Source of the DNA: Paramoeba atlantica
Lineage: Eukaryota; Protista; Discosea
NCBI GenBank assembly: GCA_977017575.1
Contig: CDRNVI010000014.1
Coordinates: 124,001-188,000 of the forward strand
DNA length: 64,000 nucleotides
Reading direction: 5' to 3'
Every line of letters starts with the position of its first letter. Position 1 is the stretch's first letter. The notes under the pieces are model-generated. The model saw nothing but the letters and a program-made list of their open reading frames with translations. It did not search any database and was not told the DNA's origin. The position numbers were made by a program, and so were the translations under genes. This document shows positions 1-64,000 of this stretch, one piece after another.

Positions 1-337
1 ACTATGTCTGGGCTCCTCCAATGGTAAAAAAATGTGATTCGTGGCTGTCCATTTTAGCTTACATGTACAGTCCCCACCAATACAGTCCTCTCCCTCATGT
101 TATTGCCCATCGCATTTTTATTCGTGGAAATTTGGACAAGTTGAAGCCCATTAAAAGTCATTCTGCATCGATAAAAGGATAAACAGAAGCAAATTTAGCT
201 TTTCGTATATGAATCCTAGCTCTACTTCGAAGCTACTCTCCTTCAATACTAGTTCTATACTGGTACAATGAATTAAACTTAATTTCTTTCTTCAATATCT
301 TAAGACTTTCTTACATAACTTCGCCAGTTTTAATGTT

Positions 338-865
338 CATGCGCTCGTCATGGCGCCGAGATACAGCCCTTGATGCGACAGCCGATATCATCGGCACAAT
401 CCGTAATGACGGATGTCGCACCAAGGGGGTTTAGCTCGGACTCTGTCGGTAGAGGTGGTCCAGGTAACTCGCCCTCTCTTTACGCAGCCGGAGGGGCGCA
501 CTGCAACCGACTCGGTCCCAGTCGGTAGAGGTGGTCCAGGCAACTCGCCACCTCTTTACGCAGCCGGAGGGGTGCACTGCAACCGACCACTGCCTCGCGA
601 TAAGACGAGGCAGAGCCACGCCCAGTGGTGCTCAAGGGAGGCCACCATGGCGCATGGCTCCCCGGGAAGGAAAGGGCGCGAAAGGAAGAAATCCGGGGAG
701 GGAAGAAAACTCACTCAAAGAGTGAGCCGGGGAGGGGTGATGGGGTGGAAGTGCGTCGCCTACTTCGCCGAGAAAGAGGGACAGTTTCGGCCTTAGTGCG
801 GGCCGGCAACGGGCATATAACAGTAAGACTATGCTCGTTGCCGAGGAAAGAAAAGATGAACTAAA
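338..865. repeat. Structured dispersed non-coding element, copy 1 (homolog at 30215-30811)
   Basis: Shares with copy 2 the 5' motif CAT(G/A)CGCTCGT..GGCGC.GAGATAC, a three-way junction at 374-420, and about 250 bp of 3' sequence (620-865 vs 30548-30795) including a 14-bp hairpin at 804-843. Confidence 0.85.
445..587. repeat. Two 67-bp tandem units (period 76 bp), each closed by GTCGGT/ACCGAC
   Basis: 445-511 and 521-587 differ at 4 positions; internal stems AGAGGTGG/CCACCTCT and GCAG/CTGC. Confidence 0.9.
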
Positions 866-1092
866 GGAAAATGTACCAACAAGGTACAGAAACTGTATCT
901 TTGTAAGATGAATATACTTAAAGGTGAATATACTTGAAGAATATACTTGAAGATGAATGCAATGAGTCTGTAAGTTCTCCAAGATTCTTAGCATGACATC
1001 ATCGGCGTTCCTCTTCAAACCAGCATTCCCCGAAGCACCATACTTTCCGTTTACGTTTTGGTGCACCACCACTTTGCGACAATGAGTTTCAT

Positions 1093-1289
1093 CCTAGCCT
1101 CACTGCGTCTCCGACTCCCGTCCTATGTGAAGTGCCAGCCGTGGGTTGCTACGGCGGGCTCGCCCGCCGGTCCGCAAGGACCGACCGTACGCATCGGAGT
1201 AACATCCGAGCCGTCGAGCCCCCTCGCGTGGACGGTAGAGGATCCATAGCCTGTCAAGGCCAAATGGGTGCAAAATTAGATTAGATTAG
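1093..1289 (+). mobile_element. SINE-like or 5'-truncated non-LTR retroposon with (TTAGA)n tail
   Basis: 11-bp direct repeat ATGAGTTTCAT at 1082-1092 and 1290-1300; TTAGA x3 tail; GC-rich hairpins inside, including GGTCC-GCAA-GGACC. Confidence 0.8.
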
Positions 1290-1870
1290 ATGAGTTTCAT
1301 GTGTTAGGGCGACTTGTGTACTTTTCTGTAGCACAAAACTTTCAGGACTACCAGCTTATGACTTTTGATTCATTCGATTTCCTCGGTCTAAAGAGCTACT
1401 TTGTTTAATATGAGGCCACGCCGACAAGAAAACCTAACACACCCTTGACAAGGCATAAAAGAATCACCAAAAACCTAAAAATGAACCTACTAGTTTATAA
1501 AAGGGGAAAAAATTATGCCGAAAAATGAAGAAAAATTCTGAACGTGAAAAGGCTAAATTTGCTTCAGTTCACCCGACGGTGCTTATGAGGAAGATTCGTT
1601 TGAGAGAGATGAATTAGATCTTCGGATAAGTAATGAGTCAGATGACGATCAAACAGAAATGTATCCATGAAATTTGCAGCTTTTGATCTTCAGTGTACGC
1701 AATTAGTTTCTTACTTATACTGTGACCCCCCTCTTCAATATGCATCCCCCCTTACCCCCCTTTAATACGCACAAAATTGAAGCTGAAGAAAAGTTTTGTA
1801 GTGGGACCTAATTGATTTTTACTTTTTTATATTCTTTTTAGAAAATCACTTAGGCTACCAACTTCGGACA

Positions 1871-2543
1871 ATTGCGGTGGTTGTATAACTACCGCTCTAC
1901 CCTCGATTATTGAAAAAAAGTGAACAAAAACAGTGAAAATATAAAGAGGAACACAGTAATATAATAGAAGAAAAATATATAAAAGGGGCTCACGTGGTCC
2001 AAAAATTTTCAAAAAAATTCGGACCCTTAGGGGGGGCATATCTTAGGGGGGGCATATATAATTCGGTCCAGGGGGGGGCATACCGCACGATTTTTTTTTG
2101 AAAAAATTATTTTTCGAAATAAAAGCGCAGAAGGGGTAGCCGGGGTATTGGAGCGCATTTTCCACCCCCCTACTCGGGGGTGTCCCCCCCTTGTATCCGC
2201 AGGACGGGTCCGACAAGTTCGGACCTTTTTTTTCCGGATTTTTTCGGATTTTGTTTTTTGAAAAAGTTTTCAACTTGAAAAAGATTCCAAAATTTTTCGC
2301 CTACTGTATTTTGATAGTTTGGGACTTATTCTCGCTTTCTACGCCATTGTTTTCGCGAGATGTCGCTTCGTGAAGCCGTGGTACTTTTTTGACTAAAAAA
2401 TGCGAAAAGTAATTTTCGGGCCCAAAGGGGTCTTTTTGGGTCGGAAGAATGGCGTGGTTGTAGTCGTATAGGTAGTTTTCAACGCGAAGCGCGCAGCATG
2501 AGTGACTTCTACGTTGAAAACAACCACCGCGTTTAACGAAGAG
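1871..2543 (+). mobile_element. Family A asymmetric non-autonomous element, copy 1
   Basis: Starts ATTGCGGTGGTTGTA with an end hairpin; G-run core; ends in a partial 95-bp palindrome. Homologous to 50401-51346, 54392-55005 and 48995-49490. Confidence 0.8.
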
Positions 2544-2705
2544 ATAAAATACTGTGATCCCCACATTTTGAGTAACCTTATGCCCCACCAGCCGTCTCAG
2601 CCGCCGTTACAGAGTCTCTTTTTCCTCGAAGGATAACAGACGACTGCTTTCCTGGATCAACACAAAATCTTCCATTACAATCAACACCGTGTCGAATTCG
2701 ATAGA

Positions 2706-3121
2706 TTGGTGTACGGGCTTATTTGGAATGCGGAGTGCATTCGTTGGAAAATTGATGAACCCAAATATTATCGCGATACACTAGAAAAAATTCCACTTGA
2801 TCATTCCGTTGTACAGGAATGGAAAAGACGGCCCATGTGTCATTGCACATTTCACAAGTACGACAGGGAAGACGCAGCGAATATAGGAGAATATCGCGAG
2901 GAAGTAAAGCATATTCTCAAGACGATTGGGGTCACCCGCATTGGGAAGTGCTCCGCACATGGGAAAAAAATCAGAAGACGTATAATAAATTAACAAGGAG
3001 TGAACTGAAGTCTAAGGCGGCTTCGCAGAAAGCTGCTCATGCAGAAGGTCTGAAAAAAAGGCAGGATAATAGAAAGAAGCGAAACAGAAGCATATTAAAA
3101 CGTTTTAAAAAGAATAGTTAA
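2706..3121 (+). pseudogene. C-terminal remnant of a PIF/Harbinger-type (DDE_Tnp_4-like) transposase
   Basis: LIWNAEC and RPMCHCTF match LMWNAEC and RPMGRTCNCRF of the 51376-52404 ORF. Confidence 0.6.
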
Positions 3122-3279
3122 TTACTTCTCACAGATTTACTACTATCCTAATTTTGCGGTCTTGAGCTGAAATCTTACTCACCCCTTCAAAATCTAGTAA
3201 ATAATCTAGTAAATAAGTACAGACTCCATAGGTTTTCACTGAGAGCGCCCGGGAGCGCCTGGGAAGGTTTCAAGCCTCC

Positions 3280-3470
3280 CAGGCTTGAAAGTGGACGAGG
3301 GAAATGGACCAATAGTGTAGGTGCGGCAGTTTCCCACAGGAAAAACGGTATATCCACCCTTTTAGGCACCTGTCTCCATGTCATAAGGGAGATACCATTT
3401 TTCCAGTGGGAAACTGCCGCATCTACTATTGGTATCTACTATTGGTATCTCCCTCGTCTACTTTAGCCTG
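3280..3470. repeat. Foldback/MITE-like long inverted repeat
   Basis: About 50-bp arms (CAGGCT..AAAGTGGACGAGGGA...GCGGCAGTTTCCCAC and its reverse complement); 13-bp tandem duplication in the right arm; no TSD found. Confidence 0.65.
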
Positions 3471-4377
3471 AAAAAAGCATGTTGAAAAAGTGAGCTGATG
3501 AAAAAAGGCGAATAGAAATTTGTAAATCGCTTCCGAAGAAGGGGGTCTCGAGTCTTCCAAAAGTTTATTTTTCTTTTTTAAAAATATCAGTTTATGTTGC
3601 CTTTGATTCTTTGCGGAAATTGTTTTTCCGGAAAATGTCTTGTCGGGCGAAATTCGATTAGGAATATAGGGTAGCGAGGAAGTAGTATCTCCCTCAATAG
3701 GATAATGCTTTACCAATGTGTAAGTTGAGTCCGGGTAAAAAAGTCCTAGCTGCGACATATCCATTCAAATTATTCGGCATAGAAAGGGAACGGACAATCG
3801 TGACTGATGATTTTCTTAACCCAGAACCTGCTTGTGAATATGCGCTTCTGGAAGGGGCATCTCTGGTCAATGCACACACGGACGTGCACGATGGAATGCG
3901 GAACGCAATAACATTCAGTACATTATAATGCATTGAGTGACATTTTTCCGCTACTTAGGAGCCTACCACATTGTGACTTGCGTTACCCGATGTGATGTTG
4001 CGGAGCCGTATTGTATACGGCGGCCTTTCTTGAATGCATTGTTCGACTTATGACTTAATTTCTATAAAAGTAGAAAAGAAAGGGATTTGCAATGCTTCAT
4101 CGCGCAAAAAGAAACGGTGGCACAAAAACGAAATATTTCAAAAGAAAATGTAACCTATTCTTCGTCTTTTAGACAGAGTATACGCTGACTGATGTATTGA
4201 TAGAATTACTGTTACACTCCCCGATGTATCTTCGTTAAAAAAATCTGTTCTCCGCCGTTTAAGTGAAGCCCGCTTTTTGCAAAAGGTGCGCTTAAAAGGG
4301 GGAGTCTGAATCACTACATAAAAAATATCAGCGATCATCGAAATTTGTACTGTATTGAAATTTCTTTTTACCTAGTA

Positions 4378-4986
4378 CTGTACCCCCCCTAGTTATCAGT
4401 CGCTACTTTTCGAGAAAAGGTGACAGATAACTAGGGGGGGTAGGGGTGCGACAGATAACTAGGGGGGTCAAAGTGCGACAGATATCTAGGGGGGTCCGTC
4501 ACCAAAAAAGCGAGGGAACGAAATGTTACAGAAACGGTATCTTTATTGCCTAGGAAGATTCCTTTCTACCCCAGTGGGGTACTGTAAGCTGAAGACATGC
4601 GTCTACGGGTTAAAAGAAGCCCAGGGAGTGAAGCGGATGATGAAGGGAATGCTGAAGGGGATGATGGAGTGGATAACGAAGGGGACAATGATGGGGATGA
4701 GGAGGGGGGCGATGGAGATGATGAAGCTAACGAGCTCCGACTCCTGCTTTCCAATTTCTATGGTAGAACTCCACGCAAGACTATTTGCCTAAAAACAGAA
4801 CAGAAAAAGACATAGAAGTTTCGCTCATACTTAACTTTTTAACTTCTTCATTTTTTTTGAAAAAAAGCGACAGATAACTAGGGGGCGTGGTCGACGAAAA
4901 AAATATTCGAAGTGCCGAAAAGCGACAGGGGGGGGGAGGTAAATAGGGGGGGGTGGGGGCGTGACAGATAACCAGGGGTGGTACAG
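4378..4986. mobile_element. pogo/Tc1-type non-autonomous element
   Basis: TIRs CTGTACCCCCCCTAGTTATC / GATAACCAGGGGTGGTACAG, TA on both sides, repeated GACAGATAACTAGGGGG subterminal motifs and an acidic residual ORF (4597-4815). Confidence 0.8.
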
Positions 4987-5190
4987 TACTTACTTACTAC
5001 TTACACTATACTGTACTTGCGAGTATACTTATTTTATAGCAATATTTCTTCAGTGTTCTTAACTTCCACCGATGCACTTGCTGAATGATCACTTCCTACC
5101 TCATGAACACTTCGCCCGGATACGCAATCAAATAATTCATATTATTTTACAAAATATAAGAAGGTTGAAAGCCTACTACGAGAAACGTAG

Positions 5191-6159
5191 TCACGTTAAC
5201 TGTCCATCGCTTTCGGATTTATGTGAAATTTTCGTCTTTTTGAGTGCGTAGCTTTCTGGGGTATATCTGGTTACAGAACTGTCCATTTCATGACGGCTTC
5301 TGGAATCCCCTTTTTCGTAGATCACAGCCTCAATGGCGTTGCCCTTCAGAAGAATGTATTTTTCATCTAAACCTGACGCTGTTAAGTCCACATCTCCCTC
5401 GAGTTCATTATTCAAAACATCAAGACTTTCTAGCCTTGAGGGAAGTGAAGAGACATCCAGTTTCCCTTCAAATTTGTTATGTCCGAGGGAAAGCCAGTGC
5501 ATTGCAGACGGAAGGTGTACAAGATCAAGCGTACCTCTTAATTGATTAAAATTCAACCAAAGCTGACGCATTGTTGCAGGTAATGCTGAAAGGTCTATCG
5601 TGCCATCAAATAAATTGCGGTCAGCACGAATTTGTTCCATATTAGGAGGTAGCTGAGTGAGATCGACGGGACCCTCCAATCGGTTCGTTGATAGAATGAG
5701 AGTTTCCATCGGTGCTGGAAGTGTTGTGAATCCGAATACTCCGTGATGGCGATGCGCTTCAACATTAAAGTACACCATTTGGGCGGTCAAATCGGTGGAG
5801 GATAATGCCCCTTCCAGTTTTGTCGGGTCCCTGAACATATCACGTTGCACGTTAACCTCTACTACATGTGGAGGCAGAAATTGCCATGTGAGATTTCCAG
5901 AGAGACCCAAACGCTTCCACTGAAGGTGTGTGACTTGTGACTCACGGTTACACTTCACTGCTTTCCAAGAACATGCGGAAGCTCGCTTTTTCCATGTTGG
6001 AGGCTGGCCCTCGACATATTGGATGAGCCGACGCATCATGTCAGTTTCGGACATTGTAACCGAGCTAACTTTGCTACCGAATTTTCGTCGCTTTTGCGGA
6101 GGTGGCTGCGGAGAATCGTCTACTGCAAAAATAGAACAAACCAGTATCAGATTGAACAT
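5191..6159 (-). CDS. Leucine-rich repeat protein, 322 aa
   Basis: CSWKAVKC cap and repeated LxxLxLxxNxFxGxLDLxxLP units. Confidence 0.9.
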   Translation of the reverse strand: MFNLILVCSIFAVDDSPQPPPQKRRKFGSKVSSVTMSETDMMRRLIQYVEGQPPTWKKRASACSWKAVKCNRESQVTHLQWKRLGLSGNLTWQFLPPHVVEVNVQRDMFRDPTKLEGALSSTDLTAQMVYFNVEAHRHHGVFGFTTLPAPMETLILSTNRLEGPVDLTQLPPNMEQIRADRNLFDGTIDLSALPATMRQLWLNFNQLRGTLDLVHLPSAMHWLSLGHNKFEGKLDVSSLPSRLESLDVLNNELEGDVDLTASGLDEKYILLKGNAIEAVIYEKGDSRSRHEMDSSVTRYTPESYALKKTKISHKSESDGQLT

Positions 6160-6480
6160 TGTAGTTGCATATAAAAAAAGGATTGTTTTATAGCTGTTGA
6201 AATACCATTCGAACTAGTAGGTAGTTTATTGAGAAAGCGTGACATTAGTTTTCTCCTTCAAAGTATGTGATCATGCGTACAATGAAGGCCATACAATGAA
6301 GTATGGAAGAAACTCTTCCTCGAACTCCAGAACTAAAAAACTCCTAGAAAAAAAACACGGTGTTTGCCATGTACACACCCTGGGGTAAGTGGCTTGTAAG
6401 TTACGTCTTACAACTAAAAAGAGCATATAAGCATGTATGTCGTAATTTTCACTTAAGAAAACAATTTCGGAGATCAGTTC

Positions 6481-6658
6481 AGCTCGGGTTTGATTGACTT
6501 TATTCGACTTTGATTGAGAGTTTCGTTCCGTTAATGACAGTGGTAGCGGGGAAATGTATACGACACTTACATAGCTCGGGTTTGATTGACTTTATTCGAC
6601 TTTGATTGCCAGTTTCGTTCCGTTAATGACAGTGATAGCGGGGAAATATATGCGACAG
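6481..6658. repeat. 92-bp-period tandem duplication at the truncated 3' end of a Tc1 copy
   Basis: AGCTCGGGTTTGATTGACTTTATTCGACTTTGATTG... at 6481 and 6573. Confidence 0.9.
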
Positions 6659-7188
6659 ATACTACTACGTTTCAGATACTTTTTTTTAACAATCGAATGG
6701 GTGGGGGCGTTGTCCATTTGAAGGATGGCCTTCCGGTGCGAACGAAAAAAACTTGCCATGCCACTCTCGTCGTAAGCCAACAAAATCTGTTCGGAGTTAA
6801 CAGAGGCACGCTGTTCTCTCTCGAAGATGAAGAAGAACAGACCAAAGTTAAAGGAATACCCCATCCACACCATTATCCCCTTCCCCCCAAAATGTTTTCC
6901 CCGCCGGTCCGATTGCCTCAGACGAGGTGCTTGCGTGCGACCGACGTAAAAGTCGGCGTTTGACCCCGCACAGCAACTGAACAGTTTTTCATCGGTAAAA
7001 ACAATGTTCAGGTAGTCAGCGTCACTCCACTTAAGCATGTCGTTCACACTCTTAAGACGGAGTTGTATGTGACGCGGTTTGAGACCAAGGTCTTTGGCCT
7101 TGCGAAGGCGTCCATAGCCCTTAAAAATAAGAGCCCTCCGGACACTACTCAGGGAGCCTCCGTGCTCGCTTCGCACCTCGTGATGCAC
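6592..7188 (-). pseudogene. Truncated Tc1/IS630-like transposase
   Basis: IVFTDEKLF, FGGKGIMVWMG and MDNAPTH motifs; the third catalytic motif is lost. Related to 21652-22161 and 14605-15688. Confidence 0.85.
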
Positions 7189-7846
7189 AACGGAGAACGT
7201 AGGACAACCCTACACGGTATCCTGCGACAGTCTCCGGCACGCAGAAACTCATGCGTTCATGTACCTTTCTGTAAGGACCGTACGCACCCCCTCTCGAGGT
7301 GGAGTACTGACGTGTGTGTGATCCTCATACTTCCGCACCCAATACTTTACAGTCCTGAGGGCAGTTTATGGAGTTTTGCGACTGCCTTATAGTACTTAAG
7401 TCGCTCGTAATCGATTACGAGTGCCGTACGCATCTCGGGGCGCACGCGGGAGGAAGGTAAACACAGGAGGCGGTGCCTCTTCGTCATGAATCACCAAAAA
7501 AACTGTTAATTTTGAAAAAAATCTACTCTGTAAAAAACATCGGTCTTTTTGCACTTTTTTTAAGTTTAGGCATGATACAGGTATCCACGAGTGAAAAGGA
7601 TGTCCTGAATGTCGATGAAATCGACATTTTTTTGGATACAATATACAGTAAGTTAACATTGCCCGTAAAGTTTAGTTTCTCGTTTTAAATGTACGAATAA
7701 CCATGTGAGTCGTAGAGTAGGTTCCACTGTTAATTTTTTATACGGTCATCGGTAACTGTCGTAAAGCACAAAAAACAGGACGACGCTTAATGCCCCTTAC
7801 CAGTTACTAAAAAGAGAAACAAAGACTTGCGAATTCCATGCCCTTC

Positions 7847-8458
7847 TCACTCTAATTTGATTTCAGGTGGACACTTTCCTATCCAAGGGGTGAGATGTAA
7901 TTTGTTTCCAGAAAGGTTCAAGCGCTGTACCACACGGGGCAAGGCGGAGAGATCGACACTTCCCGTAAATTGATTCTGTGACAAATCAAGGGCGAGTAAT
8001 TTTGCAGGAAGAGCTGTAAGCACAACATTACCCTCAAACTGGTTGGCACGTAAGTGCAAGCATTCCATAGCCTGAGGCAGTGAAGTCAGATCCAGCACTC
8101 CGTAGTGACGGTTCTCGTCTATCTCGAAAACACGAAGACGATAAGGAAGCTCGCACAACGATAAAGTGCCACACAATCTTTGACGAAAAGCACGAAATAC
8201 TCGAAGTGAGTATGGTAAGTAGCGCCACATAAAACTGCCCTGCAACTCCGGACTTTGGTAAGAGTATACTCCGTTGTGCCCCCAGTCTAGGACGGAAATT
8301 TGCTGCTCATGATTGCACGAAACATGCTTCCATCGACACGCTGGAGTATTCGCGTTCCAGGTTGATTCTTTGTACGTCACATTCTCAAGCAGTTGCATCA
8401 AAACATATTCTTGAGGAATCACCACACTGTGCACTTTTCCGGCACGTGAAACATCCAT
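7847..8458 (-). CDS. Leucine-rich repeat protein, 203 aa
   Basis: RAGKV..PQEY leader, CRWKHVSC cap, LRR units. Confidence 0.9.
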   Translation of the reverse strand: MDVSRAGKVHSVVIPQEYVLMQLLENVTYKESTWNANTPACRWKHVSCNHEQQISVLDWGHNGVYSYQSPELQGSFMWRYLPYSLRVFRAFRQRLCGTLSLCELPYRLRVFEIDENRHYGVLDLTSLPQAMECLHLRANQFEGNVVLTALPAKLLALDLSQNQFTGSVDLSALPRVVQRLNLSGNKLHLTPWIGKCPPEIKLE

Positions 8459-8825
8459 TTAGAACCGCGTATTGAAGATTTCGTTTGAAAGATAAGAACT
8501 GTAATATTCAAAATCAGCACGACATAAGTAAGATAAGCTTCAATATTTGTCGCCAAAAATTATAGAAATGTAAGGAGAAAGAATACTGTATAACCGTACA
8601 ATGGATACTACGCAATCCGTCAGTGCTAATCCGTGTGAGTTCATGATAGCCGGTCAGTCAGTGTCAGTCAGAAAATTCGTTTTTGAGTACCGACTTTGCT
8701 TTTAAAGAAAAATTTCTTCTGAAGAGAGAAAAATGTGTTGCTTTCTTTTACAGAAAAAGCAACACATGTACATAAATAAATTTATACTGTATGTATCGTA
8801 CCATAAGTACATGTACATGCACGTA

Positions 8826-9467
8826 TCATAGGAAAACGAAAGACGGAATAACTGATGCTATGTGAATATAATTTGATCTCAAATCGAGAGTAGTTAATGT
8901 AGCAGGAAGTTTCGAAAGGTTTACTTCACCTTCAAAACAGTTCCTCTGTAAGCACAAAATTATTAGCTCTTGGGGCAATGATGTAAGATCCAGTGCACCG
9001 GAAAATCGATTCCCATCGAGACTCAAACACGTCAACTTCTGCGGAAGCACCGTCAAGTCCACGGAACCGTAAAGGGCACAATTTGTGATAAAAATAGAAT
9101 ACAAACTAGGCGCGAGGTCTGCGATGGACAATACGCCGCTGATCCCCTTTAGTTCGCCCACAGCAAGGTGCAATGTCGTATCAGGCATGTACCTCCACGT
9201 AAATGTCCCGTAATATTCATCCTTCTCGCCGGTCAAAAATGAAATTATTGGTGATACTCCTAATTCTATGCGATTAACATTTCCATTCGTATCACACTGT
9301 ATGCCTTTCCATTCACAGGCGGTTGTGTTCGTCGTCCACGAGCAATGAGGGTTCGAAATGTTTGCAAAAAATCGCTCTAAATTATACTCCTGGGGAACCA
9401 ATATGCGCCCTACTTTGGCAGAACGTGAAACTGTGTCAGAAGTACGTAAAAAGGCACGTGAGATCAT
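8826..9467 (-). CDS. Leucine-rich repeat protein (ORF open to 9506; start at 9467 preferred)
   Basis: PQEYNL leader, CEWKGIQC cap, LRR units. Confidence 0.85.
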   Translation of the reverse strand: MISRAFLRTSDTVSRSAKVGRILVPQEYNLERFFANISNPHCSWTTNTTACEWKGIQCDTNGNVNRIELGVSPIISFLTGEKDEYYGTFTWRYMPDTTLHLAVGELKGISGVLSIADLAPSLYSIFITNCALYGSVDLTVLPQKLTCLSLDGNRFSGALDLTSLPQELIILCLQRNCFEGEVNLSKLPATLTTLDLRSNYIHIASVIPSFVFL

Positions 9468-9896
9468 CGTATTTTGCTTTGCATGTTTTCTAAAAAATAG
9501 TTGCACAAAAAGAGCTTTCGGAGAACTTTATTTTATTCTGCATGTCTAGGTTAAGATAAATTCTTAATCCCCTTATCCAAAGATTTTCTCAGACTTCCAA
9601 TTCAATATTTTGCCAATAAGAAGATAGAGTACAAGGACAATGTACAGATTAGCGTGTCCATTATACACGTTACGTAGATGCGAACATTCTAAACGCTTCG
9701 AGCTGTTCTTCTATAGTCTCTGGTAAAATTTTTTGTTTATAAAAGCATTTTAGTTTACATAGCACTTTTAAAATGCTAATGTACAATAGGCTAATGTACA
9801 TTAGTTGGCGAATTAGAAAAAGTGGAGGTGCAAAGGTAATAAAAAAGAGAGACTTTGTTTCTACCCTGTGTGCAACTTTGTGCGTTCGGTTGTGGT

Positions 9897-10532
9897 TCAG
9901 GACCGGTAGGCACGGAATGCCCCACCATTGAGTACCTTAATTTTCGTCGCACCAACGTGGTAACCAAGGATAGACGGCAATTTGAAAATATCCAGTTCAC
10001 CATACAGATTTTGGTTCAAATTTAACACCAAATGAGACAAAGTGGATGGAAGTTTATGAAAGGTCACTTCGCCTTCAAAACAATTCTCGCTTAAAATAAT
10101 CCTTTCTAAACTTTGCGGTAAAACTTATAGGTCGATTTTTCCTGAAAAATTATTATTTTGTAATAAAAAATGCACGAGACTGGATGAGAGACTTCCCCAA
10201 GATACGGCTCCGCAGAGTCTGTTTGGTTCTACTCCAAACTCAACTAATGTTGATGGAAAATGCTCCCACCCCAGAGTGTTGCGTAGTCCGCGAAATGCCC
10301 ACCAAATTCGCACCACTTGGCCATGCTCATCACAAGTGACACCTTCCCACTCGTGAGCGGGTTTCTTCGTGTCCCATGAGTGGTGCTTTTCTGCGAGGTT
10401 CTGAGTCAGTAGTGCTAATTCATACTCTGGAGGGCGTTCTGCTTTCAATCGACCCAGACGAGAAGGAACTTTGATTTCATCCGAGGCTCCTACATACATG
10501 TATAATAATAAATTCAGGTTTGGGCGCGACAT
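9897..10532 (-). pseudogene. LRR gene with one in-frame TAA at 10125-10127
   Basis: Translation continues in frame after KIDL* as VLPQSLERIILSENCFEGEV... to TGA at 9897-9899. Confidence 0.85.
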
Positions 10533-11161
10533 TTACAACAAGAAAATCAATTTGTTTTGTGAGATAATTTATTATTAAACGAATGTTCAAAGGACGACGT
10601 TCCGAAAAAAAAGAATCATTGAAAAGAAGTATTCTGCCGAATGATGTTCCGAAAAGAAGCATTTTATTCGTCATTATTTTCTTAGAGTTTTTTAAGAACA
10701 TGATAGCTGCTACGCTGGACGTCTATATTTCTACAATAGAATTTTAAGAATTTACAGTGGTTCTTATAAATTCCGAATATCCTGAATTCGGTCCGGCAGA
10801 GTGCACCGCCATATCGGCCTGCAAATCACGATTTTTGGTGCTGCTTTACGATCCACCACAACGTAACACGGAATAACCTTACGGACATCGGGAGATAGAA
10901 ACTAACACAACCCTGTAGATGTCCTTCTTCTCGCAAGACATGTGAAACCTCTCCAGGAAGAGCACCCACCATTCCATCGGACAAGTACTGTATACACTCT
11001 CTATCCATTTTCCCATGAAATTTCCAACCCTCAATTTCACGTATCCCCTCCTTTCTTTCACTCCCCACCAATCTTCCCTCCTCTCTCCAAACCCTACCCC
11101 CCCATATGGTTGGTATGATTACCCAACACACACCGCAGCCTACCCTACCACACCCTATACT

Positions 11162-11680
11162 CTATTCCCCCCTCTCTATCCCCTTTCTCCTACCCCTCTC
11201 CTCCCCCCTCCTCTTCCCCTCCCCTTTCCCCCCCCCTCCCCCCTCCCCGCTCCCCGCCCCTCCCGCCGGGTCCCTCACCATCGTCCCCTCCACCGCCACC
11301 ACCTCCTCCACCATCAGCCCCTGCGCGCTCACCGCGGCCCGCACCCCCGGCAGGCTCTCCCGGAACGACCCCATGTCCACGACGCGCTGGGACAGCAGGC
11401 TGCCGGCCCGGGCGTGGGCCCCGCGCGCACTGACCCGCGCCGCGCCGTGGTCCAGGAGCGCCGCGAGCACCGGGGGGGCGAGCGTGTCGTGGAGGCCGGG
11501 GGGGAGGAGCGGGAGGGCGGGGGTGCGGGCCGCGGTGACCCGCGCGAGCTCGGAGAGGAGCAGGCGGAGGTCGGGGGACTCCCGGGTGGCGCGGGCGGTG
11601 CGCCAGAGGAGGGGCTGGAGACGCTGGGTGGCGTAGTGGAGGGCGTGGAGGGCGTGGCGGCGGGCGTAGAATTCGTTCAT
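11162..11680 (-). CDS. Hypothetical GC-rich protein (may extend to 10826 past a TAG)
   Basis: GC-rich ORF preceded by a long polypyrimidine tract on the minus strand; no family recognised. Confidence 0.55.
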   Translation of the reverse strand: MNEFYARRHALHALHYATQRLQPLLWRTARATRESPDLRLLLSELARVTAARTPALPLLPPGLHDTLAPPVLAALLDHGAARVSARGAHARAGSLLSQRVVDMGSFRESLPGVRAAVSAQGLMVEEVVAVEGTMVRDPAGGAGSGEGGGGGKGEGKRRGEERGRRKGIERGE

Positions 11681-11750
11681 AGGTGGGGGGGGGTAGGGGA
11701 GGGTTGGGACAAGAAGAAGAAAAAGAAAGGTGGAAGGGGAAGAAAAGAGT
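11681..11750 (-). promoter_or_regulatory. Polypyrimidine tract upstream of ATG (candidate trans-splicing signal)
   Basis: Plus strand is almost all purine, so the sense strand is pyrimidine-rich; similar tracts lie at 59564-59615 and 61625-61695. Confidence 0.5.
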
Positions 11751-12274
11751 GTTTGGAGTTACCGGTAGGGGTAGGAGGAAGATCTGACGTAAAAAACGTC
11801 GTAGAATGGTAGATGAGGTCCCAAATTTTCAGAATAGTTTTTCTGAAATTGCCGGTGGAGCGCGCGGGTCGCCAAAAAATATAATTCTGTCCCAGGGCTA
11901 CCGCTCACAATTGGGCCTTGCTCGCAGACGTGGGCTTCGCTCACAGTTGGGCCTTGCCTCCAGACACATAAACTAGGTGTCGCAGTATAGGAAAATAAAT
12001 ACAGAATTAAGAATATAATTTATAACTAGCATCGTCACCCCACACACGAAAACAGCTTTTGTATGAATGTTGTTAGGACCAGGACGAGGTTACGAACTTA
12101 CTTCCCCATTACGGGGTCGTGTCCAACATTCGAACCTTTTTACAGAAACGGTATCTTTATCGTTTGAGTAGCTTTCCTACTCCTGTGCCTCCTTCTAAAT
12201 GACTGTTATTTGTGTAACATGAACCTACAAAAAAATAAAGCACAAGAGAAGAACAATGTCAACTGAATAAAATA

Positions 12275-12451
12275 CTGTCCCCCCCGGTTAAGCGCACCTC
12301 GTTTTCCGTGAAAAGCGCGCTTAAACGGGGGGGTCTGAATCAGTACATAAAAAAAAATTTGGCGCCGCTTCGCGGCGCCGGAGACTCCACCTCAACTTTA
12401 TGTGCGCCTAAACGGGGGGGTCTGACCGGGTGCGCTTAAGGGGGGGGGCAG
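12275..12451. mobile_element. 177-bp TA-flanked MITE (family C)
   Basis: TIRs CTGTCCCCCCCGGTTAAGCGCAC / GTGCGCTTAAGGGGGGGGGCAG; internal GGCGCCGC-TTC-GCGGCGCC hairpin; second copy at 33932-34109. Confidence 0.85.
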
Positions 12452-12525
12452 TATGTTGTACGTAGACACGTGTTTTCACATCTGCATGTTTTCTTTGCGT
12501 GTTATTTTGCGGAGCCTTATGAAAG

Positions 12526-13017
12526 TCAAGCGACTCTCTTGCCACTGAAGCAGAGATTTGATGGATACTGTCCTCCCCCACCTGTAATTGTTACAGGTCG
12601 ACCGCTCAATGAAAGTTCTCCAGTAAATTCATTTTCAGAAAGATTCAAAGTTCTCAATTCTCGCGGAAGCGCGCCGAGGTCTACAGTTCCATTCTCTAGT
12701 CCACAGAAGAAGAAGAAGTCGACAGAGGTGGATCGGAAAATCACCAAAATCGACTTCCCCGTGCATGCGACAGAACCGATCCATAATAACCATTACAGTA
12801 TTCGGAAGGAATCTATAATTCAAGAAACCACCATGGTGATACGAACTCCAGTCTACGGTACCAACTTTTTTTGTTCATTGCACCAAATTCCGTGCCACCG
12901 ACAAAGAGGTGTCTCGGAGTTCCACGATGAATGAGGTTGTGTAACATTCTCAACTACACGGGAAAAGACGAGCTAGGGAGGAAGATTGTAAGTATTGCTT
13001 CGTGCAGGAGTATCCAT
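12526..13017 (-). pseudogene. Degenerate LRR gene (stop plus frameshifts)
   Basis: MDTPARSNTYNLPP*LVFSRVVENVTQPHSSWNSETPLCRWHGIWC, then LRR fragments in other frames (GTVDLGALPRELRTLNLSENEFTGEL). Confidence 0.8.
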
Positions 13018-13185
13018 GAGAATAGTACGTATGAAAAAGCTCAAATAATTCGGATTATTTATGAAAAAAGTCCATTGTAGGTAAGCAGGTAGCGTAATGT
13101 AGAACCATGTGGTATATTCGTGACAAAGAAACATTTTTCCTGCAACATCTAACATTGTAAACATGTGTTCTTATTTCTTTTTCAT

Positions 13186-14136
13186 TTAATCAATTTGTAT
13201 TTGTGATTTCGTCTCGTCGCTACCAGTCTGACCCTCTTCTCGACATTGTTCGCGCAGTTCCTGGGCTTTTTTCACGTACGGGAATTTCTCTTCCTCTGTC
13301 ATGACTCTCCACCGCGCTCCTAACTCCTTCGCGATCTGTGAGACTTTCCATCCTGGATGCTCTTTCATCAGCAAAGGACGTGCTTCGCCGGTAAACACAA
13401 AATACGCCGAGAGTGGGCGTTTTTTCGTGATTACCGATTTCACGTTTCCAGTGGTTGACCCAACTGAACCAGGAGGGTTCGTTTTATTTGCCGATACAAC
13501 ACTGCTTGTCCCCTTCGTGCTTACCTTTGGGCTGGATGCTCCAGAAAGCCTAGACCGAATCAGTGGCACCCAGTCCGCAAATCCAGTCGCTTTCAACGCG
13601 GCCTCGATGTCTTGTCGTTGCAAGACATGGCGGGAGGGCAAGTAGTGATCCTCGGGTAGGTTTTCGAGCTCGGACTGTGTCATCAGGAGCCGCGGGTCGA
13701 CGACCGCCTCCGAGGCCGTAGAGGTGAGCATCATAAGAAACAGTTGCGCAATCTTGTGTATCCCCACACGAGCCTCCCGAGACAAGGCGTACCCGGGAGG
13801 GAGGGCTTGCGTCATGTAGGGGACGGAAACAGAGAGGGGAAAGGGAGAGAAGAGGGATGAGGGTGCGTTTGTTGTGTCAGCTGGTGGGGTCTGAGGCTGT
13901 ACATCGCTTTTAGTGCCGAATAAGGAGGTCTCGATATTATGGGTTGAACTTTGAATGGTTTGTAGTTCTTCGTCGAGAATAATGGGGACTGACGGGGCTG
14001 CATGGGGGGAAGAGAGAAAATTCGGCTCCGCACGACGCGTTGTGGAAAGCGTATCGTTTTCATGAACCTCCGGAGCTGAATCAAATGAAACGGAACTGCT
14101 TTGACTGTGCTCCGCGGAAGAGGATTCATCAATCAT
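13186..14136 (-). CDS. NF-YB/DPB4-like histone-fold plus C-terminal HMG-box protein, 316 aa
   Basis: QALPPGYALSREAR..LFLMMLTSTASE..LQRQDIEAALKATGF (histone fold) and KRPLSAYFVF..IAKELGARWRVMTEEEKFPY (HMG box). Confidence 0.8.
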   Translation of the reverse strand: MIDESSSAEHSQSSSVSFDSAPEVHENDTLSTTRRAEPNFLSSPHAAPSVPIILDEELQTIQSSTHNIETSLFGTKSDVQPQTPPADTTNAPSSLFSPFPLSVSVPYMTQALPPGYALSREARVGIHKIAQLFLMMLTSTASEAVVDPRLLMTQSELENLPEDHYLPSRHVLQRQDIEAALKATGFADWVPLIRSRLSGASSPKVSTKGTSSVVSANKTNPPGSVGSTTGNVKSVITKKRPLSAYFVFTGEARPLLMKEHPGWKVSQIAKELGARWRVMTEEEKFPYVKKAQELREQCREEGQTGSDETKSQIQID

Positions 14137-14352
14137 GAGCCTGACTATAAACCCCTGTCATACGTAGAAGTGCTGTCGAGATTTAAACAAACGGAAACTA
14201 TATTTTTTTAGTGAAGTATTCTATCAGTAGGCCGTTTTATCTGCTGTAATCTAATTAGCAACTGCGATTATTGTAGTTATTGTCTAACTACCGGTCTACC
14301 TTCGATTATTGAAAAAACGTGAACAAAAACAAAAAACAAATAAAGAGGAATA

Positions 14353-15925
14353 CAGGGGGGGGCACGAAAACTGACAGGGTCCGCATTTTAGCGTCCTGAG
14401 GCAGTTTGAGCTGATTTTTGTTGCAAACGAGAGATCTCGTTCTGAATATCGTGTCTACGCTATTTAAAATACAAAAACGTTCGCCGGAAAACATTTCCAA
14501 TGAGTTACAAAAGTGAAATTTTAAAGATTTTGCAAATTGAAAAACGGGTCTAAGATTCGTAATTTTTACGTACCACGGCCCAAAAAGTACCCAGAAAGTA
14601 GGTCTTAATAGCCAGTATTCCCACCTCCACGCTCACGTAGTATAGCGAGGCGCGTGGGAAGACTCTTTAGCGTATTCACATACGCCTCGTGACATTCGTT
14701 CAACAAATATTCCTTGGCCTTTGGAATAGCCGCTTGTAATTCTTTTCGATTCTGTGGACGGAGATGGCTGTGGATGTACTTATCCATCATGCTCCACAAA
14801 TTCTCAATCAAATTGAGATCAGGAGATTTCGAAGCCAATCAATAATTTTGATGTCTTCCAACTTACCTATTCTCCTGGCTTCCCCATGCCCTGGCGCGTT
14901 GTCAAGGACAATTGTAGCCCCGGGGCGGTGATGCATCCAGTCGAAAAACCCATTTCGTTTTTTCATTGCATTCAAAAAGACCTCATTTGTAACAGTTTCA
15001 TTTGGTGCGAACTCATGGAAACACGCATCAGGCACTTCCCAACGGAGACAGGTGGCCATGAATACATGAACTCCTTTCCCCCCATACCACCTGTCTAATT
15101 GTACTGGTGTTTCCTTGGGGGGGTCAGTCATTTTTGCAAGGTACGTAATTTTTTACCATGTGATCCGCATCGAAAGATTTTTTCGTCGCACCACACAATA
15201 CGAGACAGCTGATCTGGGCTGAATCCCTCAAAGTAATCAGCAAGTTGTAGTCTAGCAGCTTTGTGCTCAGCTGTTAAAAAAGGCTTGTGCGACATCGTCT
15301 TAATGACGTATCCCATCTTTTTCAAACTCCGTTTCACGGTGTTTAGACTACGTGGATAAAGTACTTTATCCACTCTCTTATGTACCCATTTAAACCCCGG
15401 ACACCCGAATTGTGTGTCTCGCTCAGCATCAACAATAGCACAGAGCATGGCTCGGAACTCCTCCGTATCAACGCCGTTATCGCGCGAGTAGGGTGCACGT
15501 GCCACGTCACCTGACTCATCGAAACGCGCTTTGTACCGAGAGACAGAGCTCTCTGAACAGTTCATCATACGTGCCGTATCCGGAATAGATGTCCCACGGT
15601 GTCTTTCGTGTGCGCAGACAATGCGCACAGGATATGAACACTGTTCTGGTGATAGCTGGCGACGGTTTAGTCTATTCCGTTGACCCATAGTAAGGTAAAA
15701 AGAAGAAAAAATAGCTTTTTTTTACGTTTTTCGATACTTTTTGCAAAATATTTTGCCCAAAATTTCAATATTTTGTAAATATTTTTTTTGATTAGCAGAA
15801 ACGGGCTCCAAATAGCGTAGACACGATATTCAGAACGAGATCTCTCGTTTGCAACAAAAAGCAGCTCAAACGGCCCTAGGACGCTAAAATGCGGACCTTG
15901 TCAGTTTTCGTGCCCCCCCCCCCTG
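14353..15925 (-). mobile_element. Full-length Tc1/mariner element with about 110-bp TIRs and a twice-frameshifted transposase (15688 to 14605)
   Basis: TA-CAGGGGGGGGCACGAAAACTGACA...TGTCAGTTTTCGTGCCCCCCCCCCCTG-TA; WCDEK, LDNAPGH and SPDLNLIEN motifs lie in three ORF pieces. Inserted into a Family A end (about 14268-14350). Confidence 0.92.
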
Positions 15926-16155
15926 TATAGTAATAAATTTATAATTTACAGTCAAAGTGCTTATTAACAATAATAATAGTTAACGGAATATTTTCACAGT
16001 CCGCTCTTTGTGCTCATGCACGTGTATGTGAACACCGTACATTACCACATAAGGATCGCTCTATCAAATTAACTGTAACGTGGGGTTGGTTATGCCACGA
16101 GATAGTTCCCCAACTCCTTTGCACAAAGTCTGGATCACTATCCTCGTCACTGACC

Positions 16156-16746
16156 TTGCTAAAAAAATATGATTCATTCAGAGCTCAGGTGCCATCGGAG
16201 GATGTTGGTAATGTACTTCCAAACAATGTCCGTACTCTCTATTGCGACATGCACAGATTGAAAGAGCATGTTTTGGGTGGTATTCGTAGTTCTGTCGATG
16301 AATACGATCTTTCCGGTATGGCCATTGATGCGGGAATCATTCGATTGCATCATGAGCATGTTCTTATTGCAGTCTTGTATATAGGCCCCCATAAATGGCT
16401 AATGCCACCAATGTACCACCCAAAGTTTGGATCTTTCAGCTGTAAAGATACTGCCGAAATTGTAGTCAGAGAACTAAAGAGGTGTCTGCAAGGAGCACGT
16501 TTTTCCAAACTAGCGTATCTGGTGGTAGATGGGTGTGCAGTGAATCACGTAGCACTTCTGAGGCGTCTAGTAGGAGGAAGATTCCTAAAACTAGACTCGC
16601 CGTGTCATCCTGTGCCATTTTTTGCCATCCACAGAGAGGGTAAACTTGCAGTGTCCATCGAAAGGATGAAGGGAACTCATGATAAAGTTTCAATGATTTC
16701 AATAAATGAAAATATTAGAAATTTACAAAGCGGCACTATACAGTAA
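16156..16746 (+). pseudogene. Possible hAT-like transposase fragment
   Basis: TAEIVVRELKRCL..KLAYLVVDGCAVN resembles the hAT RNase-H second-Asp region; weak. Confidence 0.35.
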
Positions 16747-16957
16747 GTGGGGGGGGAGTACACCGCGGTACTATAAGTGGGGGCGGCACAGTAAGTTTAT
16801 TCGAATGATATTTATTCCGTTAATAAGTACTTTGACGGTCATAGAAGATAGTACACTGCCGACTAATATTTTTACCATTTTTATTTAATAAAGCGCAAAC
16901 TGGTCGAGTATCACGCACATCTTTGTCACACTTGTTGTCTTCCTCGATCAGCGGAAG

Positions 16958-17428
16958 TTGGCGGAGCATAAGCTCGTCCACGAGCAGGCCGCTGTCCCCG
17001 CGACCGCCGCCCACCTTCTCAAGGAACACCGACGGGGGGCATCAGATATCAAGGACCTCCAGTGGGCCTCAGCCTCCGAACTACACAACGCGTGGCTCCG
17101 TGAACTCCGGCGCTTCGCCTTACTAAACAGGACCCCAACAACCCCGGTGAGTGGGCACACTGACGTAGACTCTACGCCGCCCCCTATGGCAGACGCTCCT
17201 CGACTTCGCCACCAGTCGGGGGGAGCGCACGGCCCACCGGGGACGCCTCCCCTCCCCATCCCCTCCCCTCCGGAACTCTACGAGTTCCCTCGCATGGACG
17301 TCAGGGTGTTCGACGGAACCACCCACGGCTCATGCATCAACACAAACCTCCCCCTCCCCGAAAATATTCCCTTCTTCCTTTGGCACACGCTGGCTCTGGC
17401 CCACGATTTCGCATGCCCATGTATGTAA
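16958..17428 (+). other. Unassigned ORF between transposon ends, probably a mobile-element fragment
   Basis: 156-aa GC-rich ORF on the strand opposite the host genes; no family recognised. Confidence 0.2.
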
Positions 17429-17989
17429 GATTGATTGACACAATAATACTTCCTGTGGCATACTTCAAGAGTTACATACAAAACGATTTCAAAGAATATG
17501 ATTGTTGTCGCTGATCGTATTCCTTTTAATCTTCGATACTTCTTCTTACTCTACTTTGCGCCAATATGGAAACTAGTTAAGAAATATGAATGTACAATGC
17601 CCGTCGCCAAACGTTCATTCCTATAAATCAAAAATTCCCTTGTACTTCTAGTACTAAACGGGTTCTCTGTTTGATTTGCAAACCGCGGGTTTCGGTACAC
17701 ACCCACCCGCGGCCCCTCAATAATAAGCACTAAAATTGCTTCATTATTTTGAAAAAGAAACAGTGTGGATCAGAGGAGATCTCTAGAGATCGATGAAGAT
17801 AATTCTTGAACGCCCAAAGGGACTACCTGCAGACTCTTCATTTCAACAGCGGCGAAAATCTGTACAAAAATTCGTACCAAAAAAAAAAATCGCGCCGCTT
17901 TGCGGCGTTGTTCTTCTGAACGATGCGTCAAAATTGCGCTTAAGTGGGTCAAACGGTTGCGCATAAGTAGGGGGGACAGTAATTATAAC

Positions 17990-18820
17990 ACAGTGCCCCC
18001 CCACTTATTTGTCGTAGTCCCACCCCCCAATTAATTGTCCTTTTTGACGAGACTGGGCAGGAGGCGCCGCGAAGCGGCGCCGGAAGTTTTTTTAGGGGGG
18101 GGGGGGCAATTTTTCCCTACCAACCTGCGCTGTTTTATGGCCAAAGGAATATCGCGGCGTGTGTTTTGGCGTCTCCCGGACGTGGCTCTGCAATTCAGTT
18201 CAACTTTTGCTCGAAGAGGGCCTTTCAAAGGGACCATTCCTTCATTTTCATCATCCGAATCAGAACTGTTGCTCGCAGAACCGGAGTCTTCAGAAGAGCT
18301 ATCGTTCAAGGATTCTTCACTGGAAGAATTCGAGTTGCTTTCAATAATCCCGACCCCCCATTCACGACGCTCCTGGCGAAGCTTCTCTATTTCGAGATAA
18401 AACAATTTTTCCTCAAATCCAGGAATCTCAGAGCTTTTTTGCATGAACAGGGATAATTTTTCGTAAAAATTCTCAAAGGTGAAATAATAAGAAAAACGGA
18501 ATAATAAGTGTGCTGGGGGTTTACTGTGTACTTCTCTTTATATTTTCACTATTTTTGTTCACTTGTTTTTCAATAATCGAGGGTAGAGCGGTAGTTATAC
18601 AACCACCGCAATAAACTAATTACTAGTACGGGAAAGGCAGAAAAACTACTCATACAATAATACCGTTTCTGTAAAGCCAACTTTATCCGAACGCTTTGGA
18701 GATTTCTAAAATAATGAAAAAAGTTTGGGAACTTTGTTTCACCTAACCAAATAAATTAAGCCCCCCACTTAATTGTCCTTTTTTTGAGAAAGTGGTGACA
18801 AATAAGTGGGGGCGGCACAG
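17990..18820 (-). mobile_element. pogo-type deletion derivative with nested Family A end (about 18520-18612)
   Basis: Inverted ends GTGCCCCCCCACTTATTTGTC / GACAAATAAGTGGGGGCGGCACAG-TA; acidic C-terminal ORF 18031-18444. Confidence 0.6.
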
Positions 18821-19342
18821 TACCTTTCTAGGTCCGTCGGGTCCGGACCCAAGTGGGTCCATAGGGACGGGTCCGGACTCGGGTCCTCGGACCCACGGAC
18901 CCATTCTTTTATGTTAATTTGTAACAACGCTGGGTTTAGTTCCGAGCAATTATGTGGTTTGATGGTGGTGGGCGGCGGGGAGGGTGGATGGAGAGGAACA
19001 TTTACCGATATCGCATTGACATAAATGGAAAATGGAGAATAAATAAAATTATTTATAATTATTTATAATCAGCGCGATCTCATAAAGACGTCTAGTAGAG
19101 TAGTAAACGAGTTGAATATCTCTTCTAAATGATATGTAGAATCACGACTTTCGCGCTATATTAAACTAATTTGAAAGGTAATATCATAAATCATGTCATG
19201 TAAATTTTTCTGCACGTACCCAGAGAAACAACCATTGAATTTATTACTATAACATCTGCTAATACTATTGCCACCCTACTAACGAACGGGAAAAATCTTT
19301 TACAGCCACCAAAACTTTTGACTATGGAAATATTGGATTAGC

Positions 19343-19478
19343 CTTGCGGCCCGAGCAGGCGTCGAGTGCCGTCTGGGAAGGGGGTAGCAAGACAATGAAG
19401 GTCGGTGACCTGAGACTCTACCCTAACGGTTGGCGCTGCAGAGCCCTCCGTGTCTTCTTCTTCTTCTTCTTCTTCTTC
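19343..19478 (+). mobile_element. 136-bp SINE-like insert with (TTC)n tail
   Basis: 12-bp direct repeat TATTGGATTAGC at 19331-19342 and 19479-19490; about 8 TTC units at the 3' end. Confidence 0.85.
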
Positions 19479-19567
19479 TATTGGATTAGCGTCCTATATA
19501 AGAAAATATATAAATAATTTTCTTTTGTTGTTGTTTACTACAGGGGTTTCACTGCAGGGGAACTTTC

Positions 19568-20032
19568 GGTCAAAGTGAAGCATTATTGCGCCTTTTTTGA
19601 AAAAAAGTAAAGTTTTTTTAATTTTCTATTTTTCGACCGCTACTACTTATTTCTTATGGTTTCGCTTCCAGAAAGCCGAGTCTGCAAACTAATTTGAGGT
19701 CTTCACACAGTCGTCTTAATGGGTGCCCCTCGCTATTTCCAGTCTTCAGACGACCATTCACAACTTCTCCGCTGAACTTTATCCGATCTTCCCTTTCTTC
19801 ATCAAAGCACCCAAGGGTCCCATTCCCACGGGAACGTACTTCTTTCTTGAGCATCCCGTTCATGCGTTCAACAGTGTTGGTGTGTACACCAGTGTTGGGG
19901 TCCACCCAAAATCGTCGATGATTTACTGTCTCATGCCGCAAGTCGTTTCCCAGGGAGCGACTCGCTCGCCAGCAATCAGTGCGCGCCACGGCCCGGCTCC
20001 CAGCAGACAACTCAATGACTTGTGTATTCACC
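19568..20032 (-). mobile_element. Merlin (IS1016/ISXO2-like) truncated element
   Basis: TIR GGTCAAAGTGAAGCATTATTGCGCC; 8-bp direct repeat GAACTTTC at 19560-19567 and 20033-20040; ORF motifs TDCWRA, HETVNH and VDPNTGVHTNTVE. Confidence 0.88.
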
Positions 20033-20479
20033 GAACTTTCAATAGAAACTCTAAAGTGTTGTGAAACAATGCATGCACGACATTTGTGAACGTTGTAACT
20101 GCCTATTGTTCTAGAAATGTGTTGAAATGTGTTTTAGAAATGTTGAAACTAAATATTTTCTTCAAAAATGAATAAAAAAATAAATGACAAAAAATTACCA
20201 GTTTTTGAATTTTAGGGTACATTTTTGCCGGAATACTGCCTGATATTATATACGAGCCGATGACTATCACATATTCAAATAGAATACAATAAGGCGAAGC
20301 TCTAAATTAGCCTTGCTAACGTTGGTTTATAAAAACCAGAGAAAGATATTTCAGATACGAGAGAGAAATACAAATTGTAATATAATTATTAATGATGCGC
20401 AAGTTAGGGATTTTACATGTTTTTTCACGATGTTTTTGCACTTTTTTATGAATAGTTTGGGATTTTTTCTCACCTTTTG

Positions 20480-21097
20480 TTAAAAGAACTCCATTTTCTT
20501 TTTGATTACTCCATTACTCGCTGATATTCTTGTGTCTTCAACATTGTAGTACAAATTCTTCAGTGCGCCATCTACATCCAAGTAACCTTCCAATTTTTCG
20601 TTAAAATTCAAATATAATTCCCTCAAGGTTAGCGGGAGAGAAGAAAAATCTGCATAGCCTTCAAATCTGTTGTTACTGATTGACAAGTATTCTAGCCTGG
20701 GCGGGAGAGTACACAGGTTTGGGGTGCCCGTAAATTGGTTGTTAAATAAAGCAATCGTTTGCAATGTTGGAGGCAATTCTTCGAAAGGAAAATTTCCCGA
20801 AAGTTCATTTTTATGAAGATGTAGAGTCACCAATGTCCTGGGCAAATATTTCACATTCAGTTCACCACGAAGTTTTAAACACGACCACCGCAGAGTGATT
20901 ATAGTACCAAATAGATCGCATGCAATATAACCCCATTCACACGCTGGTGTATTCGTACTCCAGGTGGAGGGATGGTTTTCCACATTTTGTATGAGTCGTA
21001 TTAAATTATATTCCACTGGTAGTGAAGCTCCGGTAACCTTACCCGGACGTACAGTCGGTTGTGTGTCCGATGAATGGAGTGTAAGTAGTGGAGGCAT
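20480..21097 (-). CDS. Leucine-rich repeat protein, 205 aa (subfamily with 31316 and 29882/30691)
   Basis: GKVTGASLPVEY leader, CEWGYIAC cap, 4 LRRs. Confidence 0.92.
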   Translation of the reverse strand: MPPLLTLHSSDTQPTVRPGKVTGASLPVEYNLIRLIQNVENHPSTWSTNTPACEWGYIACDLFGTIITLRWSCLKLRGELNVKYLPRTLVTLHLHKNELSGNFPFEELPPTLQTIALFNNQFTGTPNLCTLPPRLEYLSISNNRFEGYADFSSLPLTLRELYLNFNEKLEGYLDVDGALKNLYYNVEDTRISASNGVIKKKMEFF

Positions 21098-21612
21098 AAA
21101 AATGCTTAGTATTTTATGAGACTTTTTAATACCAGAATGAGGTTAGTATTCGATATGTTTTCCAAATTACGGGAAAAAAACGTTCGAAGTACATGCTCGA
21201 AGACCTAAGAAGTACATCAAAAGGAGGGAAAACACATATAAACACGCTTGCTGCAAACGCCGTATAGTAGAAGTGAAGACCCCGGGAAACATTGAGAGCT
21301 TTGGAATCACTTTAATTAAAAATGCGTGCATTCTCCAACACGAGCGCGTGTCCTACAAAAGTTTGTCAGCGCGAATACGACGCACATCAAAAGCCGAATT
21401 TGAGAAACAAATGTTTCTCAAGTATGGCGGAAATAAGCGTCGACATGCCGTGTGCAATCACTGTGGTATCGTATTCGATGGGCACTACGCACAAATTTAC
21501 TGAGCGCGTATAACGTCAAAATGCAAAATCCTGCATCCAAAAGGAGCAAAGCCTTGCGCTATTGGCCTTACGCTATTAGCCTTACGCGATAAAATTGTTT
21601 TCGTTTTGGATA

Positions 21613-22376
21613 CAGTGGGTGGCACTTGAACCTGGGGGGGTCTAAAAAATTTTGTTGCAAGGCATCGGCGAAGCTAACTTACTGGAGGGTATCATGGTTT
21701 GGATGGGGGTAAGCCTGACACACGGATTCTTCTTTCACGTTTTCCGCTCTCATCATCCAGATGGCCCGAAGTTCACTGTCAACGGTGATGCCTTCCTTGA
21801 TGCCATGCAAAAGAGGGGAGGTTTCTTTCAGTACTTGCGGAGGCACCGCGCGTATGAAGCGATGGACAACGCCCCTGTTCATAACAAGGCACGTGCCAAA
21901 GCCCAAGAGAAAGGGTATACCTGGTTGCAATGGCCAGCGAAGTCCCCGGATCTAAATCCGATTGAGAACCTTTGGTCCATTATGGATGCGACAAAGGACA
22001 ACATTCACCCTCGAAATCGAATTCAATTGCTCGATGCCATCCACGTTGCGTTTCGTAAATTGGAAAACGAGCAAAAGACTGATTGCCTAAACACGCTTCG
22101 TAGCTTTCGAAAGCGTTGTTCCATCTTTGTCCAGAGAAATGGCAAGCACTATGGGTATTAGTGGGCTTTTTTTTAAGGTTAATTGAGTAAAATTAATTAA
22201 AATTTGTAAGTGACAAATCTCATTTGGGAGCCATCTGACGATCTCTACCCCGTGTTCTAATAGTTTTTTGTACTAAGACATGTAACTCTGAGAGAGCTCT
22301 CGAATGCGCTATTATTTTCCAAAATTGGATAGTGTTTCAAATTTTAGACCCCCCCAGGTGCAAGTGCCACCCCCTG
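21613..22376 (+). mobile_element. Internally deleted Tc1/mariner element with C-terminal transposase (21652-22161)
   Basis: About 40-bp TIRs CAGTGGGTGGCACTTGAACCTGGGGGGGTCTAAAA, TA flanks; MDNAPVH and WPAKSPDLNPIENLW motifs. Confidence 0.9.
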
Positions 22377-22429
22377 TATGTTCCTGTAATACTATAGTTT
22401 CCACTATAACTTAATTCACATATAACATA

Positions 22430-23150
22430 GAGGGGTGGGCACGAAAATGTGGGGGGGGTCAAAATTTCTATAACGTGGACAATTTTGGAAAGTAGCACCG
22501 CATTCGAGAGCTCTCGCAGAGTTACGTGTCATGTGATAGTGCGTTTCCCGTATTTTTAAAGTTTTAAAAAAATTACAAAAAATCTTGATTTTTCAAAGTG
22601 CAAAATTCTGCAGTTAGGCCACTTTTTCGCTTTTTCTTCTTCTTTCCCTCCTCCTTTTTATTCGATGGGCCAGAAAAGAGCATACGTGACATGGGCTGTT
22701 ACAGCTCTTGTGGACAAATAAAAGCCTCTCATAGTATCTTCCAAGTAAAGAAATATGGGAAAACTGATTCTTTTTCCGCCTCCGCACGCCAAGCAGGTTG
22801 TCCTGAGAAAATCGGTGGGAATTACATGTTGCACTACATTCAGACTTTGAATTATTAAAAGGAGAACAACATGGCGTGTTCTTAAATGCTTTACGGAGCA
22901 TGCCTAGGCGAATTATGATTGTACTTGAAAAAAATGAGGATCTTGGCGGATATTATTCCGTTTTTAAATTTTTTGAAGTTGCAGTCGTCACTTTTGTCCC
23001 CTTTGGCATAGGGACCTACCCCCCTGGATACGGGAAACGCATTATCACATGACAAGTAACTCTGTGAGAGCTCTCGAATGCGGTGCTATTTACCAAAGTT
23101 GGCCAAGTCATACGAATTTTGACTCCCCCACATTTTCGTGCCCATCCCTG
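22430..23150. mobile_element. Non-autonomous Tc1/mariner MITE with about 125-bp TIRs
   Basis: 22430-22550 is the reverse complement of 23030-23150; TA flanks; TIR start resembles that of 14353. Confidence 0.85.
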
Positions 23151-23382
23151 TATACTATCCCCCCCTATTTAATAGGGCTACACGTGCCCCCCCTTAATAG
23201 GGCTATTTTGTCTAAAAGGTCAAACATTTTTCTAGGATGGGTATTTTTTTTGTGAAATCCGCCGCGAAGCGGCGGCTTTTTTTTTCCGGTGCATAGCTAT
23301 ACGAGTGTAAAAATTTGTATAAAAAAGCAGCAATACCTTCGTTTAGGAATTATAGAAAACTTCTCCTGAAAATTATTGCCCC

Positions 23383-24323
23383 ATGAATTTTCGGGAGGAT
23401 TTGGTGCCACGTGGACCGTTAAGCAACTGGATTGTTTCGCGTACTCCAGTGGCTCGTGTATCACGTTTAGTCGGAACTTTTGCTTCCGGACAAGAGCCTG
23501 GCATCTCTCTCCCTGAGAATTCTCTTTCAGCACGTCCCTCTCCCCTTCCCTTTGTTCCCCCATCAACACGCCGCAGAAAGCACTTGTCGGTGCAAGACAA
23601 GTTGTCCGTGTGTCGTTCTTCGTCTTCCGTATCAAAACTTGCGAAGGCGTATAGTGTTGCCGAGAAGACCGTACGGAAAATAAAGCGGGTGGGAGAAAAA
23701 GAATACCAATCAAGAATGAATCGTGGAGGTCGCAACAGGAAGCGTGAGCGAGCTTTCAATAGCTCGCGACAAGATTCTATGACAAAGGTTCATGAAACCC
23801 TTCTCGGTTTGTTGAATGGTCATAGCCCTATCACTCGTGATAGGGTGCTCCAGTTGCTGGGTGAACATGGAGCATTTTGGGAAGGACTGAGTGAAAAGGC
23901 GAAAGAAAGAGCGTATAAGCACTTTCGTTACGTGTTTGGATGGACTTGGCGAACGTTTGGAAAAACTCAAGCGATCACACCGTCAGATATTGATCAACGC
24001 ATAAGACGATGGTCGCATCATCTGTACTCGCAGCACGATGTTCGACAGTACAGCTACGTTATTTTCGGAGATGAAACAAGCGTTAGCGTCGACGGCGAAC
24101 TGAAGGGGAAAACTTTTTGTCGCCAGTGGGCGCGACTTCAGTCAAAGTCGTTCGTACGAACGAAAAGCAAACAGTGACTATTTTTCTTGCCGCCTTATTT
24201 TCCGTCAAGGAGAAGGAGGTGTATCCTCTTCCCCCATGTATCATTTTTGAATCGAGCTCCAAGGATACTGCAGATTCGAGAATCTTAAAGGAGACGGGAG
24301 GGATAAGACGGGAGGGATCTTAA
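23383..24323 (+). pseudogene. pogo/Tigger-type (CENP-B HTH + DDE_1) transposase, frameshifted and truncated
   Basis: RKHLSVQDKL..KLAKAYSVAEKTVRKI HTH, IFGDETSV, then EKQTVTIFLAA..LPPCIIF in the next frame; element end CTATCCCCCCC at 23155. Confidence 0.85.
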
Positions 24324-25084
24324 AGGAGGGGTCTTTCCTTAAATTGAACCCACTCTTTAAAAGACCCACTCTGCAACGGTTCAGAAAACGTTGAAGAGTT
24401 TCAGGAAGCGTTGTGAAATTGTTATTAGTCGGAACGGGGGGCACTGTGGTTACTAATTGTCTTTTGCAATCCAAATTACAGAAATTATTGACACCACTAA
24501 AGTATTGCAATATGTGTTTTTGACCCTTACATGAAAGGGGGGTACCCCCCAAACCCCGGAAGCTACCTATCCTAAAACATACAACTCTGTGAGAGCTATC
24601 CAATGCGCTATTATTTTCCAAAATTGGACAACTTTTACGAATTTTAGACCCCCCCCCCCACCTTTAGATTCGCACCCCTGTATGCCGTTCCTTCGACGTT
24701 GGTACATCTAAGCGCAACGCATGACGCTTCCGCCAAGATGATCGTGAAGTGGTTGCATTCTTTGAAAGTCGTTTGAAGTGATTGAATTTCAGAAGTTTTC
24801 CGTCATTAAATGTTGAGACGAGCGCACGAATGTTCTTTGTGGGAGAATTTCGCGCTTTGGATCTGTTGAGTCAAGAGTCATTTTACTGTATTTGCTAAAG
24901 GATAAGATATTGATTAGGAGATGGAGAGTATAACTGCCCTTTAAACAAAAAGGAAATGTACTTCATGTCCTTTCCCTAGCAATGAAAATTTGCATGGTAG
25001 ATCACAATTTGTTTCGGAAGGCGGGTTCGTGCGGGTCTATGGACCCAGGTCCGGACCCGCGAAAGATATAATCATTGATCGGAA

Positions 25085-28000
25085 CTAAACTATATCACAA
25101 TTCAATTCACGTGTTTTTAATTCCTTTTCCAAACGTGAAACATTTTTCCCCTGTACAAAACCGCAAAAAAGCCCTGCGCGCGAGCCGAGTCGGCTTAAAC
25201 TTTGTGTCACTCGCAGCACGCTTTCCAGCGTGGTTCGCGGAGCTCCTGCTTGAAAAGCAGATCGTAGAATCATCTCCTCCTGAAGCGTCAGACACCAAAC
25301 TTGCGGGGCATGCCGGAGCAGCGTACACAACATTTGTTCTATGGGAAGAGGAAATCCAGCATGAGTATTTCCTCGCGAACCGTATGAGGAAGCCGGGCAA
25401 TGCAAATTATGGCTTCCTTGAAACTTACGTGCCAACTCGGCCAAAACAGTATAGGGTAAAATTAAAATATCGTACAAACCCGCCGAAGGGGAAGTCCCTG
25501 TACTACGGCTGGTAGATCTTCTTCGAAACAACGTGCGATAGCTTTCCACGGGCGAACCACGATACGAGGGGTTACTACTGCTCATACCCCTCTCCGTATC
25601 GTTGTTTCCTGCTTTCTGTGTCAAGTTGGTATGGGCCTCGGGGCGATTCTCACCATACATAAACATTCGAGCTGCCTGTGTGCTCTCTAATGCTAAAGGC
25701 GTAAGCACGAGAGCTCGACCCACTAATTGGGGTGAACGTTGTAGAGGCAACGCAACACGGAAATATTCGCCTACAGAGTCGGTATCATTTTTTGCACTCA
25801 AAGAGGTATTCCTCGAATCTTGCTGCATTCCCCAAGGTTGTTCTTTCATCAAATGAGAAACACTGGACAAGACACCGGTTTCCCCGAAATAGAGCTCCCA
25901 GATCGTTTGTTCCGCCAATCGTACCCAGCTCTCCTCATCAGAGGGTAAATAAAACACGGGCAGCGTACGCAAAGACTTTGCGACACATTGTTCCGCATAG
26001 GCGCCCGATTTTGTATTCCCAATTTTGGTATTTCGCAGCATTTCGAACGGTTGCACACACTTTTGAACCCCATAACCATCACCCCCTTTTGTTGTTGGAT
26101 GCAACGCCACGGTACCACAACTCTCAAACACATGGGAGAGTGCCAATCGTAGCCCCTGATCGCCTTGCTTTACCCTATTCGCTACCCGGGGGTAGTTCTC
26201 CAACCACTCCACCATCGCGTCCACCCCTGAAACAGCCCCACAAAGCCCCGCATAGGCCCCCAACACCGCCATCGTGGTGGTTTTACTCCCCATCGCCACA
26301 CCCCTTTCTCTCATCTCCCCCAGCACCGCCTGGATCGCCACCCACTGCGCACTCCCGGGATTGTCCATCCCCTCAAACGGGTTCACGATGGAGCGACAAA
26401 ACCTTCGGGCCGACGATGGTCGCCCCGCGCATTTCCCCAACACATAGGGGTAAACCGACAACGGCACCATTATCCCTTGTTGTCGTAACACCCGCAGTAC
26501 CGCAATCCCATCCCCCACGTACCCCCCATTTACCAGGGCGAGTACGTGAGAGGCGTAGGCTCGAGGGGACAATCGAACATTTGCTGTGATTCCCATGTTC
26601 TCTTTACCATAAGAGTTTACAGAGCTTTCCTCATTCTCTTTATCACTAAAGTTCAAAGAGAATCCCTCTTTTTCTTTATTCTTAATGTTTAAAGAGTTTC
26701 CCTCTTTTTCTTTATCAATAAAGTTCAAAGAGCTTTCCTCTTTTTCTTTATGACCAAAGTCTAAAGCGTTTCCCCTTTTATCTTTATTACGACAAGCGTT
26801 CAAACGCTCCTCCTTTACCTTCTCCTGGGCTTCCACAAAGAAGCTGTGTTGCTGGTGGACGTCCCCGAGGCTCGCTGCGGTATGCATGAGGGACTCATAC
26901 ATCGCAGCGGTAATGGGGAGGTGGAGCTCATCCCGGGCTTGCCGGTATAAGGCCGTCGCGAGGGAGAGACGGTGGGGGTAGTCGGTGGATTGGGAACAGG
27001 CGAAGAGGAGAGCGGAGAGGAGAGGGGGGGTCATGGTTGTTATGCCTCTGTTTGTGGTTGTTTTCGTAAGATTTGTGGTTGTTTTCGCACTATTTGTGGT
27101 TGTTTTCGCACTATTTGTTGTTATTTTCGTAATATTTATTGTTTTCACATCTGTTTTCGTCATCAAATTTGAGGAGGAAGATGCAGGAGTGGAAGAAGAA
27201 GACAAGGCGCAAAGCTCTGTGTTTTGGGGTTGTGGATGTGTCATCCCCTCATCAGACGACACCCCGGCATTAGGTTCGTCTACCACCGGTATTTCAACCC
27301 CTTTTTCAATCAGCTCGAGCACAAATTTAAGCTCACTCTCCCGTCGTACGGTGGTACACAGGGAGGTGAGGATGGACTCCGTGAGGGGACCGGGGTACCA
27401 GTATAAAACCTGGGCGGCGGTCGCGAACGGCTCGTCGGTGTTTGCACATAACACAATCGAGCTCGCGACCATCTCACTGGTGACAAGGCCAGGGTGGGTC
27501 TCCAGCGCTTGTTGTAGCGCGGAGAGGTTTCCAAACACACTGGAGGTTCGTTGCAGGTAGGCGTACTGCACCGGGAAGGTGGCTTGAAGAGAGGGAGGGA
27601 GACAGGACCAGAGTTGGTCCGGGGTGTCATCGAGGGTGGTCTCGGTATCGGATTCGGAGGGGTCGAAGTTCGTTATGGGGTCGGTCCATAATTGCTGTAG
27701 TTTCGATGGAGTTGTGTTATCGGAGGTCTCGGAGTTGGGGAAGGATTCGGTAGGAACTTTCTCAGGTAACTCTAGGGCGTAGAGCGCCTCTTGTTGTGTG
27801 AGCTCTATTCCGGCATTTTGTACGTCACGTACGACTTGCACAATGCACCCAGGGGCATAGGGAGCGCTTCGAAGTTCCTGTAAAAGATTCGGGGCTTGGC
27901 CCTTTCGTCCGGTCTTTCGAATTTGATCAAGGAGACTGGAGTAGGCACACGAGTCAGTCGGCCGATAGACGGAAAAAGACAGTGCTGTCTCTGTATTCCC

Positions 28001-28306
28001 TTTCTTGTGATCTGTTGTATCTTCAGAAGATGCAAAGTCACTTTCCTTGAAGGTACTGCTTTTTTGATATTTAACTTGAACAGGAGATGGGTGACGTACC
28101 GGACGTGAACCACCGCTTGCATTATCTTTACCACGTTGAAAGGAGAGTCCAACATGCATACTTCGCCTAGTCGACAAAAATGAATCGCGTTGAGACGTGA
28201 TTACCCTGTGAAGTGAACTAAGTGATTCAATAAAAAAATCTTGGTAATCTTTTTCAGCCTGATTTAGAAAACAGTTGGCGCGGTTGTACAGAAAACGCGG
28301 AATCAT
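25085..28306 (-). CDS. Pentatricopeptide-repeat-like protein, 1073 aa, probably mitochondrial
   Basis: PPR-like helical motifs (LLSALLFACSQ, AMYESLMHTAASLGDV, AYASHVLALVNGGYVGDGIAVLRVLRQQGI); basic N-terminal leader. Confidence 0.7.
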   Translation of the reverse strand: MIPRFLYNRANCFLNQAEKDYQDFFIESLSSLHRVITSQRDSFLSTRRSMHVGLSFQRGKDNASGGSRPVRHPSPVQVKYQKSSTFKESDFASSEDTTDHKKGNTETALSFSVYRPTDSCAYSSLLDQIRKTGRKGQAPNLLQELRSAPYAPGCIVQVVRDVQNAGIELTQQEALYALELPEKVPTESFPNSETSDNTTPSKLQQLWTDPITNFDPSESDTETTLDDTPDQLWSCLPPSLQATFPVQYAYLQRTSSVFGNLSALQQALETHPGLVTSEMVASSIVLCANTDEPFATAAQVLYWYPGPLTESILTSLCTTVRRESELKFVLELIEKGVEIPVVDEPNAGVSSDEGMTHPQPQNTELCALSSSSTPASSSSNLMTKTDVKTINITKITTNSAKTTTNSAKTTTNLTKTTTNRGITTMTPPLLSALLFACSQSTDYPHRLSLATALYRQARDELHLPITAAMYESLMHTAASLGDVHQQHSFFVEAQEKVKEERLNACRNKDKRGNALDFGHKEKEESSLNFIDKEKEGNSLNIKNKEKEGFSLNFSDKENEESSVNSYGKENMGITANVRLSPRAYASHVLALVNGGYVGDGIAVLRVLRQQGIMVPLSVYPYVLGKCAGRPSSARRFCRSIVNPFEGMDNPGSAQWVAIQAVLGEMRERGVAMGSKTTTMAVLGAYAGLCGAVSGVDAMVEWLENYPRVANRVKQGDQGLRLALSHVFESCGTVALHPTTKGGDGYGVQKCVQPFEMLRNTKIGNTKSGAYAEQCVAKSLRTLPVFYLPSDEESWVRLAEQTIWELYFGETGVLSSVSHLMKEQPWGMQQDSRNTSLSAKNDTDSVGEYFRVALPLQRSPQLVGRALVLTPLALESTQAARMFMYGENRPEAHTNLTQKAGNNDTERGMSSSNPSYRGSPVESYRTLFRRRSTSRSTGTSPSAGLYDILILPYTVLAELARKFQGSHNLHCPASSYGSRGNTHAGFPLPIEQMLCTLLRHAPQVWCLTLQEEMILRSAFQAGAPRTTLESVLRVTQSLSRLGSRAGLFCGFVQGKNVSRLEKELKTRELNCDIV

Positions 28307-28565
28307 GAGGTGAGAGTAATCATAAATTAAGAAAATAACCTAAGTTTTCATGTTTCTCCTTTCCAGTACAACTTTAGAGCGCAATTTCTTGCTTTTAATC
28401 CCGTCTTTATTCTTATTTTATCTTTGCATAAAGGTGTACACAAGCTCATCGCCCTCGAAGGAGCCCTCTTTTGTATTGTTGTGATTTCCTCTTGAAGGTG
28501 CATATCAAGTGTTTATAAACACTCATGCCCTATAGCGGAGGGCAAAGATTCCAGCACCACATAAA

Positions 28566-29468
28566 TTACGAGAATAAATCACAACGGAATATTCTAGGAA
28601 GCTGGTAATCTAACCTTACATTACTTGATTCAAAGTGTAACGGTAAGAATTTACTAAAAAAGTTGTGCGATAGATTAATTTTGCATTTAACGGGGAGCCG
28701 ACGTAAGTCCGCGCACCCACTCAACTGATTGTAACTTACATCCAGACTACGCATATTTTCCGGGAGATACATAAAATCCACCACCCCTCTCGAGGGGGTG
28801 CGCAAAAAATTACCTCTCAACCACAGCATCTGCAACGCCCACGGAAGCTTCCCCAGCCTCAACTCCCCTTGAAACTTATTTTTTGTGAGATCCAATACCT
28901 CCAACTGCGGAGGCAACGCTTCCAACGCTAACTCCCCTTGCAGGGCGTTATCCGACAAATACAACGCCTTCAACCCCAAAGGCAAACTGGTCATCCGCAA
29001 CCCCCCCGTAAACCGCTGTTTGGTGAAATCAACCACCTCACAGAGCGGGGAGAGATGCTGCAGTGCGAGGGGTCCGGTTAATTTAGGAAACCGAATCCCC
29101 GAGGTTCGATTTTCCGCCTCCTTCGGTATGAAATCCTGCGGGAGAAAGACCCGGGTGACACTCCGTGGCAGAGCGGACCAGACCAAACTCCCGTGCCAGT
29201 TACGTCCGGAGAGCACCCGCACGTTTCCCTCGGGGTCACACTGGATCCCCTCCCAGGAGCACAGCGGGGTTTGCAGGTTCCAGTTGTCGGGGCGGTTGCG
29301 TACGTGCTGGGCGAAGCCAAGCAGTTGAGTCGCCTCGTGTGGTGTGGGGTCGAGGTGGGGAGAAGAGCGTAGGGGCCGGAGAGGGACCTCGGAGGAGAGG
29401 AGGGGAAGGGAGGGGGAGAGGAGAGGGGAGAGGAGGAGGAGGAAAATGAGCCGGAAGGGCGGGAACAT
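28566..29468 (-). CDS. LRR protein with signal-peptide-like N-terminus (start MFPPFRLIFLLLLS)
   Basis: CSWEGIQC cap and about 6 LRRs; the ORF is open to 29708 but the upstream part is pyrimidine-tract-like. Confidence 0.85.
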   Translation of the reverse strand: MFPPFRLIFLLLLSPLLSPSLPLLSSEVPLRPLRSSPHLDPTPHEATQLLGFAQHVRNRPDNWNLQTPLCSWEGIQCDPEGNVRVLSGRNWHGSLVWSALPRSVTRVFLPQDFIPKEAENRTSGIRFPKLTGPLALQHLSPLCEVVDFTKQRFTGGLRMTSLPLGLKALYLSDNALQGELALEALPPQLEVLDLTKNKFQGELRLGKLPWALQMLWLRGNFLRTPSRGVVDFMYLPENMRSLDVSYNQLSGCADLRRLPVKCKINLSHNFFSKFLPLHFESSNVRLDYQLPRIFRCDLFS

Positions 29469-29881
29469 GGAGGAAAAAAGGGGAGGGGGAGGAGGGGGAA
29501 AAACGAGAAGGAAAAGAAGATTAAATGGTCTGAGAAAAGGGTGAAATAAGAAATGGTGCAAAGCAAAAGCATGAATGAGTTTTTTAAAATGAGGAAGTAC
29601 CGCTCCATACATGGAATTATAAAGGAACCTTTTTGAAAAACCTTTTTGTAGAAAGTGGAAGGTCAAGTTTTTTATAAACAATACTGTACCCCGGTAGTTA
29701 CCAGCCACTACTTTTCGTGAAAAGGTGAGAGCATGGAATTACATAAACGGTATCTTTATGGCCTAGAAAAATTTCTTTCTACCGCAATGAGGTACTATAC
29801 TGTATGCTGAAGACATGCATCTACGGATATAAAACGGCCCAAACATTTATAATGGACACGAAAAAGTTAGTTTTGGTTTTC

Positions 29882-31089
29882 TTAGTTAGGTAGCTTTCTT
29901 ACTATTCTATTACTCACTGTTATTCTCGTCTTTTCAACATTGTAGCACAAATTCTTCAGTGCGCCATCTACATCCAAGTAACCTTCCAATTCTTCGTTGG
30001 AACTCAAATAAAATTCCCTCAAGGTTAGCGGGAGAGAAGAAAAATCTACATAGCCTTCAAATCTGTTGTTAGTGACTGGCAAGTGTTCTAGCATGGGCGG
30101 GAGATTACACAGGTTTGGGGTTCCCGTAAATTGGTTGTTAAATAAAGTAATCATTTGCAATGTTGGAGTCAATGTTTCGAAAGAGAAATTTCCCGAAAGT
30201 TCATTTTGATGAAGCATACATGATATCATACGCTCGTGGCGCAGAGATACGTCTCTCTGTGTGACGGCCGATACCATCGGCGCATGACCCGCATACGACG
30301 GGTGTCACACAGAGAGTGGAGTGCGAGGTAGGAGACGAGACGCCCATCGGTCATGCTACAGCACGTATAGCCATGGTTCATGCTGCAACACGGTCAAGCC
30401 GTGGGTTCATGCTGTCAGATGGTCTATCGTGGATTATGATGCATCATGGGGAGGTCCGTTACCGCCGCACTCGCTACAGCATGTAGGGAGAGAGGGGTGC
30501 AAGTTCGCATCCCCTATACACGCATACAACGTGTCCTCCCGCTGTAGCACGCCCAGTGGTCCTCAAGGGAGGCCACCATGGCGCATGGCTCCCGGGAGAA
30601 GAAAGCACGAGAAGGAGAGAGCCGGGGAGGGAAGAAAGCTCACTCGAAGAGAGCGAGCCGGGGAGGGGTGAAGAGTGCGAAGTGCGTCCCCTACTTCCGC
30701 GACAAAGAGGGACAGTTCCAGCTAGCCGTCAGCCGGAAACGGGCATTTAAAAGTAAGAATATGCCCGTTTCCGGGAAAAGAAAGGAAGGGCTAGCAAAAC
30801 CACCAATGTCCTGTAGAGTCACCAATGTCCTGGGCAAATATTTCAGATTCAGTTCACCACGAAGTTTTAAATGCGACCACTGCAGAGTGACTATAGTGTC
30901 AGATAGATCGCATGAGATACAACCCCATTCACACGCCGGTGTATTCGTACTCCAACTAGAGGGATGATGCTCCACATTACGTATGAGTCGCATTAAATTA
31001 TATTCCACTGGTAGTGAAGCTCCGGTAACCTTACCTGCATGTACAGTCGGCTGTGTATCCGACGTCAGGAGTGTATGTAGTGGAGGCAT
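29882..31089 (-). pseudogene. LRR gene split by a 597-bp insertion
   Basis: ...LPRTLVTL | insertion 30215-30811 | LHQNELSGNF...; both halves align with 20480-21097. Confidence 0.92.
30215..30811. mobile_element. Structured dispersed non-coding element, copy 2
   Basis: Interrupts an LRR gene, which shows it is mobile; homologous to 338-865 at both ends; no TSD. Confidence 0.85.
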
Positions 31090-31315
31090 AAAAAGTGTTG
31101 GGTGATATGCAGTATAAATGTAGGTTGAAAGCCGATGTCTGAAAATACATTAGAACAAGTATGTTTACAGTATTTGAAAAAGAATTAATGCCTCAGAAAC
31201 GTGTACGATCGCGAACCTCACGATTTCCCTTCCAGAGAGATGGTTATTCACCACCTGAGAAGGTAAAGCCGTCGCATCGCATGCTTCTCGTGGACCATTA
31301 CCTTCGTACATACGT

Positions 31316-31939
31316 TTAGGTGAAGCACATTACTTTTCTTACATGTATTATTCCACTACTGACCGTAATTCTCGTCTGTTCAACATTGTAGCACAAATTC
31401 TTGAGTACGCCATCTACATCCAAGTAACCTTCCAACTTTTTGTTTGAATTTAAATATAATTCGCTCAAAGTAAGCGGGAGTGAAGAAAAATCTGCATTGC
31501 CTTCAAATTTGTTCTTACTCATAGACAAGTATTCTAGCATGGGCGGGATATTACACAGGTTTGGGGTGCCGGTAAATTGGTTGATAGATAAAGTAACTGT
31601 TTGTAATGCTGGGGGCAATGTTTCGAAAGGGAAATTTCCCGAAAGTTCATTTTGATGAAGAAATAGAGCCACCAATGTAACGGGCAAATATTTCACATTC
31701 AGCTCACCACGAAGGTGTAAATGCGACCACTGCAGATCGACTACATTGCCAGATTTATCGCAATCGATATGTTTCCATTCACACGCTGGTGTATTCGTAC
31801 TCCAGGTAGGATGATGACTTTCTACTTTCTGTACGACTCGCTCCAAACTATATTCCACTGGTAGTGAAGCTCCGGTAACCTTACCTGCACGTACAGTCGG
31901 TTGTGTATCCGACGACAGGACTGTAAGTATTAGAGGCAT
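31316..31939 (-). CDS. Leucine-rich repeat protein, 207 aa
   Basis: Close paralog of 20480-21097. Confidence 0.92.
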   Translation of the reverse strand: MPLILTVLSSDTQPTVRAGKVTGASLPVEYSLERVVQKVESHHPTWSTNTPACEWKHIDCDKSGNVVDLQWSHLHLRGELNVKYLPVTLVALFLHQNELSGNFPFETLPPALQTVTLSINQFTGTPNLCNIPPMLEYLSMSKNKFEGNADFSSLPLTLSELYLNSNKKLEGYLDVDGVLKNLCYNVEQTRITVSSGIIHVRKVMCFT

Positions 31940-32617
31940 AAAAAATATTAAAATGTTAGTAAAATAATACTCGCTATTTTTTCTAAACTATGGATAACAA
32001 GCGTGCTTGTTACGCCAACCTTCGAAATACATCGAAGGGAGGAGCGTTAGTTATACAACCAATGTGATACAGCGACCCCCATCAAGAGAATGGGTTTCCG
32101 GCCAATGCCTACGAAACTAAAATTTAAGCATTAAATTAAAGCATGGGGGAAGGGGGGCAGGTATTAAACAGAAAATGGGGGGTATGAGTATGATGCTGTA
32201 CAGCATCCTTTAGATCATAGTACGGTGTACGTATCGATTTGGAAATAAGAAACGGAACTGAAAAATCCCTAATGAGTGTATCTCATAGACGATTGGCCTC
32301 AAAGACATTTTGGCGGAGCTGCTCATTGATCTACTGAAGGTGGCAAAGGAGTGCTGCTCTGGACGAAGAATTCTGTGAATTCTGGATCAGAGAATTCCGT
32401 GAATTCTCTGGGGGGATATTGCGGTCAAAGCTCGGAAAGTACTAAGTACTGCCCCTCCCGTTTAAAGCGCACCAGTCCAAGTAGCAGTGCTTCACTCTTA
32501 GTTCGTCGCACTTTTGTTCTAATGGTTAGAATCTAATCTTTAAACAATCGAGAACTTAGCCGCAGTAATACAACCATTGACATAATGGGTAGTAAGCGAA
32601 GAAAGATACGAGGATTC

Positions 32618-33394
32618 CTATCCAAGAAAAAGATTAGTGTTTGGAAGAGATGTACATCTTCCACGTTCATGAAGGACAGAGGGATGTTTCCTGCTGCCCT
32701 TTTCCTGAGACGCAGTATTTTCTGCTGTACTTTGCTCAATTTTCCTTCGCTCTGCTCGGGTAAGTAGTGGGGTTTTCGCCTTTGGCGTCACATCAACGAT
32801 GACGCACCGCCCCACTTGAGAGGCGATCCGTTCGATCTGGTGATTAAACAGTTTCCGTGATTTACGGTTGACGCGTTCAGCAAAGCCCCTTTCTTTCATT
32901 AACACGCGCGACTGCGCCATATGCTGATTCCATTGCTCTTGCGCTTTTCTTGTGTCTTCTTCGTCGGCACCGTCCCCCGTCATTTGGAATGCTTGTTCCC
33001 TTTCTTCTCGTTTTCGGTGAGTACGAAGAGCTTGAGCGTAAATGTCTTCCACATCTTCAATAGGGGAGCTTCTATTTGTAGAAGCATCACGTTCAGGAGA
33101 AGGTTCTGTGGATGTCTGTCCTCGTTGAGGCTGTTGTTTCTTTAACATTTTTTGAAACGATTCTTCACTGGATTGACACTGTTCTTGTCGTGTCCGATCC
33201 GCCTGCTGCTGCAGGTGACGCGTTTTTTCTTCCTTGTGCATAAGATAGAGGAAATCATCCTTTTCCCAAAGTGACATGTTTTCAAACCTAACAGCGAGCT
33301 CAGGATCCTTGGAGAGCTTTGCGCGTAGCAAGCGGTTGGCAATGATTTTCTCTCGCAGCGAATCAGAGAGAATAACCTGCAGTCTACGAAACAT
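32618..33394 (-). CDS. Hypothetical coiled-coil protein, 258 aa
   Basis: Long ORF on the gene-cluster strand; MFRRL leader suggests mitochondrial targeting. Confidence 0.65.
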   Translation of the reverse strand: MFRRLQVILSDSLREKIIANRLLRAKLSKDPELAVRFENMSLWEKDDFLYLMHKEEKTRHLQQQADRTRQEQCQSSEESFQKMLKKQQPQRGQTSTEPSPERDASTNRSSPIEDVEDIYAQALRTHRKREEREQAFQMTGDGADEEDTRKAQEQWNQHMAQSRVLMKERGFAERVNRKSRKLFNHQIERIASQVGRCVIVDVTPKAKTPLLTRAERRKIEQSTAENTASQEKGSRKHPSVLHERGRCTSLPNTNLFLG

Positions 33395-33486
33395 TGTAGA
33401 AGAGAAATCTTAACATGTTAATCGTAGTGCCCTTAAATAGTAACCAATAGTATGTGTATGTACCTGTAGTGTTTTAAAGATTTTGG

Positions 33487-33818
33487 GTGAAAGTGAAGCA
33501 TTATTGCGCCAAAAAAAACAGTTTTTTACATTTTTCAAATATAGGTTTGAACCAAGTATGTTTTCTTTTAGAGTGTGTCAGATTATTAAAAATACAAACT
33601 TTTTTCACGGTTTATCACTATGAACTGCGCACAACAACACAACTAATTAAGTTGTAGAAATCCTTTATAAAGCGCTTTTTAAAATCCTTTTAAGCGCCTT
33701 TTTTAAATCCTTTAAAAAAGCGAAAGCAAAAGAAATAAGTACTAGCGGCCCATAAACCTAAAAAAATATCTTCATTTATTTTTTTCCAAAAAAGGCGCAA
33801 TAATGCTTCACTTTGACC
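33487..33818. mobile_element. Merlin MITE, 332 bp
   Basis: TIRs GGTGAAAGTGAAGCATTATTGCGCC / GGCGCAATAATGCTTCACTTTGACC; 8-bp TSD AGATTTTG (33479-33486, 33819-33826); same TIR as 19568. Confidence 0.92.
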
Positions 33819-33931
33819 AGATTTTGTCCTTGAACAAAGCGAATAAGGAAAAACGGTTCATCATGGCACTGCAAAGCATGTAAGCAATACAACAATAACG
33901 AACGACACATTAATAAGAAAGTTTGAAAATA

Positions 33932-34109
33932 CTGTCCCCCCGTTTAAGCGCATCTCGATTTCCGTGAAAAGTGCGCTTAAACGGGGGGATCTGAATCAGT
34001 ACATAATACAAAATTTGGCGCCGCTTCGCGGCGCCGGAGTCTGCACCTTAACTCTATAAGCGCTTAAACGGGTGGTCCGACCGGGTGAACTCGAGGGGAG
34101 GGGGAGCAG
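33932..34109. mobile_element. 178-bp TA-flanked MITE (family C)
   Basis: Aligns end to end with 12275-12451. Confidence 0.85.
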
Positions 34110-34911
34110 TACTTTGAATTCGAAATAAAAATGTTCAGAGGTTGAAATATATCAACGTAAGTCGGTCCTCTCTTGATCCCTGATATGCCTAGGGCGTATT
34201 ACGAAAGTTCAACTTGCCGTCATCTTTCAACTGGTATTGAGATAAATTCCCGCTTTGAATTCAACAAATGTTCTACGCCTTTCACTTGTGGACTTCATTT
34301 GATTCAAGCGCATAAAAGTGATTTTTCAAAGCTTCATGCCTTACAAGACGTCGAGCCGAGGAGTCCTGTAATTTAGCCATCCTCCGGGGATTAGCCTCGA
34401 CGTATAACATCAAACCAAACCGAGAAGTGATGATCACAGGAAACGCCGCTCCATGTGCACACGGAGACAATTTTTTTTCCTGCCAAAGATTGAATTAGGT
34501 TTGACTGTAACCCATGACGGATCTGGATTTTGTATTTCTGATATCACTCCCATCATAATATCGTCCTCCGGAATAAAATGAAGTCTTACCTTCCCTAATC
34601 AACTGCGTGGCTACTGATCCGCAGCCCTGAAAAGCATGAGAAAAAAAGGGAAGCATTGTAATCTGTGTGGGTCTTAACAAGATAAAGTGTTGTACTACTA
34701 AGTAATTGTAATGGAGAACTTTGCCGGACGATTGTCTTTTTTTCTGCCAATTTCAACTTTTTCGTGGAAGACCAAGCCTATAGCACAGAAATAGTAACGG
34801 TAATTAATGACAATGTTTACTTCTTGTACCGTTTTTTATGTTTTGATTTTCGTCCATTATCATTGATGGTGATATTTCCTATGTCGCAATTGTATTAATG
34901 TTATTTGAACT

Positions 34912-35757
34912 TTATACAAAAGGAATACAAATTGCTTTCCACCTTAATTTTGAAAAGTCTGTGTTTTCTTCTACTACACATGGCTTTGATTTTCGTGTAT
35001 CAAGTTGATAAAAATCATTTTTCTTGGCTTCATACCTTATGAGAGATGAGGGCGTTGCATCCCCCAGTTTTGCATACTTGCGAGGACTTTTTCCCTCGAC
35101 ACATAACCGCATATGGAACCAAGAGGGAGGAATGTAAGCCACGATATTATTCCCAAACAATGATATAAACTCGAATGCTTTCGGCAGATGCACAAAGTTT
35201 AGAACTCCCGTCAGTTTGTTTTCCGCGAATCCTAGTTGTGTTATTGTAGGGGGTAGCGCACTGATATCCAAGGGCCCAGAAAATGAATTTTGATACATGG
35301 ACAACTTTACCATTCCAGGAGGAAGTCGTGTGAGATCTAGTGAGCCTGTATAGTGATTACAATCAATGTGAAATGCTGTGAGAGAATCGGGAAAATGGCT
35401 CACATGTATCTCGCCAAATAGGTTATTATTCCAAATCCCGAAAGCGTTCAAGCGACGTGGAAATGGGCCTTTTAAAGTTCCACGCATACCCAGATTTTCC
35501 CAGAATATTCTTTCCACATTTGACTGGGAATCGCAGGAAACACCTCTCCACTGACAAACAGAAGTTTTTTTATGCGAGAGCAATCCTTTCTTGTTAGTAA
35601 TAACCCAAGAGGGGTCTGGATTCTTTATTTCTGATACTAGTCCCATCATAATAGCATCTTCGGAGATTACTTCAGGTCTTACTTTTCCTAACCTGGTGCG
35701 TGGTTGTTCCTCCGCGCAGAGAATAAAGGCGCAAATATAGAACCACTCAATAGGCAT
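34912..35757 (-). CDS. Leucine-rich repeat protein (start MPIEWF preferred; ORF open to 35823)
   Basis: RLGKVRP leader, CQWRGVSC cap, LRR units. Confidence 0.88.
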   Translation of the reverse strand: MPIEWFYICAFILCAEEQPRTRLGKVRPEVISEDAIMMGLVSEIKNPDPSWVITNKKGLLSHKKTSVCQWRGVSCDSQSNVERIFWENLGMRGTLKGPFPRRLNAFGIWNNNLFGEIHVSHFPDSLTAFHIDCNHYTGSLDLTRLPPGMVKLSMYQNSFSGPLDISALPPTITQLGFAENKLTGVLNFVHLPKAFEFISLFGNNIVAYIPPSWFHMRLCVEGKSPRKYAKLGDATPSSLIRYEAKKNDFYQLDTRKSKPCVVEENTDFSKLRWKAICIPFV

Positions 35758-36065
35758 GAATCCACTATGTAGAAATGATATTTGATAGAAGCAAGTCCGA
35801 CAAGTGAAATGAACTAAAAGCATACATGTATAGTTTAAATAAGTTAGCTATGGTTAGACCAACTTTCACCTGAGAAACTGCGGGCGAGTCCGGACTCACC
35901 CGCAGGTGACAATTCATCCACGATAATTAGCATTTTAAAGTACTTGAATAACCCGTGAAAGTACCCATTCCGGAATTGATGATCATGAAGTGAACAGTTT
36001 ACAAGGCACGAAAACGAATCACGCGTACATACCCACATGAAAACACAAAAAGCGACGCCTCTGTT

Positions 36066-36578
36066 CTACATCATTTGTTTTTGTAGCTCATGATTGGCAT
36101 AGATACCCAATCGCCGTCGCACGTGGGGGGCCAGTTTTTTAATCGCCCGCGTGCGGGAAATTTTCTGCAGCACCATTCCGTCCCTTTCCCTCTCCTTGCG
36201 TCGTTCTAAGCTCTTTTTTCGTTCCTCCCGAGCCCGACGACTTTGTGCCTCCATTTGTTCTTTTAAGGTGTCAGCTAGGTGCCGCACACGCTTCTTACGT
36301 TCTCTTTCCTCCATTCGGCGCTGCCACTTTTTCTCAGCTGCAGTCTTTTTCTGTGGTTTCAGATTTTTTTCCTTTGTTGGCATATATTCGGAATTTTCTT
36401 CTTTTGATTTAGCTGCCGATGGTGTGCGTTTAAGTATATTCTTTGATGAACTTTCAGATGATTTTTCTGGCACGTTTTGGAGGGGCAAACCGGAAGGAGA
36501 ATTCAAGATCGTGGTTTCCGTGCTGACGGCGGTAGCGTTGGGTTTGAATGGGATACGTTGGACTTGGATTCGAACCAT
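36066..36578 (-). CDS. Cgr1/CCDC86-like rRNA-processing coiled-coil protein
   Basis: KKWQRRMEER..LADTLKEQ..ERRKERERDGMVLQKISRTRAIKKL follows the Cgr1/CCDC86 pattern. Confidence 0.7.
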   Translation of the reverse strand: MVRIQVQRIPFKPNATAVSTETTILNSPSGLPLQNVPEKSSESSSKNILKRTPSAAKSKEENSEYMPTKEKNLKPQKKTAAEKKWQRRMEERERKKRVRHLADTLKEQMEAQSRRAREERKKSLERRKERERDGMVLQKISRTRAIKKLAPHVRRRLGIYANHELQKQMM

Positions 36579-37595
36579 GAGCAGAAAGGTAAAATAAAAG
36601 TACGGCAAAAGTGGATAAAAGTAGAAAATAGAGCGTGAAAAAGATAAACTGATTTAGGTGTGATCTTGAAACAAAGAATAAGAAAAATAGTTTCTTTCGA
36701 ATGAATAAGTCAAAGAAACAGGTAGTTTTTCAGTCTCTTTCGGTAAGCGTTGTTTTGGTATCATGCATCCATCAATAGCGGAACTAGGTTGCGTCATCAT
36801 GCGAATATACACATTGTATACATGCATCCATTTAATACTCACAATTTCTACGCTATGTCTAATGCCGTCGTTTCGTAAGGTTTTGAAAATCTTGGTTTCA
36901 CGAGTCATACACAACGTAAAGCATCTAGCTACCTGTCAGTCACTGCTGCTTTTACTATCTGTATGTTCTCATGATGAATTTCCTTTAATACGTATAAGTT
37001 AACTATAATAATTGAGGGGATGCGGGTGGCGAAGTTTCACCGAGGTTTCGCGAGATTTCATCGAGGTTTCACCCGCACTCCCTCTATTTCTCTGTATTTA
37101 TTCTGTCAAGAAGATAAGAAAATATAAAAGAAGATAAGAAAATATATATTAAAGTTTGGGGTTTTACATGCCCAAAATTCGAGCAGCATTCTGGCGAGAA
37201 AAAAGGTTGCTCGATTGTGAAGGAGATTGGTCACAAAAAAGCGCAAGGAATAATAGCAAAAATGAAACTGAAAAGCAGAGTCTCGACTTGAAGAGAAAAG
37301 GATATTTAGTTAAAAAAAGTATAAAGGATAGTGATATCATGCAAAAATGAGCGCTTAGTTATCATAATGAGTTAAACTAATGATCAAAAAGAAAATTCTG
37401 TAAAGATCTTTTTTTCAAAATGCGCTTAAGCACGTATACATTCCCCGAAAACGGAGAATATCATTCTCCGTTTTCCTGCGCTTCATACTTGATTTCCACA
37501 GACGTTCCCCATGGTAGGGGGGGAGGAGACCGATCAAACAGTCTCCAGTAGGCTCGTGCCATTTCAATGTGCCATTTTTTATGAAAACCATTGAA

Positions 37596-38846
37596 TTATG
37601 CCTCTGTTTGAACTCCTTCCGCCACATTACTATGAGTTTCTAGACAAGAAAACTCCCAAAGATCCGTTGGAGGTTCGGAACCCCTAAAAGGACGCAACGT
37701 ATCCTCAAGTGTTTGTGAGGACAGGACGGATGCATTATTCATATCATTTTCAGTTTCTTGTTTTAGTTCTGTTTTCTTATTTACGGGGTACAATACCCCT
37801 TTTCGCTGGTACAAGTAATACGTGTATTCCATATAGCCTCGAAGTTTACAGTCCACGTCGGTGACATCTCCACACCAGAAAAGAACATCTCTACGAACAG
37901 AGTAGGGATAGGTGAGAAGCCAGGGCCATGTGTTTCGAATGGACGCGTGGTACAGTTCCTCGAACTCCTTTAGCTCAAGATGATAGCCATAGGCCTTGTG
38001 AAGGGATTCTAACAAAATGCGAGGCGCGAGGGTTTCCCAAAGTATATACCGCAATTTTCGGTGAGGCGACCAGAAGAGCACCAATTCTTGTAATTTCTGT
38101 TCCTCCAAGCCCTGAAGGATTCGCTCTCCTTCTTCAATCAAATCGTCTACGTGGTCAAAAACTTGCTGTTCGTTGTAGTTTTTAAATCTGCGCACTAATT
38201 CGGGATTTATTTCAGGCAGAAGCCATGGAATTTCAACGTGTTCCGCCGACTGAATCAAACTTTGGTAATGGTTGGGAGCCTCGACATGCGTGTCGAAAGA
38301 AGAGCGTGTTGCATCTTCCAAAGGGCCATTTTGAAATATTTCATGAGTATAGCAATTGTTTTCTGCGGGCTTCACATTGCCTTCAGTATTGCACTCACTT
38401 TGAGAAACAGATGAAGAATTCGTCTTTGTATTGTATTTCTGGGGTGGAGAGGAAGACTTAGGGAGACAAGAGTTGTCAGGGCCCGATCGATCCCTTGCAG
38501 TACTTCCTAAAAGATTCGCGCCATTTTGATGCACGCGCCACTTTGAGAGAGTCTTAGCAGGTATACCCAAGGCTTTAGCAGCATCTGATAGTTTTGCGTA
38601 TTTTTTCGTCTGTTCAACAAAGTCGAGTTTTCTCTCTCTCGAGAAACAAGCTACGGGATTCACTATACCTGCTCTCCATTCTCGAAGAGCGGTACTTGAC
38701 ACACCAAGTGCTCTTGCAGCTTGTTCGGTATTTGGATAAGCATTACTTTTCCGTGCGAACTCCATCTTTTGCTCTTTCGTGTAACAAGGTTGTACACGTT
38801 TTCTTTTTTCGAGTTTTTGAACAGTGTGCGCCAAGGCAAGGGGCAT
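37596..38846 (-). CDS. Protein with two N-terminal helix-turn-helix repeats, 416 aa
   Basis: YTKEQKMEF..AARALGVSSTALREWR and FSRERKLDF..AAKALGIPAKTLSKWR. Confidence 0.7.
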   Translation of the reverse strand: MPLALAHTVQKLEKRKRVQPCYTKEQKMEFARKSNAYPNTEQAARALGVSSTALREWRAGIVNPVACFSRERKLDFVEQTKKYAKLSDAAKALGIPAKTLSKWRVHQNGANLLGSTARDRSGPDNSCLPKSSSPPQKYNTKTNSSSVSQSECNTEGNVKPAENNCYTHEIFQNGPLEDATRSSFDTHVEAPNHYQSLIQSAEHVEIPWLLPEINPELVRRFKNYNEQQVFDHVDDLIEEGERILQGLEEQKLQELVLFWSPHRKLRYILWETLAPRILLESLHKAYGYHLELKEFEELYHASIRNTWPWLLTYPYSVRRDVLFWCGDVTDVDCKLRGYMEYTYYLYQRKGVLYPVNKKTELKQETENDMNNASVLSSQTLEDTLRPFRGSEPPTDLWEFSCLETHSNVAEGVQTEA

Positions 38847-39138
38847 GGTAATTAAAAATATTTTAATTTATAAAATTGTAAATGTCTAGCAATACATCAG
38901 TATCTAATAAATCCCAAACATACATGTATGCTCTCTAATCATCCACACATTTTAATAAAATCCTTCCTCAAAAAAAGTTGGGTGAAAGAAATATGCACGG
39001 TTTCCTCTAGATACTCCCATCACATCACAGTTTTAGATTGCTGTACTTGACATTTGCACTGCACACCGTCGTCCATCACATAATCTCCGTACACTTACTC
39101 ATACGATCACTTCCGCCCCCCTCTGTTCGACCATGGCC

Positions 39139-42100
39139 TCACATTCCCGCAAACGCACTACGTGGACGAAACCCTGTTTGAGGTACCGATGGCGGGAAAC
39201 CCCCGCGACCCCCATTGTTGGTTCCCCCCTCCTGCGTTTTCCCATTGTTCCGCGAAAGACCATTTCCCCATCCATGGCCTTGAGCTCCCCTTTCATGTTG
39301 TCCATTGGGACTCTGAAAACGAGTATTGGACCCAAATACTGCAGTCTCAGTTTGTGCTGGTCCACCAGTACTCATCTCTGTCGCATTCCCAGCGGCGGGA
39401 GACCAAAACCCAGCCGAGGCTGAAAATGCAGAACGTGCACCAAATCCTGTTGAACTCTTTCCCATGCTATTCGAAGAACTTCCAAATCCAACATTGGAGG
39501 AAGGGGAACTGTTCCCCATCGTATTTGAATGCCCAAAACCTCCAAATCCTCCATGAGAGGAGAGGGCACCACTTCCCATAGTCTTCGCACCCCCCCATCC
39601 GCCCACTCCCCCAGGGAAGGAATTTGAATCCCCTAAAGAATTCATTTCCCCTAATGGGTTACTCCCCCCAAAGGGATGAGGCGCGGAGGATAAAACCGTA
39701 TTTGTGGGGAATACGCTTTCAGAGGGTTTCGCTGTGGTTGGCTCCACAGCGATGGGATTACCGAGTGTCTGATTTTCCTTATTCTTCTCCTTATTCTTAT
39801 TCCTTTCAAGATTCTTCTGTTCTTCTCCTTCTCCTCCGTTGTTCCCCTTATTTTGTGAAATCCCCCTAGAAGAGGAAGAGGAAGAAGAAAAGGGGTTCGA
39901 ACCTGTTTGAGGGTTCGTAGAAGAAAATTTAGCAAAGGGATGAGAGAACGGAACCTTTGCGTTTCCGGAGTCAGCGACAAAGGAGGAAGAAGAAAAAGAA
40001 AAAGGTGTTGTGGAGGAAGAGACCATTTTTTCATTCCCTTGTGTTTCTCCTGTTGTTGTTTTCGTTTTTTGTTCTCCTGTTGTTGTCGCTATTGTGGAAA
40101 AGGGGGAGGGGGGTGGGGGCTGGGTGGCCCAGGGGGATTTAAAGGGGTGAGTGGTGGTCGTGGTGGTCGTCCCCGTGGGTTGGGTAGTGGAGACCGTGGT
40201 GAAGGGTGAGGGGGTGGGCATTTTCGTCGTGTTTTCGGGGACAGAGGGTGGAGGAGGGGGAGCGCAAGGAGGGAGGGAAGGTCTTAAGGGAGGGGTGGGG
40301 TGGGTTGCGGTGGCGGAGAGGGTAGGGGAGGGGCTTGGGATTTTATGCTCAGGCTTTTGTGGAGCGCTGGATGGTGGTTTTACCCCGAAAGAAAGGTTTG
40401 TGAAGGGATTCAAAGTCTTGTCTTCGGGTTCTGGTATGTCCTTCTCTACGACGGACGATGTTGTCGTCCCGTGAGTCACGTTTTCTTTAAAAATATTTAT
40501 ATCGGTATTTGGCTTTGAGCCCACGTTTTCCGTATGAGACATCATCTGAGACTCAAGCCTGTTTTCACTGGAAAAAGCGCTCGTCGACTGGTCAAACTGA
40601 AACACAGAGGGTATTTCATTTGATTTCATGAGTGTTTCCGGAGTTTTGGTCGATATTTCAGTGTCAATGCTTTTTGTTGAGACTTTAAAATCGAAAGCCT
40701 TCGGAGTTAAGCTCGCCTCCTTTCCCTCTGGAGATTTCACCGCAAAGGAAAAGGGAGAAGATTTTTCAAATAGATTTGATTGCGGCAAATTTGTTTCCGT
40801 ATCGAATGAAGCCTTGACATCGCCTGATGCAGCCTCCTTTGATTTTGGGAGTAAAGTGGATAGTACCTGTGAAGAAAACGATGGAGTTTCAGCCTTTTGT
40901 TCTAGCAAAGAACCTGTATTGGCGATGCTAGCTTGACTTTTTAGGTTGTTCGAAAAAGAATTGACAGAATCCTTGGAACCCTTCGTCTCTAGATGTGATG
41001 ATAATTCAATGGCTGAAGTCTTTTTAGTGCCAGCAGCAAAATTTACGTCAGAAAAAGGTGTCGCGTTTTCTGTTTCATCTATGTTTTCGAGTTGTTGTCC
41101 AATCGAAAGACTGGTCGTATTTTCAATAAAAGAAAGAGCAACTTCCTTAGAAGATGACAATAGCGTACTCGCTGTGGATTTTTCGGGGGCCGTTTTATCT
41201 GATTTGACATAAAGTTCCTGCGCAATGACATCCTTTTTACCCTGTATTGACGTTGGAGTAATAGAGCGCATATCCTCTCTGGAATGAGTACTCATGCCAG
41301 CTGAATCCAAAGCCTGAGTCGTATTTAAAGCTAACGATGACACGGGTTTGTTGCTTCGTGTTTCCAGTTGTTCGACTTGTAATTTATCGGTAAATATTTT
41401 TGACCCCTTTACTGCCAATTGTTGTCGAAAGTGAGACGAAGGAGGTGGAAAAGGATCTGGCGATGCCTCTCGTGAACTCTTGATAGAAGATACGTCTAGT
41501 GAAGGCATCGCGGCTCGACCTGAGTGGTCTGGTTTGCGAGTTACGTTCGGATTTTTCGAGATTTGTTCAGAAGGCAATGTTTCGCTATTCTGGAGACTGC
41601 TTTCTTCAAATGACTTTCGGTTGCTGTCCTTGTAATGCAGAAAGTTTGTATTTACGCCTTTATCCACATCATCCGTCTGTGAGGCCCGACTTTCCGATGG
41701 TCGTAGTTTCGACTTTGAAACGGTCGCCTTTGAGTGATCTGAGACGGGCGCCGACGTAGGGACTCGAAAGCCTTTAAATTTAGGAATTGGCTTTTTCCTG
41801 ATGCCTTCCCCACTTTCCTTCGTACTGCTACGTGTCGATAGTCGTCCACATTCCTCGGTTAGAGATTCCCAGGTCGTTGCACGTTCGGGATGAGCAGATC
41901 CAAGATACAGTTGAGTAAATCCAAACATAAAGTCACCAGAGCTCGGCAAGGTGGAATCTCTCTTGGTAGCTGTTTCGTCCTTTTCTAAAGAACTAGAGAC
42001 AACATTGTCACGAGGTGAGTTAGTGTCTGCGTCCAAAAATGGTGTTAAAATGGCCGAGTTGACGCTACGTACCGAGTGAGCTTGTGTACCAGAGGCTAGC

Positions 42101-43821
42101 GAGGGGGCACGTGAGCGCATCCGCTGCACTTCACGAAGAGTCTCGCGGAGCTTGTCCCGTTCCGCTTCAAGACGGGCATTCATCGATTCCATTCGTTGTT
42201 CCATGATAGGATACACATTTCGTAGCTCCGAGCACTGTGACACGCTACGCTTTCGTATTTCATCGACAAGCGTGGAGCTCATCTTTGTATCTGTGGGTTC
42301 TGCGGATGATGAATCAATCGACAGAGTCTCTAAGAAGTTCTCAAGCCATGCGGTGCGTTTATCAAGATCGTTCGCACTATTAACAGGGTTGATAGAATTT
42401 ATATCAAAGACAGTAGATTGGATACCTTCGTTGTACAGATTTTCTTCCACAGAACCTTCTCCAAGTTCCATGTTGGCAGAATGTACCACACTAGGGTGTG
42501 TTATTTGCGAACTCCACTTAGAACCCAATGATTGCTCAGTTGAAGGCTCTAGCATTGTCTCTGAGAAAATTTCCTTCTTTATGGAAACATTCTCTGATGC
42601 GATTATGAGAGCATCTCCAGTGAAATGTCCAGACGAAGGGGAGTACGACTGTTGCAAATCGGAAGCCAAACCATGTAGATTCGCTTGATCAAAACTGGAA
42701 AGCTGTACAAAATCGGAAATAACTCCTGATCGAGTATCGTTTAGCCAATTTTTTCGTATTTCGCTCATCTCAATCGATTCAGGATAGGGGCTTAGCTCTG
42801 GTGTATGACGCCCCACAAGCGACTGAGACGTGCTGCTGGGGGTTTTTTGATGATCTGGATTCGCAAGGACGTGCCCTGGGATCTCTGCTTCGTTCGCTTT
42901 CAGCGTCAGGACATCCATAAATTCGGAAATCGAAGAGCTGTGCCGCGTCGTCCTATCTTCATCGGACTCGTAGAAACTTTGGGAAGCGCAACTCTCACTG
43001 TCGCTCAAAGAACCGAATGGAGGAGAGTACGCAACAGACTCCGCCTGGGGGAAATCTCGAAAAGCCGATGTATTCCGGATTTCGCCATTACTATTTTTAT
43101 TGTTATTCTTCTCTTGAAGTTTTTGTGCAAGCCGCATAGCCAAACCAAAGCCGCCAAGGCCTGCGGACGAGGAAGGCGCTTGAAAAGGCATGCTCGACGT
43201 CCGATGGATATCATCCAGAGTCTCGTGAGATACAAAGTTCTTTGCAGTTTGTGATTTGATACACTTGTCATTTTCTGATTCAATGTGTGGGCCTTCTTCG
43301 CAGCTCTTTCCTAGTCCTGTATCCGCTACTGAAAGCCCTTTGAGGGTAGAAATTGAAGTTTCGACTTTGTCAAACAATATTTCTGATGTCGAGTGCTTCG
43401 CATTTGGCGTGCTACACAACATGCTAGAGTCGGAACGCAGCGATAGTTTTTGATCAATTGAAGGAATTTGATTCTCCGTGAAAGACAACGAATCCGAAGG
43501 TGATAGATTCGAAGACTTTGTAGATAATGTGTCACTTCCTGACTCTGAGAGCATATCGAATTCCTCAACATAATCATGTGTGCTAAGTACCGGTGTGTCC
43601 TTTGGAAAATTCGTAAAGGCCGATGTAAACTTTTTAGTTGACTTGTTTTCATTCTTTTCTATAGCGTTTTTCAACTGCACGAGACCATGAAATCCGCCTG
43701 TAGAAGAAACACTGGATGTACTCAAAAATGGATTTGAAGCCTTCGACTTTTCATCTGGTTTATCTGAGAATACGCTCGATAAAGACATCTTATTGCCTTT
43801 GAAAGGATTTGAGTCAACCAT
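39139..43821 (-). CDS. Large Ser-rich protein with central coiled coil and C-terminal FG/PF repeats (FG-nucleoporin-like), 1560 aa
   Basis: Uninterrupted 4.7-kb ORF; coiled coil RMESMNARLEAERDKLRETL; repeated PFSF, GGFG, VGFG and AVFG near the C-terminus. Confidence 0.5.
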   Translation of the reverse strand: MVDSNPFKGNKMSLSSVFSDKPDEKSKASNPFLSTSSVSSTGGFHGLVQLKNAIEKNENKSTKKFTSAFTNFPKDTPVLSTHDYVEEFDMLSESGSDTLSTKSSNLSPSDSLSFTENQIPSIDQKLSLRSDSSMLCSTPNAKHSTSEILFDKVETSISTLKGLSVADTGLGKSCEEGPHIESENDKCIKSQTAKNFVSHETLDDIHRTSSMPFQAPSSSAGLGGFGLAMRLAQKLQEKNNNKNSNGEIRNTSAFRDFPQAESVAYSPPFGSLSDSESCASQSFYESDEDRTTRHSSSISEFMDVLTLKANEAEIPGHVLANPDHQKTPSSTSQSLVGRHTPELSPYPESIEMSEIRKNWLNDTRSGVISDFVQLSSFDQANLHGLASDLQQSYSPSSGHFTGDALIIASENVSIKKEIFSETMLEPSTEQSLGSKWSSQITHPSVVHSANMELGEGSVEENLYNEGIQSTVFDINSINPVNSANDLDKRTAWLENFLETLSIDSSSAEPTDTKMSSTLVDEIRKRSVSQCSELRNVYPIMEQRMESMNARLEAERDKLRETLREVQRMRSRAPSLASGTQAHSVRSVNSAILTPFLDADTNSPRDNVVSSSLEKDETATKRDSTLPSSGDFMFGFTQLYLGSAHPERATTWESLTEECGRLSTRSSTKESGEGIRKKPIPKFKGFRVPTSAPVSDHSKATVSKSKLRPSESRASQTDDVDKGVNTNFLHYKDSNRKSFEESSLQNSETLPSEQISKNPNVTRKPDHSGRAAMPSLDVSSIKSSREASPDPFPPPSSHFRQQLAVKGSKIFTDKLQVEQLETRSNKPVSSLALNTTQALDSAGMSTHSREDMRSITPTSIQGKKDVIAQELYVKSDKTAPEKSTASTLLSSSKEVALSFIENTTSLSIGQQLENIDETENATPFSDVNFAAGTKKTSAIELSSHLETKGSKDSVNSFSNNLKSQASIANTGSLLEQKAETPSFSSQVLSTLLPKSKEAASGDVKASFDTETNLPQSNLFEKSSPFSFAVKSPEGKEASLTPKAFDFKVSTKSIDTEISTKTPETLMKSNEIPSVFQFDQSTSAFSSENRLESQMMSHTENVGSKPNTDINIFKENVTHGTTTSSVVEKDIPEPEDKTLNPFTNLSFGVKPPSSAPQKPEHKIPSPSPTLSATATHPTPPLRPSLPPCAPPPPPSVPENTTKMPTPSPFTTVSTTQPTGTTTTTTTHPFKSPWATQPPPPSPFSTIATTTGEQKTKTTTGETQGNEKMVSSSTTPFSFSSSSFVADSGNAKVPFSHPFAKFSSTNPQTGSNPFSSSSSSSRGISQNKGNNGGEGEEQKNLERNKNKEKNKENQTLGNPIAVEPTTAKPSESVFPTNTVLSSAPHPFGGSNPLGEMNSLGDSNSFPGGVGGWGGAKTMGSGALSSHGGFGGFGHSNTMGNSSPSSNVGFGSSSNSMGKSSTGFGARSAFSASAGFWSPAAGNATEMSTGGPAQTETAVFGSNTRFQSPNGQHERGAQGHGWGNGLSRNNGKTQEGGTNNGGRGGFPPSVPQTGFRPRSAFAGM

Positions 43822-44106
43822 TGTATTTGAGGGAGTATTTTTAAAAAGTCACTTTTCTCTCAAGCATGAATATGACATTTTTTTTGTAGGTCTAAGAATA
43901 CGAAGAAGCATATCATACGTAAGAGCATATTGAAAAAGCGGTGGAACGAATTATTTGTTCACTGTTGAACTCGTAGTAGTTACGAATAAGTCACAAATAA
44001 ATAAGTTACAAATAAAAGCACGGTGAAAATACTGTATAAGAATTGAGAATCTGAAATACCTTAAAGAACTGTTAATGTATTTTATACAGGAAGACGATTG
44101 AACTCT

Positions 44107-45273
44107 TCAGGCGTTTGCCACATGCTCCTCAACACGTTCACATAAATCAGCTGAAAACAAGTTGTTCCTAATATTGATTTCTACTAAAAACGGTGGTAGC
44201 TGCTCGAGTACGAAACCTCCTTCAAAGCTGTTGTTCTGTAGAAAAAGTATTTCTAGTTCTTCAGGAAAATGTTTCCAATCAAGTTCTCCGTGAAATTTGT
44301 TATGACTAACATTAATAATTTGCAGACGTTGCGGAAGTTTTCTCACGTCAAGTAGGCCACTAAATTCGTTGTGGCTTATGTCAAAATATATGAGACTGAG
44401 TGGAAGGCTGCTCAGATCAACGTTACCTTGGAAAAAATTTTTACTCAAATCAAGCCTCTGCAAGCTCGGAGGAAGCCCACAAAACATTGTTTCCCCGATT
44501 AATAGGTTATTCATTAGTCGCAGATCTAGAAGTCTCTGCGGTAGATTGCTCAACACTACTTCTCCGGTGAATTGGTTGTACCCAAGGTTAAGTTCAGCCA
44601 TAGTATGAGGTAGGTTTTCGAGATCTAGATTCCCGGAAAATCTATTTGAGCTTAAATCCAAGTAATTGAGCACTGGTGCGACATCACGAATCATGGAAAG
44701 ATCGACTGTACCGTAAAAATTATTCCGATTCAATTCAAGTGAGTTTAGGTTGCTTGGTAATTCGTTCCAATCGGTGAAAAAGCCGTTAAACTGGTTATCA
44801 ACAATGTGAAATGTTCGAAGAGCGCGTGGAATCTCAGTAAATGCAAACTGCCCCGAGCATCCGTTATTCGCAAGGTCTAGGTGTAGGAGATCCGAAGGTA
44901 GGTCTCGCATCACAAAATTTCCGCTAAAGTGGCAATCTGAAACAAAAAACGTCGTCAAGTTTCGAGGCAAAGCGTCAGTTGGTATTAAGCCTTGCAACTC
45001 TGGATTTGAAAAACAAGAAAAAGTTTTGATACTATTAGGTAAATGATGCCAACTAAAGTTGCCGCGCAGTGACAGAGCATTCCAGGAGAGTCCCCGTGCC
45101 GTATTTTTTACATCGCAATGAATTCCTTTCCAACTACAGCACGATTGTGACTGATTCCATGAAGCGTGTGTATGAGCAATATTACTAATGAAAATGGAAA
45201 GCTCGGACTCCTGGCAAAGCAGCGCGCCACGCACCTTACCCAATCTTGCACGTTTGTAGGGAGGGCTCTCCAT
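44107..45273 (-). CDS. Leucine-rich repeat protein, 388 aa, about 11 LRRs
   Basis: KRARLGKVRGA leader, CSWKGIHC cap. Confidence 0.92.
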   Translation of the reverse strand: MESPPYKRARLGKVRGALLCQESELSIFISNIAHTHASWNQSQSCCSWKGIHCDVKNTARGLSWNALSLRGNFSWHHLPNSIKTFSCFSNPELQGLIPTDALPRNLTTFFVSDCHFSGNFVMRDLPSDLLHLDLANNGCSGQFAFTEIPRALRTFHIVDNQFNGFFTDWNELPSNLNSLELNRNNFYGTVDLSMIRDVAPVLNYLDLSSNRFSGNLDLENLPHTMAELNLGYNQFTGEVVLSNLPQRLLDLRLMNNLLIGETMFCGLPPSLQRLDLSKNFFQGNVDLSSLPLSLIYFDISHNEFSGLLDVRKLPQRLQIINVSHNKFHGELDWKHFPEELEILFLQNNSFEGGFVLEQLPPFLVEINIRNNLFSADLCERVEEHVANA

Positions 45274-45573
45274 TGAATACGTAAGAGAATATCAATTCTG
45301 TACAACTAACGCAAATGATAGATGTTTCGGATAATAGTGACCATAAATGCAAAACAGTATCATAAATGTTATGAAGTAACCCTTTAACCACCTAATCGAT
45401 GCGGAAGTCGTTTTCATACGAAATCCCGAAATTCAGAGGTGGGTATATTATCTACCCCTTGTTCACGATATCACCCGGTAACATAGGCCCTGGTATGTTA
45501 TGGTACTACGAGTATGTTACCCCGGGTCCCCGTTTAATCTGAGTAACTCAATTCAGGAAATCATGTAAATCAG

Positions 45574-46390
45574 TCAAAGTTTCATGCAAGGAAAATGTAC
45601 TTTTCTTTTCGATGGATAAGCAAGCTCTTGTCGCCGGTGCAGTGTGATACCAGTACCCCTCACCGAAAGATACGCACCCCACGGGAGGTCTTCTTTGTGT
45701 AGTTCTCCGTGAAGTGCTTCGTTGTTGTCCAGATAGGGACTCAGAATTCCATGAAGAGAGTCGAAATTTAAATATCCGCGAAATAAATTCGCCGAAAGGC
45801 CAAGATAGTGCAGCGCAGGTGGTAAATGCTGCAATTCCAGCTTGCCCGTCAGAGTATTATTGTTGAGACAGATGTGACTGATTCGCCTTGGCAATTGACT
45901 AAGGCAAATATCCCCTGAAAAATTGTTCTCTTCAAGGTAAAGATAAAGAAGACTTTGTGGTAAGGATGTCAAATTTACTGGCCCTGTGAAGTGATTTGTG
46001 GCAAGATTCAGGTATTCAAGCGAAGGAGGGAGTGAATCTAGACATACTGTACCAGTAAAATCATTAGTGGCCCCACAGAAATATGTGACAGTGTAGGGTA
46101 GATACGTCAAATGGAGTTCACCCCCAGCGCGAAACCATTTCAAATTGATTTTGTAGACTTGTGTGCTATATATATGTATATCGATTCTCCCATTTAATTC
46201 CGTACCACTCACACGCAGGGGTATTGACATTCCAGGAGGAATCTGGCTTCTTCACATCTGCGAATAGTCGGACTAGCTCGTACTCTTGTGGTAGCATAGC
46301 ACCCCTGACTTTAGAAGGACGCGCATGGTTCGAAATACTTACCTGTGATTGAGTTGAATCATCAGCAGGCCAAACCATTATGATCGACAT
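45574..46390 (-). pseudogene. LRR gene frameshifted by a +10-nt TA-rich expansion; paralog of 56356-57162
   Basis: CTATATATATGTATA at 46166-46180 replaces GTGTA of the open copy. Confidence 0.9.
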
Positions 46391-46631
46391 TTATCAGAAG
46401 ATCAATTGTGATAAAGTGTTTTTTTCGACTATTTGTTTAATTCATTCTTAATCCTTTGGTAGAGCGAACTGAGATGAACTATGGGTACTATTAAGTAGCA
46501 CTCATGCCTACACTACTAGCACACATTACCAGCGCAACGCTGATACTAGTATTGAATCTATGGCTGTACAAAAGAAAAAAATTCGAAACATTTGGAAAGC
46601 GTTTCTTTTACTGACTGTAGGTCAATGTCGT

Positions 46632-47471
46632 TCAGAACCGTACCTTCTGTTTTGAGATCTTGTCGTGATTCGGGCGTCTATGAACAGTAACGTTGGTTCC
46701 CATTGTTGAGACGTGTGTACCCCAAGGAAGTATTTTCTCCTCGATTTCCCCGTGGATCGCGTTGTTATTATTCAAGTGTAAACTTATACTTTCAGGAAGA
46801 GAATCTAGTATCACATACCCGTGGAAATGATTTTCTGAGAGATCGAGATAAATCAACGTGGAGGGCAACTGCTGCAAATCAGGAGTTCCTGCAAAAGCAT
46901 TTTCCATCAAATTGAGATGTTTTAATGAGTTTGGCAAACGGTTAAGGCAAACACTTCCAGAAAAATGGTTCCGTTCAAGTGACAAAATTTGTAACTTTTC
47001 CGGTAGTGAAGAAAGATCAACCGACCCTTCAAACTGATTTGCAGAAAGGCATAATAATTCAAGGGACGGGGGAAGTGAGTCTAGCTGTGCTCCGCCTGTG
47101 AAGTAGTTATTTCCCGCGTGAAAGCAAGCAACAGAGTATGGAAGGTACTGAAGATTCAGCTTACCTCGGAGCTTGCGCCCGTTAATAAAAGTTTTTCGCA
47201 CCGCATTTCCGTACTTTTCCCTATTGTACAGGTAATACATACTGGCTGTGCCCAAAGGAGACCCTCTTATTGCTTCCCACTCATTGGCGGGGGTGTCTAC
47301 GTTCCAAGAAGGATGTGGATTTTCCACCTCTTCGAATAAGCGTACGAGTTCGTATTCCTGTGGCAGCAACGCGGCTCGTATCTTGGCTGGTCGTTCTGCA
47401 CGGGAAGGGTTCGTCGGTTGACACTCTTCACTATGAACGTATTGAAATAGTGTTACCATGGAAAAAAACAA
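46632..47471 (-). CDS. Leucine-rich repeat protein, 279 aa
   Basis: RPAKIRAALLPQEYEL leader; LRR units. Confidence 0.9.
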   Translation of the reverse strand: MFFSMVTLFQYVHSEECQPTNPSRAERPAKIRAALLPQEYELVRLFEEVENPHPSWNVDTPANEWEAIRGSPLGTASMYYLYNREKYGNAVRKTFINGRKLRGKLNLQYLPYSVACFHAGNNYFTGGAQLDSLPPSLELLCLSANQFEGSVDLSSLPEKLQILSLERNHFSGSVCLNRLPNSLKHLNLMENAFAGTPDLQQLPSTLIYLDLSENHFHGYVILDSLPESISLHLNNNNAIHGEIEEKILPWGTHVSTMGTNVTVHRRPNHDKISKQKVRF

Positions 47472-47940
47472 GATTAATACACTTCAATACACAATTGTTC
47501 GATACAAATTTTATAATCTAAACTTTACATTAGTGCATACAGTCTAAAGTTTCGTATGTGCAACCGGAAAGTATTGTTCTCGCATGCTAGAGCAGTATAT
47601 GAAAACATGGCTTATGAAAACATTCGATGGACGTTTCGTAGTAGCCAATATGAACAAATATTCTTCAGTCGTATTTTCTTGGCTTTACTGCATAGTTTTT
47701 AATGCCATGACGTCCGTCGTATAGAGAGGAAACTAGTTGCGAGTAGCTGGCGCATAGATGCGCTGGACAGACACGAAGGAAGAAACAGGCACCGACTTTC
47801 TTACCCCTTTCGTACAGAATGCCTTCTGTCCTGACGTCCACCCTTTGAGCCCTACACTTTCTCCGTGTTGTATTCACTTCTCATTTTTCATTTTCCCGGT
47901 CCCTACACATCTTTGTAACCTCTTCGCCCAACACCACGCC

Positions 47941-48906
47941 CTACTCGCCTTCCCTCTCCGCCGTACTCTCCTCCGAGACATTTGTATTCGAGGAGGCATA
48001 AAACGGGTGTCCAGCAGAGGACATTCCAGAGGCTCCCCACTCCCTGTGGGTCGCTAACAAATGCCTCCCTAAATCCGGTCGATGAAACCCCTCAACCGCA
48101 CTCTCCAACCCCATTGGAGTACCCCCACCCGATCGGTTGGTTTCTCCAAACTCAGAAACCCCACCCCCCGAGCCCGAATAGATCGGGTCCTGGGGGTGGT
48201 AACTCACCACCTGTTCCACCGCCGTGACACCTTGGGCGTGTACACTCTCTACTTCCTCCCGTGAAGAAGCCCAAGAACCCCCTTGTGCTCGCCCCCCCTC
48301 TTCCCCTCTCTGCTCTCCCCGCTCTCGTGCCTCTCCTGCCCTCACCGCTGTGAGCTCCACCAGGAGCGACACGACATCACCGGGGTGATACCGCAGCAGG
48401 GTGGGGATGAGACGAACCGCCGAGGCATAGCCCCCGGGGTTGTGCTCGAGAACACACGCGATCTCGTAAGGGGGGAGCGCGGAGAGGGGGGGAGGGGAGA
48501 GATGAGTAGATAGGGGATCCGAGGGATTGGGATTAAGATTCGAATCCGATGGATCATATGCATTAGGAAAAGGAGAAGAAAGGGGGGAGGGGGGAGAGGG
48601 AAAAGAAGAAGAGGGAGGGGAGGGGGAGGGGTGGAGAAGTCGAAGCCGTGCGGAGGAGAGGAGGGCGGTGGCGGCTTCGTAGTCGGGGAGAGGGTCGGAT
48701 CGTTGACGTTGGAGATGGATGGCCTCGAGGTAGGAGAGGGTGTTCTCGAGACCACGGTAGGCGGGGTGGGAGCGGTACTCCTTGTCGGAGAGCAGCCGGG
48801 TGTAGTTGCGTTTTTTGGCGTGGAGGAGGGTGAGGGCTTCGCGGGAGGTGAGGGCGGGGGCGGTGTCGAATGGAGGGTCAGGGGGGAGGGGAGGGTGTTC
48901 GTTCAT
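47941..48906 (-). CDS. RPB4: RNA polymerase II subunit RPB4-like protein (start MNEHPP)
   Basis: FDTAPALTSREALTLLHAKK and LPPYEIACVLEHNP..VRLIPTL match the Rpb4 N-terminal and HRDC motifs; Pro/Ser insert and C-terminal extension. Confidence 0.75.
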   Translation of the reverse strand: MNEHPPLPPDPPFDTAPALTSREALTLLHAKKRNYTRLLSDKEYRSHPAYRGLENTLSYLEAIHLQRQRSDPLPDYEAATALLSSARLRLLHPSPSPPSSSFPSPPSPLSSPFPNAYDPSDSNLNPNPSDPLSTHLSPPPLSALPPYEIACVLEHNPGGYASAVRLIPTLLRYHPGDVVSLLVELTAVRAGEARERGEQRGEEGGRAQGGSWASSREEVESVHAQGVTAVEQVVSYHPQDPIYSGSGGGVSEFGETNRSGGGTPMGLESAVEGFHRPDLGRHLLATHREWGASGMSSAGHPFYASSNTNVSEESTAEREGE

Positions 48907-48994
48907 AGGGTGGGGAGTAAAATGTGTAAAATACAAAAGGATTGTGCTGCTTGCGGATGAATGGTGAAACAGGTAAAGCTGGACATCACATTTA

Positions 48995-49490
48995 GGCTCT
49001 TCGTTAAACGCGGTGGTTGTTTTCAATTTAGAAGTCACTCATGATGCGCGCTTCGCGTTGAAAACGACCACCGCGTTTAACGAAGAGCATAAAAAAGAAA
49101 AATTGCCAAAAGATCACGAAGAATTAGTTTCGTTGGGTGAAATAGCTCGATTTTCCTTTACCAGTAGGGTTAGGAAGCGCATCTGATGAAACAATCGTCA
49201 CAGAATGGTAGATGAGGTCCCAAACTCTCAAAATACGACTTAGGAATCAATTTTGGAAAAATAATATTATTAATTTTTCTATTGGTCAAAAAATTCTTTT
49301 GGGTCATCCCAAAAATTTCGAGAATTTTGACCTTGTCGGACCCCTCCTGCGCGTACCAGGGGGGGTCACCCCCAGGTGGGGGGGGGTGGAAAATTATCGC
49401 GGCGGCATACTCTACCACTTCCCTGCGCTCGATTTTGAAAATTTCAAAAAACGACGTACGCCCCCCCCTCATGAACCGCCCATTTTTTTG
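48995..49490 (-). mobile_element. Family A element, reverse orientation, truncated
   Basis: Palindrome at 48995-49088 plus the reverse complement of the Family A core. Confidence 0.75.
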
Positions 49491-50400
49491 ATTATTTCAA
49501 GCTAAAGGTTATAAAGGGGTGGATACAATAGCTCCAAAAACAATAGCTCCAAAAACACTAATTTGGATGAACTTGTTCTTCATATCTCAAGGCATAAACA
49601 TAAGTTATTTCTGACGTTAATGATCTTGAGAACCTTACATTATCTCAAAGGTACTTAACTTTTGAAAAATTATTAGAAGAAAGAGTCAGAGTTGGTTCAG
49701 TCAAGAGATTAGAATTGAACAATACTGAATCAGATTACGAAAATTCTGTTCTCAGATCCAATTTCACACTATAAACCCTTACCCCACTCAATAGTACGGA
49801 CCCATATTATCGATGTTGGGACAAAAGTCTAGCAGGTAAAAAGTAGTCGCGGAAGGAAAATAAAGGTGGATTTGTGCGCTTCAGGACGAAGAGAACCCCG
49901 GAAAAATATTTTGAATCAGATCGCAGTGCCCATACCGGTTGTATACAGTCTCGTGAAAACCAGATTTTTGCAAAAAAAAAGCGAAAACTAATCGTATACC
50001 CTTTTCATAAGTTTTAATTTTTCTATGTTTTTTTCTCCTCTATGTGAAGTAAAATGAATGCGTCAACTAAGAGGGGGGGGCACCGCCAAAGCGGCACTAT
50101 TCTGCCATATTCTGCCGATCGCAGGGGTTTCGTCCTTTGGAGGCGTACTTTATTTTCGGAACCGGCCCCGCGCCGCTGGGTCTTTTTTGGTCAGAAGCTT
50201 TCTTTCCTCTGGCGGTTATATGGCAGTGGTTACTAGCGGCTACTCTGTATATAGCGACTACTATTAGTTTTGAATGCATATGTATAAAGTGTATAAAGTG
50301 TTTACATGTACACGTATACTACATTTTGATATACTGTCCCCCCGTTTTTGATGTATAGCGTGTAATATTTAATAGGTAATAGCAGACTAGCTTGTACTTA

Positions 50401-51346
50401 ATTGCGGTGGTTGTAAAACTACCGCTCTACCCTCGATTATTGAAAACAAAGTGAACAAAAACAGTGAAAATATAAAGAGGAACACAGTAATATAATAGAA
50501 GAAAAAAATATAAAAGGGGGCTCCGGTGGTCCAAAACTGAAAAAAAATTGAAAAAAATGGGGGGTCCATGGGGGGTTCCAGGGGGGGGTCCAGGAGGGGG
50601 TTCCAGGGGGGGGTCCAGGGGGGGGTCCAGGGGGGGGTCCAGGGGGGGGTCCAGGGGGGTGGTCATGGTCGAGCAAATTTTTTCGAAAAAATTAGATTTC
50701 GAAATAAAACCGCAGAAAGGGTAGCCGGGGTCTTGGCGCGCATTTTCCACCCCCCTACCCGGGGGTGACCCCCCCGCGTATCCGCAGGACGGGTCCGCCA
50801 AGTTCGGATTTTTTCGGAAAAAAAAGTTTGAAAAAAATTTCAACTTGGCGAAAAAAATGACATTTTTTTTTTCCAAAATCGTTTGCCCTCTTGTACTTTG
50901 ATAGTTTGGGACCTACACTAGCTTTCTCCGCAGTTGTTTTCGCAAGGTATCACTTCTTCGAACCGTGGTGCGCCCTTCAAAATGACCCAATTTTGACTAA
51001 AAAAGGTGAAAAAGTATTTTTCGTACCTAAAGGGGCATTTTTGTGTTGAAGGAATGGTATGGTTGGAGTCGTATTCTCTACCCAATGCGTTCGGTAGGCT
51101 TTCATTCATGCCTACGAGTGATTTCCCACGCGCAAATGTCGGATTTAGTGCTCTGAGAGCAAAAATACGCGAAAATCATCCTATTTTTACCCGAAATTCG
51201 GCTATTTTTGGCTATAATCTTTCCGTTTTCCAGGCTAAATTTTCTTTTTTAGGCTCTTCGTTAAACGCGGCGGTAGTTTTCAACGCGAAGCGCGCAGCAT
51301 GAGTGACTTCTAAGTTGAAAACAACCACCGCGTTTAACGAAGAGCC
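50401..51346 (+). mobile_element. Family A element, longest copy
   Basis: ATTGCGGTGGTTGTAAAACTACCGC end hairpin; (G6-8TCCA)n array 50559-50660; terminal 95-bp palindrome 51252-51346 flanked by TA. Confidence 0.85.
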
Positions 51347-51375
51347 TAAAATATCAAGTTACTATTTATTACATC

Positions 51376-52404
51376 ATGGAAACTTTTCCAATTGGCACTG
51401 ACGATGAATGCTTGGCATTCACTGACTTTACCTGCACCCTTATTATCTATCTCATGAACAAGATTGGGTTGGTGGATACATACGGGGTTATCGCAGCATT
51501 GATCGCAATGCACATGAATTGCACTGATGATCAGATAAGATATATAATGCGATTATGGTTCGGTAATGTGCAACCTGACACTTCTTCTCGTCGTCACATG
51601 CATAAGGCCCTTGATCAGTGTTTCAAGGAAAATTTTAGTCAGCCTGAACGTCGCCTCATGTATCAGCACCGTCAGTTTACTCGCGTTACTACGATTGTGG
51701 ACGGCACGCCAATATATGTACGAGGAGATAAGGACACTTACAGTGGGAAACATCATGCAAAAATCCTTCAAATGCAGTTGTATCTCAATGTAGCAGGACA
51801 ACCTATATGGTACCAAGGTCCGTCTATTGGCGCACAGCATGATTCTAAGAGTTTTGTTCCATCATTACTCCCAAGCCATGCGTGGGTCACTAAAGAACCA
51901 ATGCCACACAGCGATCACGATTTGATTGCCGCAGATTTAGCGTATATCGCTAATTCACACACGATATTCCCGTACAAACGTGCGCACAAACAACCAGCGC
52001 TCCCCACCCAGGAAGCAAAGTTTAATCAATATTTCGCATGCCTGCGCGGAACTGTGGAGCGCTTCAACGCGTACATTGATAGGTATCGGTTTATGCACTT
52101 TTGTGCGCGAACTCATGCCGTAGTCGCGAAACTATTTAGACTTATGTGGAATGCTGAGTGTCTTCTCTTCGCCATTGAGGAAAAAATATTGGTGGACCCT
52201 GGGACCGTACAATTCTGGTCCAACGATGACAGAAATCGAGCCTTTGTTCGGCCCATGGGTCGCACATGTAATTGCCGTTTTGAGGTCCCTTCCCGAACTG
52301 ACAAGAAAATCGTGAAAATATTCGAATGCAATACATGGAAGCCCTGGCAGAGTTCCCTTTTCTTAAAACGAAGAGATCAAAGAAAGGATCAAGAAACGTT
52401 ATAA
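51376..52404 (+). CDS. PIF/Harbinger/ISL2EU-type (DDE_Tnp_4-like) transposase, apparently open, 342 aa
   Basis: TIVDGT, YSGKH, GAQHD, AADLAY, FPYKR and FNQYFACLRGTVERFN motifs. Confidence 0.88.
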   Translation: METFPIGTDDECLAFTDFTCTLIIYLMNKIGLVDTYGVIAALIAMHMNCTDDQIRYIMRLWFGNVQPDTSSRRHMHKALDQCFKENFSQPERRLMYQHRQFTRVTTIVDGTPIYVRGDKDTYSGKHHAKILQMQLYLNVAGQPIWYQGPSIGAQHDSKSFVPSLLPSHAWVTKEPMPHSDHDLIAADLAYIANSHTIFPYKRAHKQPALPTQEAKFNQYFACLRGTVERFNAYIDRYRFMHFCARTHAVVAKLFRLMWNAECLLFAIEEKILVDPGTVQFWSNDDRNRAFVRPMGRTCNCRFEVPSRTDKKIVKIFECNTWKPWQSSLFLKRRDQRKDQETL

Positions 52405-52624
52405 AGAAAGAAGCAGAAGGTACACTAGAAGAAGTTAAGTAGGAGAAAGTACTGTAAAGTAGTTAAGAAGGAAAGTTAAGAAAGTAATGGAAGTTAATAC
52501 AATAATATGGCTACCTGAAATATTGTTTCCATTTATTCTAGTGACTCATACTGAATCATTTTTTATCATTCTTACATTAAGTCTTCGGGTTTACTATTTT
52601 TTTCACCCCGCTTACACCCTTCCT

Positions 52625-53060
52625 ATGCCTGACGTCGCCGTTCAAACTTCAGGCTTTCAGGATCAAGGTTCTGAAAAATTGAGCGTCCTGGAGGGGTACG
52701 TAGCGAAGTGGAAAGCTGCAATAGACAAACCTCTAAAGCAGTATCGAATTATTCGTGGCCGACTCGTGCTTGCACAAGGCGATCCCAGTGCTATTGACCG
52801 TGTGGTAAATCGTTGTTTGAGTGCCGTAGCATTCTACGACGACTACGTTGTATGCGGGGTGACGCTTCGCAAGGAAGGGGTTGCAAAGTTAATCCTTGAC
52901 CTCATCACGTATCGTGGTGGGTGGCTTGGAGCAGAACATGTGCGCGACGGTTTCATCGGCGAAGCCGGAACTGAATTACGAGCAGTTGTTGGGTCACAAC
53001 ACGGCTTTAATTCAGTTGATCCCGACGGCGAGTGCAAATCATTTGCCAGCCGCGTATCAT
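52625..53060 (+). other. Unassigned ORF segment (MPDVAVQ...) running into the truncated Tc1
   Basis: About 145 codons of protein-like composition between two transposases; family unknown. Confidence 0.3.
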
Positions 53061-53850
53061 CTCAGCTGCAGAGGTATCATCTCAGCTGCGCCGCGAGGGC
53101 GTTGCTGATGTTGTTCCTCAGTCTATCCGAGTTTCGATGCACCGCTTCGGACACAAAGGTAGAAAGGGTGTCCGCAAGCCCTACCTGTCCAAGCGCCATC
53201 GCAAGCTTCGGATGGACTTTGCCACGGCCCATGAGCACTGGACAGTGCACGACTGGGCTCCAGTTATATGGTCGGACGAGACGAAGATCTCGCGCTTTGA
53301 AACGGGGGGAAGTCTTTGGACATGGGGGACCCCGGGGGAGGAACTGGGTGAAAGAGGGGTAATTCCCACGGTAAAGTACGGAGGGGGGCACATCATGATT
53401 TGGGCGTGCATGTCCCGAAGCGGTGTGGGGCATGTGCGTCTAGTTCAAGGGAACCTGAACGCCACACAGTACGTCGAGATTCTTGAAGAGAATCTTGCCC
53501 CCTCCAACGAAACTATGGGTCTAGACCCCCCAATAGTCATCTTCCAACAAGATAATGGCCCCAAGCACACAAGCCATTGTGCGCAACGGCACCTCCGGGG
53601 TACCGGGTTTGAAGTCATGCGGTGGCCCCCGCAGTCCCCTGACTTAAATCCAATCGAAAACGTTTGGGGGGAACTCAAGCGGCGCCTTGCAGCGCACGAT
53701 GATCCACCAAGCGGGGTCCGAGAGCTGTGGGAGAGGGTAAAAGTGGAATGGGCGAACATACCACCCTCAGTATGTCGTGCCCAGGTGGACAGTATGCCTG
53801 CCCGTATGAAGGCAGTGCTGAAGGCTCGTGGGGGGAATACTAAATATTAA
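53032..53850 (+). CDS. Tc1-type DD34E transposase lacking the N-terminal HTH
   Basis: WSDETK, FQQDNGPKH and WPPQSPDLNPIENVW; 34 residues between the second D and E; no TIRs found. Confidence 0.9.
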   Translation: MQIICQPRIISAAEVSSQLRREGVADVVPQSIRVSMHRFGHKGRKGVRKPYLSKRHRKLRMDFATAHEHWTVHDWAPVIWSDETKISRFETGGSLWTWGTPGEELGERGVIPTVKYGGGHIMIWACMSRSGVGHVRLVQGNLNATQYVEILEENLAPSNETMGLDPPIVIFQQDNGPKHTSHCAQRHLRGTGFEVMRWPPQSPDLNPIENVWGELKRRLAAHDDPPSGVRELWERVKVEWANIPPSVCRAQVDSMPARMKAVLKARGGNTKY

Positions 53851-53960
53851 TTTTACGGGCATAATCTCTCTTGGGCCATTACGTTTCATCTATTTCTTGG
53901 GACAAGATTTTCTCTATAATAGGTAGCAAAAAAAACTTTCGAATGCTAAACTTTTTTATA

Positions 53961-54140
53961 TTCATTTTTATTTCTTTGGTAGAACGAACTGAGGTGAACT
54001 ATCTACGGGTACTATTAGGTGACACTCATGCCTACACTACTAGCACACATTACCAGCGCAACGGTGATATTTTATCAATAGCTCTATACAAAAGAAAAAA
54101 AACCGAAACATTCGAACGGTTTTTTTGCTGACTGTATGTC
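53961..54140. repeat. Duplicate of intergenic segment 46441-46625 (3' flank of an LRR gene)
   Basis: Shared CACTCATGCCTACACTACTAGCACACATTACCAGCGCAACG and flanking similarity. Confidence 0.8.
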
Positions 54141-54391
54141 GATGTTTGCATGTCAATGTGCTAGTCGAGAGAGTGTGCTAGTCGAGAGACCCTAGATAGG
54201 GTCTGTACGATCTACATTGTTAGACCCTAGTGAGTTTAGACCTATAGAATCAGGGTCAATCATCTTATGTATAATAAAGATGGGAATATAAGGGAACAAA
54301 TTAGCATATCTAAAGGAACTTCTGCATAGAAACTTAAGGATGTGGCTATTGAATATACAGCAAGTGATCTAGTGGCTTCAGCTCAATATTT

Positions 54392-55005
54392 ATTGCGGTG
54401 GTTGTAAAGGACAGTTCCGCGGTGCAGGACGGTTCCGCCAAGTTCGGATTTTTTCGGAAAAAAAATTATAAAAGAAAATTCAACTTGGCGAAAAAAATGG
54501 CAAAAAAATATTTTTCCAAAATCGTTTCCCCTATTGTATTTTTATAGTTTGGGACTTATACTAGCTTTCTGCGTAGTTGGTTTCGCAGGCTATCCCTTCT
54601 TCGAGCCGTGGTATGCCCGCGAAAATGGCCCATTTTTGACTAAAAAAGGTGAAAAAGTATTTTTCGGACCTAAAGGGGCCTTTTTGTGTTGAAAGAATGG
54701 TATGGTTGGAGTCGTACTCTCTACCCAATACGTTCGGTAGGCTTTCATTCATGCCTACGAGTGATTTCCCACACGCAAATGTCGGATTTAGTGCTCTGAG
54801 AGCAAAAATAGTTAAAATTGACCCCATTTTTACCCGAAAATCGGCTATTTTTGGCTATAATCTTTCCGTTTTCTTCAGTTTTCCAGGCCAAATTTTCCTT
54901 TTTAGGCTCTTCGTTAAACGCGGTGGTAGTTCTCAACGCGAAGCGCGCAGAGTTACGATGAGTGACTTCTAAGTTGAAAACAACCACCGCGTTTAACGAA
55001 GAGCC
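54392..55005 (+). mobile_element. Family A element with internal deletion
   Basis: ATTGCGGTGGTTGTAA start; 54420-54905 matches 50785-51250; palindrome at 54905-55005. Confidence 0.85.
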
Positions 55006-56355
55006 TATTAGACTATATTTGCCCCAATGACGAACCGCTATTCGGTGAAAAGGGCATATTTTTGTACCAACTCTTCCGACTGACTGAAAACGATTCTTGT
55101 AATATTTGAATAAATTTAAATAATTTATTAGTCCTCCATTACAAAGGGACCGTTATAAAAAGAAAGCTAGCACCACCTTTAAAATTACATTTCGTGCAAC
55201 AATATGAGCTTCTACCGCGAGGGGTGTGATATATTTGAGTGAGTAAAATCTTCCCATTGACTTACGGAATGAACATTCCTTCCTAGAATTTTTAAAAACT
55301 CTTCAGCGCCATGCGAAGGTGAAAGGTGATTACAATCCCGCAATGCAAGCATTTGTAATATTTCTGTACAATATTAATGAGGAAGGGTAAAAACGTTTTG
55401 TTAGTTTAAGAACTTTTTTCTACTCGTCGGGGAGAAATTTCATTGAACAAACTATTTGGTACAAAAATATGCCCTTTTGACCCGCTATTCCTTGTGCTCA
55501 GGGCATCATGTGTACACTCCAAAAATTCTGAGCCCAAAATTACTATTGGAGGAGACCAGTTATGTGGAAATTCAGAAGTTGAAGATATTATAGCTAAGAT
55601 TACAGAAGCTCTACATCGATGTGCAGAATGCACTTAGGGGATATTAACGTTCCACGAACAATTGTCTTAACAGATACCCCAATCATGAAGCCTTAAAAAA
55701 TCATTTGCATAGTTTCTTTGATGCCTCTACGTTGGTGCCCACGAAAGAAAGATGATCTGTGTGTCTTGTACGGCATTCGACGTATCCCCAGGCAGGGCAA
55801 AACCAATTATACTCCTCACGTGCACACAAAACGTCCTCGTTCTTCGGGTGATACTTTTCCTTCCCATACCGCACAGCTTGCGGAAAGAGTTCGTGGGCCT
55901 CCACCTAACGTAGAATTTTCGATTCTGAGGCTTTCCCTATGGACGAGAAGTCCGCTGGCAGGCCTGACCAGCAGGCGGGACATCCCGCGCCCATCCTGAA
56001 GAAATCTCACGGTACCCTTGCACCACTCCCTCAACACGGAACTTCTCGCCGGTCCTTCGAGAATGTCAGTCAAGGCGGCGGGGGCATCAACCCATGCGGA
56101 AAATTACTAGTTAAACTAGTATTTATCGGCACTATTCCGGTATGTATAAATTTACATGTCTTTTTACACTTTTTACTTTCTAGGCACGAAATGGCGTAGG
56201 ATTACACGGTGAGCCTAGTTTTAGGAGTACAGTGCCTGATGTTATTACCGGACGGGTTAATTGCGGGACGGGTATTCAAGAGACAATATGGGGGAGGGGT
56301 AGGTCATCCCCGTGCATCACACCGGTAACTCAATGCAACAAATCATATAAATCAG

Positions 56356-57162
56356 TCAAAGTTTCATGCAAGGAAAATGCACTTTTCTTTTCGATGGAGA
56401 AACGTGCTTTTTCCGCCGGTGCAGTGTGATACCAGTACCCCTCACCGAAAGATACGCACCCCACGGGAGGTCTTCTTTGCGTAGTTCTCCGTGAAGTGCT
56501 TCGTTGTTGTCCAGATAGAGACTCAGAATTCCGTGAAGAGAGTCGAAATTTAAATATCCGCGGAATAAATTCGCCGAAAGACCAAGATAGTGCAGCGTAG
56601 GTGGTAAATGCTGCAATTCCAGCTTGCCCGTCAGAGTATTATTGTTGAGACAGATGTGACTGATTCGCCTTGGCAATTGATTAAGGCAAATATCCCCTGA
56701 AAAATTGTTCTCTTCAAGGAAAAGATAAAGAAGACTTTGTGTTAAGGATGTCAAATTCACTGGCCCTGTGAAGTGATTTGTGGCAAGATTCAGGTATTCA
56801 AGCGAAGATGGGAGTGAATCTAGACATACTGTACCAGTGAAATCATTAGTGGCCCCATAGAAATATGTGACAGTGTAGGGTAGATAGGTCAAATGGAGTT
56901 CACCCCCAACACGAAACCATTTCAAATTGATTTTGTAAGCTTGTGTGGTGTATCGATTCTCCCATTTAATTCCGTACCACTCACACGCAGGTGTATTGAC
57001 ATTCCAGGAGTAATGTGGCTTCTTCACATCTGCGAATAGTCGGACTAGCTCGTACTCTTGTGGTAGCATAGCACCCCTGACTTTAGAAGGACGCGCATGG
57101 TTCGAAATACTTACCTGTGATTGAGTTGAATCATCAGCAGGCCGAACCATTATAATCGACAT
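56356..57162 (-). CDS. Leucine-rich repeat protein, 268 aa (open paralog of 45574-46390)
   Basis: RPSKVRGAMLPQEYEL leader; 5 LRRs; near-identical to 45.5-46.4 kb including flanks. Confidence 0.92.
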   Translation of the reverse strand: MSIIMVRPADDSTQSQVSISNHARPSKVRGAMLPQEYELVRLFADVKKPHYSWNVNTPACEWYGIKWENRYTTQAYKINLKWFRVGGELHLTYLPYTVTYFYGATNDFTGTVCLDSLPSSLEYLNLATNHFTGPVNLTSLTQSLLYLFLEENNFSGDICLNQLPRRISHICLNNNTLTGKLELQHLPPTLHYLGLSANLFRGYLNFDSLHGILSLYLDNNEALHGELRKEDLPWGAYLSVRGTGITLHRRKKHVSPSKRKVHFPCMKL

Positions 57163-58273
57163 TTATCAGAAGATGAATTGTGATAAATTGTGAAGTAAAT
57201 GTGAGACCTCTTACATACTGTATAGGCGTATTAATTTCTTCGGGTACAGACCACGTACTACTCACTTTCAAAATAATAATGCAAATACACTGAAATGTTT
57301 TATTGCGGAGGGTTACTTTAAACCCTTTACCTCGCTTGCTCCTTCCGCTTAATTTACCTCAAAAAGCGTTGCAGCACGCTTAAAGTTAGGTCCTTTTGGA
57401 ATGTATTCGACGGGGTATCAAAACCAGACTCTTCTGTTTCCTCAATGTCTTCAAATTTCATTCTTTACTGACTTCAAGGCGAAGAAGAGATCCCGATGAC
57501 TGATTAGAAATTACACATGCAGTGCGCTACAATGCAAAACAATTTGGGCGAAAACGTTTTTCGGAAAAACGCAAGATAAAAATATCCCAATTCTTCAGTA
57601 GTCAAAATGCTAATATTAGTTGTAATAGAGGTTAGGTCATATTGACCCAAAGCATACCTCTACAATATAATAGAGGTATGTTTTGGGTCGAGGCATGCTT
57701 TGGACGAGGACCATCACGCGCACACGCTGATGCGATGGTACCGTACACCCCCCAGTAATAGACTATTACTGATTCATTGTCTGGACTGGGGTGCTGACTC
57801 ATCGTCTGGACTGAAAACGGAAGTACAAAGGGTATGAAGATTCACCCCTCTGAAGTTCATGTACACTGTAAACTTTTCTAGGAAGTTCTACCTGCTAAGA
57901 CTAGGGTAGGACTAGACGCCTACCTACTAAGAAAAGTAAGTGGTAAAACGTAGTTTTTGTGACGATTCATAGAAAAATCTAGGCCAATGAGGATGCTACT
58001 CGAAAATCACGCGACACATGCATATTTTCCCAAGTTTCAGCCCACACCCCAATAAAGCTGAACTCAAAAATCCGGAAAAACGGCACTATACAGTGTAAGT
58101 GGGGGGTACCCCGCGGCACATTCGCATGTACACTTCGCATGTATGTAGGGGGTGTTTACATCCCTTACGGGTCACAGTAAAGACTTTTTTGCCATTTACA
58201 CCAGAATTGCGTTTTGAAAACAATTGTATGTACTCCTTGCCTACGACGCGTATCACCGTCCCAGAGAACTCAA

Positions 58274-59563
58274 CTATTTGTCACCTCGTTCTAAAGACTC
58301 AACCTGTTTCGTCGTGCTAGTTTCCTTTGATTTGCCTATCTCACCTGCTTCGCACATTGTGCTTGTCGTTTCCTCCGGTTCCGCTACGTCCCATCCGGCG
58401 CGGCGAAGATCCTGTCGAAGAATCGCTGCCTTGCTCACCATTTGATCCATCTCGAACGCGGACGGTGAAGTGATTGGAACATCACACCCTATCCCTGTTG
58501 TGGTTAGCGCCACACGCCGACATAGTAGCGGCAGCGATGCCAATACACTCCTTGCTTTGTGCAAAGCTTCCTCACTGTAAGGTGCATCGTCTACACTCCA
58601 AGCCTTATTACTCTTGTTCGTATTCTCCATCTCGATCGCCACAGGCTCACTTTGCTCCAGTAGCAGACACTCCGATATGGCTTGATCTCCTCGTAAAGCT
58701 TTCAAATAGGACACAACCAACTCAAAACCGGAGAACGCCAAAGCATAGGGAAGTTCCAAATCCCCTTCCTGCTCGCTATCCTGTCCATCTTCCCCATTCT
58801 CTGGATTTGCCCCTCTCCCTTCCCCCTTTTCCGCGCTTGCCACGTCATGTCTTCCCCCCTCCCCGGACCTTCCCTTTGCATTTTCCTCCCCCCTTTTGCC
58901 TTTTCCCACCACACTCCCCACATCCCGGGCCACACAGTGCAGCCACGAATCGGGCATCCCGAAATGGTTCCCGAACGGTTGCAACAGCGGCACCCCACTG
59001 CGCACTGTCCCCCCCACCACCACGCTGAGGTCAATATCAAACGGGTCACGGCGACAGGCCGCGGCGAGCAGCGTGCGTGCCTTGTAGACCGCAAGCGTGG
59101 GGACCCCGATGAGCTTTCGCGGGTTAAACAGGGCTTTACCCGAGAGGTGAGACTTCAGCAGCGCTGTAGCCACCGCGGTGTGGTAATTCACATCCTGGGA
59201 GAGGATAAACAGTGGAGGTAGCGCGGAGGGGGTGTTCGTAAACCCCATAGCCGCGTTAAGGTACCAATGAAGGTGGGTACGAAATTGGGCCTCTTTCTCC
59301 TGCTGCTGGCCTGGGCTGGGGTCGACACAGCAGACCACCGCGCGGATGGAGTCCAGGGGACGGGGGGAGGGGGAGAAGGGACGCACCTCACAGTGGGTGG
59401 GGAGGTGGCCGAGGTCCACACAGAGGGACTCACAGGCGGGGGGGAGGTGGAGGTTGGTGAGGAGAGCGTGGGATTTGAAGTGAAGGCAGAGGGTGTCGAG
59501 GAGAGGACCACGATGTCCGAGGACGGCCACGCGGGAGTACAGGGTGGGGTTGGGGTGGAACAT
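58274..59563 (-). CDS. Malate-dehydrogenase-related protein, predicted catalytically inactive
   Basis: RVAVLG, VDLGHL, DVN, FNPRKLIGVPTL and VVGG align to the MDH fold, but GxxGxxG, both substrate Arg positions and the catalytic Asp/His are substituted. Confidence 0.8.
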   Translation of the reverse strand: MFHPNPTLYSRVAVLGHRGPLLDTLCLHFKSHALLTNLHLPPACESLCVDLGHLPTHCEVRPFSPSPRPLDSIRAVVCCVDPSPGQQQEKEAQFRTHLHWYLNAAMGFTNTPSALPPLFILSQDVNYHTAVATALLKSHLSGKALFNPRKLIGVPTLAVYKARTLLAAACRRDPFDIDLSVVVGGTVRSGVPLLQPFGNHFGMPDSWLHCVARDVGSVVGKGKRGEENAKGRSGEGGRHDVASAEKGEGRGANPENGEDGQDSEQEGDLELPYALAFSGFELVVSYLKALRGDQAISECLLLEQSEPVAIEMENTNKSNKAWSVDDAPYSEEALHKARSVLASLPLLCRRVALTTTGIGCDVPITSPSAFEMDQMVSKAAILRQDLRRAGWDVAEPEETTSTMCEAGEIGKSKETSTTKQVESLERGDK

Positions 59564-59794
59564 TGGGGGGGAGGAGAAAAAGGGAGAAAAGTAGAGGGCA
59601 GAAGCGAAAGTAACGGAACATTGGGGGGTTTGAATCTGCAGTACATCTGTAAAGGAGGTGAGTTGGAGAGAGCCGCGCCAATGTGCGCTCCAAACTAAAA
59701 TACCTCCAAACTAAAATCGTGCATAGAGGTATGCGTTGTCTACAACATACTACATGCTTTGCAAAACCACTGTGGGGAATCAATACGATGGTTA

Positions 59795-61624
59795 TCACAC
59801 GCTATGACGTCTCTTGACTACTTGATATAACGGATCCGTTTCCGCGAAACGTCTTTTGCAATCCTCAATCTCATCCACCTCTTTAGGAATGCCAGCAGTA
59901 ATGACAATAGGTGGCGACGGTGTATTTGTGGAGGAGGTTTCAGATCCCCCAACAATCAGATTATCTTCGATTCGAAACCCAATGCCGCGAAATTCTGGAG
60001 GAAAAACGGAGTCGTCTGGGATGTAAACCCCGGGCTCCACAGTGTGCATCATCCCCGGAACAAAGCAATCCGTTTGTATAGGGTAGTTCTCATGAATATC
60101 GATCCCCATGGGGTGACCCCAGTTGTGGGGGTAAACCCTCCGTAGCAACGCAGTCTTTTGCGCCGGACTCCACTGAGGATCAATCACCCCGACGGACTGC
60201 AGCGCCTCCAACACACGTCGCTCACTTTCCCCATGCATGGTGGAGATTTTTCGCCCAGGAACCACCTCGCGGATCAAACCCTTCTGCACTTCCAGCAGCG
60301 CGTTGTACAGCTTCCGTTGGGCTGGGGAAAACCGCTCCCCCACGGGCCACACCCGGGTGCAATCTGTGGGATAGTAATGGTAGCTCGCTCCCGCATCCAC
60401 CATCACCAGATCCCCCTCCTGCATCATGGCGTTGTTGTCAATATAGTGTAGTGATAAGGCATTGCGTCCACTGGCGACTACCGGGACATACGCTAACCCT
60501 TCTGCCCCACGGAGCTGACAGGCAAACTCCAGCACCGAGGCCACGTGGTGCTCGGAGAGCCCAGGGGCGGTGCACCCCATCGCGGCACGAAACCCATCCT
60601 TGGTAATCTCCGCCGCGTGCGTCATCATACGCTGTGCCGCTTGAGACTTCACCATTCGTAACTCCCAAAACAGGTGGGCTGGACACAACAACGTACCTGG
60701 ACCAAGCGGCGAGTCTCTCCACTTCCTCACCTCCACATCCACACTATCCCCTTTACTCCCCCCACCACGGTGGTAGTAACACGGCACATCATTCGGAAGA
60801 TAAAGCCCCCCTTCCTGCGACACCTCCCCCCCTCCTCCTCCCCCCTCCCCCATCCCCATCTTCAACTCCCCATACAAACCCGCCAGCACCTCCCCCAGTC
60901 TCCCCAACGGATACGCCCGGTCACACCCCAACACCCCCACCGCCTCCCGTACCCCCGTCCGAGGCCCATGCCACAGCTCCCCCTCTGCCGTACTCTCCTC
61001 CACGAACAACAACCACTCCGTAGTCGTCGTAGCCGTATCTGTAGTCCTAGCCACCGTCCCGGCGGTACCCCTCGTAGGCGACTCCCCCGTCACACTACGC
61101 GTCGTACCCCCGGGACGGTGGCTAGGACTACAGATACGACTACGACGACGTGTACTCGTGGGGGTCCTGTTGACGAACACCGCGACGACCCGGGGCTCCG
61201 TGTGGGCCACGGCGGTCAGGAACCACAGGTTGGATTCCTGCCGCGCGGGCCACAGGATGTCGTGGGTGCGGGTGGGGCGGGGGGACCCGGCGAGTACGAG
61301 GAGGGCGTTGGGGGGGAGGGCGCGGTGGAGGGCGCGGCGACGGGAGGCGTACTCGGGGGCGGGGATGCCGGGGGTGAGGGCACCGGGGGCGACCAGGTGG
61401 GGGTGGGAGGCGGGGGTGGGCTGGCTGAGGCGGGGGGGCCGGGGAGAAGACGAAGAGGGAGAAGCCATGGGGTTGGGGGTACGCGAAGAGGGGGAGGTGT
61501 GGAGGCGACGGGAGGGGGAGGAGGGGTGTAGGGTGAGGAGAGGGGAGAGGGTGGGGGGAGGGAGGGGGGGACGGAGGGAACGTGCGAGGGGTGGGGGGAG
61601 AGGGAGGGGGGGAAAGGGAGGCAT
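59795..61624 (-). CDS. Xaa-Pro aminopeptidase M24B, Icp55/XPNPEP3 type, 609 aa
   Basis: HPHLVAPGALTPG; metal ligands in DAG, TDCTR, HNWGH..DIHE, TVEPG and RIEDN are all present. Confidence 0.92.
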   Translation of the reverse strand: MPPFPPLPLPPPLARSLRPPLPPPTLSPLLTLHPSSPSRRLHTSPSSRTPNPMASPSSSSPRPPRLSQPTPASHPHLVAPGALTPGIPAPEYASRRRALHRALPPNALLVLAGSPRPTRTHDILWPARQESNLWFLTAVAHTEPRVVAVFVNRTPTSTRRRSRICSPSHRPGGTTRSVTGESPTRGTAGTVARTTDTATTTTEWLLFVEESTAEGELWHGPRTGVREAVGVLGCDRAYPLGRLGEVLAGLYGELKMGMGEGGGGGGEVSQEGGLYLPNDVPCYYHRGGGSKGDSVDVEVRKWRDSPLGPGTLLCPAHLFWELRMVKSQAAQRMMTHAAEITKDGFRAAMGCTAPGLSEHHVASVLEFACQLRGAEGLAYVPVVASGRNALSLHYIDNNAMMQEGDLVMVDAGASYHYYPTDCTRVWPVGERFSPAQRKLYNALLEVQKGLIREVVPGRKISTMHGESERRVLEALQSVGVIDPQWSPAQKTALLRRVYPHNWGHPMGIDIHENYPIQTDCFVPGMMHTVEPGVYIPDDSVFPPEFRGIGFRIEDNLIVGGSETSSTNTPSPPIVITAGIPKEVDEIEDCKRRFAETDPLYQVVKRRHSV

Positions 61625-61751
61625 GGAAGGGAGGGGGAAGGGGGAGAAGAGGAAAGGTGTGGGGGGGGAAAGGTAAGGGGAAAGAGGGAAGAATAACCGT
61701 CAGGGGGGTTTACTGATCGAGTGATCAATACACAGGAGAGTAGTCGTTTTA

Positions 61752-62963
61752 GAGGGGTGAAACTTAAAAATACGTCACCTGGACGAACCGAAGCGAACCG
61801 ACCCAATCCCATTGAAACCAAAGGCGATTTCTACTTGGCGCTTTTTTCAAAACTAGTTACAAGCTTTTCATGTTCAAAAAAAATGTGCACTTCTATATGA
61901 TTTTCTTGTATACTCCCATATTATACGTTGCAGTCGTAGAGGCACAGTTCTGGCTCTGAGAAGTGAAGTCTTTACTGGAAGACGGAGAAAACCTCTAGTA
62001 TCATGGAAAATTTCCTTGCAGTATGGAGGTGCCGGTGATGGTACGGATGCATGTAAAAGTTTGTAAGATCCTTCTCCATCTTCATGAAACAATAGCCCTG
62101 TATCACGAGCATGTGACATAAGCACTAATGCTTCAAGAAGAATAGTCCCATCAATAGGAACTCCGTACATTTCCTTAATGATGTTGCAGTTGTCGCCGTC
62201 TTGCAACACTTTAGAACGACTCTCCAGCCGTTCAATGCACTTGTCGAGCAAGTACTCCTCCATGCGATCCAAAATTTCTTGTGGGGGCAAGCGGTCAGCC
62301 CCATACTTCCCATTCTTCTCTTGGGCTGACAACCATAAAGTAAGCTGTACGGCTTTCTTGCGGAAAGTACCTGCCAGCACCATTCAGTACGGAAGTACCT
62401 GCCAGCACCATTAGAATGGCCATCCCACTAAAAAATCTGAAAACATGGAATGAGAACGGGGCTGTTCTATCTAACGAGGTATGGGGGAAACTCTGCGCGG
62501 ATATAGATTCGTACATGGTATACGGGATCGCAAGCTGCATCGAAGCTTTTCTACGGTTTGGCTTTGATCTTATTGAGCAAAGTTCACCATACGTATCATA
62601 CCAGTGGTAGTGTGATATGACCATACATTATTAAAATTTACGCGCGCTAAAATTATTTTAGCGAATATTTTAGTAAAATATTCATAGTAGTATTATTCGG
62701 GATTTTCTGCGATTGCCGAACTTTTCTCTTAAGTAGGTGAAACTGAAGCAAATTTCGGTTCTTTTTCAATTTTTGTCCATCAAATTTTCTGATCGTAGAA
62801 AATACTTCTCCACAGATGTATTTATGATAAATACATACACGAAAAAACAGAAAAACGAATAAAAAGGACGAATAAATAAACATAAAGAATTGGTAGAAGG
62901 GGAATAGATTGCGCCAGGCGAACCGAGGCGAACAGACCCCGAACCTGAATAGTTTCACCCCTC
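61752..62963 (-). mobile_element. TIR element, possibly Kolobok-like, with frameshifted ORF (62624 to 61874)
   Basis: Inverted ends GAGGGGTGAAACT / AGTTTCACCCCTC flanked by TTTA and TTAA; CGAACC repeats near both ends; ORF has DRMEEYLLDKC..VLQDGD. Confidence 0.45.
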
Positions 62964-62966
62964 TTA

Positions 62967-63258
62967 ATTGCAGTGGTCGTATAGCTATCGCTCTACCCTC
63001 GATTACAGAAAAAAAAGGGAACGAAATTGGTAAAAATATAGAGAGGAACACAGTACTTCCCTGGCTAAAAATAAAGGAAAATAAAAATCCAGAAAAAGAA
63101 AATTGATTTTTTCATTATCATTTTCCTTTTTCATTTTCCCTTATTTTTGATCAGGGTAGAGAAAATATGAAGTAATGGCAAATAAATAATTTTTTAAAAA
63201 TCGTTTCCTCTATTGTATTTTAAGAGTTTGGGGCCTATACTAGATTTCTACGCCGTGT
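62967..63258 (+). mobile_element. Diverged Family A fragment
   Basis: ATTGCAGTGGTCGTATAGCTATCGCTCTACCCTCGATTAC start and downstream similarity to 54520-54570. Confidence 0.7.
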
Positions 63259-63345
63259 CCTATCATCTTCCAAAGGGGGAGATTCACTTCCCTGAAGTAT
63301 AAAGGGGGGTGACAGTAAATATTAAGAATTAATATCGCCTTTTGA

Positions 63346-64000
63346 GTGAGAGCAAGGATATGGAAAAGGCTCGAAGAATTTTGCCGCACAGAGGGATCCG
63401 GTCCAGATTCGGCCATGGCCGTAGCTTTCATTCACCGGATGCCACTGACCCCCTCGACAAGGTTGGGGCACGCAAGAAGCATGCAGACAATCTTGAACCT
63501 GGGGGGCACGGATTCCATTCCACTAAAGCTGTTTGCAAAAGCCCTGCAAGCTAAAGAGGCGCTCAAACCAATTCGACAAATGACTCCAATCACACCTTGG
63601 CAACTGCACAAACTAAGACTGCCGATCAAAAAAGGTGGCTTAGGCCTAACCGCTTGTCACGAGACACGTACTGCCGCGTACCACAACTCCAGATTTATGG
63701 TTTTCGAGCGCAAAAATTCTAGTTCTGCTCAAACCAGCTCATCTGGAAATGAAAATGCGACAAATATTCCATCCGATGAAGAAAGCACAACAGCCTCAAT
63801 GATGCATCAAAAAAAGTTCGAACTCCTTTTGAAGGATCCGGAGATAGGACCGATAATAGAGGCAACCTCATTCAAAGGGAATTCAGATTGGCTTACATCG
63901 AATGCGCGGTATGCACCTGCGTCCCATTACGAATTAACGATCATGGCAAGATTTGGAGCAGCGCATCCTAAGTTACTAAAGAATGTACAGCGCTCTGGGT
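63346..64000 (+). mobile_element. Chimeric ORF: TATE-like tyrosine-recombinase N-terminus joined to a CRE/SLACS-like post-RT region; runs off the window
   Basis: 218 open codons: RARIWKRLEEFC..PSTRLGHAR..PLKLFAKAL..PIRQMTPIT, then LRLPIKKGGLGL..AAY..SFKGNSDWL. Confidence 0.6.

Follow-up and report, generated by a model that had tools for sequence, protein, structure and literature searches.

What class of element lies twice, without an open reading frame, in the window (the whole 64,000-nt stretch of Paramoeba atlantica DNA that was analysed)? A preliminary description, made from the letters alone, had proposed a mobile, non-coding element structured as RNA, of a class it could not name, and had suggested a partner of tyrosine-recombinase (YR) elements, an ssDNA element or a retrozyme. 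Our analysis supports the mobile, non-coding, structured RNA and allows the class to be named, as a spliced-leader (SL) head together with retroposon traits gives a SINE-like non-LTR retroposon. We consider it probable that the element is a non-autonomous retroposon of this kind from a Perkinsela-like kinetoplastid, spread as a trans-spliced, leader-paired RNA through the machinery of RLE-type LINEs.

Comparison of the window with itself gives two homologous blocks, 617-856 against 30548-30786 (81% identity) and 337-421 against 30226-30310 (74% identity), with middles that are unrelated in sequence. Neither copy has an ORF or TIR, and copy 2 disrupts an LRR gene of which both halves are open and two paralogs (20498-21102 and 31347-31944) are empty at the corresponding site; a two-copy mobile, non-coding element is thus confirmed. 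Its boundaries and strand had to be corrected. Copy 1, previously placed at 338-865, runs on to 902-904 and carries a short A-rich tail at 328-337, where no tail had been seen, and the outermost bases of the interval 30215-30811 assigned to copy 2 (30215-30225 and 30800-30811) are filler outside the element. The element lies on the minus strand, and the end given for it earlier fell 12 nt short of the SL head. The copies and their surroundings are laid out as follows, in coordinates of the window:

328-904, minus strand: copy 1, near full length, about 575 nt (from contig depth and a copy in other flanks in run X5)
328-366, minus strand: 3' end of copy 1, a small terminal hairpin and short A-rich tail (GAACATTAAAA in copy 1; GAACAACAAAG in other copies, from a loose end in run X3)
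435-612, minus strand: variable cassette of copy 1, a 76-nt tandem duplication (435-510, 511-586) and a hairpin at 591-612
617-761, minus strand: conserved middle, with hairpins at 748-766 and 708-728, the repeated CCCTCCCCGG and a G+C-rich block at 617-660
905-958, no strand: 5'-junction duplication outside the element, three tandem 13-16-nt units spanning the target site
29882-30214, minus strand: interrupted LRR gene, 3' half, open frame
30215-30225, no strand: 3'-junction filler of copy 2, a fold-back and a short repeat of the element end
30226-30799, minus strand: copy 2, second subfamily, without the tail and with the 5' end (SL head) shortened by about 33 nt
30317-30547, minus strand: variable cassette of copy 2, four degenerate repeats of 27-29 nt
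30800-30811, no strand: 5'-junction filler of copy 2, an 11-nt copy of upstream target DNA at 30820-30830
30812-31094, minus strand: interrupted LRR gene, 5' half, open frame

At copy 2, where the insertion point falls within a codon, the reported absence of a TSD holds (one base was lost); at copy 1 a TSD is not definable. The target-spanning unit is tripled at the 5' junction of copy 1. CATCTT stands at the cut in both target sites, which, with two sites, is no proof of a preference. Both copies lie on the same strand as the neighbouring genes, and the flank of copy 1 gave no match as an LRR remnant. Elsewhere in the window, an LRR gene has been duplicated recently (45543-46419 and 56325-57191, 94% identity), and a look-up of one LRR protein of the window found no record.

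When contigs of four public runs were aligned onto window positions 150-1150, the summed contig depth was 40-120 in the flanks and 2000-11000 over 320-900, and rose to 13000-22000 for the SL bin of runs X1 and X3. These values do not equal copy number but mark a high-copy family and its ends. In run X5, from a second study, a contig carries 327-900 in other flanks with only one 76-nt unit. The element thus belongs to a dispersed high-copy family. Runs X1 and X2 hold an empty site, with 320 joined to 958 via 25 letters, which probably represents a paralog, as the sequence near the site differs. In contigs of run X2, copy-2-type sequence is fused to the SL head, and because such loose contig ends join it to the same head, we read copy 2 as 5'-truncated. 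None of the public runs on record as RNA contains the element, exact patterns of the body have no match in JGI metagenomes or IMG/VR, and the SL pattern has none in viral and bacterial collections.

The preliminary description had placed three helices (P1, P2 and P3) of a junction at one end and a 14-bp hairpin at the other, and all four are present where it put them:

367-427, minus strand: three-way junction (P1, P3, P2) near the RNA 3' end, copy 1
30253-30316, minus strand: three-way junction, copy 2
793-864, minus strand: 5-bp helix, pyrimidine tract and 14-bp hairpin (804-843) with the conserved loop TCTTACT, copy 1
30722-30794, minus strand: helix 30721-30727/30789-30795 around the 14-bp hairpin 30733-30774, copy 2

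Covariation between the copies is likewise real, although it had been undercounted: instead of three double compensatory changes we found six firm ones, twice as many, distributed over P1 (four), P3 (one) and the 14-bp hairpin (one). P1 itself has 13 bp in both copies (367-379/415-427 and 30253-30265/30304-30316) and four double changes rather than one. An additional 5-bp helix (793-797/860-864 against 30722-30726/30790-30794) contributes two more after structure-guided realignment. On the minus strand, 50 of 50 cells of the three-way junction pair, as against 28-49% and zero double changes in slid controls; its shuffle test gave 17 of 500, with two sequences only, and the folding z-scores of the whole copies are -4.5 and -5.5. 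Loose contig ends show a third P3 loop on an unchanged stem, and the family variants at 818 and 829 fall in the loop of the hairpin, which is conserved as reported and reads TCTTACT on the sense strand. These models and comparisons support an element structured as RNA; it counts against our preferred reading that family variants avoid the helices weakly (8/36, p=0.3). The balance of G-U pairs, 6 to 1, is in favour of the minus strand (p=0.06) and contig variants are mixed, and the strand is assigned mainly because of the SL head. The sense loop (818-829; 30747-30760) has what we take to be a resemblance to the 5' end of U1 snRNA and, presumably, complementarity to the 5' splice-site consensus, both over seven bases only.

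The head of copy 1 consists of the last 26-28 nt of a 38-nt spliced leader:

877-904, minus strand: spliced-leader relic, exon nt 13-38 exact at 877-902, nt 11-38 with one mismatch
872-888, minus strand: 6-bp hairpin across the exon end, with GTACA after the exon, against GTATG in the SL gene

The same sequence occurs in the exon of an SL RNA gene on a JGI contig (L011) and at 11 other SL-headed junctions. L011, which comes from a different sample and may represent a close relative rather than the host itself, carries a true SL RNA gene, in which the canonical start of an intron, GTATGAGAAGC, comes after the 38-nt exon, and, about 390 nt upstream on the opposite strand, a divergent 5S gene (L011 1-570). 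A tRNA-like sequence lies between these two genes, where ARAGORN calls no tRNA. Over the 25 intron nt of L011 that were compared, only the GTA directly after the exon is common to element and SL intron; as far as these sequences go, the intron of the true SL gene is separate from the body of the element. Four SL-like relics sharing one A-to-C change (GATACCGTTT) lie elsewhere in the window (4527-4550, 12141-12165, 18650-18673 and 29739-29760), of which that at 12141-12165 matches 24/25 exon bases; they possibly represent an older SL-bearing repeat.

Could the copies then be dispersed SL-RNA-like genes, of the kind suggested for the 38+468-nt unit of Perkinsela, serving as leader donors or decayed from them, or else a different cellular RNA, in each case retroposed passively? 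An exon followed by a GT donor and a similar size would fit, as would the many exon-less and in-gene copies of Perkinsela. We nevertheless regard this as very unlikely, as the SL gene with the same exon has its canonical GTATGAGAAGC intron beside a 5S gene, whereas the element has an incomplete exon (26-28 of 38 nt, without nt 1-10) and an unrelated flank with no upstream promoter, its exchangeable cassettes and A-rich tail are traits of retroposons, and a segment complementary to the leader would sequester the exon. This segment, the anti-leader, is 27 nt long in both copies:

762-788, minus strand: anti-leader of copy 1, complementary to SL exon nt 2-26 (duplex -22.5 kcal/mol, 0 of 500 shuffles)
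30693-30719, minus strand: anti-leader of copy 2, complementary to SL exon nt 2-26 (duplex -24.0 kcal/mol, 0 of 500 shuffles)

Shuffled duplexes had means near -8 and -9 kcal/mol, and, SL copies and SL-like relics aside, the two anti-leaders are the best matches in about 265 kb. No comparable segment occurs in 11 other SL-headed 5' regions (duplexes of -5.5 to -8.8 kcal/mol). The anti-leader faces nt 2-10, which the head in genomic DNA does not have, and with the core held fixed its reach into SL nt 1-10 gains about 10 kcal/mol (p=0.0007 for copy 1 and 0.004 for copy 2, the copies being related). Either an RNA with the whole leader, or pairing in trans with leaders, or an inverted relic of a full leader would account for this reach. 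Its part over nt 2-6 may derive from an SL copy in inverted orientation; the segment facing these bases doubles as a local hairpin with covariation of its own (752/762), which weakens a functional reading of the anti-leader. In the fold predicted with the full leader, this reach is used in copy 1 and unused in the copy-2 type. The stable part of the helix starts at nt 9-11, near the point where the heads start, which suggests that they may be trimmed back to the helix. We also considered action in trans, in which the anti-leader would serve as a toehold for an incoming SL RNA that displaces the relic and steers the trans-splicing of the element, or as a hook onto the leaders of LINE mRNAs that brings the element RNA beside new reverse transcriptase. 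We think such action unlikely, but if true it would mean a mobile RNA exploiting the host's universal mRNA tag through base pairing, and the reach is the part most worth an experiment on the use of the leader by base pairing.

Short, non-coding, dispersed and multicopy, the element has the general properties of SINEs and other non-autonomous non-LTR elements. Rfam searches with the whole window and both copies at E values up to 10 returned nothing credible, including no match to a Pol III RNA, and no pair of Pol III A and B boxes was found on the sense strand. A classical SINE with a tRNA, 7SL or 5S head was rejected for lack of A/B boxes and of a TSD at copy 2, and a CRE/SLACS retrotransposon for lack of an RT-RLE ORF, poly(A) or an insertion in an SL array. 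Passengers of ingi (NARTc, RIME, SIDER) were set aside, with no Pr77 hallmark or HDV-like ribozyme in Rfam and no HDV topology by manual inspection, as were hammerhead and HDV readings of the 5' domain, in which cores or topology are missing, and Helitron, MITE and YR readings, for which no fitting ends exist.

The candidates of the preliminary description fare no better. That a YR partner, an ssDNA element or a retrozyme is at work here is extremely unlikely in our view, even though copy 2 has no TSD, the copies fold strongly and the genome contains YR elements. Non-autonomous YR elements (VIPER/TATE, SIRE) have split direct or inverted repeats as their hallmark (PMC6681497), and the element has neither these nor identity to YR ends, nor, across 209 kb of retrieved loci, a resemblance to any YR element. 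Neither strand contains the hammerhead core CUGANGA and Rfam reports no ribozyme, which leaves the retrozyme unsupported. An RNA route with target-primed insertion is indicated by the SL head, the 5' truncation and the filler.

An RT fragment at the end of the window led to RLE-type LINEs of the same organism, of which one locus (L001) matches 55427-64000 at 98%. Our sample comprises 10 loci of ERZ24900291 and one of another sample, with two RLE groups and roughly 25 LINE ends. The SL exon stands at 11 junctions, with a length of 31-38 nt in 9 of them and mostly ahead of RT ORFs, and each time its last base is joined to a different sequence, the expected remnant of reverse-transcribed trans-spliced RNA, as with the relict leaders of dinoflagellates (PMC5585692). 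Element and LINEs thus have a head in common, this being the host's leader. A LINE with the body or 3' end of the element was not found in the 11 loci, which cover part of the LINE families, by BLAST, alignment or covariance model; the idea that the body is a UTR or LTR of a known autonomous element finds no support in these loci. A 13-nt match beside a LINE stop codon in L009/L010 was discarded as antisense and expected by chance, and a likeness between the post-exon pyrimidine tract and LINE 5' UTRs as not significant (best p=0.04 of 12).

The same loci offer several observations of their own. Pyrimidine tracts after the exon that end in CCAG or CCGG, similar to a second acceptor, are present in the element (845-871 of the window) and in many of the LINEs, for instance in L006 (8421-8450), L007 (3277-3306) and L008 (21620-21650). 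At 7480-7530 of L008 the last 10 nt of a full SL exon are repeated behind it, the pattern that a template slip, or re-splicing at a TG within an older relic, would leave. In L010 (690-13900), three full-length LINEs (1361, 1317 and 1290 aa) are arranged head to tail, with the SL exon at the head of every one, and a common structured-looking 3' UTR module of about 230 nt, unrelated to the element, follows several diverged LINE ORFs in L006 (12320-12620), L007, L008, L010 and L012. At 63346-64000 of the window and 9245-10400 of L001, a TATE-like N-terminal piece shares its frame with the thumb region of a CRE-like LINE that is truncated at its 5' end and that, in the other assembly, continues, decayed, through its C-terminal part. 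The window also contains a DDE_Tnp_4 ORF, several ORFs of Tc1-like appearance on visual inspection and numerous families of short repeats (51376-52404, 53032-53850, 6592-7188, 15128-15688 and 21652-22161); according to PMC12278014, the elements reported from trypanosomatids are all of class I.

Taken as a whole, the element comprises a minus-strand SL head, an anti-leader, an exchangeable middle cassette, a conserved three-way junction and a short A-rich tail, and shows 5' truncation, the A-rich tail and junction filler as signs of target-primed insertion. We favour a retroposon because a true SL gene has an exon to which its head is identical, and this exon also heads RT-coding LINEs of the organism, because nothing after GTA is common to element and SL intron, because the anti-leader covers nt 2-10, which are absent from the DNA head, and because its 5' truncation and filler, and the duplicated target DNA at the 5' junction, recall the junctions of R2, where duplications and extra bases are known (PMC2718515); some R2-group elements also insert without a TSD (PMC3636483). 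The supporting autonomous partner would most likely be the SL-headed RLE elements of the same genome. In the mechanism that we propose, polycistronic Pol II transcription would read through a coding-strand copy, as suggested by the orientation of both copies along their neighbours and the lack of Pol III boxes. Trans-splicing would add the full 38-nt leader at the end of the relic, which ends in TG, an acceptor often used by Perkinsela (26% of the time; PMC5601477). The leader would pair with the anti-leader and close a 5' domain, an RLE-type LINE protein would bind the 3' junction and the tail, and the cDNA would be inserted by target-primed reverse transcription, such that a new copy would usually retain only the part of the leader in the stable helix (from about nt 9-11 onward) or be truncated further.

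Directly after the exon the element has GTA, which it has in common with the SL gene but with none of the 11 other junctions, and this counts against a head renewed by trans-splicing. The same retroposon may instead have inherited its head from an SL RNA gene, as exon nt 11-38 with the first intron bases, through an ancestor at a CRE/SLACS site or a template switch onto SL RNA, and the 5' end of its RNA would then be set by cleavage or trimming rather than by new trans-splicing. We rate this as possible, though on the unlikely side. It would explain the 29-nt identity to the SL gene with donor GTA included, a change from GTATG to GTACA that retains the SL stem-loop while two G-U pairs become Watson-Crick, the absence of an initial G from the LINE junctions (0/11) and heads of 26-28 nt, against mostly 31-38 nt in LINEs; the 28-nt remainder also presumably fits the CRE/SLACS cut position. 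Stand-alone pieces of the exon plus 20 nt exist in Perkinsela (PMC5601477, note 1.3). However, the intron homology stops after 3-5 nt, the pairing over nt 2-10 would have no partner in cis in a fixed 28-nt head, no ribozyme match is available for the cleavage, and the head equals the host exon although the bodies have diverged by about 20%. A renewed and an inherited head are not told apart by these data.

In our literature search, whose coverage was incomplete, no report of an SL-headed SINE was found. The trans-spliced retroposon that we prefer would illustrate how an element with no promoter of its own can persist by means of polycistronic transcription and trans-splicing. It also suggests a new and testable interpretation for the 'SL gene' copies that are reported in their hundreds from the Perkinsela genome.

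Those copies are also the nearest published case. In Perkinsela sp., a 38-nt exon and a 468-nt unit have more than 500 dispersed matches, many of them exon-less and some inside protein genes (PMC5601477, Supplementary Note 1.3, Table S1.3.1), and the units were read as pseudogenes of the SL gene made by reverse transcription and linked to ingi-like elements (PMC5601477). Likened by description and not by sequence, the two share a 38-nt leader exon, a body of about 0.5 kb, dispersal and an LRR-rich genome; no structure or anti-leader is described for the Perkinsela units, and here the true SL gene is separate from the element. SINEU elements, with U1 or U2 snRNA heads (PMC4494074), are likewise short and non-coding, with a splicing-RNA head, a modular body and a dependence on LINEs that we infer for the element, whereas the head here is the SL exon only, has no internal Pol III boxes and is probably renewed by trans-splicing. 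The CRE clade (SLACS, CZAR, CRE1, CRE2; PMC12278014, PMC3636483) has in common with it the link between RLE and SL exon and an SL sequence at the 5' side, but its members are autonomous and sit in SL gene arrays with poly(A) and TSDs, whereas the element is non-coding and dispersed, lies in an LRR gene and has no TSD. NARTc, RIME and SIDER, the passengers of ingi and L1Tc, are also short non-autonomous kinetoplastid retroposons with a structured 5' end, from which the element differs in having no match to Pr77 or the HDV-like ribozyme, no poly(A) and no TSD. The relict-SL retrogenes of dinoflagellates (PMC5585692) are comparable in that SL relics in DNA are scars of reverse-transcribed trans-spliced RNA; they are protein genes, whereas the relic described here forms part of a folded, non-coding mobile RNA that also has an anti-leader. 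What is new here is the sequence antisense to SL nt 2-26 in both copies, together with a true SL gene whose intron is distinct from the body of the element.
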